Shown here: in pieces, positions 1 to 64,000 of the stretch | Position numbering within the stretch: position 1 is the stretch's first letter | How the letters are laid out: every line of letters begins with the position of its first letter | Assembly: GCA_051294905.1 (NCBI GenBank) | Contig: CM119372.1 | Span: 24,368,001 to 24,432,000 of the forward strand | Direction: 5' to 3' | DNA: 64,000 bases | Source: Botryllus schlosseri | Lineage: Eukaryota | Translations under genes and position numbers: made by a program | The notes under the pieces: model-generated | Databases searched by the model: none | Seen by the model: the letters and a program-made list of their open reading frames with translations, nothing else | Told to the model about the DNA's origin: nothing

Positions 1-2039
1 AAAATGGTCGGTTCAAGAGTTATAGAACAGATATTTCGTCAAAGAAGCTATATTTACCCTATATTTTCAATTGTCAATGTCAATCCACATTCGTGACGTC
101 ATGGCTTAAAACAACAACAACAAAAACAAAACAATAAAAAAACATGTTTTAAACAAGGGCCTTATTGTAAACATACTTGCTTTAAATTTATTTTTGTTTT
201 AAATGCAACCCTAATTTATAGCAATAGGCATTTAGGTTCCAGTCAATACCGTGCCACGACACACCAAAATACATGTGCAATTTCGACCAACACGCGACTT
301 CACGAAGTCTGCTACTAAAGAAAGACCTTGGACGAAACTTAGGGTATGTGTCTATTGTCAATAGCCTCGCTGGGTGAGCGTGACTAATTCCGTCCTTTCA
401 CTCCGAGCCCACAATGCAAATGCTACCCGGACACCCACAGAGCATTAAAGGCATGACAATTTGTGTGTGCGTCTCACGAAAGTTTTTCTTTTAGTCTGCT
501 ACGTCAGGAATACAACAATATCTTTTGATTGTAGAACAGACCGGAAGTCACGAATTAGCAACATACACTAAAGTAATAATAACAAGATAACAGACGTTAT
601 AATTATGAATTACGTGCCCCCTGCTCTACAGGTAAACCTGACCATCAGGGGCAGAGAGAGAGAGAGAGAGGAATAAATAATAATAGTAATGCGATTACCA
701 ATATTATTGACGAAATTCAGTCTTCAACTTGAATTTATCATCCTATGGGGCCTAAGACCAACGTTCGGAGTAGGGGACGAATAGCTGTCTTGGTCCTGAG
801 TCTAGCTACAATTCACACCAACATGATATTTAGACCCATGGCTATGGCGGCAGGTCCCAATGTTGAGTAAAGAATTATGAAATAACGATTGGCGCATGTT
901 TCAAGTAGAGTCATATGAGCAGAACATAAAATTCTGCCTTCAAGTTGATCCAGATAATGTACTGCAAGCTGCCGCTACGAGAAACGACAAACACGGCCCG
1001 GATATGATATATATCAGCAGCTGTTGATTTTTATTGCTTCGTTTTGGAAACCGTAATGTTTTATTTGATGAGTACAAAATTTCAAATCTCTGTCGAGCAG
1101 CAACGGTCAAACTGCGTTTGCATAACCAAACATCAATACACAAGTTACTAGGTAGAGTGGTGATGATTAATTATCCCGCTGAGGGGTACTGGCGCGTGGA
1201 ACGTGTTGATAACCTGATATACAGCACGGCGGGTGTTCTTACAATCACACGAATGTACGTGACGTACATCGAATATCTATTTACTGTGGATACTTCTTAC
1301 GAAATGACTAGCAAAGCCAATAGGCTACTTATGACGTAATAATGAGCAATGGCATTTAAAAATCAGACGTTTGAACCTGGTATAATACATCTTCCTTGTT
1401 CACGAATGTTCAGTTTATGTCATAGTCCTTGTACAAATAAAAAGTAATCGTTCTTTCACAAAGAAATCGATTAGATATGGGAAGTAGTCGATTACGATTA
1501 CGATTACTTCGGAATTTTTTCGAATGTGATCGATTGCGATTACGATTACTTGAAAATGCTGTAATCGTCGTAATCGATTACGATTACTAATCGTGATTAC
1601 CTCATGTCTGCATCCTGTGCGATCTTGGGTATCTTTATATATGTTATTATCGCCAATTTAATATGGCGAGTATTAACTAGTCGTAGCCTACGCTTCACAG
1701 CTGTAACACCACTGGATTGTTCGGCGATTGCACATTTCTATTGATATGGCACAGATTCATTATGTTCAAGTTGTTATTGATCTATTCCAACATTCGAAGG
1801 TAAAATCAAACGCTGATTATATTTGACTTCTGTAATGACATGATTAAAATAGCCTACTTATCTGGAGTAGGCCTATGGTAGAAATCCGAAAATAAGACCC
1901 ACTTTGAGATACATTGAATTCCCCTATTATTGGTGCTGCGGCCCGCGGCGCCATCAGAGAGTAGGAAATTGGCCCGCGAGCACATTTGAGTTTGAGACCT
2001 CTGGTCCAGACCCTGAGTTTGACGAACCGGAAAAATCGT

Positions 2040-3342
2040 GAAACGCGGAGATCGTTCACGCTATTAATATGGCATTCGACGGCTTACCGTTAACTCGCAA
2101 TGAAATTCGCAACGCGACGGTGAAAGACAAAACCATGGAACTACTAAAATTATCTGTGATTTATGGTAACTGGAATCCAAAGACGCACGTCGATGATTTT
2201 TCTTGATTTCCGACTCGCGAACATTCGCTCTCTCAGCACGAAGACATTATCATGCTCAATATTAATGGTTTGCAGCGCGTAGTAATTTCGCAGTCACTTC
2301 GATCGCGAGCCTTATCATAGTTGCACGAAGGACATTGGGCTATCGCGAAAATGAAACATATGGCGCGACGTTACATCGCATGGCCTTCCATTAATCGCGA
2401 CATTGAAAATCTGGTGAAGAGTTGCGACGTTTGCCGTAAAGTAATGAAAACGCCTGATCGTTAGTATCGCGACGCGAATGGCCCAAGACTTTGACCAACA
2501 AAGACCTTTGAACGGATTCACTTCGACATCGCGGGTCCAATAAAAAATAAAATATTTCTTGTCATCGTCGATGCGCATTCGAAATATCATTTCGTTAAAG
2601 TAATGAACGTCGGATCTACCACAACCTTGTGTGTAGTCAACGCTTTGAGGGAAGATCGAAGGCTTGCCCGTAACAATCGTCACGGATGGCGGACCGCAAT
2701 TCACATCGAATGAATTGGATACCCTGCATCGAACGGGGAAACGAAACGGAGTCGTCCAGACCTAAAAATGCTGGATCGATAAATAATTGCGACGGGGGCA
2801 AAAGATTTCAAATTGGCGCTCCAAACACTTCTCGCTACTTACCGATGTGCAACGCACCCGGGCATAGACTGGAAAACGCCTGCTGAGATTTTACATGGTC
2901 GGCAGCCGCGCAATTTGTTAAGTTTGTTCTCGCCTTTCGATAAATCGAAACCCGTTGCGCCTAGACAATCAGTCACTAATTTCGAGATTGGTTCCTCGGT
3001 TTACGCTCGCAGTTACCGACGCGGACCAAAGTGTGTTGCTGACGTAGTGACGGAAACGGACGTGTTGTGTATATTGTCAAAACAGATCATGGGTATTGGA
3101 GAAGGCATAAAAACCAACTCCAACCACTCTTGATTTCAACTGGTAATGATACAGCCACACAGGAAGTTGCTCAGCCTAAGCAGTCACAAGCTGAGCAACC
3201 ATTGGTCAGGAATAGGGCACAACGTCCTGCAGTTAGTCCTGCTCATACGTCGGGTAGACGTTATCCCCTTAGAAATAGAAAACCAACCGATTTCTACATA
3301 CCTACGTAAATGTGGGCAACCCTCTAACTTACAGGGAAGGAC
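2040..3342 (+). pseudogene. Degraded Ty3/Gypsy pol 3' end (linker, integrase zinc finger and core)
   Basis: Manual translation gives LPLTRNEIRNATVKD, LHEGHWAIAKMKHMARRYIAWPSINRDIENLVKSCDVC (H2C2 zinc finger), PFERIHFDIAGP..FLVIVDAHSKY (rve core), LLATYRCATHP...TPAEILHGR and RRYPLRNRKP. There are in-frame stops and frameshifts. A polypurine tract (acagggaaggac) lies at 3331-3342. Confidence 0.9.
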
Positions 3343-4544
3343 TGTTATGTTCGTGCATTCACGTTTGGTGTCGTTCAACTCTTGATTTCGGTAGGACTAG
3401 TAATTATCGCCAATCAATATGTCCTCGTGTGCCGTGTTTGTATTTATACCAGTGATTCTCAAACCGCGGCTCCGACAGCCGCATGCGGCTCCCAGCTAGC
3501 ATTCTTGCGGCTTCCATGGACGCTTGAAAATCCCCAAAAATATTTTAGAAAATAAATTTATAACAAAAAAATTATATTCATATTCAAAAGCACCCTTGCT
3601 TGGCTTAGAGACTGGAGTTTAGAATAAAGGATGGAGACCAATTAATCTGCTGTCGAGTAGCGATTCTCTAATCAGCAACGATTTCGTAACTTAACTCGCG
3701 CCAAAAATTATACTCACACTCGAATGCCTTCAGATCGGCGCTCACCTCACCACCACTATTAAGCGCAGGTGGTGTTAAAAAATCAACACATTTTCTAACG
3801 GTATCTGACCATCAAACCAATAAATCATTTGATGCATGCAGCAGGCTTATCAGCAACTTTATTGATGGAATTAATGCTTTTTGGCCCATGATGAAAATGT
3901 TTTTGAATCCCATTGTATACAATGTGGCAACTGTCCCTGGTAATTTTCAACTTGAGTTGCAAGACACGCAGTCAGATATCGAACACAAGCAATTATTTGA
4001 AAGTGAAGACTTAGTTGAATTTTCGAGTCAAGTTCCAGAGGAACGCTATCCCAACTTGATAACCAATGCCCAGAATAACGATTCTTTATTGTTATCAACT
4101 TATGTATGTGAAGCACATTTTAGCAAAATATTCGGAATCAAAAATCATTATCGAAATCGATTAATTGATGACCTCCTCAAGCAGCGCCGCTACTGCATAC
4201 TGCATTCTTCGCAACTACGCCTCACTTTGACACACTTCTGGAAGCTCTAGCTCAATGCCACGTTGAACATTGAATTGATTATTGCGTTTTTTTTTCTTGT
4301 TAGTGTTGCTATTTGCTGTTACGTGCTTACATGCTTTATAACTTTGTTGTACCTAATGAGTGTATTCGCGCGGCTCCAAACCTATTATGAAATTTGAAAT
4401 GCGGCTCTGACACCAAAAAAGGTTGGGACGCACTGATTTATACCCTTGCGTTCTGTTGTTACGGTCCTTCGTTTACCTGCACTTTGGATCGTGTCGCCTG
4501 TCTCAAGTTGTTTTGCTAATGATATACTGATTTCATATTGCAAC
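3343..4544 (+). mobile_element. Probable 3' LTR of the Gypsy element, interrupted by a hAT insertion
   Basis: TGTTATGT starts directly after the PPT. The 3' end is approximate (tattgcaac) and no 5' LTR is visible. Confidence 0.5.
3450..4435 (+). mobile_element. hAT (Buster/Charlie-type) deletion derivative with transposase C-terminal remnant
   Basis: CAGTG...CACTG ends with perfect 8-bp TSD ATTTATAC (3442-3449, 4436-4443). ORF 3888-4250 contains QLELQDTQSD...STYVCEAHFS..KNHYRNRL, a hAT dimerisation-type motif. Confidence 0.9.
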
Positions 4545-5242
4545 CTCGTCGTATGAGTTATTGTTCAAGCAAGTTCTAGATTCTAGAACTTCGATGAAAA
4601 AGTTTGAACAAGAAATCATACGCCAGGAGAACGCACGTGCGCGTGGCCTTGCTGGCGTCCCGGAAAAACTAACTACCAACCATTTCAAGAATAGGCGACA
4701 CAAATACAGACACTCGAGCGATTGAGACCAGAAACCTAAATATCGTCCAACATCCAATGGTCGTTGCTTCTGGGTATTCTATTAATTGTTATTTATTACT
4801 ATTATTTCTCGAATCTACTTTATTAATTGAAACGCACTCAAATTCGCCAACTATAGTCACCCATCACACTAGATCCCTTTTTTCGTCATGCTGTCGTACA
4901 CAATCAAACTACCACATTTACCTCTATAGCTACACGACAAATGTGATTCGAGCATCTTACGCCTATGCTTGAAAGACAATCCTATGCGATCGCAATCAAC
5001 AGTTGCAGTCCTGATAGGTAGTCTACGGGTTGAATGAAGTAGGAAAAGAGAATCACCGCTTCATTTGAGTTGTGTGTGACTCGGACACAGAACGATAACG
5101 CCCGGTGCTTACGCTTCATTGCTATTCTATTATTTATATATCCTATATGGATATCGCTTTCATCTAAGTCAGTGCTCTTCAACCTTTTTCGACGTGGTAC
5201 ACCCTTTTAACGTTTGCTCAAAACTCGTACACCCCTGTTCAT

Positions 5243-5541
5243 TAGGGGTCTTCAAAAATGACTTTTTTCCTGGCTACTTGATAAAATTGTTAGGTTACCT
5301 AACTTAAGCCTACACGCCAAATTTGGTTCAATTCCAACCAGTAGCCGCATGGCTACGGAAGAAGAAAGTTTATATTTATAATATAAAAATAAATAACGAA
5401 AAATGTGAAATTTTTCTGTTCACCCCATGAAAGTGTTAGGTTGTCTATAAAAATGATGTTCTTCAAATTTGGTTCAATTCCAACCAGTAGAAGCGGAGTT
5501 ATTGCCGTCAAAAATTTTGGATTAGAATAAAATAGTATTTG
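5243..5541. repeat. Dispersed repeat with an inverted copy at ~22862-23239
   Basis: About 300 bp align in reverse complement. Both copies carry an internally duplicated aaatttggttcaattccaaccagta motif. Class not determined. Confidence 0.75.
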
Positions 5542-6274
5542 GTCACAGAGTCTATTCGCAGCCAGTTAAGCCGCCCGCCACGCAAATTGGAATTTATTTC
5601 GTGTCAGCCCCAAAACAGCATGACATTACGAACGATAATCAACCTAAATGTAACAGTATTGGGGAGAGAGTATAGGTAAAGCTACTGCTGCAGAAGCAGT
5701 AATTCAGATCAGCGATGATATCAGGCGCACCAGCCTACTGCGTATCAGGCCTGTCCCACACCACACACAGTCGATAGTAGCACATGGGCTGCAAGAGATG
5801 TCAGTAACCTCAGATCGTATGCCGATATACACAGTCTATTGTCGCTAATTTGCATCACTAATAACAAAATACTAAATTGCAAATGTATGGCGAAATATTG
5901 GACATAAAATCGGCATTTTAAAACAAAAGGGTTTCGATTTCAACATGGAAGCTGTTTCGACCCTGGCTGGCTACGTCACTTCATTTATGTGCATTGCGGT
6001 ATTTATTAACGTCGAGTAGGAAGTACCGATTCAAGAAGTCTGAGCCATCGCGGCGGTTTCCTCAAAAATCACTAAAAGACAAATGACTAGCTGAACACAT
6101 GTTTGTTAACTGCATACTTTCCAACACCAAACGGAACCATTGGTCTATTGCCCACGGCTAAATGAATAGGAGAAATATTTGCTTATGACATCACAATCAA
6201 GCGGTGTACAGTATTACACTTGAGATAACATCGTACCATATCGCTCATTAACCTGTGCGTCAACCTGTACTGAC

Positions 6275-6789
6275 TAGGGCTGGGCAAAATCGAGTACCTG
6301 AGTGATTCGATTCTGAATCACGTAATATGCTTCGAGTCGAGTCGAGTATTCGAGTATCAGTCATTATGACGTCATAACAGAATGTCATATGTCAAAGATC
6401 AACTGAGCACTTTTTATGCTACCACAAATAATATGATGCCTGTATTCCGCCACATTACAGATACTCCGGTATTTTTCAACCATACGGATTTCTTTGCACT
6501 TTGTATCAATGTTGCGGGATGATCATAATTTTGGAAATGTGTTATTTTCTGTAACTTTAGTAGCTTGCACTATCTGTTTCGTATGCTGCGATACGTCCAA
6601 TCAAGGTTTCAAGGCATCCACAGTGGAAATTAGTATCGGAATTATAATTCTCGTTGACAAATTACCTTTCAGTGGCGAGGAACGTATAATTTCAGTACTC
6701 GAAAAAATCGACTTTTACTACTCGACTCGAATCATTAAAATTAATGCTCGATTCAGATTCGAGTACTCGAATCATTGTGCCCAGCCCTA
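6275..6789. mobile_element. Nested hAT-type MITE
   Basis: TIR tagggctgggca / tgcccagcccta, TSD GTACTGAC/GTATTGAC (7 of 8), cgagta/tactcg subterminal repeats. Confidence 0.88.
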
Positions 6790-8500
6790 GTATTGACCCA
6801 TAAACCTGTCTTTGTGATAGCTAGCCATCGGCTCATTGTAATTCGGATCTGGTACACCCCTGTACACCCCATCCGAGTGGTACACCCTTTGCAAATTCTG
6901 GTACACCCTAGGGTGTACGACAACCCCGGTTGAAGAGCACTGATCTAAGTAGAGTAGTTCACTAGCAATTATATTTGAGTTTGTGCAAATAGGTTACCGC
7001 GACACGGTTAGGCATCAAATACCATTGGTTGAAATTGCGAGGCTTCGATATCGGTGAAAAGTCAGCTCCTTTGCAGTCAATATTTCAGAAATGCGAATGT
7101 CAATGGTGTTTCTGCGCGGCAGTCGAAATTCTCGAATGACGATTTCTAGGCGCAGAAACCTGTCCAATGGGGTGGCCTATCGAATCTATATGCTGGCGCC
7201 CATCGTTGCAATTTAACAGTCAAATACTCCAATCTTTAATACCGATCAAAATGTATATACGATGTAAAAGTTAGTTACTTAGATTTGCAATTAATTGGGC
7301 GTCACAGTAAACTACCCAATAAAAATGGTCGAAGGACGGTTATGGTAATCGTCAACATATGGTACATTGATAGCAAATTGAAATCGCCTTCAAGACGAGT
7401 AAGCGACTACGGTTATGGTTAAGATTACGCGACTATAGTATCGAACTTTCAGAAGCTTAGTTTAATGACGCCATGTTCACCCTTGGCGACGATCTATGAA
7501 AGCACCGTCTGCCGTACTGTTCCAGTCCAATGCCTTGGACTTCATATTACATTGTACTTTCACACGCCATGGATGTAACTAATAATTGGATATGGGGAAC
7601 CAAACCACTTTCGATGTAAGCTAGAAAGAAACATCATAAACAACAAAAACAACGAACTCCAACGCAATACCAATAAACAAATATCCTCGTATCGTTAAGC
7701 TTTCATAGCCGGAATTTACATGATACCAATATTTGATTGTACCGATCATTGTCATGCGGGAGGAATTTGAAATGAGTTGCAGGTCAATTAAATTGGGCAG
7801 ATGTCACGACGACTCGCTCTCCCCCGTTACGATCTAACAAGAATTTGTTTGCTCCGTATAACTATATCATAGAGAAATGGTAACTTATTTGCGTCAGCCT
7901 GGATATATTTTCTTCAGTCGGGCTTGCGCAGCATTTGTCTTCAACAGCGACATTAGTGAAAAAACATAGTCACCACCTTGATCACAGTCTCGATCGCCAG
8001 AAAGTTCGTAAGAAAAAAATTAACTTTCATTTCGGAACATTTGGCAATAAGGAATCTACGATGAAATCGAGGGCCTAATTTTAATTAAGTCATATAAAAT
8101 ATTGAATGGTTACGGAATACTGACATAACTGCAATATGCAGATTCTCATGCTGTGCCAATTTGAAGCAAATGATGATGATTATTGATGCGACAATGAGGT
8201 GACTGCAAAAAATATTTTCGCTCGCACAGGATTCCGTCAAATTGTCTGTGTCAATTCCTCCCTATACATGACATGATTGTTTTATCAAATCTTAAGCTTG
8301 GTCTCAACAATAGCGTTAATATTGTCATATGTTTTAGGGTATTCAACAAGTTTCACTCTCTGTTGGCAAATGTTCCCATTGTTTTAATCGTAATCTGCGT
8401 ATGTGTTGTGAGAAATACAAGAGATTTAATTATAAACGCGGAAGTTAGGATTTGGCTCATTATGATTAATCGTGATTAGGATTTCATTTTCTGTCTAGGA

Positions 8501-9618
8501 TAGGGTTAGGCTACCATATTTTTGTGAAGCAAATTCCGGACACTCTTTAGCGCCCACTAGCGGATTTTAAAATGAGGTGTAACACATAGTCCGTCTATAT
8601 GACGTCATACTAGCAAAGTATCGCCCATCGACTGTGATACACTATACAGGAATGGAGTGGAACATAGGTCATGAATTGGGCCATCTGTACTGTGAGCTCT
8701 GGTGATTGCTACTTGCTGCGGTCTGCAATAGATTCCTCCACGGGCTGGATGAAATCGTCAGCGGGCCGTGTCTGGCATGTCAGGATTGTGATTGAAAGCC
8801 CTGCTATACTGTTAGGTCGGTGCGGCCATCTGGTTATGTGTTTTAATCAGGTCCGAAACAACATTTTTTTTGCCCCCTTTCGCCCAAAAGAGCACTGATC
8901 TTGGGCCCATCATAGGGTAGTCGATGTAGCCTGTTGTGCACTTACTATATGCATTTGGCTGTTAAATTTTATGTATGAATTCTGTCAATAATATTGATTC
9001 TTTCGTAGGCTACTATAAAATGCACCAGCAGGTTACACATCCGGTGATTTCCAACCTTTCATGGTCGCGACCTCATTTCGCACTTGAAAATGTTCCGTGG
9101 CAAAAGCTCAAAACTTGATAAGCTGATTACTAAAAAAAATCAGCTTGTCCAAACTTACTCATGGCCTAGGAATCTGATTACGTCTAAAGCCATCGCGATC
9201 CCCAGATAAAGGCAAACGACCCAAAGATTTGGAACCACTGTCTGTGACTGAAGCATCCCATCGGCCTTAACCAACTCTAGGAATAGCTTATTATTGTGAT
9301 TACAATCAGACTTATTTCAGTAAATGATGGTTATTTATATATATTTTGATTGCATTTTTGACGAGGGTGGTGCCTGGTGCCCATACTAATATCATTATAC
9401 GTTGCACTAAGTCGCGCGCGGCGCGAATAAGAGTTTTGAATAACATAAATCTGCTTGAAAATATTATTGTTTATTTTGATTTACGAAAAACTTTTGAGCC
9501 TGTTTCGAGCCTTCAAAATTCCGGACATTTTGGCATATTTTAGAAATTCCTCCCGGACGCAGATTTTTCAGTGGAATTCCGGACATGTCCGGGAAATTCC
9601 GGACGTATGGCAACCCTA
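8501..9618. mobile_element. 1.1-kb hAT-type non-autonomous element, copy 1
   Basis: Ends tagggtt(aggct)accata / tatggcaacccta, TSD GTCTAGGA (8493-8500, 9619-9626). Nearly identical to 49742-50858. Confidence 0.93.
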
Positions 9619-9894
9619 GTCTAGGACATTTTGTGTCAAAGGTGATACAGCAGTACGACCAAATATATTTGAACTATACAATGTCGTAACTATTATATCC
9701 TTCTTGCAACCTGCATATAACAGTTTCGCATTGACTTTTTTGCTTCGCGAATTAACCACTTTATGGTTCATTTTCCTTAAACAGCTGAACTCAGTGTGCA
9801 CTTTTTTGAGTTTTGGGAGTTGGATGTCAGTGTCACCAACTTGTTCCTGATGGTGACTAGAATGAAACTATATCACGTCTATATATATATATAT

Positions 9895-10215
9895 GGAAAG
9901 CGAGTGGCGCAGTTGGTTAAACACTGCAGTCACCACATCAATGGTTGCTGGTTCGAGTCTCGGCTCTGCCATGCTTCTATGTGTGGGCGGTTTGTCTTGG
10001 CTCTTCATCGCCGATCCCGCTCTATACACAGCGCCTTGAAAGCCTGAGAGAGCCGAAATCTGAAAAGTTGTTACAAGCAATCTACTCAAAATGGCATCGC
10101 GGCCCAGATGAAATCGTCTGACACCCTTGGCATGATATGTAGGTTGCATGAGATTTCTAACCCCGCATGACAAGTTTGATTCATTGCCATCCGATTTTAT
10201 TATTGTACTATTAGT
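9895..10215 (+). mobile_element. tRNA-derived SINE (3' end approximate)
   Basis: A box tggcgcagttgg (9905-9916) and B box ggttcgagtct (9950-9960) follow a (TA)n run. No complete cloverleaf. Confidence 0.65.
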
Positions 10216-12586
10216 AGTGTAACGGTGTTTACGTCAAGTGCTTATTGAAGTTGCCTATCGGCTATGCTATCGAGTATTAATCACTTCAATTCATCGAAGA
10301 TCCTTTTACAGTCACTTGGCGATATTATAGGCCTGCTCGTATGGCCATTACTCCAAACCTCTAGTTTCAGTAGCATATACACAGTGGCCGTGGAAACTCA
10401 CAGCAGTCCAAGGCGCAGATTGAGGACCTTCCTAGGATTTCTTGCAAATTCATGCTCTTTCAGCCAATAGCGCGCAGAACTGGCAACCCAACGTACTTGC
10501 CAAGCATATTTATTATTGGGGGCGCCTGATGATATGGTGCTTGCGCTAAATGTCTAGTTTGTCTACTCTCTCAAAAAATAAACCCCTTCCAAGACTTTCA
10601 AAATGGGCATTTTGGATAGACATGTTCCTCCAAAGCCTCGACCCATCCATCGCCTGCTATTGGCATGCTACAATCAAAAGGTTGCCGACCACTGGTCTAC
10701 ACAGTCTGCGGCCGCGTCAGTCGAAGATTCAATTGACTATAACAAAAGACTGCTTCCGACGACTTAAATACAGTGCGTGAACACAAAAATGTTTTCAAAT
10801 ACATTTTGAGGATCGCTTGATGAGAAGCTATCATTTCTTTGTATGAACAAGCACATTTACTTGCACGACCTCACTGCCACCGTCGTCTCCTTACATAAGA
10901 ATATACGCTGAGTACCTTTTCAACAACACTATACTATGCATCACATATCCCTTTACAGAATTCTGTACACTAACAAATGGCTATATTAAGTCCTAAAACC
11001 TGATTTTGATGCCACATTGGATATCAGCCTACCAAACCGATTTACTGCCAATGATGTGTGCGTTAGCATAGTGATCGGCACTTCGTTGCCAAATATTTGA
11101 TTTGATATATTTGTGGTGTTGCTAACTAACCGTATAAAATTTATTGACATTGGGCGTGAGTTCTGAATACAAACACAATGTCATGTTACTGACTCGACTA
11201 CGAATTTGTTGGAGGCTAAACTTAGGAGAACCGATGCATGTAATAGCGAATTTTATCGTTGTATTGAATGGCACAGAAGTCTCCAAATATGGGAATTACA
11301 AAGCAAAAGGCTTTGAGACATTAGCAATTTCATCTGCACATCCAATTGGAACTTGTGCGACCGATGTACTGTAAAATACAGAATATACTCTCTGGCGCGT
11401 AATTCTTCAATCCTATATGATATATCACCAGATCTGGTGACGGATGAAACACGCACCCAAATCTACTCCGCAATTCACATTGTATTATTTTTTTTCGAAA
11501 GGATTCGTGGGGCTGAGCACAGCGATTCGAATGCTCGATTCCGAGTCGAGTTCAAATAACGGAAACAGAAGGCTTTACACCGAGAACAATATTCTAGCAA
11601 CGAAAAATATAGTTTCAAAATAATGTATTCCACCGCTCGAGCAATCCTCAGTTACCGCATCTCAGCGCCCCATCACATGTCGCACAAGGCTACGAATATT
11701 GATGGAACGACATTTCTATCAAATAATGATCGACACTGACAATGGTCACAAAATGTGACGAAAAATTCATGGTCGGTCCAGAAATACGAAAAACAAAAAT
11801 TATATATACTTCGAATCGCCATATCATTATATCTGTTATTAAGTCATAATAGGTGACACTCGAATACTCTACTCAACTCGACCTGGAATTGACTCACACG
11901 GACACTCGATTAAGGTTGCATTTAAAGCATAAATGGATTTAAAACACACATGTTTACAACATGGTCCTTGTTGAAACATTTTTTATTGTTTTTATTTTTA
12001 TTTTTTATTTAACGATGACATCACGAATCAGTAATTGTGATGTCACAGTGTACTGACGTTGGCAATAAATATATAGGGTAAATATGGCTTCTTAGACAAA
12101 AACGGCTTTCGAACACGGTTAAGAACCACTGATCTACATGCTATAACTGTTGAAATGACGACAATTTTGAGGGTTCCAGTGACTCTTCATCGCTTACGTC
12201 CACTATATTGGGCACAAATCGCTCGAGAGTATTTATACATTTATGGCATAATTACACAACGTTTGAAAATAAACATTTTTTAAAAGGCATTTTTAGAATC
12301 ACTGTTATAAGCATGGTTTAAACAAGGTGTTTTAAAACACCATAACATTATCGCAAACGCAAGCACAAACACATAGTCTAGTCGCATTGTGTCCGTGCGA
12401 TTTCGTTGTTACACGCTGCACTGGTCAAATAAATTTGTTAAACGGTGATGGCAATTACAGGGAAGACAAGCCAATCGCTATCAATAGCAACTGCTATGAT
12501 CTCGTTGTGAATATCAAAATCATGTCTGTTGCTTTCCGATGGTACGCACTATACGCAGATACTGGCGCATAACGGATGCTATAGTG

Positions 12587-13843
12587 CATGGGTCACCAAC
12601 CTTTTTCTAACCAAGAGCTACTTCTTGGGTACTGATTGAAGCGACGGGCAACCATTTACTCCCGTCGTTTACCCGCACCAGAATGAATTTCCGCACTGAA
12701 CAGGAATTACATTGCGGCAAGACTTCTAAAAGAGTCTTTTAAATCAAAACATCTCATTTCAAATAGCTATAGGGACTAACATTTTTTAAGAACCATGAAT
12801 TATTTCGCACCATGTTAGTATAAAATATAGGCTAACACATCAGTCAACTCAAATTTTAAAATCTATTTTGTCACACTTGAGACTGGACATCATGTTATCT
12901 GTTTCTATATGGGTCAGTGGGAAGCCTGGCATTGTATGCTATCAACTATAGTGCGCTGTAGGCTACTTTAGTTTGTAACTTGACACTGCAACTCTGAGGA
13001 AGTGTTCCTGATGTGTAGAGTGAGGCGTGTTCTTTGTTTGTTTTTAGTGAAGTTCATGACCGAAAAGGCTGATTCACAACAATAAGTTGAACCAAACACG
13101 CTTGCAACCTTCATAGCTGCTGCGCATACACCACTGTGCTTTTCCACGTCAAAAAGGCATCAAAAGTTTACTCCAGCCTGATGGGCTTTGAGGTGGAGGT
13201 CATTTTGCAATTTCAATCTCCAACTCTCCAGCATCAATACATGACAAATTTCAATATACCGGACTGCAGAAACGATTACAGAAAGTTAGAAACATGGTAC
13301 TAAACTGCCCTTGAGTGTAAGAGAAACAAGCTGAGTCAAAAGATGCAATACGTATTGGGCATACATATATTGAACATCTGCTAATAGGCCTACTTCACGG
13401 CTATCTGCTACCGAATAGTAATGTTGTTTACTACTTTGGCATTGTCCTTGACGTTGAGCTACCATACCGGAACCCCTGCCATTTCAAGAAGACCACCGAA
13501 GGCATTCCGTGATGTCGCCCGTATAGGCAGTGCGCCGTATCTTACGTCTTCGATATCTTGTGATCTTATTGCATCTTGGTAGTATAGCCCATTACTAATT
13601 GTAATTGAGGATATTTGATATCATCATTTTAAGTGTTTATGTATTGCCATTTTTAAGTTACATGTTAGTGTGATTTAAACAAGAATAGTTAAATAGTCTA
13701 AATAGTCAAAAGCTCACTGGTAATAATCTGACGAATATTAGTAAGTGCTGCTATTCGATCTATTTTTAGAACAGGCTCGAGGGCTACTCATCTCGTCCTC
13801 ACGGGCTACCTGGGACCCGCGGGCACCGCGTTGGTGACTCCTG
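12587..13843 (-). mobile_element. hAT (Buster/Charlie-type) derivative with transposase remnant
   Basis: Ends catgggtcaccaac / gttggtgactcctg, TSD CTATAGTG/CTATAATG. The minus strand at ~13020-13130 reads AAMKVASVFGSTYCCESAFSVMNFTKNKQRTRLT. Confidence 0.88.
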
Positions 13844-15308
13844 CTATAATGCATTGATAGCCTTGTAATTGAAAATCTTTTTTCATTCGAAAGACAAATC
13901 ATCTGCATCGTGTATAGTTTTTACCAGAATAATCTGCATTTAAGAAAGAAAATACGACAAGATATTGTTTAATACTAAACCCTTACATGCTTTCTGTATT
14001 TTTTTCGTGAGTATACCGTCCCCGCCAAAATCCCAAAATGTACCATATGCATGATGAACGATCAATCTTGACCTGATCCGTCGAGGCTTGAGATATATCT
14101 TCAATCGAATTAAATTTATTTCACAGGCGCAGATAATCTGTTCTTACAGCAGCAAGTAGCATCCAACGTAGACAACACAGAAAAATTAACAGCATGGGCT
14201 AGCGAACACACAAACGCATTTATACACCACGTCTTAACCTAACAATCAACCAATCATTGACCTAATCACCAAATGAGAGGAACAGAAATACTAAATGAGA
14301 GTTCACAGGTCATAAGCAATTAAAGTTTCGCATGCGTTGAAAGTTATCCCCCACATTTTATTGACTTTCTTGCAATATATAAAAACAATTTTCACGACCG
14401 GCATATTTTAATTGAAAATTTTCCCTTGATCTGTGTGGGATAATTCGGGGTACCACCAAAAAAGGAATTGCATTTGGACTGAAAACCGCCGAAGAGATTT
14501 CAACAAATGCGCGAACCAGCAGTACGCAGCCCTTCGATAAATCGATACGGTATGTGTCCTGCGTTAGCATCGACAGCATTAGCTACACTGTAACTGTATA
14601 AGCTTTGATATGTGATCGTGGGTGTTTGATGGTTGCTTTGTAATTGCACCTGAGTTGCCTAGGTTTCCGCAGAAACGTTGTCGGATCTTTACGAGATGTT
14701 GATGATCTCTGATGAAGTCTGTGATTTCGAATTTACATTCGAATGATTAAAATGAAAATATGCGGGGATCGTCATTTAGCGATGGAACAAAGCATGCGAC
14801 TCTCGTTTCGTTTTCCGCGATCGGAAGTAGGACCCAATGGCTCATTGTAAGTTTGGTAAGCTGATTACGAAAAAAGATCAGCACAGCATTTGCCCAGACT
14901 TACTCACGGCCTATGTTCGAAGCTGATTAAGTTCAACATCTGCACGATCCTGATAAAAGGGCAAACGACCCCCAGCTTGAGAACCACTGTCTTTGACTAA
15001 AGCATCCAAACGGCCTTACCGACACTAGGAATTTACAGTTCTCATACAATTGCGAATGCAATTAATCGTACTGCAGTAAATGACGGTTATTTGAATTTAT
15101 TTTTATTGTAGTTTTTGCGAGGACAGGGGCACCGGTATTAATATCACTATATGCGACGCTAAATCACGCGCAGCGCGAAGAAAACTTCAAGTTTCCTAAA
15201 TCTTTCTAAAAATAAGATATTGTTTTTGTTGATTCACGAAATATTTTGCCTTCAAAATTCCGGACATTTAAGCATATTTCAGCATATCCTTGCGGACGCA
15301 TTTTGAAC

Positions 15309-15823
15309 CAGTGATGAGCGGATCGTGCTTTTCGAGACTCCGAATCCCTTCGACAACTTTAGTGTCTGGGGAAAACTCCCTCCGACTCCGAAGAGCTCAA
15401 TCCCAGACTTCGAGATACTCCGATGAATCTCGTCAAGTATCCGAAACAGTGGCAAGCATGGTACATGGTACACATGGTACAACATGGTACATGTGATAAT
15501 ATGGTTGGCCCATAGTATTGTTTACTCTCCAGTCCCCAATTGCAGTGCAGATGGTTGATTTTTATGCACTTGGCAATCATTTGTGCATGTTACCCGCCAT
15601 AGTAAAACTTTACAAGGTGTCAACTGTCTGTGTATTGGTTTGTAATCATAATCAATAGTGTATTCTGATCAGAGCTATCCAAAGATATCGAAGACAAAAG
15701 TTACAATACTCCGAAATTCTCCGAAAAATATATGTAGTAATCTCCGACTCCGCTCCGACTGTCACAAAATCGGCAAAACTCCACTCCGAATCCACTCCGA
15801 CTCCGCTCCGATGCTCATCACTG
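15309..15823. mobile_element. MITE nested in an older relative of the 8501-9618 element
   Basis: TIR cagtgatgagc / gctcatcactg, TSD TTTTGAAC/GTTTGAAC, actccg repeats. The host (~14830-15880) resembles the right half of 8501-9618 and ends ggacgtatggcaacccta. Confidence 0.85.
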
Positions 15824-16075
15824 GTTTGAACAGTGAAATTACACACAGGTCCGGGAAATCTCGGACGTATGGCAACCCTAAGTCCTAACATGGTAAAAGA
15901 AATCACGGTAAGTACAGCTATAATCATCCTCCAATTATTTTGTATTTTGTGCAGAAAATCCTTATACGTTACGCGGAAAAGAAAAGGATTACATGGTACA
16001 TGTTGATACATTTTGACACGCACCATTGATGTGTCCGTTGCAAGATCATGTGAGCTACGATTTTTAATATCCTTC

Positions 16076-16297
16076 TTATTTGTAAAATATCATGATCACA
16101 GAGTTGATTAACCGCTCGTCCAGTTGCCATTCAGCGTCCCGTTCATAATCTCTCGAAGCAAAGTCACCGCAGTAATTAGCATCCGCGTTAAATCCTGTGC
16201 TTCCAACGCAAACGTGCTCCGACTCAATTTTTCCAGATTTCATTTTTACTCCTGGACATAACGCATATGCTGATTGCTCCCTGTTGATGACACGAAA
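16076..16297 (-). CDS. ITLN: Intelectin last exon (ligand-binding region)
   Basis: tatag acceptor, then FRVINREQSAYALCPGVKMKSGKIESEHVCVGSTGFNADANYCGDFASRDYERDAEWQLDERLINSVIMIFYK*. Confidence 0.93.
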   Translation of the reverse strand, partial: FRVINREQSAYALCPGVKMKSGKIESEHVCVGSTGFNADANYCGDFASRDYERDAEWQLDERLINSVIMIFYK

Positions 16298-19200
16298 CTA
16301 TAAAATAAGTCGAATGTTAATCGTGAGAGAAGATAATCTCATCGTTTTGTAGTATTTTATATCACATGTGTGGTGTAATTCAATTGGAGTCTAAAAAGGT
16401 GATGGGTTTGCGGACTTGAATGTGATAGCACTTCTTCACATTGACCCTTATTCACGGGAGTTGGTCGAGTTGGTTACTACACCGCCATCGATTGTAGCAT
16501 GTAGCATGTATCGAAATAGTTTTTCCCGGATTTCTTCTTCCCGGTGTTGCTTTTCCTACAGCATCTTTACAAATATTTTCGTAGAAAGATCCGATGAAAA
16601 GAGAATGAAAACAACGAGGAAGCCTCAAAATAAACCCAACCGGAACATCGGGTATTAATACTAATAACACCAGTAGACCGAGGTGTTTGTTACATTAATA
16701 GATATCGTACTTGTTACTGTCGACCTATAATCAGCTCATTCCATCGGATTGAGTCTTGTGCAGTGGTTCTTAACCGGTGATCCATGGAACACTAGGGGTT
16801 CACTGGAGGTCACGACACTCACTCAACTCATACATATGATTTATGACGACATGCCCGTTTTGATCATCATTGGTTGTAGGTAATTAGACCCGATCATTAG
16901 TCAAGTTGTGACTGTTGTGGTGGTTGCCGTTTACAGTGGCGTACGCAGGTAAGTTTGAGGTTAGAAATCTTGAGCCCGTTATTATGAAATAATTTTTTAT
17001 TTCTCCAATATTTATAAGCTAATTTGCAATTATAGAATTAGTATCACGCAGTTGCGTATCGATGGAACAATACGGTGACACTTTCCACGTTGAAGACTCA
17101 CGTTTCTGAACTGGTATATATGAAAGGGAACCGCAGAAGTCACATTGATTTGCAATAAATATTCATCATATTTTATTGGTTTTGTTCTTTTAACACTCTG
17201 TTGATACATAATAATTCATTTTGCGCGCCAGCAATCTATAGTAACGTGTTAGATGTGTATTATGGTAGATTTTTGTTTTTATAACTTGTCAAAAATTTGG
17301 GGTTGTGCGAAGGCTTGCAGCTTTGCGAAGGTGCTCCCTGGGTTAGTACACTGGTTTCGTGTAAAGAGGGGTTAGTCACGAAGTAGTTCCGCAGCACTCA
17401 AGTACGTTTTGGCTTTCTTGCACTAATTACTCATTTCGCTATGTTTTTATACGACTTCCACTTCCACTTGCCAGTTTCTTAGGCTAAGCTACCTACTTTT
17501 TTAAAATTGGGATTTTGAAAAATAGAAACTGAAATTGACATACTATATGAATGCATGAAATAGCCTACCTACGATTAACTGCTATAAGCATATGTTTGGT
17601 TAACATACGTCCTCTTTTACGAATCTCAAAATATTGTAACCCGATAAGTATTTGACCCATGTATGTGACCCTTCAACTAAATTCCTTTTCATCGAGAATT
17701 TCTACTTCTACTTGCCATGTCTTTGAAATTGCATGACAAGAAGTAGGAATAACGGTGTTGCTCCTACTTTTACTTGAGTATAGGATTGTTCATAGTGTTC
17801 TTGATCCGATGTAAATAATAGAACCGATCATGATGATAAATTGATAATCATTAATTATGAGTTCAAGGCAGAATTCTATACGGGTCACCGGCAGGGATGC
17901 TTAGTATGACGCCAAAATGCGACTCACGTGACGTAACGTACCTGAATGTACCCCGCATCCACCTCACTGAACGACTTTGATGAATACATCGCCAATAACG
18001 CTTCGTTATTCCCACGGTTCCAAGTAACCGGGATTGCTGGTCCGTTGTCTACATTGGGTCGATATTGTTTCTCTTTCATGTTGTAATGGTTTGTGAACAA
18101 AGACGCCAGGTTTCCACCGAATCTTTTTAAGAATCCGCTGGTCGTGTGGTATTTTAGAAACGAACTGTGACAAATGTGATTTCATCACATGATATAGGTA
18201 TCATTTCAGATATACGAATGGTTATACAATACGTTTATGTCATCCTGCCTATTTCTCACTCCATGCTAGTATTTCACAATTGAGAATTTAGTATTATGAT
18301 TTTTTGATTCGCTCTTAGCCCAGGTGACCTGGTGTATCGGTAGAGTTGATGCCGATTGTGTCTTTGAAAATTATTATCTTGTGAATGATAATGATAATGT
18401 ATGGAATCGGACACCGCGTATTTACGAAACATTCGAATGTAATCGGAGGAATTTAATTGAGGATGGAAAACAAATCTTTATCTTGTAATAGGACACAGCG
18501 TACCTGCTTTCGAATCTCGACATGGGCGTGTCGTTCGGTACTTGCCAGATCATGACGTCACTAGCGTTCATAGTGAAATAAGCATAGTTTTTGTAATCGT
18601 CACTGGTCGCCGAAGCAGGCGAACCGTGAATGGCCCTGTTCTCCCAGAACCCGTCTCCGTTGATGTTCGCGTTATTTCCCTGTTCACTCGACCATCTGTC
18701 GCCCTCCGTACATCTTCCTTTCATGTGATTCTCATGAACAGAAGCTACGAGAGTCCAACCTCCGACTCCTGTGCCCATGTCGCAATATGTCCGGAATACG
18801 TTCCCCTAAACCGGAAATATTGAACTCTTTTTGAACCATGTCAGCCGTTATGGTCCTGCCACTACTGTGATGGGTGTGAGAATTCACATCTAGACTTGCC
18901 TTGTGAATAGGGATGGGGATGGGGATAGGGATGCGAACCCCTGAAAGGTTCATTGTGAACGTGAGCTTGAACGCGAACCTATTACGTCATGTGACGTCAT
19001 ATTGCTAATTCCAACCCTACATTTCTGTAAGGTCACATATTAAAGTACGCTATACCAGGGATATCTAGAACGCTAGATATCCCTGGCTATTCCTAGCGAC
19101 GACTCAGGCCACATTATGCCACAATTCCAAAGTCGCCTACACACTGACTTTTTAAGCAACGCCAAATGTATCAACTGAAACTTATCAAATGCTATAATTA

Positions 19201-22200
19201 TTCCCTAAAATCAATATCTACCGTCGCTTTGCCACCAATTTCGACGAGGGGTTGCTAGGGAATATAAGCTTACGCCTGAACGGTCTAGGCTTAACTCGAC
19301 CACGTATTCTTAAGGAGTCTGACTATTGCTACTGTCATTGATGTCAAAAATTGATTGGTTGAATATGCACAATTCGCTGCCTATAGACATAGTGTATTTC
19401 GTTCTTGATGTTGCGGGATTGCTGGTCAAGCTCACAACAGTGCGTTGGTAAATATCCACAAACGGAAAGCGGAATCTTTCGAGCAAACTTTTCCGACAAA
19501 GCGTATAAAATTATTGAAATTTGCAAGATGCATGCTAGCTTAGTGCTGAATGTCTTTTGATGGTGTCAGCACCAAGCAAAGAGTGGTCCGAAGTTGAATT
19601 GCAAATAGCTTCAACCAAATATGTTATAATGACCTGAAAAATTGTAGTAATTGAAAAGGGTTCACAGTGCAGAGCCTACCAAGGTTCATTTGCGAACCTC
19701 CAAATTTCTGAGGTTCACTTTACGCACCGAACGGGACCGTTAACCTCGCGTTCACACCATCCCTAGATACCATACAGGTGAATAACACGGCCAATGAAAG
19801 GCAGTTCTTCTTGCAATGTCGAAATGACAAAAATGAAGTATTCCATAGCGTTGTAACTTATTTCAAATGCGGAAGGGACTTTACGATGCATAGTAATTAT
19901 ATAACATCCTGTCACCGTCTGTGTCAGTGTTCTGTATATGTTTCACAGAGGGGCAACTCTAAACGCGGAACGAGCGGACCGCAGAGCAAGCGGAACTTGC
20001 AATGCTAAACGACTGACCAAGCGGAACTTGCAATGCTAAACGGCAGACCAAGAGGAACTGCGGACCGAGCGGACCGACAGAAATTAGCCCAAATCTAAAC
20101 GGCAGACCGCGGAACTTGTAATACTAAACAACGGACCAAGCGGACCAAGACAAAATTACTCAAATCTAAACGGTGGAACGAGCGGACCGCGGAACAGGCG
20201 GAACTCGAGATACTAAACGGCGGACCGAGCGGAGCTGCGGACTATCACAAATTTCGCAATGAAAACGGTGGACTACGGAACAGGCACATCTCTCAATATT
20301 CCAACTTACTCAAAACATTTTTTTTGGACTTGAACAATTGTTGAAGCTCATATTTCGTTAAAAAAATTTGTCAAGTAATATAATTCTCTAACGTCTAGTT
20401 ATGATAGAATTTTACTTTATTCCGTGTCGTTTTGCACTTTATATGTTTTGCATTTCTATGTAATGAACTTTTCTTATCATGACATTGTAATCAGTTTACA
20501 CAAAAAACAGTACCAGTTTTAGTAACAATTTCATCATTTCAGAGCACCACGACACTGCGCAACTCCGCTTGATCCGCAGTTTAGTATTGAGCAGTCCGCT
20601 TGTTCCGCGGTCCGCTCGTTCCGCCGTTTAGACTTGAGTTATTTTGTCTTGGTGAATATGGAAAATCCTATCGCCAATCCGATGCTGCGATAATGTCATT
20701 GTTTTGACATTACGCTAGCGGATATCCCGTATTCAAGGCCATCATGTCGTTGCGTTTGTTTGAATTGTGTGGCAGACAGCAGTTTAGTGGCTACCATATG
20801 GAATCACCGGATATATATTCGTCCATAATGATCATAATGAAATCAGATTGAAACATGACGCATTTATATTTTTCTATTATATTTATTATTCAGTTCATGG
20901 ACGTTCTTGACGAATCTTACTTTCTGTACTGTAGTAATTGCACATGCACAATTGCACACCATACATTACAAACTAGATGTGCCTATATTAGTGCAAAGCT
21001 GGTGATGTAGCTTTGCAGCAGAATAATGGAATATGTTAGTCAGGGGTGTCAAACTCAACTAGCGTCACGGGCAGGACTGAAACCTTCAAATTGCTCACGG
21101 GCCTGACTCGTCACATGATTACAAAATGTTACCTCAATATCCCCTCCCTGATGTTGCACTTGAATACTTTTTTATCAACTCAATATACATAAGAGTATAT
21201 TACTTTATATTACGGATCGTTAGTTGGCATATTTCTATGCTCCCGTTATTCAAGTCGTAATTTGACGTTAGCCCTGTGAATGGGTTGTGAGGAATACAGG
21301 AGATTTAACAGTACGCGCGGACGTAGAAATTTAGTTGATTGTTAATAAATCGGGATTCGGGTCTGTCTGAAGACTGAGGACTTTTTGAGTCAGAGACGAT
21401 ACAGCAGTGCGAACACATATATCTGAAATATATATTTTGGGTGACTATTATATTAGCCATTTAATCTAGTGGGTATGACGGTGTCGCAATGGAGTTTTAC
21501 TTTAGTTTATACTGGGTGATAGCCAATGGTATTAGTTGCGTTGGGTCAACACTGAAATGGCTTTGCAATTCGTCGCTAGATCTCTATGTTTTAGTAACAT
21601 CAATGGCATGAATCCCTTCATATGAGACAGGTGGATGGACAAAAAAGTTCATTACAGGGACGGGGAAATGTAGAACTACGAAATTTATTATATCGTCGGT
21701 GACGTTGACCATTATTTAACAAAATCTAGGCTTCACCAGCACACCAACATCAAACTAGATTGATGACTGTAATAAATTTTTGCTACCTCGACATCTTGCA
21801 ATTCGTAAAGTCCGTTCTTATCTGTGTCGTTTCGGCGCCTAATTTCGTTGCAGCTTGAAGGAGGGTTGGAGATCGATTCGAGAATCATGCTATCTGCATT
21901 TGAAAGAATTGACAAGTATAGGCCTATTTCGAAAAATAGTGATAAACTGTCCCGTGGGACTGCGCATCAATATCTAGGTAGAACTGAACAGCTCTCGGTA
22001 GAGCTGAACTGAAGTAGTCCTTGCGAGTAATAAGTGATTGTCGAGTGTTCTTAACTTACCGCTACAATCCAGACGCAGTAAATCTACCGTTGCGTGCATT
22101 GTAGGTGAAGATTACCCATTTTAGCCTATAAAATATCGTTACAAATACGCTGGCAAAACTCTACATGAGCATTTGAGCAACCACATTAATGCCGGTACAA

Positions 22201-25200
22201 CCAATAGCGTCGAGAAGGCCTGTTTACGGTATGGACGCTTTTGGAAAGACGCATAACTCCAAATAATGGCTCAGTAAACGGGTCGCGGGCCACTTTTAAA
22301 AATTCATAGTGGCCGCGGGCCACATGACGTCAATATAGAGATAAAATAAGCAACGCAGTTTAACAACCACTTTTTGATAACTCAACGTCAATACAGCGCT
22401 GTGCTCTCTGACATGGCCAACGGGCATGAAAGAATATTTTATTGGAGAAATACAAATATACAAAAAAAAATATCACGATCATCACATTCCATTTTGAACC
22501 ATGAGCTGCGCACGATACCTGACAACACTCTTCAGTAACTGAAGCAGGTGTGGCCAACCAATTTTCCATTCATGGCCGCATTTCCACTACTTATACTCAG
22601 TTTCAAATTTTCAATTATATGTACTGGAAATATTGTTGTGTTGACTAAAAAAAGGTTACTTCGCCTGGACTCCTGTATTTCCCTTTTTCAGTACTGCTGT
22701 AGTCAGACTTGGACAACTAGAAAATTTTTAGCTTTTCTGTATTAGATTAGAATTAGAATTAGAGCTAAACAGTTTTTTTCAAATTAGATTAGAATTAGAA
22801 TTAGAGCTAAATTTAGATTTGAATAAAATAGTACTATAATGAATAATTAAAGAATTGGTCACCGTAAATACTATTTTATTCATAATCCAAATTTTTCGAC
22901 GGCAATAATTCCGCTTCCACTGTTTGGAATTGAACCAAATTCGGTGAACATCGTTTCTATAGACATAGACAACCCAACACTTTCACGGGGCGAACGGAAA
23001 ATTTTCAATTTTTTTGTTATTCATTTTTATATAATAAATAGAAACTTTCTTCTCCTGTAGCATTTCAATTTTTTGTTATTCATTTTTATATAATAAATAT
23101 AAACTTTCTTCTCCTGTAGCAATGCGGTTACTGGTTGGAATTGAACCAAATTTGGTGTGTAGGCTTAAATTAGGTAACCTAACAATTTTATCAAGTAGCC
23201 AGTACGATTTGAGAAAAAAGTCATTTTTGAAGAGCCCTAACGTACACGTCCATTGCATATCTGACAACCACACGACTATGTGTTTGTGGTTAGTTGGTTA
23301 CTGAGCAATTGAAGGGCAATCAAGCATAGCTTATACTTGCATTGGGATGAGCAGCAAGGCTCACAAATCTTACGTCTCTGGGAATATCTTGATCCATCGC
23401 ACTATTCGTACTAGATAGCTCTCCTTTTACAAAGCAGTAAATCACACATCTGAAATAATTATAATTATTCGATTGCGATTACCTTTTGCATTTGCGCGAA
23501 TGTAATCGATAACGAATATGACTACATTTACTATTACTATTGCAAATCCCGATTACCACATGCCTGTCTCTGCTATTATACTGTAACTGGCACTACAATA
23601 AAGCGTTTTGGTGGAACATATGGCTCAATGTGGAAATTACATGCTCTCGAAAAAGATGAATCTTCTCCCAAAAGATTTCCATTTGTGATTTGTCGCGATT
23701 TTACGCTCATTCCAATACAGAAAGTGCCGCAACATTCAACGAAACTGTTAAAAGCAATTTCTCCTTCAATGCTTTTGCGAATTGAATAGGTACTCACCCT
23801 TTGAATTCCTCTCTTTTAGTTGCAGAAGTTTCTCTTCAATATCCTGATATTCTGAAATCTTATGATGAAGAACGCATAAACATAAACACTTATCGATGAT
23901 TTGTGTACTGTAATGGAAGCTTTCTGCACAAATTGCTACTCAATACCATGCTTCACACAGAAAGAAAGATTCAGAATAAATGGAAAGCAATTTGAAATCG
24001 TGATAAGTGAACAACTTAATAATAAGCTTTTATCAAATTATAATTTGTTATCAAAGACTTTTACGGACTTCCATAGTTCGCATAGTTGAGTTGTCGAATT
24101 GAATCATTAAGCTCCCGCAACACAATATCGATTTTCGCAGAATCTGTAATAAAGATATAGATGAAAGACAATGGTCATTCAAGATGTCAATAAACTCAAT
24201 TCATAACTGACTCAATCTCATGGTTTTATACAAGTATTTCCTATGTAATCACAGTGCGACGAGAATGTCTCTTCATCGTACTTAAACCTGTTTGCGCAGT
24301 TTTATCTAGCAGAGGCTACATTTACTTGATTATGGAGCAATGTACTTTAAATATGAGGTGGTCTCAAATTAAAAAAAAATAACGGGAACATTTTTGGGGG
24401 GGTCGCGGCCATTTTGTTCAGAAATCCACCGTACTGGAACTGCAGCTAAAAGAAAACTACACCCATCCCCATTTTATGAGTTGGATATAGGAGTTCTATG
24501 GGGAGAGTTAAATACGATCCGATGTACCCCACTCGAACTCCAGTTGGTTTGTTTCTAATTGTAACATTAGGCCGTGATCCACAGCCAATCCCTAATCCAA
24601 TTAATTGCTTTGCAGATCCGACGATTTCCCATCCAAAGTCTGATTTTATTGTTTTTATTGCGTTTTTAGTCAGGAACGTCACGAATTTCCAATTGCTACT
24701 CACATGGGATTGATATTGCCATATGGATCTTTCAAAATTACAATGGAAAATACAGGGTCAATATGGTTCCTTTGACGAGAAAAGTTTCCTACCCGTCTTA
24801 CTTGGTCCGAAAATATCTTTGACCAAGACTACATGGTCATGCAGCATTTTTCCGCTTGGCAGTCATCGTCATAAGAACATTAATTCCGTTCCAGTGTTAA
24901 ACAACTATATGTTCTATAACTGTTGCACCAACTGCGATTTCGAGGAGTCCAAACACTCCATATTGTTTTAGTCGACTACATCTATTGCCAGTTGTCCGAA
25001 GGCTCATACTACATGTTTTTCACGCGTATTTACTCAATTATGAGATCATTATGCAACTTTTGAAATTATTTTAATGGCATTTTTTCAAACAATGTTTAAG
25101 GCGTGTAAAACACCTGTTTTGAATGAAACCCCAAAGTCTAATTGAATCAAATTATTCGTCTCTAATACTAGGGTTACCATACGTCCTCCTTTAGGAGGAT

Positions 25201-26710
25201 TTGTCCTCCTTTTTCTGGTTTTTGAAAATGTCGTCCGATGACGCCTAAATGTCCTTCTTTTTGGCAATTCGTCCTCCTTTACAGCTTTTAGAGCTAAGAT
25301 AATGGATAGATTCGAATTAAAATGGGGATTTAAGACGCTACATAGGAAATCCGTGGTTTGAACGAAAGCGACGACTTTTTTTAGTCAACTAACGGAAAAT
25401 CTGAAAGAAAGACTGTATCTCGGGAGTTGAGCCGGAAAGCTGACCTTTTTTTAGTCAACCAACCGCATGTCGGGAAAAATTTACCATTTTTCCACCTTTT
25501 ACTAGAGGTCGACCGATTATCGACCTGGCCGATTATCGAACCAATATTTGGAAGTTTACCGATTATCGATATTGGCCAATGGAGGCCGATATCGCGGCGG
25601 ATATTTTATATATAAAAAAAATCAAAAATATTGCAAATTCAACGCTCCGTGTTCTCAATCTCGAGAAATAGACGACGCAAAGGGCGATACCTGATGGATT
25701 TACCCTTGCAGGACGAGTTTAACTGGGTTAGCATGTAGAGAAACTATGCTTCCTGAATTACCATCTACATCTACTGGCCTGATCTGCAATTCTGTATAAC
25801 GTTTTGCCTTCAGGGTTGTCCCAATCAATGAATGTGCACAATTAAGCTATAATTCTTTTTAATTTCAGTTATCTCGTTTGTTGTTCAGCTTTCTGTGGCA
25901 TGTGCAAGTGCCATCTTGCTTAATATATAATATTTTTTGCGAAATGGTTCTCGGTTCCTTCCATATTATTATCGGTTGACCACATACTCTTGCATTGCGA
26001 AAAATATGACTTTCACCGAACATTTCTTGCCGACGCATGTACTACGCTCAATGTACCGTTTACTTTAACCAATTTACTTACTATGCCGCAATTATTTACG
26101 CCGGTCGCCGAGTTTATTATTTCATGTAACTTGTATATATAGTTTGAAAGTTTATATAGTTTGAAATTTAACCCTATGTCCCAGAGCACGAAAACTAGAT
26201 CCTTGATTACATATTTTGTCCGTGGTGCACAAGGCCGGAAACGGCGACACGCGCCACTTAAAACTCCTCATTAATAATAATAATAATAATAATATTATTA
26301 TCGGCCTATGATATCTGTATCGGCCTGCAAAATCAATATAGGTTGACCTCTAGATTTTACTCTAGTATTGTATGTCTGAAGATTTGGAAAGTGTCCCCCT
26401 TTCACGATTCCAAAATATGGTAACCCTACTAATACGAGTAATGATTTTGATTCATTGTTTCAATTCGACGTTAACATCGGCTGTAGCGCAGTCGTTCCAT
26501 ACATGAAGCCGATTTAGCGAGGAGTATAGAAAACAAGCTATGCTTAAAGACCGTTAAACACTATATGCTATTCAGAACCGGCATGCGTTATAAATGCTCC
26601 CATGCTGTGTACTACCAACCTCGTTGCCAAGTGTCTTTAAGTTCAAGATGAAGCGTGAAAATTGTTGCTAGTACAACGATTGCTGCAGCGAGTAGTAAGA
26701 TCGCAGCCAT
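16076..26710 (-). CDS. ITLN: Intelectin-like lectin, spliced, six coding exons (26710-26620, 23851-23798, 21893-21787, 18805-18504, 18164-17942, 16297-16076)
   Basis: All introns are GT-AG with compatible phases (1,1,0,2,0). Joined protein: MAAILLLAAAIVVLATIFTLHLELKDTWQR-EYQDIEEKLLQLKERNSK-DSMILESISNPPSSCNEIRRRNDTDKNGLYELQDVE-GNVFRTYCDMGTGVGGWTLVASVHEN...GDRWSSEQG...ATSDDYKN...IWQVPN...-FLKYHTTSGFLKRFGGNL...DNGPAIPV...AGYIQ-FRVINREQSAYALCPG...EHVCVG...CGDF...SVIMIFYK*. This is colinear with vertebrate intelectin motifs. The first two exons and the start codon are less certain than the last four exons. Confidence 0.9.
17942..18164 (-). CDS. ITLN: Intelectin internal exon
   Basis: cacag acceptor and gtacgt donor; SFLKYHTTSGFLKRFGGNLASLFTNHYNMKEKQYRPNVDNGPAIPVTWNRG...VDAGYIQ. 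Confidence 0.93.
18504..18805 (-). CDS. ITLN: Intelectin fibrinogen-like domain exon
   Basis: tttag acceptor and gtacgc donor; GNVFRTYCDMGTGVGGWTLVASVHENHMKGRCTEGDRWSSEQG...ATSDDYKN (ORF track 18422-18778). Confidence 0.96.
18908..19765. mobile_element. Intronic copy of the tagggatggtgtgaac MITE family
   Basis: Ends tagggatg.. / gttcacaccatcccta. Internally homologous to 39627-44305, 40043-42308 and a fragment at ~31915-32232. TSD not preserved. Confidence 0.8.
19958..20640. repeat. Degenerate tandem array (ctaaacggcggaccaagcggaac-like units) with an inverted partner at 20565-20650
   Basis: About 8 irregular units at 19958-20290 plus reverse-complement units downstream, as expected for transposon subterminal repeats. 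Confidence 0.75.
21787..21893 (-). CDS. ITLN: Intelectin exon at the start of the fibrinogen-like domain
   Basis: tgcag acceptor and gtagca donor; PSSCNEIRRRNDTDKNGLYELQDVE matches the intelectin P.SC.EI......GLY.L motif. Confidence 0.88.
23798..23851 (-). CDS. ITLN: 54-bp helical neck exon of the intelectin
   Basis: ttcag acceptor, gtgagt donor, phase 1-1; YQDIEEKLLQLKERNSK. A homologous 54-bp exon lies at 63807-63860. Confidence 0.8.
25169..26428. mobile_element. tagggttaccata MITE containing a nested element (25503-26352)
   Basis: TIR tagggttaccata / tatggtaacccta flanked by CTAATAC. Inner TIR tagaggtcgacc / ggttgacctcta. Same family at 55118-55444 and ~39320-39615. Confidence 0.85.
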
Positions 26711-26775
26711 TACCTTCAAGCAGTTTTTGTTGAACCACCCCTCTGTCTCTACTTTGTCCGATGGTTAATGGCAAC
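26620..26775 (-). CDS. ITLN: Hydrophobic anchor/signal exon of the minus-strand intelectin
   Basis: ttcag acceptor and gttggt donor. There is an in-frame TAA at 26765-26767, then ATG at 26710 giving MAAILLLAAAIVVLATIFTLHLELKDTWQR. The exon is conserved with 54730-54879. Confidence 0.75.
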
Positions 26776-27095
26776 CTGAATGGAACGATCTTTGTGACAT
26801 AGAAGTAATAATTTGAGACAGATAGGTCGGTCGTTCCCAAACGTATCTTTGTGGGCTCCGTTGATGTCTTTTGAAACCTTGATCACCCTCCCCCATATAA
26901 ATATATTGCAACTGTGACTTATCTTTTATTACTCATTATCACTGCATTTAGCAATACCGGCGAATAGAATCGACTTTTGCGCTTGCGCATCAAAAAATGA
27001 AAGTTTCTATTCACAATTTCCTGGATTACATCAGATATTCAGGACTTTAACAGTATGGATATTTGGACGGAATTTTCACCATTGACAGTGACGAC

Positions 27096-28558
27096 CAATG
27101 TTCCCTCTAATTTTTCACGAGTCTGCGCAAATACGCCAACTCACTGCGCAGGCCCTTGGACAAAAGTGCGCAACCAGGCCCGCCATAGGTGATAAACCGA
27201 ACTTCTGGGGGGCTTCGCCCCCAGACCCCCCTCAGCCTAAACGCTTTTCACCGCTGCTAATCATCTATGTCTGTTCTTAGTTTAGTGGGCGTTCCGGCTA
27301 AACGCGCGAAGCGCGAAAATTTTCTATAATTCATCATCAAATCGGTCAATATCATCGGGAATTGCATATATTGCTATCAATTTTAATCCTGTCTCTGCTC
27401 ACGTAATCACATTTACAGGTAAAGCTGATCGAGTGAGATGTGTTGGAAAAGGTAGGCCCCCTAAATATAATTAAACATCTTCGGGCGTGCCCGTTGGTAT
27501 AATGACTTCCTTACATCATGCTATTTCGTGACCTCCTATCTGCTATGCCAGAAGGTATTGAAATCTGGACATAAGTCACTTTGATTCCACTGCGACGATA
27601 TGGTGACATACTATGGATTACTAGAAGACAGACATACACGCACTTGAAATCAATACATGCGATCGATGTAGGCCTACCGCGTTAAAACACTGATGTGACG
27701 TCTTAATACCCGCAATGTACTCATTACTATCAAGACCTACAGTCTGATATAATGATACAAATATTAAAAGTCTGATTGAAGCAAGAACAAGATCAGCGTA
27801 AGACCTTATCGACAGAAGATACCCGTTCAAACGAATCGAATAAAATCACAAATTTGTGCTGCTGAGAAGCTGATCTAATGCAACGCCCTACAGTGCATAT
27901 AGTTGCAGCATTTCCCGATCAACGTTTGCAAAGGGATGGATTTTTTCAACAATATTGGTGCTTGTACTTGCATATTCTGCATATTATCCTATATCACCAT
28001 ACGTGATCAGATTCGCCTGATGGACGTGATGACTTCGAAAATTCGCGGCATTTAATTATACAGTAAATCTTACACAATATTCATGCCACGCGGAGAAGAC
28101 TATTCGTTGCTTTCTCGCAGTTAACTTCGAGCTAGCCCATTGTTATATATAACTTTGTTAAACCATGTTATTTCGCCAATCCCACAAAGGATTGCGCTAT
28201 TGATATGATATCAGTATCGCTCACGCGTACGATACTATAGTAAAAGAAAAATATCTTTCGTGAGTCGCACACGATTGCAAATTCTCATTGCTTCGCGAAG
28301 CGCAATATTTGTTTTTTCGGGCCGCACTTGTAGGCCTACCTCGGTTTCAGACTTCAGCGATAGCACTATTTACCCCTGGCAATGTTCCCTCTCATTTTTC
28401 TCGAGTCTGAGCGCCTGCGCGATGCGTTGGACAAGAGTGCGCAACGATTAAAAAAAGTCATCACTTCGGATTTTTTGTGCGCAGCCTAGATTTTCTGTGC
28501 GCAGAGACCGTTTCAGCACTGCGCATTTGCGCACGTGCGCAGCTTAGAGGGAACATTG
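27096..28558. mobile_element. hAT-type non-autonomous element
   Basis: TIR caatgttccctctaa / ttagagggaacattg, perfect TSD GTGACGAC. The empty site is visible in the paralogous block near 54350. A second left TIR is present at 28380. Confidence 0.92.
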
Positions 28559-30351
28559 GTGACGACACTGTTATGATATATCTGTCGATTTTCCGCTTCC
28601 TCATACACGCTGTAATTCATGGATTGCATCTCGGTATCCTTCTAGCTGTAACTCAGGTAGAATAACATTTAGTTCCAGTGCCACGACAAGTGGATTATTT
28701 ATATATAAACCTAAATAACTGATATGCATTGAATTGAAGTAGGTTGGCTCTGAAGAAGGTATCACGTATGGAGATAATTGAAAGTTCAACAAAAACAATA
28801 CCTGTTCCAGCCGTTCATTCCTAATTTAAAGACTGTAGTATTGCCTTTCTAATTATTTGATGTTGATCTGGTGAAACGCGTTGACTAATATTTCATTTTT
28901 CACTTTTCTGGGGTTACATCGTTCATCCTCACGATCAATCACCGAGTAGGCTGCAAGGCGAAACCAATATGGGCGAGGTTGGAGCATATTGATGATACGT
29001 TCACGGAAACTTTTCCCATGTGAAAACTCTCCAGACCCATACATCCTTCAACGGGCAATTTAATCACTGACCTTTATACATACAATTCACAGACGCACAC
29101 AAACACCCACCGCATCGAACAAGTCCGATGCATTACGTGATCGATCCACGAACGAGCACAACTTGCTAACATTAATGTTATGGAAATAAGTGTGTAATTG
29201 TGTAAGGACAGGACTATTTGATGCCGGACATTCAGGAACCTGTACATATCAATATGATAGGCTTCGGCTAACAAGCGTCGGTTTTATCGCACTCGATCTT
29301 TCTGGTAGCGCACACGCATACTGCTCACGCCTAGATTAGAGCATCTCAACGGTCCCAATGCATGGTCTCGGGCGATACTATGAATATATCATTCTCTCAT
29401 AATTCCGAATGCACCTAAACTCAAGTCTGAAAATCAATCTTATTTTTTTAGATAATTATTAATTAAGGGGTAGCCTACTCAAAATATTACCAGGATATGT
29501 CACACTAAATCACACTAAATCACTTCAAGTTGAATTCATATGTGCAAAATAATTTACTTTATATTGATTTGCGAAAATTGGCGATATATGTGGAGAGACT
29601 ATGGCCCCCTGGCTACGCCATCGGTAGGATATGTCAGCGATTTCGTAGTATATAAGTGTAGGGGTTGAGCATCTTGCAAACAAGATCGAATTTTGCATTA
29701 CTCTGATTTGGCATTGTAGGCCTACCCTTCAAACTCAACAGTTCTTCATTCAAATACGGCCGCAATATTGGTACAGTTTGACAAGAACTTGGGACTGATT
29801 GATAATACTTCTTCCTGAAATCCAAACGAATGCCAATAAACATAGAAATCACTTGAAGCATCTGATTCATCAGATCCGCGACATGAGAATGCAGACAGGT
29901 GACTTCGATGGGGTAACTCTACTACTTCCCTCATCGAGCCTCACCAACGTCAATGGCTTATATAGCAACATATCCGGGAACTTTCTCAACAACGATGCTT
30001 ACTCACGGTAACGCTAAGTAGGCTATTTCGGACGTTTTTTCTGTATACTAGCCCGGTCACTAATCTCTTAGAAAGGATCTGACTTCTGTCATTCTTTCGT
30101 TGTTATACTCACTTTTCCGGATGGTACGTGGGTGCGGATTGTAAGACATACCGCGCGGATGATGTCGGTAATTGTGGGCTGCTTTTGGAAACGTTGGTGG
30201 TTTCGCATAAATAGAAACGATGATGTTTAGTAGATCGATGAAATTTGCATTGGCGATGCAAACAATGACGCAGTGCTACAATAAATAAATCAAAACGGAC
30301 AGAAGCGATATGCTGCGTATATGCCAGCAAATAATATTGTTATGATCTAGT

Positions 30352-31285
30352 TCAGTGGGTATAAACCGGGGATCCGCGAAGCATTTTCGGGGGGGGGGGG
30401 GGGTCCGCGAGACCTCCAAATTTGCAAAATGATTGCTAGACTAATTTGTATTTTTTCAATTAGTTAAATCACGAGACAGATTCGCTCTATAACTGGTAAA
30501 ACGTCACGACTCATATTACAAAAACGGCCGTCGGAAATGAAATATCCTACTATACAAACTCATTTTAATTGATAAATTGACAGCAGCCCAAGATACAAAC
30601 ATATATTGCTATTTGAAGATGTTTTATCGAGGTTTATGATAAAATAAAAAGTTAGAGTAGTAAGGACGATCAGGGTGACTTCGAAGTGTTTACAAGTTGG
30701 GAGTCTCAGCAAACTAGTGTGCAGTCGCTAGAGAGGGGAATTTTTGATCCATTTTCATCTGTAATATCCATAACCACTATTCAAGAATAACTCAAAGATG
30801 AGCTGCTAGATAGGAATGGCTAGGCTGGACGTTCATTCAAAAATCTGTTTCTCAAAGTTGGAGCCTGAAGGTGTCGTCTGGAGCGTTACGAGTTAATATT
30901 ACATTCGCGAACACCCATCTTTGAGGAAAAGGATTTTCAGCATACGTTCACATCAAATCAAGAGCGCGGGTGTTCAAGACACGACCACTTATTTCATTAG
31001 GTAAAATTCGCTTTGAAATAATAAAAATCGATGCAATTTTTACATAAAGCATTATATTATTTACAATATAAGTCATTTTGTTGTTGGTTATCACTGCAAT
31101 TTCTATATAATGTATGATAATATTTATAAGATAAGTCATTTTGCTGCTGTTTATCACTATCCTAAAGTTAAATTTTGCACAACTCATATCATGGTTGCAC
31201 GATAATTAAGGTAAATTTGAACGGAAAGTTAAGGGGGTCCGTGGGGCTCCCTGACGGCCAAAAGTGGTCCGCGAAGACGAACGAA
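30352..31285 (+). mobile_element. hAT/Buster-like derivative with decayed transposase; relatives at 56689-57085, ~37000-37433 (inverted) and 16761
   Basis: cagtgg..aaccgg..tccgcgaagc left end and ggggtccgt..gtccgcgaagac right subterminus. Broken LKDELLD...TFANTHL..GFSA motif. Confidence 0.7.
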
Positions 31286-32722
31286 TCAAGTCATGACTCG
31301 AGTCATCCCAAAACTGCTACAAGGTTATATCTGCATCTTCCTTGCCCGACGGCATATGCACATCATTTACTCACGGTACGCATATACGCAGATCGTGTGT
31401 ATGTATATCATGAGTCGTGTATATGCCGCAAGAACATCAAGGACAAAAATAAACTATGTCTGTAACTGCTCCTAACGTAAGGAGAGTTATTGATGCCACT
31501 TTTAATTGAACTCAAATCCCACGACCGATCCAGACAAATGATGATCCGTAGATGAAGGTAGAAATGATATGTATTGCAATAATTGATGTAACGAAGGAAT
31601 GTCCAAATACAGCAAATGAAACTGGGTCGTGAAATTAGGTTTTAAAATAGTGGTCGCCTGCGGTTAGAGTTAGATAAAGAGACAAGCCTGCACGATTAAA
31701 ACACAGGTTGGTGACTATAACGACCACACATGACGCAACGTAAGCAACAACGTACATACAGCAAACAAACTGAACTAAAGATGCGACGCCCAATCAGCAT
31801 ATATAAAGGACAGAACACGCGGCGCCTCATCAACTAATGATAATAATCACCACAGTAAACGAGCTAAACTACACTAAACTAACACTGCAGAATACTGCAG
31901 TAACAATGTCCCTTGCTTCCCTTATATTCCCTGGTAAGTCCTCGTCAAAATTGTTGGCAAAGCGACGGAAGATATTGATTTTATGAGATTATTATATCAT
32001 TTGATTGCCCAAGTTGATACATTTAACGACGTTTAAAACGTCGATATGTATTGCCGCATTATGACGTAATGTTGCCCGAGTCGTCGCTAGGTATCGCTAG
32101 GTATCGCTAGGTTGGAATTAGCCATACGACGTCCCGTGACGTCACGAGGTTCACGTTCGTGTTCACGCAGAACCTTTTAAAAAGGTTCGCGTTCACACGA
32201 ACCTGAACCTTTTGGAGGTTCACACCATCCCTCTGGATGCCTCTTCTTTACTTCGCCTAGGCTAAGGTGGGTGTGTGATCTTAAAGGCTACTCCAAGCTG
32301 TTTCGACACCTTCCTATCTTTTCATTGTATCGCAGTCTTGTGATGTTTTGAAATGATGAAAATATTAATAAAAACTGATTTCGCTTACTTATGTAGCCTA
32401 CGGCCGCAATGCAGGGCATAGCTGTAATGAACTAACTGTATGCAAATTACTTATGTTAAACTGTCCATTTCCGGTGAACTTCGGAATATTGTTCTTTTCA
32501 TATCAGCGTATTATACGCGTCCGAAATCGCGAGTGGTAATGTTATAAATAGTAGCTGAGATCGGCTATGTTTGCGCGAAGTGCGAAAATTTTTCAGATTT
32601 GCGAATGGATTCCGTCATTATTAGTAGCAGTATCTATATTACTATCAAATATTTATCCTTTCTCTGCCCATGTGATCAGTTTCACCGGTGCAGTTTTTTA
32701 GGGCCTAAGTTATAAATGTTAA

Positions 32723-35700
32723 CACTGGTCGACACAGTTTTTGTTGACTGTGATCAGGCAATTGATTTGGACTAACTTTTGGGCGCTGAATTCAAAAATG
32801 ACTTCCGTTTTTCTCTACCACGTCAAGTTTTTGGGTTAGGCACAGGGCTGTGGAGTCGGTAAATTTTACCACCGACTCCGGCTCCGACTCCGACTCCACA
32901 CATTCTCAATATACCGACTCCGACTCCGACTCCGACTCCTGAGTCTTTATACGTACCGACTCCGACTCCCGACTCCGACTCCAGCATTATTACCAATTTA
33001 CTTCGAAAATTATATGCCACATTGTCGGTTGAATGACTATCATACAACCATTAAACATAATTATGCAAACAGATGATTAACGGTGGCATGCTAAATTGTT
33101 TCATTGTGGCACAGCTCGAATTATCCACTATACAATTAACGTGAAAGAAAGATTTGCTAAATATCCTTCCTTTTTGAAGTTTTTATAACATGTACTCTCT
33201 AATATCCTGAAATGTATGAATCATTCAAATATGGCAGATATCCAATCCTGTATAATATAAATGTTGATAAAAAATCCAAGTGTAGCTCTTGTGTATGAGT
33301 CAGCAACTAATAAAGAGATTGAACTTACTAATTTTGTCATTGCACACTATCCTGATTACAAGCACACACACTCTTTACTACTAATAGACATTGGTCATAA
33401 ATGGAATTCAGTTAAGTAGTCAAGACCATAGCCTATGTCTAGTCTACATGTAGGCTACTTAATCAAGTAGGCCTATTCAAAAATTGGGACTTGCAGTCTT
33501 TCTTAATCATTTGTTCGACCTAAACAGCTAAGCTACCCTACAAATATTTTTAATTTTGTCAAGTGGGAAGCATCGTTTGGTCATTTTTACGTCATTTTTC
33601 CAATTTTACAAAACCAGCAAATGCATTTGCTCTGTTACAGTATCATGGTATAATTCCAAAAATTGCATCAATTTTGACTGTATCGCGAAAACGTATATTG
33701 CGATTTTCTTCCCTGTGCAACTGAGTTGTAATTTGCAAGTGATGTCTAATTTTATCTATATCAAGGGTGGCAACTTTTTCGGCCAAAGGGACACATGAGA
33801 TTTACGAACCATTGCGCGGGCAACTGGAATGTTGATAACCTTTTTTTAGTCGTCCAATAGGAGCGAACCGAATTAGGTAACATTGCAAACAAGATTTATA
33901 CGCTCTAAAATTGATAAGAATATGTCATGCAACTGTGCGGCGCGCAATCAGGCCCTGGTCGCGCGAAGCGCGAAATTTTTTTGCAAGATAATGACTGAAT
34001 TATATCAATAAATATGTTGCTAACATACATTGGGGATCGCATCTGTATACCACTGGGCTCATTTGGCAAGGACAGGATTATTCGACGTTTAGACATAGCA
34101 GAATCGACGGTATCAGTGAACATGCCTCTATCATTTTGTGCAAATGTTTTGTCGACGATCTCGCTGCGAGTGCACAAGCGAAGCCGCATGTTGGACGACA
34201 CGTTATCTCCTAATTGCGAATATAGTTAGACTCAATTCTGTGAATAATATGTATTTATAATTTTCAGAAGGGGGCTCAAATACTGAATGCAGGAAATCTA
34301 GTGACAATAAATCATGCGAAGTATGTACCGAGAAAAATTTCAAGTCAAATAAATCTGCTATGAAATATTCTACTTTATGGTCATGTACGAAGATATAGAA
34401 TAAATGTGGCTAGGGTTACGTCAATGGATACGTCAATGCGTCAGAACTGTTGTTTAAGTCATCATCAAATTTCGCGGTCATGCTAATCAAATTTTGGTTG
34501 GCCTGGCAATTGTACCTGATGTCATAAATAATTTCGAGAATTACCTCGCAGGCCACACCTAACCTTCTCGTGTGTCAAATTTGGCCTGCGTGCCACGGGA
34601 TGGCCGCACCTGATCTGTATGGTTATTAATAACAGTGATTGGTGGTACATAAATATTATATTGAAAATTCTTTAAAAGCAAATGTTTTCATGATAGAGAA
34701 GTTGGAGTCGGAGTCGAAGTCAGGGTCATTCTCACAAACTCCGACTCCGACTCCAATCAGTATTTTCCCCACGACTTCGACTCCGACTCCAGCTATTATA
34801 TTTTTCACGACTCCGACTCCGACTCCGACTCCATCAAGCGAAAATTACCCAGACTCCGACTCCGACTCCACTGACTCCGACTCCGAATCCACAGCCCTGG
34901 TTAGGCACCCCCCACATTGCCTCAAAACCCACAAAATAGCACTACTTTAATATTTTGTGTTTATGGTATAAAACGTTTCAAAAACTACAAACAGTCGAAA
35001 GTAAATCATTAGACATCAAATAAACATTTGCACTGCTTTATTTGGTTGATTTAAACTGATATTGCTTGTACTGGACAAATAAAGTAGAGTTTCACGGTCC
35101 AAATTCACGCTAATAACCCATAATTCTGTAGGTTGTCTATAGTTTGATACTCGAGCAATAGTCAGCTAACATATGTAAGCTCCAATCTACTCTGGTATCT
35201 TATCCCCATCATCCCCATGGGGGACATTTCCTCCTTGGCCATCTCTGACTATATCAAGGTTTTCAGGAAAATTATTAAGATATTTTAGTTTTTTTTTTTT
35301 TAATTTCTGTTGTCCGACATAAACATATGGCAGTGGCACATGTGTATCAGGGTTGCATGTGCTGTGCATCCTTATTGTCTGAAAAACAAAGAAAACACAA
35401 TATTTCAAATCTAACACATACGATCCAATCGTGCTCGTGATATTGCAACAATTCTATGTTCTGTATTGTTCTCAACGTTTCTGTATTATTCACGAAGACT
35501 AACTGAGTGTGCAATTGTTACTGCACCTAAGACGTTGCCATTTTGGAGAATGCCACACTTTAGGATCCTTTTTGAGCTACCTACAGGCATTTGTCATTCA
35601 CTTGAGTTCTAAATGGGGATTCCTAACTCCTCCAGTAATCCATGGTGAAAGTATCATGCCAATACCAGTATCATGGCGATAGGCTACAAAAAGCTACCGA

Positions 35701-36404
35701 AAGTAGGCCGACGAAAAAAAGGCTGATTCTCCTGATCGAAAGTGAGATACCTTCTCTACCTTGCCAAGTAGTCGTTTCTCACTTCATAAGGACGTTAAAA
35801 GTTCCGAAAATTTATATTCCAAGTCCAAAAGCCTATGTCAGATCAATAACTTGTGTTGATAGACTACTCTACATTCTGAATCATCTTCAATTTCAAAATC
35901 TACATCATTAGGCCTGCTATCCCTAAGATCTTCATCTTGATCCAAATTATCGAGCATATAGCAGTTTAAAAGTTACACTGCATAAGTTGAATGGGGCATT
36001 GGACCTATAGCTGATAGTAAATGTAATGTTTATTTTATTGCCATATCCTGCAGTTTGCATCAAATATGTGTGTGAAATATCCTCGGGTGGTTGCATCCTC
36101 TAACCACAAATGGGAGAAAGCATCGGCCTAGAGATCGATACCACTATCTTTATTCTTAATAATTCAATTGAAACCTTGGCTAGATAACTTATTATATGGT
36201 AAAAGTGTGGATTTTTATACGGTATGGAAAAGTAATATGGCTAAATTCGTGAAAATTTGCATATTTTGGGCATATGTCGCAGAGCAAAAACATGACGTGA
36301 TAGAAGAAAACCAGTGGCAATTCTGGAATCAGCAAGCCAAAATTAGCCTAAATCAAGTGCAAAATCGAAGTCAACAAATTTTTTTCCAAAATTGTTGCCC
36401 AGTG
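32723..36404 (-). mobile_element. Decayed Chapaev3-like (CMC) DNA transposon
   Basis: TAA-cactggtcgaca ... tgttgcccagtg-TAA with about 110 bp of imperfect inverted subtermini. Minus-strand remnants ILQNGNVLGAVTIAHSVSLRE and LNNFPENLDIVRDGQG resemble Chapaev transposase motifs. Confidence 0.72.
32843..34899. mobile_element. hAT-type element with (ACTCCG)n subterminal arrays, long copy
   Basis: TIR cagggctgtgga / tccacagccctg, perfect TSD GTTAGGCA. A shorter sister copy lies at 53104-54126. Confidence 0.93.
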
Positions 36405-37695
36405 TAATGCATGTTCGATTGTGCCGATTGTTATTAGTCACTTTGCTGAATGCTGTTATTTCTTGACCCCCCACTCCTCATCATAATTGTCGGTATAGTG
36501 GAAATATATTGGAATCGCCAAAATGTACCAGAAACAAATTTCTTTCGTGAGGAGCACACGCTTCCGACTCCGGCTCATATTGCAACAAGCCCTACTGTAT
36601 TAAAATCGAAAAATGAAGTCGTATTGAATCACGCGGAGCGCGAAGAAAATTTTAATATTTCTCTAAAAAATTTGGGAGTGAATTCGTAATTTCAATTTTC
36701 ATGTCGACGGCCACCAACACATACTAATGGAATTACGTGTCCACGGCCGCACAAATTCCCTTCTACGACCGCAGGTTGCCCAGCCCACCCCTGATGTAGA
36801 CATTGGGTTGACTTTTATTATTTCAAAACGAATCCTGCAACTGCAGTTCTTGAAATACGTAGTCTTGTCTTGAAAATCCGCGCCGTCGATTTGATATGAA
36901 CGAGTGCTGAAAATCCATTTGAACAAAGAGAGGTGGTGGCGAATGTAATAACAACGCGTAACGCTTCCGACGACACATTTGGATATGATCGCAATAAATA
37001 TGGCACCAAAATTGACAAACAATTTCTTTTATTGAACAGATAACGTCAAGCCTGTTCATTTCTATCTAACAGCTCATCTTGAAGTTATTATGGAAAAATG
37101 GTTATGTCTATCACAAGAGAAAATGGATTTTTGTAAACATCTCGAAGTTACCGTAATTGACCTTACTAATCCAACTGTTCATTTTTTACACAATCCTCAA
37201 CAAAACATTTTTATACGGCACAATTTTTGTATCAACAAGCTATTGGTAATTTAGCAACAAAAATGAGTCTGCACAGCAGGGTATTTCATCTCAGACGGCC
37301 ATTCTATTTATGCGAGTTCTACTAGTAACGAAGCGAAACTAACTGGTGATATTCCTAATTTAAAAAATGCAAATTAGGTTATCACCTAATTTGGAAATTT
37401 AGAGGCTTCGCGGACCCCCGGTTGAGAACCACTGGATTAGACAATTCGAAAGTAGTATATTTGTCATGGATCTGACAAAACTGCCAAAGAATGGAAAAAA
37501 TTACCATTCCATACATCAAAATTGCCATACCATACTTGCAGCTTTCCATAATCCATACCGACACTTCGTCCAACATACCATAGCATCATTCCATACCATA
37601 CCATAATACTATTCCCTGGTCCAAATGCCCCTAAAACCCTAAAATGTAAGCAGATATACAGGAATTTTCTTCAAGTATTTATCCCATTTCTTTAG

Positions 37696-37914
37696 TTTCG
37701 TGTCATAAACCATGAACGAAACGCATTTGCTTTATGCCCCGGAGTGAAAATGAAACCCGGGCAAGCGAATGCAGAGCTCGCATGCATCGGAAGCACTGGT
37801 GAAACCAGGACCGATTGTTACTGTGGCGACTTTGCCGGGAGATCTTGTGGTGTAGTCAGCTGGTCACGGGACCCGCGGCTAGTCAGCTCCGTCGTCATGA
37901 TATTTTACAGATGA
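37696..37914 (+). pseudogene. ITLN: Orphan intelectin terminal exon with intact reading frame
   Basis: tttag acceptor, then FRVINHERNAFALCPGVKMKPGQANAELACIGSTGETRTDCYCGDFAGRSCGVVSWSRDPRLVSSVVMIFYR*. Same phase and boundary as 16297-16076. No upstream plus-strand intelectin exons were found by eye. Confidence 0.85.
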
Positions 37915-38287
37915 AGGGAGCATTTGATTGAAGTTGATCTGATCTCGATAATAGCATTGGTATATGAAACGTGTCGGGTGTGTCGAAATATTAAATTACA
38001 TATCATGTACATGTGCGTCTTCCGATTTGAATTCATTTTCTCGTTGGCTGCTTGGAGGTTGAAGATGAACGATCGTCATCCAGCAAAGCAATCAAGTACA
38101 ATTCAACTAACAATTTGGCAATTAGGCTGTAAAGAAATGTTGAGAACCACATGACATGGCATCTTCAGTAGGTATCATATACATACCATGAAGGGTTAGG
38201 ATATTTAGGAATCCGGAAAGTAGATCACTTTTTACCAATCATAAAAGTCAGACTAAACCGAACAATAGAAAACTGTTGATTCTAGAA

Positions 38288-39290
38288 CAGTGGTTCCCAA
38301 ACGGTGGGGAATTCCCCACTGGTGGGGAATTCAATGGTTTCTGGTGGGGAATAGACGCATTTGTTCAAAATTATACAGAGGACAGTCTACATATTCACGG
38401 AGACACATGCGCAATTACCGTTACCAGTTAACTGCTCTGGAATATATGTATCGAAAATTATATTGCATGTTGTTCACAAAACCTCATTTTTAACTCTGGC
38501 TGGCCAATGATGGCGTCACAAACGCATCCGAAACGACTAGTTTGACGTGAAATAACGCTTTCGCGGAATTTTGAGCATTACTGTTATCAGTTAACAATAC
38601 GTTTTATGTTACAGTTATTGGCGATTGTCTTGCGTACTGGCATGGCTGTGTGTCTTGTGTAGTCAAGCCAGCAAATAGCTGCTCTGTGATGACAAAAGTG
38701 CTGGGTAGTGGGGAACAGGACCGTAACTGCCGCACCCCCAGTTTTTACTGGTATTTACCAGTACAACAATACCAATTTGAAATCGTGTGTGCCTTTTAGT
38801 TTTGGCGATTTCCATATCTTTTGACATAGCAGATATAGGAGGTCACGAAATAGCACAATGTAAAGAAGTCAATATACCAACGGGTCCGCCCGAAGATGTT
38901 CTATTCTTATTTAGGGGTCCTACCTTTTCCGACACACCTCACTCAGCTTTACCGGCAAATCTGATTACGTGAGCAGAACGCGGATAAAAAATTGAGAGCA
39001 AAATATATGCAATTCCCGATCATATTGGCTGATTCAAACACGAATTATATAAATTTTTCGCGCTTCGCGCGTTCAGTCGGAATAGGGTGACGCACTTAAC
39101 AGTACACCCAATGTAGCTGATAAGTTGCAGGGAAAATGCGTACAGGCTCAGCGGGGCTAAGGTGGTTCTGGGGGCCCAAGACCAACCTTTTTTGGCGGGG
39201 CTGACAAAGTGTTTTTATGGTCCTGGTGGGGAATGAAGGCTCGGAATAAATCTGAAGAGGGAATGAAGACAAAAAGGTTGGGAACCACTG
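38288..39290. mobile_element. hAT (Buster-type) MITE
   Basis: TIR cagtggttcccaa / ttgggaaccactg, perfect TSD TTCTAGAA. Confidence 0.92.
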
Positions 39291-40042
39291 TTCTAGAACG
39301 TCTACTGAAATCCTGTAGTGTTGACTTTAAAAATGTCATCTTTCGGACTCGACTCGCGAATCAACCACTTTCTAACTACACTGCTATGGTGTTGACTAAA
39401 AAAAGGTCATTTACCCGTCCTACTCCCGAATGACCCACTCGAACGTCCGCATCACACATTTCGTGTCATTTATGGCGTTTATTTAGTTCAGCCTGTCAAT
39501 TAGTCTGGTTGTCATAGCTATATAACAGAGGACGAATTTGGAAAAATGAGGACATTTAGGCATCCTCGGAGGACATTTTCGATTTCCTGAAAGGGGATGA
39601 CATATGGTAACCCTAGTACTATGGACTGGGGATGGTGTGAACGTGAGGTTCACGTTCGCGTTCTGTGTGTGAGCCTCAGAATTTTAGAGGTTCACGTTCA
39701 CAAACGAACCTTGGTAAGTTCTGCACAGTGAACCGTTTTCATACATTGCAATTTTCACTTCATTTTAACATCTTTGGTCGAAATTTATTGCATTTCAACT
39801 GCGGGCCACTCTATGCCTGGCGGTGACAGTAAAAGAAATCAACACTAAACGAGCATACACCTTGACAATCTCAAAAAGTTTAATTGCTTTGTTACAAAAG
39901 TCCGCTCGAAATATCCAGCTTTCCGTTTGTGAATATTCGGTGACTGTCTGCTGTGCTGTAAAAAATCTAGCAAGCGTACGAGGTCAATAGCGGTTGCAAG
40001 AATACAAATCCGTTTTACGTTCTGCTCAATATCAACGTAGCA

Positions 40043-42308
40043 AGGATGGTGTGAACCTCTGAAAGGTTCAGGTTCGTGTGAACGAGAACCTTTTTGAAAG
40101 GTTCTGTGTGAACGCGAACGTGAACCTCCTGACGTCACGTGACGTCATATTGCTAATTCCAACCCTACATTTCAATTGAGTGATAGCCTATAATCAGGGC
40201 CGTAACAGCACTTCGTCAGCCCCCCCCCAAAAAAACTTTGGTCTTGGGCCCCCCATAGGGTTATAGACCGAACGTCTGGGGGGCTTCGCCACCCAGACCC
40301 CCCTCCGGCGATACACTGTTTACCACTATTCATCATGGTCATTGGGAGTTTCTTTAGTGAATCAGCTTTTGTGACCTAAGCGCGCGAAGCGCGCAAAATT
40401 TCTAGAATTCATGATTTCATCGGTCAGTATGATCGGGAATTGCATACATTGTTATCAATTTTTATCTTCTCTCTGCTCACGTAATCAGATTTGCCGGTAG
40501 AGCTGAGTGAGGTGTGTTGTGAAAGGTAGGACCACTCAATAATAATTAAACATCTTCGGGCGTATAGCCGTTGGCAGGAACGAAACAGCACCTCGTCAGG
40601 CCTCCAAAAACGTGGGTCTTGGGCTCCCATAGGGTGATAAAACGACCCCCCCATCACGTTGTTCGCGTTTGTCACGAAATTATCTGTACTGTATTGTGAG
40701 CCAGCGCGAAGCGCGAAAATTTTCGATAATTTATGATAAAATCGGTCAATCAGATTGGCGATTGCATATATAATCCTATCAATTTTTGTCCTCTCTACTC
40801 ACGAAATTAGATTTACCGGTAGAGCTGAGTGAAGTGTCTTGAAAACGGGAGGGCCCGTAAATAATAATTAATCATCTTCGGGCGGGTGGAACCGTTGATA
40901 TGACTTCGTTACATGATGTTATTTCGTGACTTCCAGTCTGCTATATCAAAAAATATAGAACCGCCCAAACGTAGGCTTCTAAACTAAGAGACGCACACGA
41001 TTTCAAATTTGTATTTCTTCACTGGCATAAAATTTTTCCCAGCGGGATGGTATTTGTCCTGTGAGGTTCAGATTGCAAAGACAGGAACATTCGGCGCCAG
41101 TCATTTAGGCGCCTATGGACAATTAAACCTATATGTATTTTGTATATATAGCGAAGTCTTTGGTCTGCATAAGGGCATAGACCTTTTCGGCCAAGCTTTT
41201 CTCGCTGCTAATCGTTCTGGCACACTTCTTGGAGTCGCATGTTATATGGCCTAAAACTTGATTGTATGTCTTGGTAGGTCGTGGCGCGGTAATGGCCCAA
41301 TATCCAATAATAAAGATAAAGGGCTACTTGAATTTTGAAAAAATTGCCTAAATTTTCAAAAAATACTCTATGATTTATGCTAATTCACGAAATAATTTTG
41401 GGCCCCCATCGAGCTCGGCCCCCCCCCCAATTGGGGGGTTTGGGGTGCGGCAGTTACGGTGCTGCCTATAATAATGTACACGATACCTAGCGACGACTCG
41501 GGCCACATAATGACACAATGCTTAAATACATATTGGCGTTTGAAACCTCGCTATATGTATCAACTGAGGCAGTCAAATGATATGATACTCCCATAAAATC
41601 AATATCATCCGTCACTTTGCCTACAATTTCGACGAGGAGTTGCCAGTGAATATAAGCTTACGCCTTAACGGTCTTCGCCAGACCGGACAATGTATTCGGC
41701 GTCTGACTATTGCTACATTGATATTGGGCAGAGCGTATAGAACATGTTTCCATATTTGGTACCGATATTAGGCTACCCCACAAGTGATACAACTGTAGCC
41801 AACGCCTCAATCGCACGGATTTTGTTTTAATGATACAGTAAACATATGAAGTCAAGATTGACTGCTAGATTTATTACATCAAAAAGCGATATCAATCTCA
41901 TTGATTGGTTGAATAAGCATCATTCGCTGACTACAGGTACTGCATGTCGCTCACGATGTTGCGTGATTGCGGGTCAAGCTCACAGCAGAGAGTCACTAAA
42001 TATTCATAAACGGGAAGCTGGATATTTCGTGCAAACTTTTGTAACAAAGCAAGTAAAATCTTTGAGATTGTCAAGGTGCATGATCGTTTGTGTTGATTTT
42101 TTATGCTGCCAGCGTCCTGCATAGAGTGGCCCGCAGTTGAAATGCAATAAATTCGAACCAAAAATATCATATTGAAGTGAAAATTGTAATATATGAAAAA
42201 GGTTCACTGTGCAGAACCTACCAAGGTTCTGTTGTGAACGCGAACCTCTAAATTTCCGAAGTTCACACACAGAACGCGAACGTGAACCTCAAGTTCACAC
42301 CATCCCTA
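40043..42308. mobile_element. Same-family MITE inserted in inverted orientation into the outer copy
   Basis: Ends (a)ggatggtgtgaac / gttcacaccatcccta flanked by duplicated GTAGCA. Its body is the reverse complement of the outer copy. Confidence 0.82.
40195..41464. mobile_element. hAT-type element nested in the inner MITE
   Basis: TIR cagggccgtaac / gttacggtgctg, perfect TSD CCTATAAT. Confidence 0.88.
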
Positions 42309-42344
42309 GTAGCAATACTCCGACGCAGAATACATTGTCCGGTC

Positions 42345-43921
42345 CAGAGGTGGTCAGTAACGAAGTACTTCTACTTTTTCGAAGTACTCAAGTAGTTTTC
42401 CTCTACTTCTGGTACTTACTCAAGTAGATCTGATATTCGCTACTTCTACTTCTACTTCATAATATTTTGTGATCTACTTACTTACTTTTCGCTATTTTCA
42501 GTTTGTCAAGTAGAAGTAGTTTAATCCTCCAGACGGAAAGATAGCCTGAGGAGTTTCGGGGCTGTTTTCACGGGCCATCAACATTTAATTTTCATAAAAT
42601 TTGTTTAAGGCCCAGAATTTTCGTAACGGGTAGCCCGTATGATATCACTATGGTATCGGTGAATATAATTTAGGTAGCGGGTTGGCGTGATTTCGTTCAC
42701 ACCGCATTGTCGCCCGTCGTCATGTCGAATACTTCATCACAGTATATAATATTATGACTCATCATAGCGTTCTTTTTTTAATATTCATGGTTTTTGTCGA
42801 CTACTATGGTCCTTTATACCAGGTCGATATTCCTAATTTTTTATTCTATAACTGCCAACTTATAGCACGGCCCACTTTTAGGCTTTTTGTAAGATACCGC
42901 TTACGCGGATGAGGGGATGAGAAGGAGCCTAGATAAACCGCCATCACTTAGGTATAGGAATTCTGAAGTCGACCTCGGTCGGATTCGAACCCGCAACCCC
43001 ATTGGTGTTGCAGCCGCGGATTATACCACTGCGCAATCTCGCCACTTCATCATAACGTCTAAAAATGTTATGTTTGGCAATCTAGCATTTCATGTCGTTA
43101 TCTAGCAGTCCATGGCGTGCCCTAATCTGAAAAAGTGGACTCTGACTTTTTTTAGTTTTAGAGCTGTTTTAGCATACCAACCTTCGAAACTTTCTGGACC
43201 AAAGACACGAAATGAATGTTCCGCTTTTAGAAGTAGTATTTATATTTCACTTAAAATTCCTAGTATCATATAGTTTGAGTTCTAATTAATATCGGTTCTT
43301 TTTTTGATAACATAGAGGTTGAAGTATGAAAGCAAGTGTGGTAATGCCTTTAATTTTCGGAAATAAAACTACACATATGGCATTTTTACGATCCTCCATA
43401 TTTTTTATTAATGTTTACTTATCGCGCAAAGTGTTTACACCATATCCTATACAACTTCTCCGTATTGCTCTTCGTCTAAACTACAGGCCTAATAACATGG
43501 GGGAGGGTGCCATACCATGATATCTTCAAAGACGTGATGTTCGATTAAAAAGAGGATTAGTATCGCATTTCCATATCAATACTATCGTTTCCATGCCATG
43601 ATGCGGACGAATGCTTATGCTTTCGAAAATTGGATACCTCCTGGTATGCAATCTATGCATCCATGAGAATGAAGCTCTGCACCTTTCGCATAGCTCAATT
43701 TGCACCTTTTGATAATCCATGTCAACGAATTACGATCGTTTTCACAACTACTTACTTACTTACTTACTTGAGTAGATTTAAAGTCAGTCAATTCTACTTC
43801 TACTTCAAGTAGTTTTAGGTTGCTTATGAAAGAAGTACTTCTACTTGTACTTGAGTAGATTTTTTCTTCGCTACTTCTACTTCTACTTGAGTAGCTTTCT
43901 TGACTACTTTGACCACCTCTG
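42345..43921. mobile_element. cagaggtggtca hAT-type element, copy 1
   Basis: TIR cagaggtggtca / tgaccacctctg, perfect TSD GTCCGGTC, (tact/agta) subterminal repeats. Confidence 0.93.
42771..43043 (-). mobile_element. tRNA-derived SINE
   Basis: The minus strand begins ggcgagattgcgcagtggtataa...gcgggttcgaatccg (A and B boxes) and has an A-rich tail. Flanks are catcatagcgt / catcataacgt. It is absent from the sister host copy near 57310. Confidence 0.82.
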
Positions 43922-44944
43922 GTCCGGTCTGACCTAGACCGTTAAGGCGTAAGCTTATATTACCTTGCAAGTCCTCGTCGATATTGTTGGCAAAGCGACG
44001 GAAGATATTGATTTAATGGGATTGTTTATATCATTTGATTTCTCCAGTTGATACATTCGGCTACGTTCAAAACGTCAATATGTATTTCAGCATTGTGGCA
44101 TTATGTGGCCCGAGTCGTCGCTAGGTATCGTGTAGGCCTACGATTGTACATTAATATAGGCTATGACTTCACTGAAATGTAGGGTTGGAATTAGCAATAT
44201 GACGTCACGTGACGTCATGAGGTTCACGTTCGCGTTCACACAGACCTTTCAAAAAGGTTCGCGTTCACACGAACCTGAACCTTTCAGAGGTTCATACCAT
44301 CCCTACTATGTACATTGTACAGCTTGCATATTATTAAATTCATTCTCCACTTCTTGGTAGAATCCCATTCATCAAATAAATTTTTGAAGCTATCCAAGAA
44401 TCGTTATATTATTCCCCGCCGTAATGGAACTAAGACCCCAATCTGGATTAGATCATTAGGTTTCGCGACGTGAGTGGAACAGTGGACGGCCATAATGCAC
44501 ATACCAGTTATGCGATCTACTAGGGTCGTAACTGCCGCACCCCAAACCCCTAATTGGGGAGCTTGAAGGAGCCCAAAATTATTTCGCTGGTCGTTTCTTG
44601 ATGGAGATTTATTCAATTTGAATATATTCGTCGCGCGTTGCGCGATTTCATGTGCCCGTCTGTCTACATTCAAATATGATTAGTAAGTGAAAAAATGCCA
44701 CATATCATCGCCGACGATTTCGACACATTGAAAATGACAATAACTCCATGAAAAAATGTGGGCCACAGAACATTTCCAAACCGGAAAAATGGGCCACATC
44801 TAAACAAAGGTCGAGAACCCCTGGACATAGACACCAAATCCACTAATATATTATATATGCTACGTGCTCTCGTTGCACATATTTAACTAGACATACACCT
44901 GCTTGTTTTTTCCGCGCTCTGCACAATTTGTTACCAGTTCATAA

Positions 44945-47080
44945 CACTGGTCAACACATATTTTTAGGCAGACAACGTAAGAGTGGTTTGAGGGGTTTTG
45001 AAGGGCACTGATTCCGAATATGACCTTCTTTTTTTCCAAATTGGCTCTATTTTTGGAGACAATCCATGGGGCTATTTTGACTAAAATCTCATATTTTCGC
45101 TGTATGGGCAAGATAAAAAATTGGCTCAGTCGTACTATAAAGTTCAGAAATTCAATCTACTTGTTATTTCGACACGCTGAAGACTGTTTGAAATCAAAAT
45201 ACATCAACAGAATTATATTTCGGGGTATTATATTTATCATAATTGGAGAATTTCACTGATATTATGTACATAAATAAACTTCAATCATGTATGTAAGTTT
45301 TTACCTAAATACTCAAATAACGTTGCATTAATTGAATCAGTTTTATGTCAACCACCTATTTTAAATTTAAAATAATCGGTTGGAATATAATATTAATACC
45401 TTATCTTGAAGCAAAATTGGTTCTTGTACTATTTTCGGTTGTAAGCAATTTAGTGCAGTGGAACCTTTCCCCTTTCTATTCCCTACAATCAACAATATTA
45501 TCAGAAAATATATCAAGATGACTGAACAGCGAGTGAAATATAATGCCCATGTTTGTTCAAAGGTTTCCATATCCAGATGCCAATTCTCGGACCAACCGTT
45601 TGTAGTTGAATGCGTTGTGATCTTCCAAAAAGTTTTTTTACTACATCCAATTAAAGTTATAATTATATGCAATACACCAGCACGTAGTAATGTCAATCCG
45701 GATTTTAGTAAATTTTGCATTCTAAAGGTCTCGAATTTACATCAATTTGAAATTGTCAAAATCACGAAGCAATGCGACGCAAGAACATTACCTGAGTATT
45801 TTGACGATTTCTTCCAATACCCCAGTTCAATTCACCATTTACAAAATCAGTCTCTATTCGTTTCATTAAAATCATCTCTAGACTGTCAAGAAATTTCCTA
45901 TCTCATATAGGTGTGAAATTTTGGAACAACGTACCAGCAATCTATCGCACTCCTTTCCTATCATAAATATAAAACTAGCTATTGCAAATTTATTTTTCCA
46001 AGTACCAAGAATATATTTCATGAGCACAGTGATATATTAGGAATAAATGCAATTGTTGTTTTGGTTAGCTTTATATGTTACGATACTATTACCACTGTCT
46101 ATTCGGGTCAAAATGTTATTTTCAGAACACAAGATCAAGCTGTTAACAACGGAAGCCGTCAATATTGCTCTCTTTAGTTTTCTTTTGTTTTCATTTCCTT
46201 GCCTGTTGTTCTGTTACTTAACTGAAGGCGGAAATTGATTATTACCCGCGCAAGTTTTTGCAACTTTTGCAACTTTTTTTACAGCGTCCGGCAGCTTCCA
46301 AAATTCTCAGAAGTTATGTAGTATGGTGTTTTAAGCTGTCTGCAGGAATCCTATCGTGCAACTTTTTGCAACTTTTCTCCATTTTTTCATGCAAATTTTT
46401 CGATTTTTCATGCATCTGTTTTGACGAGTCATGTGTTTAGTTAATCAGTTTGGATGTTTTAGTGAGTCAGTTTAATTCAACTGCATTCCGTTATTTTCTT
46501 CGACAAGTCTTAATTGTTCTGTTTTGGTTGATGATTGGTTAATTTAATTGTTGCGCCGTCCGTTCTCGTTTACCTTTATATTGCTCTGTTGCTGTTATTT
46601 CTTTCTCTATTTCGACTGCTATCGGACGAGCAAGCAATCTTGCGAATCTCGCCATTTAACGTATCTATATTCTGAATAAGCTGTTCCGTATTGCATGTTT
46701 TGGACTGCTTGTATTTGAAACAGAAGAGATTTGAGATACGCAACGCTTGCTTAGTACCCATTGCCAGATTTAGTGTGCAGCAGACAGGATCCCGACACCT
46801 GATAAAACGCCACTGATTGATTTTAGTGCCGGAAATAGTACTGGAAATATTTGGCACTAGATGTAAATAGATCGCTTGATTATTTCACTGTCGTTTAAAT
46901 TAGAGGTCCTTTTTGATTTGACGTACATTCAGGCTAGACCGCCGAAAATTATATTTTCACTGGGTCAATTTTTTCGGGTTTCTATCTCTCTCTCTCTCTG
47001 TGCTGCGAAAATAAAAATATGTTCGTATTATCAAGAACATTCATATCAAAACTTGAGATTTTAACAGGAAAAATTTCCAC
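44945..47080 (-). mobile_element. Second decayed Chapaev3-like transposon (upper boundary approximate)
   Basis: TAA-cactggtcaaca terminus. The minus strand at ~45450-45620 reads FNYKRLVRELASGYGNL*TNMGIIFHSLFSHLDIFSDNIVDCRE*KGERFH, matching the SHLD.F..N......GERFH motif. Confidence 0.75.
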
Positions 47081-47670
47081 GTAAATAATCTCTGGAGACA
47101 GCAAATGCCGAACATGTTCTACGTTCTTTTGCCGCATCGTTATCATCCGACCTCAATGCTGCGTTTCTCTTGTTTTCCCATTAGGAGACAGGGACGATTA
47201 TAATCGTCAATATACTGTGTCAACGTAATCGACTACTGACCATTGCGACCACAATTACGATCACAGCAAAATCTGGAATGAGTCATCACGATTACTGTCG
47301 ATTACATTCAGTTTGCTTCCTTAAAATTAAGCATAACCAATATTAGAAGACAAAACAACAATTATGTCGATTGAGATGACGCTGTATCGTGGAAAAATAT
47401 GATTTGTCGCAAGAAGTACTACCACTTTTCGTTCTAGATGCCTCACATGCTAACACGATATATAGGCCGGTGACTGATAGTACAATCAAATATTGAGTAG
47501 AGAAAGGTGAAATAACAATTGATGCAGCCTTCAAGTTGGACCATCGGTAAAAAAAGCAAAATGAACACGAAACACAGCAATACCGATCATTGCTTTTATC
47601 GAAACCTTACATACGTATTCCTGCAACCAGCATCATACGAATACAAGCCGCCGTTACGATTGGTGTAGAA

Positions 47671-48156
47671 CAGTGGTCGGGAACCTTTTTCGTCCGAAGA
47701 GCCATATTGGCCCTATATTTTCCATCTTAACTCCCAAAGAGCCATACATGTCAATCAACTGTTACGTCACGATTGAAAATTCTTGACGTCATGGTTGCAC
47801 TACTTCGTCGTGTGCGCTATATTTTCTCTGCAAAAAATCGTACTAATCATGCTGGTTGTCTTATTTCAGGATGCGAAACTGAGTTACAGATTTTTTGCAA
47901 GCTACATCTTTGGCAAATTAAATTTAAGGATTTTGAATAGGTGGTCCGATCCCGCAACCCTGAATATGACACTATCTTGACCTCTCAAAGACATGCTTAT
48001 ACTTCTACGAAAATAATTATTTTGGTCGCGATGAAAATTTGCAGCAAATTGTTGCAATATTGGAAAATAAAGTACAAAAATCAAAATTTAGCAAAGTCAT
48101 ATCTTTTACCCAAAAGAGCCACATATGGCTCGCGAGCCATAGGTTCCCGACCACTG
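47671..48156. mobile_element. hAT (Buster-type) MITE
   Basis: TIR cagtggtcgggaacct / aggttcccgaccactg, TSD GTGTAGAA/CTGTAGAA. Confidence 0.9.
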
Positions 48157-49741
48157 CTGTAGAAGAACAGCTCGTTTATATGTACTATTACATACGAGTG
48201 ACTGCTGAGTTGTATTGAATTTGAAGAGTATCGTTTCAATCCATTCATTCTTCCAATCCCACTAGAAGCTGTCCAGCAAAAGCCTAGAAGGGTAGTCGGC
48301 CGAGATAGGAGTCGGCAGTCCCGGAATCATAAATGGTTTACTTGTAAAATGATCATTATCATATAAGTGTTGAACGAAGCATCATGAATACTTAAATAAA
48401 TACTACCATGATTGTGGTAAACTTTTGGGAGCTACCTCAGCGGCAGATTTATCAAATATTTATCCGATATATATGAGACATAAGAAGCACGCAAGTTTAT
48501 TTGAAACTCAACGTAACGTCAGGAATAGTTTCTAATTTTTATTATTCCTAATCTGTTTTCAGTTCAGACTATTCGGACTATGTCAAAGCAGTGGCCATCA
48601 CCCCATATTGTCATAATTATGTTAGTATTGTAGCCTATACCCGCGGCATATTTTCATTTAGCCTTTACTTGAATTGAGGGCGGTGACGCGACGCAATGCC
48701 AGGTTAGGGGGTAGGTTAAGAACAATTGTATCATAAAAATAACATTTGCTGGCATATGGATAGTATTTTATCTTCTTCTGGTTTTGTTTGATTTATTGTA
48801 GTAATATGTCTTTGTTTGCGTCTTCGATGCAAACATCATCGATGTTATATACATCATCGATTCTTTTTGTGCAAAACCACCCACATTTCCGAAAGCAGCC
48901 CACAATTACCGACAACATCCGCGATGTAATTTTTCTTGAATAACGTCTTAGAATCCACACTCACGTACCATCCGGGACAGTGAGTATAACAACGAAGGAA
49001 TGGAAGAAGTCAAAGCCTTTCTGGCAGATTACTGATCACTCTAGTATTCAGTAAAAACGTCCGAAATACTTAGCCTTAGCGTTAGTAAGTTTCGTTGTTG
49101 AGAAAGTTCCCGAAGATGTTGTTATATAAGCCATTGACGTAGGTGAGCTCGATGAGGGAAGTAGTAGAGTTACCCTATCGGAGTCGCATATCTGCGTTTT
49201 CGTGTCGCGGATCCGATTAATCAGAAGATGCTTCCAGCGATTCCTATGGTTAGCTATTCGTGTGGACTTCATGGATCAGCATTACCAATCAGTCTCAAAG
49301 TTCTCATTAATCTGTATCAATATTGCGGACCGATTTGAATGAGGAATCCTTGAGTCCCGCTGTCGGAGGTTGTTCTGGGCTCCTCGCCGGCCGTGTCGCT
49401 GTTCTTACGGCGACAAAAAAGCCCAGTAAAAGACTCGGTGAAAAACGAATGGAGCAAGAAATAGCGTCTAAAAAGGATCGACGAAGAACGATTAATATGG
49501 AAGAAGACTGTGACATCGGACACTATAGGCCGAGGTGGATGCCCCCCTCCCCCCATCCCCCCTATCAGTTCATTACATAGCATTGCGTCTCGTATATCGC
49601 ATTGTACATTGTGCGTGTCTTGGACAGATGAAAATATAATCTGACGATTAGTAATATTATTATTATTACGATTATTGCGATTAGGCCTACAATGGTAACT
49701 AAAACCAATGCAAAATTTGATCTTATTACAAGATGCTATTC

Positions 49742-50858
49742 TAGGGTTACCATATTTTTGTGAAGCAAATTCCGGACACTCTTTAGCGCCCACTAGCGGA
49801 TTTTAAAATGAGGTGTAACACATAGTCCGTCTATATGACGTCATACTAGCAAAGCATCGCCCATCGACTGTGATACACTATACAGGAATGGAGTGGAACA
49901 TAGGTCATGAATTGGGCCATCTGTACTGTGAGCTCTGGTGATTGCTACTTGCTGCGGTCTGCAATAGATTCCTCCACGGGCTGGATGAAATCGTCAGCGG
50001 GCCGTGTCTGGCCTGTCAGGATTGTGATTGAAAGCCCTGCTATACTGTTAGGTCGGTGCGGCCATCTGGTTATGTGTTTTAATCAGGTCCGAAACAACAT
50101 TTTTTTTTGCCCCCTTTCGCCCAAAAGAGCACTGATCTTGGGCCCATCATAGGGTAGTCGATGTAGCCTGTTGTGCACTTACTATATGCATTTGGCTGTT
50201 AAATTTTATGTATGAATTCTGTCAATAATATTGATTCTTTCGTAGGCTACTATAAAATGCACCAGCAGGTTACACATCCGGTGATTTCCAACCTTTCATG
50301 GTCGCGACCTCATTTCGCACTTGAAAATGTTCCGTGGCAAAAGCTCAAAACTTGATAAGCTGATTATTAAAAAAAATCAGCTTGTCCAAACTTACTCATG
50401 GCCTAGGAATCTGATTACGTCTAAAGCCATCGCGATCCCCAGATAAAGGCAAACGACCCCAAGATTTGGAACCACTGTCTGTGACTGAAGCATCCCATCG
50501 GCCTTAACCAACTCTAGGAATAGCTTATTATTGTGATTACAATCAGACTTATTTCAGTAAATGATGGTTATTTATCTATATTTTGATTGCATTTTTGACG
50601 AGGGTGGTGGTGCCTGGTGCCCATACTAATATCATTATACGTTGCACTAAGTCGCGCGCGGCGCGAATAAGAGTTTTGAATAACATAAATCTGCTTGAAA
50701 ATATTATTGTTTATGTTGATTTACGAAAAACTTTTGAGCCTGTTTCGAGCCTTCAAAATTCCGGACATTTTGGCATATTTTAGAAATTCCTTCCGGACGC
50801 AGATTTTTCAGTGGAATTCCGGACATGTCCGGGAAATTCGGGACGTATGGCAACCCTA
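49742..50858. mobile_element. 1.1-kb hAT-type non-autonomous element, copy 2
   Basis: TIR tagggttaccata / tatggcaacccta, perfect TSD TGCTATTC. Near-identical to 8501-9618. Confidence 0.94.
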
Positions 50859-52154
50859 TGCTATTCCCCCTCGTAGCCAGGGGCCACAGCCACCCCCACA
50901 TCTTTCGCGAATTTTCGCAAATCAATAGAAAGTAAACCGCGGCTCTCGGACACGCATGCGGCTCCAATGTAGCCTTCTTGCGGCTCTGTTGACCTCTAAA
51001 TATGCCACAGAAGTATAATAGACGAAAGTTGTTGTTTGTACGGAATTGTAACTATGAATAGTACTAATTTTCTGTTTTCAATTTCTGTATATGAATGCTA
51101 AAATGAAGGATATTAGATGCGTCAAAAGTCGTCCGAGGCCACATGTAAAAAACGGGATAGAGAATTCTTGCAGACGAGCGTCAAACGCATTGATGAATTG
51201 AATACCCGTCATACAAGAATATATCTTGAGTTCTGCTGGTCATAGACCGTTATATGTCGTCTCTGTGAAGAGTAAATTTCGACACAATTTTACTAACATC
51301 AAAATAAATGCTCATAGTCAAGTATAATTGCAATAAGTCCAATATTACCCAGCGTAAAATCCACTGCAGACTTGGGCATGAGTGCTGGAATGTATGAAGA
51401 GCTATCACAAAACTACATAATAGTATATTGTGGCAATGATTTGCATTTCATTTTATTTCAATGCATCGCACTCGCGAATCTGCGTCCATCATTGCTAAAA
51501 TAACCGATATTGAATCTATATAAATCGATGTGCATGCTTTTAAATTAGCTGGATTGTAGTTATCATCTAACTCTGACCACTGGTAAAAAAGGCCCCTTTT
51601 CCGAGGCGATAGTGGCTCCGAAACCGGCTTCCGCGTCTACTTTCCGTTGAGTTGATCTTTTTTCGCGTCACGTACAGAATAAGCCGTTTTCACGTGCATT
51701 TTGGCAATGTTAATTAAATATATCTCGCTGGACGTTTTAACATTTTCACCCCCTATCATTCTGCAGTCGCCCCCTTTAGCATTTCAGCCTCCTCGGTTCT
51801 CAAAATCATCGACCGGGTGAGCGGGGTTCGATATTGCCCACAAGGGAACCACTGGTCTAGAGGCATGTGCAGTAGGCTACGAGGGTTTATGCGCTACCAG
51901 AAACATCGACGGCGATAAAACCGAGGTATATTGGCCGAAGCCTTCCATATTGATATGTCCGAATTCCTAAATGGGTGTGGTCGAATAGTCCTGCCCTTGC
52001 AATCTGAGCCCCGCGGTAGAAATTCCTCTCGCACAGGAAAATATTACCCCACATGAAAAGGTGCTAATTCTGTGTAGTACGAGAGTCGCCATGGGAGTTT
52101 TTCTTGGTCTGGTCTGGTGCATGTGAGCGATTCCAATATCGTAAGACTGGCAAC

Positions 52155-52557
52155 TAGGGTTGCATTTAAAACAGAAATCAATGTAAAACATGTTTTTTTT
52201 TAAGCCATGACGTCACGAATATTCAGTTGTGACGTCATAATGGATTGACATGGACAATTGATAATACAGGGTAAATGTAGCTCCCTTGGCAAAATATCTA
52301 CGTAGGCTACTACAGCTGTCGAACCGAATATTTTGAGGGTTCCAACCATCCCATATCGTAAACGTAGGTTTTATCGGGTGGTAAACATCCGTAGGCTCAT
52401 ACACCATGTTTTTTGGAAAGTATTTACACAATTATGGTATAATTTTACAACTTAAAAAACACAATTTTTTTTATAAAGGCCTTTGTTTAAAACACTGTTT
52501 AAAATATGTTTTAAGCAAAGTGTTTTAAAAGACCGTTTGTTTTAAATGCAACCACTA
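52155..52557. mobile_element. MITE of the tagggttgcatttaaaac family; relatives at 1-213 and ~11912-12340
   Basis: TIR tagggttgcatttaaaaca / tgttttaaatgcaaccacta. TSD not clear. Confidence 0.75.
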
Positions 52558-53103
52558 GCGACAATCTTTATGGGAGGTACCAAAATAATAACTTGCTTCT
52601 ACGATGTATTTAATAGCAATGGACTCACCCATAACTAACTTGCGAAACCGTATGAATAGTCATAACCGTCTGGTATGAAAACGACTCAAGTTTTATAATT
52701 AGGCTACGTACCCTAAGTTTTTGAAGACACCACTTGCTCATGTATCCGAAATGCATGCAATATGTGTGTGGGGAGCGGGTTTGCGAATTGTATGCATAGA
52801 GGGCAGTGATGACATTCCCCGTCGAAGTATGGACAGGTCTGGAGGGCTTTCCAATGGGAAAGTTTCGTTGAATATATCGTATATTTTCCACCCCAACCGA
52901 CCAATTTTGTTTCTGGTTACCGCTGCGCCTTGCCAGTACTCGATTGACTATGAGAACGGACGATGTAAACGCGAGAAGAGTGAAAAATGAAATATAAGCA
53001 AACGCGTCACCAGATCAATATCAAATCATTAGAAAGGCAATATTACAGTCTTCAAATCGCACATGAACGGCTGGAGCATACATTGTTTTGCTGAGCTTTC
53101 AAT

Positions 53104-54126
53104 CAGGGCTGTAGAGTCGGTAAATTTTACCACCGACTCCGGCTCCGACTCCGACTCCACACATTTTCAATATACCGACTCCGACTCCGACTCCTGAGTC
53201 TTTAAACGTACCGACTCCGACTCCGACTCCCGACTCCGACTCCAGCATTATTACCTATTAACTTCGAAAATTATATGCCACATTGTCGGTTGAATGACTA
53301 TCATACAACCATTAAAGATATGCAAACATATGACTAACGGTGTCATGCTAAATTGTTTCATTGTGGCACAGCTCGAATTATCCACTATGCAATTAACATG
53401 AAAGAAAGATTTGCTAAATATCCTTCCTTTTTCAAGTTTCTATAACATGGACTCTCTAATATTGCAGACTTGCAGTCTTTCTTAGTCATTTGTTCGATCC
53501 AAACAGCTAAGCTTCACTACAAATATTTTTAATTTTGTCAAGTGGGAAGCATCGTTTGGTCATATTTACATCATTTTTACAATTTTACAAAACCAGCCGA
53601 TGAATTTGCTCTGTCACAGTATCATGGTTTAATTCCAAAAATTGCATCAATTTTGACTGCATCGCGAAAACGCATATTGCGATATTCTTCCCCTGTGCAA
53701 CTGAGTTGTAATTTCCAAGTAATGTCTAATTTTATCTATATCGGGCGATGGCAGCTTTTTCGGCCAAAGGGTCACATGAGATTTACGAACCATTGCGCGG
53801 GCAACTGGAATGTTGATAACCTTTTTTTAGTCGTCCGATAGGAGCGAACCGAATTAGGTACCATTGCAAACAAGACTTATATTAATACGCTCTAAAATTG
53901 ATAACAATATGTCATACAACTGTGCAGTGGGCTATCCGGCCCTGGTCGTGCAAAGCGAGAAGTTTTTTTGGCAAGATAATGACTGAATTATATCAATAAA
54001 TATGTTGCTAACATACATTGGGGGTCGCGTCTGTATACCACGACTCCGACTCCGACTCCGACTCCATCAAGCGAAAATGACCCAGACTCCGACTCCGACT
54101 CCACCGACTCCGACTCTACAGCCCTG
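53104..54126. mobile_element. (ACTCCG)n element, internally deleted copy
   Basis: TIR cagggctgtagagtcgg / ccgactctacagccctg, TSD CTTTCAAT/CTTTCGAT. Empty paralogous site at ~28777-28784. Confidence 0.92.
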
Positions 54127-54729
54127 CTTTCGATTCTCTCTACACGTGATCGACTACCTTTTTAAGTTCCAGCTTACTTGAATTCAATGCATTAACAGTT
54201 ATTTGTGTTTATCAATGAATAATCCAACCACCGTGGCACAGGGGACTACGTGGTATTCTGCCTGAGTTACAGCTAGAACGGTACGGAGATGCAATCCATG
54301 AAGTACAACGTGTATGAGGAAGCGGAAAATCGACAGATATATCAAAACACCTTTGTCCCTAAAAATGGTGAATATTCTTTCGAAAATATTCACACTCCTT
54401 AAGTCCTAAATATCTGATGTAATTCTAGACAATGTGAATATGAACTATTATTTCTTGATGCGTATAAGACCATTCTCTTCGTCGGTAGGTTACTATATGA
54501 TTCCCGCTTTATGTTTGGCATCAAGTTGCATTCAGTAGATTTCACTACATATATTGCAAAATGCAGTGGTCATGATAAATAGGAGACAGTTTGTCACAGT
54601 TGCGATAGATTTATATGGGGGACGGAGATCAAGGTTTCAAAAGACGCTAACAGAGCCCCAAAAAAAATGCTTGGGAGTGAGATATCTGTCGCATTAAAAC
54701 TGCTATGTAATAAATATCGTTCCATTTAG

Positions 54730-54879
54730 GTGGCGATCAACCATCGGACAAGGCAGAGAGGCGGTTCGGCCAAAACTGCGTGAAAGGAATTGCTGTCATC
54801 TTACTACTCGCAGCAGCAATTGCTGTACTAGCAACAATCTTCACGCTGCATCTTCAACTCAAAGACACTTGGCATCGAG
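54730..54879 (+). CDS. ITLN: Transmembrane-anchor exon of a plus-strand intelectin paralog
   Basis: tttag acceptor, gttggt donor, phase 1-1, open frame GDQPSDKAERRFGQNCVKGIAVILLLAAAIAVLATIFTLHLQLKDTWHR. Homologous to 26775-26620. Intelectin identity is inferred from paralogy. Confidence 0.75.
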
Positions 54880-54912
54880 GTTGGTAGAACAGAGTATGGC
54901 AGCTTTTGTAAC

Positions 54913-56434
54913 CAGGGCATGGTATGTTATAGTATGGAACGAGAAATACCATACTTACGATTTTTCATACCATAGAAACATTCTTCCATACCATATATTG
55001 ATACATTTTCTATACTTTCGCAGTTGCCCAACCTCTCATCTAATAGTTATTTTTGGTGTGTGGAAATTTTCCGGCGTTTCTACTATGATTATTTTTGGTG
55101 AAATTATTCATTAAAACTAGTGTTACCATACGTCCTCTTTTTGAAGGATTTGTCTTCTTTTTTTACTTTTTTGAAAGTGTCCTCGGAGGACGCCCAAATG
55201 AGCTCTTTTTTGAGAATTTTAGTTAAATGTCGGGCAAAATTCGACTCAGATACAGTAAATTAGCACTGAAGTAACGCTACGGCTGCTATTTCGGGAGCTG
55301 AGTCGGAAAGTTGACCTTTTTTTAGTCAACCGACCACGAAGTGCGAAAAATTTACCATTTTTCCGGGATTCTCCTCCGATATTGCTAGTCTGAAAATTTT
55401 CAAAAAGTGTCCTCTTTTCAGATTTCCAAAATATGGTAACCCTAATTTAAACAGTCTTGATGCACTAATTCTAACCCCAATTTCTTTTTGTCGCATGTCT
55501 GCGACGTAGGTTGCGTAATCATAGAAGACGGAACGTAAAATATGTAGGATTATTGGGGAATCGCAACAGAAGCTCATGACATCTAAAACTAGTGTGGCAA
55601 CGTACTGCTAGCAGTAAACTACAAAATTATATACAACAAATATATTGTCCCATCAGAATATATCCTAGAATACAATTTAACTTCGCTACAATGATTAGGG
55701 ATTTTGCGATAGGGAATTAAATGTCCGATTGCTTGCATAGGTGTGGGTGATACTCATTAGCCAACATCAGGGTTCGATTCTTTTATCAGAGATAACCCGA
55801 TTTAATGAAGTTACGATGTCTGTTATAGAGACCGGCATGGCGTAACATCGCTCCGAGACAAGCTACACATTTTTTAAAATTACAATGATGCGTATGTCAA
55901 ATAGATATTGCGGAATGACTGATGACCATCCGAGCAAAGCACAAGAAATGATTTCCTAGTGCACCAAATTAATGTGAATATCCATGTAACTGCTACATTC
56001 TCAGACTTTACGATTTTTAAACTCCTCTTGGTAGCTTACGGAGTTGAAGTTACGGTATTCGAAATGTAAAATGTGACGCTGTAACGCCACAGTCGTCAAA
56101 TATCATTCATTTTAAGATCTATAGATTGTAATAATTTTCATCAATATTATTTCCTTCATATTCTCGTTGCACAACTAATTTGTATTCAAATAGATGTCAA
56201 CCGGGTTGAGAAATGAACATAGAACTGTCAGTGAATGATTTTCTGAGGTATGCCGTCGATTCGACAAATCGAAAGAATGGGATCATTACCATGGTTCGGC
56301 AATACTATACCGAAGTATGGAAGTATATGGAATATAATTTCCACACCATATTGGAAAACTTACATACCATGCAATGCTTTCACATTTCCGTATTCCATGC
56401 CGAAATTCCGTTCCACATGCCATACCATACTCGA
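54913..56434. mobile_element. Intronic hAT-type element (atacc/ggtat repeats) with nested MITE 55118-55444
   Basis: TSD TTTGTAAC on both sides, ends cagggcatggtatg / cataccatactcga (degenerate). The empty site is at ~26586-26593 in the paralog. Inner TSD ATTAAAAC/ATTTAAAC. Confidence 0.8.
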
Positions 56435-56688
56435 TTTGTAACTCACGGCGGTTCTGACTATTATATAGTGTTTAACAGAGGTGGTCAGTAACGAAGTACT
56501 TCTACTTTTTCGAAGTAGGCCTACTCAAGTAGTTTTGCTCTACTAGTGGTACTAACTCAAGTAGATCTTTTTTTCGCTACTTCTACTTCTACTTCATAGT
56601 ATTTTGTGATCTACTTACTTACTTTTCGCTATTTTCAGTTTGTTAAATAGAAGTAGTTTAATCCTCCAATAAGAAAGATAGCCTAAGG

Positions 56689-57085
56689 CAGTGGTTCTCA
56701 ACCGGAGGTCCGCGAAGCCTCTAAATTTGAAGAATGGTTGATAACTTAATTTGTAATTTTTTGGAATTAGAGAAATCAAGAGGCAGTTTCGCTTCATAAC
56801 TCACATAAACTGTATGAGATGATATATTCTACTGTGCAAACTCCTTCTAATTGCCAAATTGCCACAAGCCTACTGATACAGACATATTGCTGTTCAGGGA
56901 CGTTTTGTTGGGGTTTTGGAAAATAGCTTTGTTGCTGCTTATCACTATGCTACAGATGATACTTGCACTGGACAGAATACCGTTGCACGATAATAGAGCT
57001 AAATTTAAACTAAAACTTTGGTGTCTGCGGGGGTCCGTCACGGTCCAAACGGGGTCAGCGAAGACAAAAACGTTGAGCACCACTG
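56689..57085. mobile_element. Nested hAT (Buster-type) MITE
   Basis: TIR cagtggttctcaac / gttgagcaccactg, perfect TSD GCCTAAGG. Empty site gcctgagg at ~42544. Confidence 0.92.
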
Positions 57086-58166
57086 GCCTAAGGAATTTCG
57101 GGACTGTTTTCACGAAGTACCAACATTTAATTTTCATAAAAGTCATGTCATAACCAGAATTTTCGTGGCGCCTCTCGCACAGTAGATATGGAGTGACAAA
57201 TATGTTTTAACGAAAGTATCGCTGAATATAACTTAGATACCGCGTTGCGTGGTTCCGTTCACACCGCATTGTCGCCTATATCATATTTCATCGCAGTAAG
57301 TATGGGCCCCCCATAACGTTTGAAACTACCGTTTCGCTATCTAGCAATTACCTATTATACCTATAGCAGCCCATGACGTGTCCTAATCTGGAAAAGCGGA
57401 CTTAGACTTTTTGAACGTTAGACCTGTTTTAGCAAACCACAGTTTATTTATTTATTGGAAGAAGAAAAAGAGTGGTGCCAGCAAACCACGGTTGAAACTT
57501 TCTAGACAAACGATATGAAATATATTTTCCGCTTTTTAGAAGTAGTATTTGTATTTTTCTTTCGATTACGAGTATTATACGTTGAGTTCTAATTATAGTT
57601 TCAGTTCTTTTGTTTGGAGAACATACATGTCGAAGTATAAAAGCAAGTGTAGTAATGCCTTATATTTTCCGAAAATAAAGCAATACAGTATTTTTACGAT
57701 CAGCCATATATTTAATTAACGTATGCTAATCGCGCAAAGTGTTAAAGTCATGTCCGACACCACTTGTCCGAATTGCTCTTCGACTGAACTAGGGGCCTTA
57801 TAATTTGGGGGAGGGCGCCATGCCATGATATTCTCTAAAACGGGGTGTTCGAGTAAACAAAGGATTAGTATGGCATTTCCACATCAATACTATCATTTAT
57901 ATCCCATGATGTGGACAACTGCTTATTCCGTCAAAAATTGACACCTCCTGTGATGCATCAATATGAATCAAGGGATTCGCGTCTGACCGCCGAGGTGTGC
58001 GGACGTGTCTAAATTGAGCAGCTCATCCTGCAATCAGCGTCGAGAGCTTGTTGCGAGGTTTTGGTCTTCTGGTGTAAAGGCTTACTTGTAGTAATACTCT
58101 AGCGGTACTCGGATAGGATTACGTGCAGTGAGAAGTTAATTGCTGTATAAGCCACCATCCAGCCTG

Positions 58167-59546
58167 ATGGCAGCGGATGTTGGTAACGATGACATGGAAT
58201 TTACTGTTGTCACGTCAAAACGCAGTAAAAGGGGTTCACAAAGCGAGTCTGATTGTGATAGTCCGCCATTGAAAGCAATGAATAATAAGTCTGATGCAGA
58301 CTATTCTGGCCGCTCAGCCGATCCAGCTCGCACCGAAAATTTGAAAATAGTTGTTAAGGGTAAAGATAGGAAGATGAAACACTATCATCCTACCACAGTG
58401 AACAAGTGCTTACACGCAGTGATTGGTAATTATGAAGGGATCCGTGTCTTCCCGTCGGGAGACTTACTCGTCACCTGCCACAATCGCATGCAGGCCGATA
58501 AGCTCCTATCTCTAGATATGTTTACGGACGGAGTAGTGTCAATTCCAATTAATACGGGATGTTACGATGAGAGTAAACTGCATCAGCATGCGTCTAGGGC
58601 CGTTATCCGAGGTGTGCCAGCTGACATGTCAGAATACGAAGTTGTTGAATTCCTCAGCGAATCACACGTGTGCTTTGCTAAACGTCTAAAACGCAAGTCC
58701 ACTGATGGCTATGTTGCTAGTTTGTCAATGCTGCTCGGGTTTAATGTTCCAACACCTCCAGATGAGTTGTATATTGGATATCTTCGATTCAAGACCAATC
58801 CCTATAATCCTCCCCCATTGAGGTGCCACCGATGCAATCGATTTGGTCACACGAAGGCAAATTGCGGCGGAAGAAAAACGTGCTCCAAATGTGGGAGTCA
58901 TGAGCATGAACATCATCAGTGCGATCAGGAAAAGAGGTGTGTCAATTGTAAAATGCCCCATAGCGCAGCATACGGTGGGTGCCCAGTGTATAAAAGGGAA
59001 GCCAAAATACAAATAATTCGAGAACGAGAGAGTCTATCGTATGTCGATGCTAAATCCAAAGTATCGCATGTCGATGCTAAATCAAAAGCACCAGAAACGT
59101 CTTCACATACACAATTGTCGCCAACTCCCAGCGGTAAAACTTATAGTCAGGCTGTACACAGACGGCAGGCTGTACACCAACGTCAGAACGCCTCTGCTAT
59201 GTCAACTTCGGCGAAAATCAGTCCACCGCGACAACCCCTTCCAAATGATGCGAACTTATCATTTTTGGAGACCTCTTCTCATGTAAACGAGGCCACCGAG
59301 GCCGCCAGTACCCCGTCCGAATCAGATCACGACTCGTCAATTCTATCTATCATGTCTTCTACACATCCGTTACTATTCTTCGCATTCATATGCGAAATTG
59401 TGAACCTCACAGCTAAAACTTGTCGTTCAAGCGATGATATCGATCTTCCGTCATTGATTACCTCCGCGGCTCAGAAGTGGCTAAGCGTTTCTTTCGACCC
59501 TGAATCACTGAAAAGCCTTTTGAGCGCAGTTCCACAAAATGTATAA
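58167..59546 (+). CDS. LINE ORF1, gag-like nucleic-acid-binding protein with three CCHC knuckles
   Basis: CHRCNRFGHTKANC, CSKCGSHEHEHHQC and CVNCKMPHSAAYGGC. The first ATG is at 58167; the ORF track starts at a TTG at 58140. Confidence 0.95.
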   Translation: MAADVGNDDMEFTVVTSKRSKRGSQSESDCDSPPLKAMNNKSDADYSGRSADPARTENLKIVVKGKDRKMKHYHPTTVNKCLHAVIGNYEGIRVFPSGDLLVTCHNRMQADKLLSLDMFTDGVVSIPINTGCYDESKLHQHASRAVIRGVPADMSEYEVVEFLSESHVCFAKRLKRKSTDGYVASLSMLLGFNVPTPPDELYIGYLRFKTNPYNPPPLRCHRCNRFGHTKANCGGRKTCSKCGSHEHEHHQCDQEKRCVNCKMPHSAAYGGCPVYKREAKIQIIRERESLSYVDAKSKVSHVDAKSKAPETSSHTQLSPTPSGKTYSQAVHRRQAVHQRQNASAMSTSAKISPPRQPLPNDANLSFLETSSHVNEATEAASTPSESDHDSSILSIMSSTHPLLFFAFICEIVNLTAKTCRSSDDIDLPSLITSAAQKWLSVSFDPESLKSLLSAVPQNV

Positions 59547-62500
59547 GAACGCTGGTGTTCTTATACTGCAATGGAACTGCAGAGGAATATACAGGAAGTT
59601 ACCTGAACTGAAGAACTTTATAGAACAACTCCCTACGCCTCCTGATATTATGTTAATTCAAGAGACACATCTTATTGATAAATATGTTCCAAAGATTAAA
59701 GGGTACATCATGGAAAGAAAAGATAAAACACTTCGCAGTGGTGGGCTAGCCATTTTAATCAATAAGCAATTGTCTTATCGAATACTCGATATTCATTCAC
59801 CCGGTGGTGGTATAGATACGCTGTGCATCGAAGTGAACGGTTTGCGGATCTGTAACATATACTGCTCTCCCGAATACCGAGTTGTTGATGGTGACTTAGA
59901 CTTCTTGGGTGACCTGTCCGACAGGTCTTTGATATTAGGTGATTTCAATGCCCATCACTGGTCATGGAGTGCTGGAAACTCGAATCGCAGAGGTCACTTG
60001 TTGTATGATTCGATAAATCGGCATGGATTGGTAACCCTGAACGCAACGAGTCCAACTCGCATCAATACTGCATACAACGCAGTGAGCAGGGCCTCACTCA
60101 TCGACTTGTCACTGGCGTCGGCAGATATCGCACACTCGTGCTCTACCAACGTGACAAACTCCCTATTAGGCAGTGATCATTTTGTCATACTGACATCTTT
60201 ATTGGCTAAACTACCCCGCTCTAACAAACGTCCGCTCACTTGGGCCCTCTCGAAGGCAGATTGGGCGAGCTTTCGCCAGATCCTTGATCTGTCCGAGGTG
60301 CCAAATTTAGGGAACAACATTGACGCCATGGTCGACAAATTCACTAGTGATGTATTATGTGCGGCCAGCCTGTCCATTCCAATCAAGAGAAGTCACAGTC
60401 GCTCATCAGTACCATGGTGGAACGACGATTGTGCCAGGGCTGTGAGAAAGAAGAAGGCAGCGTTTTTGAAAATGAGGCAAACGTTTGATGCGCAATACAT
60501 TGCTGAATTTAAACGTAGTCGTGCACAGTGCAGACGAGTGATACTAACAGCGAAACGTGAATCATGGAGATCCTTTTGTGAAACACTTGGCACCAGGGGA
60601 AATCTCCAGAAAGTGTGGAGTGTCGTCCGTTCTATTTCGGGCAATCTTTCTAATAGTTCGGTGGCATCTTTGAAAGTTGGGAGCAATTATATTACTGACG
60701 AAAGAGGAAAAGCACAAATACTAGCGAAGACATTCCAACGTTGTAGCAGCTCTTTGAATTACCGTCATAGGTTGGACTTGAGAGCTTCACTCCTCATAGA
60801 AGTCGAACACCATAGGAACGATACTCTTCTGAACAATCCTTTCACGATTGCAGAGCTCGAGAAAGCACTGAAGTCGAAAAAAGACACGTCCCCGGGACAT
60901 GACACTCTTTGCTACTCCATGTTCAAAAACTTCCCGCCAGATGCCCTACTCAGTATGCTTTCGGTGATAAATAACTCATGGTGCAATGGGACTGTCCCTC
61001 GCAGCTGGAAGCACTCGATTGTTATTCCAATTCCCAAAGGAAACAAGGACCGATCAGACCCACAGTCATATCGTCCTATAGCCTTAACCAGCCACCTCTG
61101 TAAAGTGATGGAGACGATGATTATGAAGCGACTATCTTGGTATCTAGAAAAGCACGGCTTACTCCACTCAGCTCAAAGTGGCTTTCGTCGGGGACGGCGG
61201 GCCCTGGATCATGTTCTCCGATTACACGATGCCACTTACAAAGCTATCCATAATGGAAGATCGGTCTTGGCTGTCTTCTTAGACATCGAGAGAGCATATG
61301 ACATGGTGTGGAGGGCTGCTGCCATCCATAAATTACGGGAAATGGGTATTTCGGGGCCTTGTCTTTCTTGGATCAACAATTTCATACACGACCGTACTTT
61401 TCAAGTTCGAATCGGGACAACGTTATCCGACATTTTCCTCACCGAAAATGGTATTCCGCAGGGGAGTGTGCTTAGCCCTTTGTTATTCAGCATTATGATA
61501 AATGACCTTCCAACAGTTATCGAGTCAGACATGGGGCTCTATGCGGACGATTGTGCCATTTGGGAGGCCGGTCTTGCTGTTGACCAACTTGCTCAAAACA
61601 TTCAGTCATCCCTTGATCAGATCCATCGATGGTGTGTAAAGTGGGGTTTTATGGTATCGGTCGAGAAATCCGTAGCAATGGTTTTCACGAAAAAGCGAAA
61701 TTATGCACAACCTGTACTCAAACTTGGAAGTCATCAACTGAGGTATGTGGAATCCTTCAAATATTTAGGTGTCACTTTTGACAAAAGACTCAACTATAAG
61801 ATACACACATCTAACGTTGCATCCAAATGCGCAAAGCGCATGAATTTACTCAAAATGGTATCCGGCACATCTTGGGGTGCATCCACTCGAACGCTATTAA
61901 CCCTGTATAGGAGCCTGATAAGATCCATCATAGAGTATGGCATGGAAGCGTACTTCTTCGCACCGAAATCATACCTCACGAAAATAATATCAATCCGCAA
62001 TCAAGCTCTGAGACTTTCTTGCGGTGCCATGTCCAGCACCCCTATATGCGTATTAGAGGCCTCGTGTAACGACATGCCCCTTTTTCTAAGGCACCAATAT
62101 CTTTGTCTCAAGTACCGTTCCAAGATCAGAACACAACAATCAAACCCAGCACGCAGTTTATTGGAGGGTTCATGGGAGGAAATGTACAATCTACTCTCGG
62201 ACCGATTTGTGACTTTCAATCTCTTATCCCGACTTCAAATATTGGATGATTTGCAAGTCAGAGGTGACCACCCTCTAACCATATGCCCTTGGTTATTGAA
62301 ATGCGCTATGATTGATACATCATTACAAACAGCCCTCGGACGCGATCCACCAAGTCACCTTGTCGATGCTATATTCAGAGATTATATTTTTGAGCAATAC
62401 CCAAACAGAATGCTAGTTTACACCGATGGATCTAAAAACATCAACGGTGCTGGGTACTCCTTCTACATCCCCGATCGCAATATAAGAACATCAAAAGTAT

Positions 62501-63252
62501 GTTCGAAACTCCTATCAATCTTCTCGATTGAGCTGAAAGCAATATTCGATGCACTGATATGGATTTCAGAAAATTCCATCGAACGAGTTGCTATTCTGAG
62601 TGACTCTTTGAGTGCATTGCTGTCGTTGAAAAACCATCTTGGTGAAAATAACTATATTACCAATCAAATATTAGAACTAACTCACCATCTCTTACATGAA
62701 AGCCATAGAGATATTTCTTTCGTATGGATTCCAGGACACTGTGGTATTGAAGGGAACGAAGTCGCTGACCGACTTGCGAAAGAGGCTTCGGCCCATGACT
62801 TGGCTGACCAAAGTGTAGATCTTACTTCTAGCGAGGCCAACTCATTGATTTTAGGTCGCTGTAGGCAAGACTGGAACCAACGTTTCATTGAAACCGCCTC
62901 TGGAGCACATTTCAAACAGTTCTGCCCTGACATATACACAAAACTACCTACTTTTACCACGCCACGCCGTGCCGAAACCACCATTTTCAGATTACGCACC
63001 GGACACTGTCGTCTCAACTCCCATCTTAACAAAATTGGATGCTCCGATACCCCTGATTGTACCACATGCCATGTAGAAGAAACTGCAGAGCACGTTATTA
63101 TGGAGTGTGCAAAGTACGTTAATGAAAGATGCCAGTTTAGAGCTGCCGTAATGGACCTGAGAGTACCCTTCACCATGGAAAATGTAATAACAAGTGATTA
63201 TATATTACCTTTGCTGTGGGAATTCCTTGCGAAGACAAAAAGACAATACTAA
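59539..63252 (+). CDS. LINE ORF2: AP endonuclease, reverse transcriptase, RNase H and C-terminal CCHC
   Basis: ILQWNCRG..IQETH..LGDFNAHH..SDH (endonuclease); YRPIALTS..QSGFR..FLDIERAYD..GIPQGSVLSP..LYADD (RT); VYTDGS..ELKAI..ILSDS..WIPGHCGIEGNEVAD (RNase H); CTTC...HVIMEC. Confidence 0.98.
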   Translation: MYKNAGVLILQWNCRGIYRKLPELKNFIEQLPTPPDIMLIQETHLIDKYVPKIKGYIMERKDKTLRSGGLAILINKQLSYRILDIHSPGGGIDTLCIEVNGLRICNIYCSPEYRVVDGDLDFLGDLSDRSLILGDFNAHHWSWSAGNSNRRGHLLYDSINRHGLVTLNATSPTRINTAYNAVSRASLIDLSLASADIAHSCSTNVTNSLLGSDHFVILTSLLAKLPRSNKRPLTWALSKADWASFRQILDLSEVPNLGNNIDAMVDKFTSDVLCAASLSIPIKRSHSRSSVPWWNDDCARAVRKKKAAFLKMRQTFDAQYIAEFKRSRAQCRRVILTAKRESWRSFCETLGTRGNLQKVWSVVRSISGNLSNSSVASLKVGSNYITDERGKAQILAKTFQRCSSSLNYRHRLDLRASLLIEVEHHRNDTLLNNPFTIAELEKALKSKKDTSPGHDTLCYSMFKNFPPDALLSMLSVINNSWCNGTVPRSWKHSIVIPIPKGNKDRSDPQSYRPIALTSHLCKVMETMIMKRLSWYLEKHGLLHSAQSGFRRGRRALDHVLRLHDATYKAIHNGRSVLAVFLDIERAYDMVWRAAAIHKLREMGISGPCLSWINNFIHDRTFQVRIGTTLSDIFLTENGIPQGSVLSPLLFSIMINDLPTVIESDMGLYADDCAIWEAGLAVDQLAQNIQSSLDQIHRWCVKWGFMVSVEKSVAMVFTKKRNYAQPVLKLGSHQLRYVESFKYLGVTFDKRLNYKIHTSNVASKCAKRMNLLKMVSGTSWGASTRTLLTLYRSLIRSIIEYGMEAYFFAPKSYLTKIISIRNQALRLSCGAMSSTPICVLEASCNDMPLFLRHQYLCLKYRSKIRTQQSNPARSLLEGSWEEMYNLLSDRFVTFNLLSRLQILDDLQVRGDHPLTICPWLLKCAMIDTSLQTALGRDPPSHLVDAIFRDYIFEQYPNRMLVYTDGSKNINGAGYSFYIPDRNIRTSKVCSKLLSIFSIELKAIFDALIWISENSIERVAILSDSLSALLSLKNHLGENNYITNQILELTHHLLHESHRDISFVWIPGHCGIEGNEVADRLAKEASAHDLADQSVDLTSSEANSLILGRCRQDWNQRFIETASGAHFKQFCPDIYTKLPTFTTPRRAETTIFRLRTGHCRLNSHLNKIGCSDTPDCTTCHVEETAEHVIMECAKYVNERCQFRAAVMDLRVPFTMENVITSDYILPLLWEFLAKTKRQY

Positions 63253-63806
63253 ATGTTTAGTTGACTGTATTTACTTATCGCAATATCGATTCGATTAGCA
63301 ACCGTTACGTCGTGACGCAAAAGACCATAGTTGTTATATGCGTCACTAAAATCGCTTTTAAATATAATAATAATAATAATAATATGAATCAAGCTCTCTA
63401 CACCTTCTGTATAGCTCCATTTGCAGCTTTTGACAGTTCAGGCGAACGAATTGAGATCGCTTTCACATCTACTCACTTACTTGAGTATATTTAAAATCAG
63501 TCAATTCTACTGGTACTTCAATTAGTTTTAGGTTGCTTATGAAAGAAGTACTTCTACTCATAATTGAGTAGATTTTTTCGTCGCTACTTCTACTTCTACT
63601 TGAGTAGCTTTCTTGACTACTTTGACCACCTCTGGTGTTTAACGGTATTGATACATGTATTGTTATCTACTCCTCGCGAAATCGGCTTCATATATGGAAC
63701 GACTATGTTACAGCCAATGTTATTCGTCGAGGTGAAACAATCCCTTATCCATGCATAACATGGACATTAGACATGTTTTAAAGCGCTCTTCCTCCTCCTA
63801 TTGCAG

Positions 63807-63860
63807 AATACGAGAATATTGCAGAAAATCTGGAGCAAATCAAAGAAATGAATTCTAATG
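63807..63860 (+). CDS. ITLN: 54-bp neck exon of the plus-strand intelectin paralog
   Basis: Pyrimidine tract plus ttgcag acceptor and gtgagt donor; YENIAENLEQIKEMNSN. Same length and phase as 23851-23798. Confidence 0.78.
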
Positions 63861-63944
63861 GTGAGTCTGCATGGACCATGACGCATACCCTCGCGAGATC
63901 GTGCATGCAGGATTATCTGGAGATTGATCTTCATTCCACAAGAC

Positions 63945-64000
63945 CAGGGGTTGGCAACCTGCGGCCGTATAGAAGGGAATTTGTGCGGCCGTGGACGTGG
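63945..64000. mobile_element. Left end of a hAT-type MITE; inverted relative at ~36735-36793
   Basis: caggggttggcaacctgcggccgt...gaagggaatttgtgcggccgtggac matches the reverse complement of 36739-36793. Confidence 0.75.

Follow-up and report, generated by a model that had tools for sequence, protein, structure and literature searches.

Two flawed members of a candidate type II membrane-anchored intelectin subfamily in Botryllus schlosseri

Introduction

Work on intelectins has treated them as soluble lectins, which tag microbes by recognising non-self sugars. The window analysed here, a stretch of 64,000 nucleotides from the tunicate Botryllus schlosseri, contains two intelectin genes, one on the plus strand and one on the minus strand, and the presence of tail/TM and neck exons in both is confirmed. 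The question that this locus raises is whether the products are held at the cell surface, as an earlier note on this DNA proposed. If real, a type II-anchored intelectin whose tail is conserved and whose stalk consists of repeats would be a receptor and not an opsonin. The reading favoured here, to which the sequence lends a probability of roughly 0.6, is that there is a subfamily of type II anchored intelectins with two members in the window, flawed copies included. The subfamily is a real new variant within the known intelectin family, though its practical value is limited because the window copies are flawed and public gene predictions already include anchored intelectins.

On this reading the window would hold two of three genes, the third being a paralog on another contig, C15. 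From N- to C-terminus, their predicted products have a tail of 46 residues, a hydrophobic segment of 21, a heptad-repeat stalk and then the lectin domain, and they would be type II (N-in, C-out) cell-surface lectins in which the hydrophobic segment probably serves as an uncleaved signal anchor. Trimerisation via the stalk is likely, binding of microbial glycans through calcium would be expected, and tyrosines in the tail may serve in signalling or uptake.

Exons of the two window genes

The coding part of exon 1 of the plus-strand gene, positions 54289-54367, consists of an ATG, 26 further codons and one nucleotide, with a phase 1 GT donor at 54368-54369; the predicted cytoplasmic tail takes its first half, including a conserved KYNV motif, from this exon. 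Exon 2, at 54730-54879, is a phase 1-1 exon of 150 nt between an AG at 54728-54729 and a GT at 54880-54881, and it supplies the second half of the tail, with its charged stretch, then 21 apolar residues and a juxtamembrane motif (LH..., TW.R). ATG is absent from it in all frames, and the hydrophobic segment does not start with Met. The amphipathic neck exon at 63807-63860 has 54 nt, is AG/GT-bounded and phase 1-1, and has its hydrophobic residues at 3-4-3 spacing. Exon 2 and the neck exon agree with the earlier note, which also recommended looking for the lectin exons past the window end; they were located 10-19 kb beyond it. In window-equivalent coordinates, all on the plus strand, a 75-nt helical exon lies at 70830-70904 and the lectin-side exons at 74014-74120, 79690-79991, 82214-82437 and 82702-82920.

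The minus-strand gene has, as had been claimed, the homologous pair of exons ahead of its four intelectin exons. Its tail/TM exon at 26620-26775 has 156 nt with a 6-nt insertion, and its neck exon at 23798-23851 has 54 nt; between the two is a 75-nt helical stalk exon of the Y type (24069-24143, AG/GT, phase 1-1). The intelectin exons that follow are L1 (21787-21893), L2 (18504-18805), L3 (17942-18164) and L4 with the stop codon (16076-16297). A homolog of exon 1, with its ATG at 28629 and an open frame, lies upstream at 28551-28629. The sequence shows how the exons are ordered in the plus, minus and C15 genes, and that splice sites are canonical and phases match; the models of these genes (8 exons for plus, 7 for minus and 9 for C15) have AG acceptors, GT donors and compatible phases throughout.

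All four matches of the lectin exons in the PDB are intelectin chains, with E 1.7e-33 for L2 (to human intelectin-1 chain 6usc_A), 5.3e-10 for the minus L4 (to XEEL chain 4wmo_F) and 2.5e-13 for the C15 L4, and the domain has 652 database relatives at E <= 0.001, so that the C-terminal domain is assigned by homology to the intelectins (X-type lectins). The roles of the calcium- and diol-binding residues of intelectin were reportedly set out by Wesener et al. in 2015. C15 and plus retain the N-x-E-H stretch aligned with human N-T-E-H, and minus has E for N; an aligned Glu is Asp in C15, an aligned Trp is Phe in C15 or Tyr in minus, and the loop after C-G-D-F is shorter. Calcium mediates the binding of exocyclic 1,2-diols by the human intelectin-1 trimer (PMC8185196).

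Every stalk exon, of 54 or 75 nt, is phase 1-1, and its hydrophobic residues fall at 4-3-4-3 spacing (heptads read by eye); together these exons would give a heptad stalk of 60-90 residues. An N-x-T site is present in each of the three X-type stalk exons examined.

A coding tail ahead of the hydrophobic segment

In the plus and C15 models a tail of 46 residues precedes the hydrophobic segment. The earlier note's candidate for the first exon, MGDGDQ from the ATG at 54615, has to be replaced: it is out of phase in C15, and the conserved first exon is instead the one at 54289-54367. Plus/minus conservation over the rejected exon (54615-54633) is no better than that of the surrounding intron, and its use in the minus gene would lead to a stop after 9 codons. 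In a four-way paralog alignment the 79-nt frame, the ATG and the phase-1 GT donor of the conserved exon are kept in four of five paralogs (plus, C15, A and B). Collinear upstream blocks are common to four loci, and the exon-1 flanks of C15 barely align, unlike exon 1 itself.

Of the 10 genomic matches to the TM exon, 9 have an open frame over its tail part, a count made up of 8 of 9 read directly and one C7 match open by the search table alone, and the exception is the minus copy. The pN/pS of this tail part is 0.24-0.71 in all six pairs; for exon 1 the value is only 0.42-1.12, with small counts. The N-terminal tail is, as judged from this pattern of open frames and constraint, really coding.

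Copies of the tail/TM exon across the genome

Five DNA copies of the tail/TM exon, with 78-100% identity, are present in the genome, and there are 10 protein-level matches in all; the same exon was found in each of the four weak matches inspected out of five. Boundaries were checked for seven copies: every one lies between AG and GT and has a length divisible by 3, which is compatible with phase 1-1. Similarity begins at the acceptor, and the 60 flanking bases have only 0.45-0.58 ungapped identity among plus, C15 and A. Because copies occur across the genome with their boundaries kept, the exon is no chance open frame. The segment end and the residues just after it stay conserved even in distant copies, and positions L25, A34, I36, L39, H40 and W47 are invariant in 8 TM-exon sequences.

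No relatives of this module were found in protein databases, keeping in mind that the queries were short: the exon gave no match at E <= 0.01 among 5.8 billion proteins, being a low-information query, and a profile of the 8 translations, of weak power for the same shortness, gave 0 at E <= 0.001 among 1.84 billion representatives. No intelectin exons lie within 20 kb downstream of loci A and B, and on C2 no match of the L2 exon is closer than 23155284. In a Pfam comparison, 136 open frames lying downstream of TM exons at C7, C13 and the A locus gave nothing above threshold; the two matches below it were DUF7498 and a hAT dimerisation region.

A bolder proposal, which we consider doubtful, is that a tunicate lineage has evolved X-type lectins that parallel the C-type lectin receptors. 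These would be trimeric proteins with a type II anchor, built with a symmetrical phase 1-1 cassette that has undergone duplication and shuffling and is joined to other ectodomains too (C7, C13 and C2 at 21.4 Mb); a conserved tail tyrosine would link the binding of microbial glycans to uptake or signalling by immune cells or epithelium.

Are the window genes decaying duplicates?

The strongest competitor of the favoured reading is that the window genes are decaying duplicates and that only the C15 paralog, if any, makes an anchored lectin; we lean against it while regarding it as a serious contender. In the plus gene, lectin exon 3 has a +1 frameshift at a T7 run (82389-82395, window-equivalent) with stops downstream, and intron 2 contains a 5.1-kb LINE in the sense orientation. 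Against decay, all plus-gene exons are open apart from the single extra T, and the frame past the T run encodes the conserved intelectin C-terminus. Assemblies commonly contain errors in homopolymer length, and the extra T is either one of these or a frameshift that arose recently.

The minus gene is damaged at its 5′ end, where a 10-nt deletion has removed the conserved donor of exon 1 and a TAA at 26767-26765 is in frame three codons into the tail/TM exon. Its four lectin and two stalk exons, on the other hand, are fully open with canonical splice sites, and an ATG at 26710-26708 is placed exactly at the hydrophobic start. The gene has lost its tail and is either a decaying copy or one translated from that ATG. 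Its exon-holding bins have depth 0 in four RNA runs (X7-X10), bar about 4 X10 reads, a result not counted as evidence on expression; the four X10 reads over L2 carry exactly the three differences between C15 and minus in that interval. With a frameshift in one gene and a damaged 5′ end in the other, the production of functional receptors from the window locus is uncertain.

The C15 paralog has an intact frame of 430 codons. At its locus, where joints in at least 3 reads were considered, ten X10 RNA reads connect L022:6521 with 5784; the ends are CT..AC, which corresponds to GT..AG on the gene strand. This junction, the only one seen in RNA reads over the minus and C15 genes, lies between stalk exons X and Y and comes from a transcript that matches the C15 gene with at least 97% identity. 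Across the C15 locus, X10 depth exceeds 0 in every bin that includes exon 1, the TM exon, X, Y, the neck exon or L1, and is 0 in bins 7015-7682. At L022:6578, inside stalk exon X, all 4 X10 reads are one letter short with respect to the assembly, and at L022:5759 all 6 differ from it. The assembly contains no second copy that reaches 97% identity with the C15 gene, and so these mismatches indicate that the expressed allele may be frameshifted or differ from the assembled one. A search of sequencing runs listed no RNA run, and its two low-share matches (0.17 and 0.25 of words) are, judging by size, probably low-coverage DNA runs.

Anchor, shed ectodomain or signal peptide

The type II layout drawn in the earlier note is partly supported: the internal segment, the coding tail, the heptad stalk and the intelectin domain all have support from sequence. 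The apolar run in the plus and C15 models has 21 residues from residue 46, and its Kyte-Doolittle hydropathy, taken over 19 residues, peaks at 2.85-2.95. K+R residues in the flanks number 4 on the N side and 1-2 on the C side, and the charge bias across the segment is modest, with a net +1 to +2 in the N flank versus -1 in the C flank. These models have what is predicted to be a single internal hydrophobic segment of membrane length with no signal peptide preceding it, and the short cleavable N-terminal signal peptide of characterised intelectins appears to be lacking in the subfamily. In-frame ATG codons occur at or near the hydrophobic start in minus, in three C7 copies and, eight codons upstream, in A and B, and so some members could begin there with a bare N-terminal signal.

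It is improbable that a type II precursor is made from which the ectodomain is shed at the stalk, the working form being a soluble lectin: a long stalk would leave room for a protease and, by analogy, other type II proteins are shed, but no dibasic or other recognisable processing site is seen on reading the stalk exons. Less probable again is that the segment is a long cleaved signal peptide, perhaps entered at the internal ATG in some copies, with secretion of oligomers that have a coiled-coil stalk like those of Styela clava; small residues within the segment (e.g. V-L-A), the ATG at the hydrophobic start in minus and the three C7 copies, and the signal-like runs of the Styela relatives described below fit with this, but in plus and C15, neither of which has any ATG in its tail/TM exon, the segment comes after a conserved coding tail of 46 residues, the segment end and next residues are conserved, and the run of 21 exceeds the maximum of 17 among the N-terminal apolar runs (6-17 residues, median 12) found in 40 of 110 M-initiated database intelectins.

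Comparison with known systems

No description of a transmembrane intelectin was found among the titles and abstracts listed in the literature searches, nor in passages of PMC6321704, PMC11452194 and PMC9953650. The secreted intelectins (human intelectin-1, structures 4WMQ, 4WMY and 6USC; Xenopus XEEL, 4WMO; the lamprey serum lectin, 7E1E) have the same lectin domain as the anchored subfamily proposed here, which differs from them in having no N-terminal signal-like run and, instead, a tail, an internal apolar segment and a heptad stalk. The nearest named relatives are the Styela clava 'intelectin-1-like' proteins P0010-P0012, with 70-73% identity over L2; the tree places them as the sister group of the three genes (SH-aLRT 91, unstarred). 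Their helical neck resembles, by eye, the product of the 54-nt exon; unlike the Botryllus genes they have a short N-terminal hydrophobic run and Gly-X-Y collagen, and neither a tail nor a long internal segment.

The suggestion that an anchored subfamily of this kind may be undescribed needs qualifying, as the architecture has precedent: short queries with the N-terminal module gave no database match, but predicted anchored intelectins are present in the public proteomes of Clavelina and amphioxus. The recommended search for tunicate proteins combining a TM segment with an intelectin domain did yield one, the predicted Clavelina lepadiformis P0072, which along with the predicted Branchiostoma P0106 and P0114 has a tail of 19-46 residues, an apolar segment of 21-24 residues and an intelectin domain. 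The N-terminal modules of these proteins are unrelated to that of the subfamily, and P0072 has in addition a WSC domain and P0114 collagen. Their positions in other clades of the tree suggest separate origins, and the three unrelated N-terminal modules (of the subfamily, Clavelina and amphioxus) that intelectin anchoring arose more than once.

FIBCD1 is alike in build and its fold is a relative of the intelectin fold, but its head belongs to a different lectin subfamily, and no similarity to the tail/TM exon was detected with a short profile of weak power. DC-SIGN, langerin and CD23 have a tail, a signal anchor, a repeat coiled-coil neck and a C-terminal calcium-dependent lectin head. The likeness of the Botryllus subfamily to them is in architecture only, the head fold being unrelated, and if the anchored reading is correct, invertebrate relatives of the vertebrates would have arrived at a 'lectin receptor' whose head has another fold.

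Gene structure

Three intelectin genes were modelled from their coordinates, the plus gene (eight exons), the minus gene (28629 to 16076, minus strand) and a third paralog on contig C15 (nine exons), and all exons of the three models have canonical AG/GT sites and matching phases. In the plus gene the second exon (the tail/TM exon, 54730-54879, plus strand) is 150 nt long, AG/GT-bounded, of phase 1-1 and devoid of ATG in all three frames; its product is a charged stretch followed by a 21-residue apolar run, much as the earlier note had read it, down to the missing methionine. The neck exon that the earlier note placed after it is also present, with 54 nt at 63807-63860 (plus strand), AG/GT boundaries, phase 1-1 and a hydrophobic spacing of 3-4-3. 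That both exons precede the intelectin exons in the minus gene is confirmed by its coordinate-built model, and the lectin exons of the plus gene, sought past position 64000 by tblastn with the minus-gene exons as query, were all four placed 10-19 kb past the end of the window.

Intron 2 of the plus gene, between the tail/TM and neck exons, holds a complete-looking non-LTR retrotransposon in sense orientation (58140-63252, plus strand). Its 1242-residue ORF has AP-endonuclease, RVT_1 (E 1.7e-37) and RNase H domains by Pfam, and its 468-residue ORF has no Pfam match. Low-complexity repeats at 32800-33080, 34640-34950, 53030-53260 and 53980-54180, which translate as runs of Thr-Pro, Asp-Ser or Arg-Leu depending on frame, recur upstream of both window genes and probably belong to a dispersed repeat.

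The first exon lies elsewhere than had been proposed. Initiation at ATG 54615, giving MGDGDQ, was rejected: its C15 counterpart does not keep the phase, and the minus-gene reading hits a stop after 9 codons. Aligning four loci over their upstream sequence gave collinear conserved blocks, and one of these (alignment A3) contains, at 54289-54367 on the plus strand, an ATG with a 79-nt open frame that ends at a phase-1 GT donor. Length and phase of this exon 1 are identical in the plus gene, C15 and two near-identical loci, A and B, at 21.48 and 21.38 Mb of the window's own contig (C2); the C15 sequence flanking it is hardly alignable. With exon 1 included, the plus and C15 proteins have a 46-residue hydrophilic tail, and the apolar run starts from residue 46. 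A KYNV motif of the tail is kept in the same four copies and its tyrosine in all five paralogs, with a second tyrosine three residues later in three of the five.

The stalk, too, is longer than the earlier note proposed. C15 has two 75-nt exons of phase 1-1, X and Y, which are 69% identical to each other and each encode 25 residues with a hydrophobic spacing of 4-3-4-3. A homolog lies between the TM and neck exons of the minus gene (24069-24143, minus strand), another after the 54-nt exon of the plus gene (70830-70904, plus strand, in numbering continued past the window end), and one is present in locus A. Paralogs therefore vary in how many stalk exons they have and in what order, and since all are symmetrical, phase 1-1, such differences could arise easily.

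Paralogs and cassette loci

A search of the 495-Mb genome with the second intelectin exon, L2, gave 34 matches at E <= 1e-10, 26 of them near full exon length and three of these 26 with a stop codon. Among the L2 matches, a copy of the tail/TM exon was found upstream only in the plus, minus and C15 genes, which form a starred clade (SH-aLRT 99); its sister, unstarred (SH-aLRT 91), comprises Styela clava forms with collagen and a short N-terminal hydrophobic run. Predicted proteins of that species are also the closest to the intelectin exons (70-73% identity over L2), in keeping with a stolidobranch-type sea-squirt genome, and the four named ones examined, P0010, P0011, P0012 and P0015, all have such runs and collagen. 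The window also contains a lone homolog of the last intelectin exon (37696-37914, plus strand), with an open frame and 55% identity to L4 of the minus gene; it is probably a gene fragment, as no further intelectin exon was found upstream on that strand.

At loci A and B, exon 1, the tail/TM exon and the 54-nt neck exon are present, with the 75-nt exon of A, which is X-type, 15 kb downstream. No intelectin exon was found within 20 kb of either, the closest L2 match on the contig being 1.7 Mb off, and the cassette may head another ectodomain there, or the loci may be relics. More distant tail/TM homologs, at C7:20.29, 21.30 and 21.37 Mb (L017, L018, L019) and C13:17.49 Mb (L020), are 33-40% identical to the plus-gene exon and share its phase 1-1 structure and the motif following the segment; Pfam recognised no domain in the 88 open frames taken from the 7-8 kb that follow them.

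Expression

RNA evidence for C15 comes from run X10. Ten reads with ten distinct starts join L022:6521 to 5784 (L022 being the C15 locus), skipping 736 nt whose CT..AC ends are GT..AG on the strand of the gene; the flanks are exons X and Y, and this is the only junction listed for the locus. Bin depths are 0.38 for exon 1, 0.81 for the TM exon, 1.46 for X, 1.32 for Y, 0.17 for the neck and 0.40 for L1, with 0 in the two bins immediately upstream of the TM exon, a pattern that is consistent with the C15 model and short of proving its junctions. Relative to the assembly, all four X10 reads at L022:6578 lack one letter, which would cause a frameshift in exon X, and all six at L022:5759, in exon Y, have C>G. 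Since the assembly contains no second copy of 97% or higher identity, the allele being expressed is not the assembled one and might be out of frame. Over the exons of the minus gene depth is 0 in X7-X10 except for about four X10 reads, and these carry exactly the three letters that separate C15 from the minus gene there.

Anchor or signal peptide

The proposal of the earlier note that these are membrane-anchored type II intelectins is, for the subfamily, the best-supported reading, with a probability of roughly 0.6 judged from sequence; the observation itself is real, and both copies in the window are imperfect. In the plus gene 314 codons are open before a T7 run (82389-82395 in the continued numbering) shifts the frame; read one base on, the rest gives the conserved intelectin C-terminus to the stop; either assembly error or a genuine frameshift would account for this. 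In the minus gene the defects are 5′: loss of the exon-1 donor through a 10-nt deletion, a TAA three codons after the tail/TM exon begins, and a 6-nt insertion. This gene also has an ATG precisely at the hydrophobic start, and its six downstream exons are intact.

That ATG bears on the alternative, a signal peptide. Two points count against an anchor: in several copies an in-frame ATG lies where the hydrophobic run begins or close by, and the charge bias across the segment is modest. In favor of one, the segment is internal, downstream of a tail whose pN/pS is 0.24-0.71 in all six pairs, and similarity of the exon starts at its acceptor. The run of 21 residues has a Kyte-Doolittle maximum of 2.85-2.95. 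Among 120 database intelectins listed, 110 begin with M, and 40 of these have a comparable apolar run within the first 15 residues, of length 6-17 (median 12). Clearly longer and later runs occur among the listed proteins only in P0072, P0106, P0114 and P0052, the last, with 20 residues at residue 44, probably being a mis-extended model. The run has four K/R on its N flank versus one or two on its C flank. Conservation of the segment end and of the ten residues after it extends to the distant C7 and C13 copies.

Lectin head and relatives

PDB matches of L2 and L4 are exclusively intelectin chains. Human intelectin-1 is described as a trimer joined by disulfides, with binding of exocyclic 1,2-diols via calcium (PMC8185196). 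In the genes described here the loop following C-G-D-F is shorter, and Phe or Tyr stands in place of the aligned Trp. The human N-T-E-H stretch, presumably part of the calcium site, corresponds to N-x-E-H in C15 and the plus gene and to E-x-E-H in the minus gene, where Glu (L4, 16220-16232, minus strand) replaces the Asn of plus, C15, the Styela proteins and solved intelectins.

Protein database searches found no relatives of the tail/TM exon outside the B. schlosseri genome, and no paper on a transmembrane intelectin was found in the literature searched. The search for proteins combining TM and intelectin that the earlier note advised did yield automatic predictions in public proteomes, namely Clavelina P0072, which has a WSC domain, amphioxus P0106, and amphioxus P0114, which has collagen. 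They fall in tree clades other than the three-gene clade, which suggests separate origins. The putatively anchored subfamily is a new variant within the known intelectin family, and its predicted architecture resembles that of the type II C-type lectin receptors, in which repeats form the neck.
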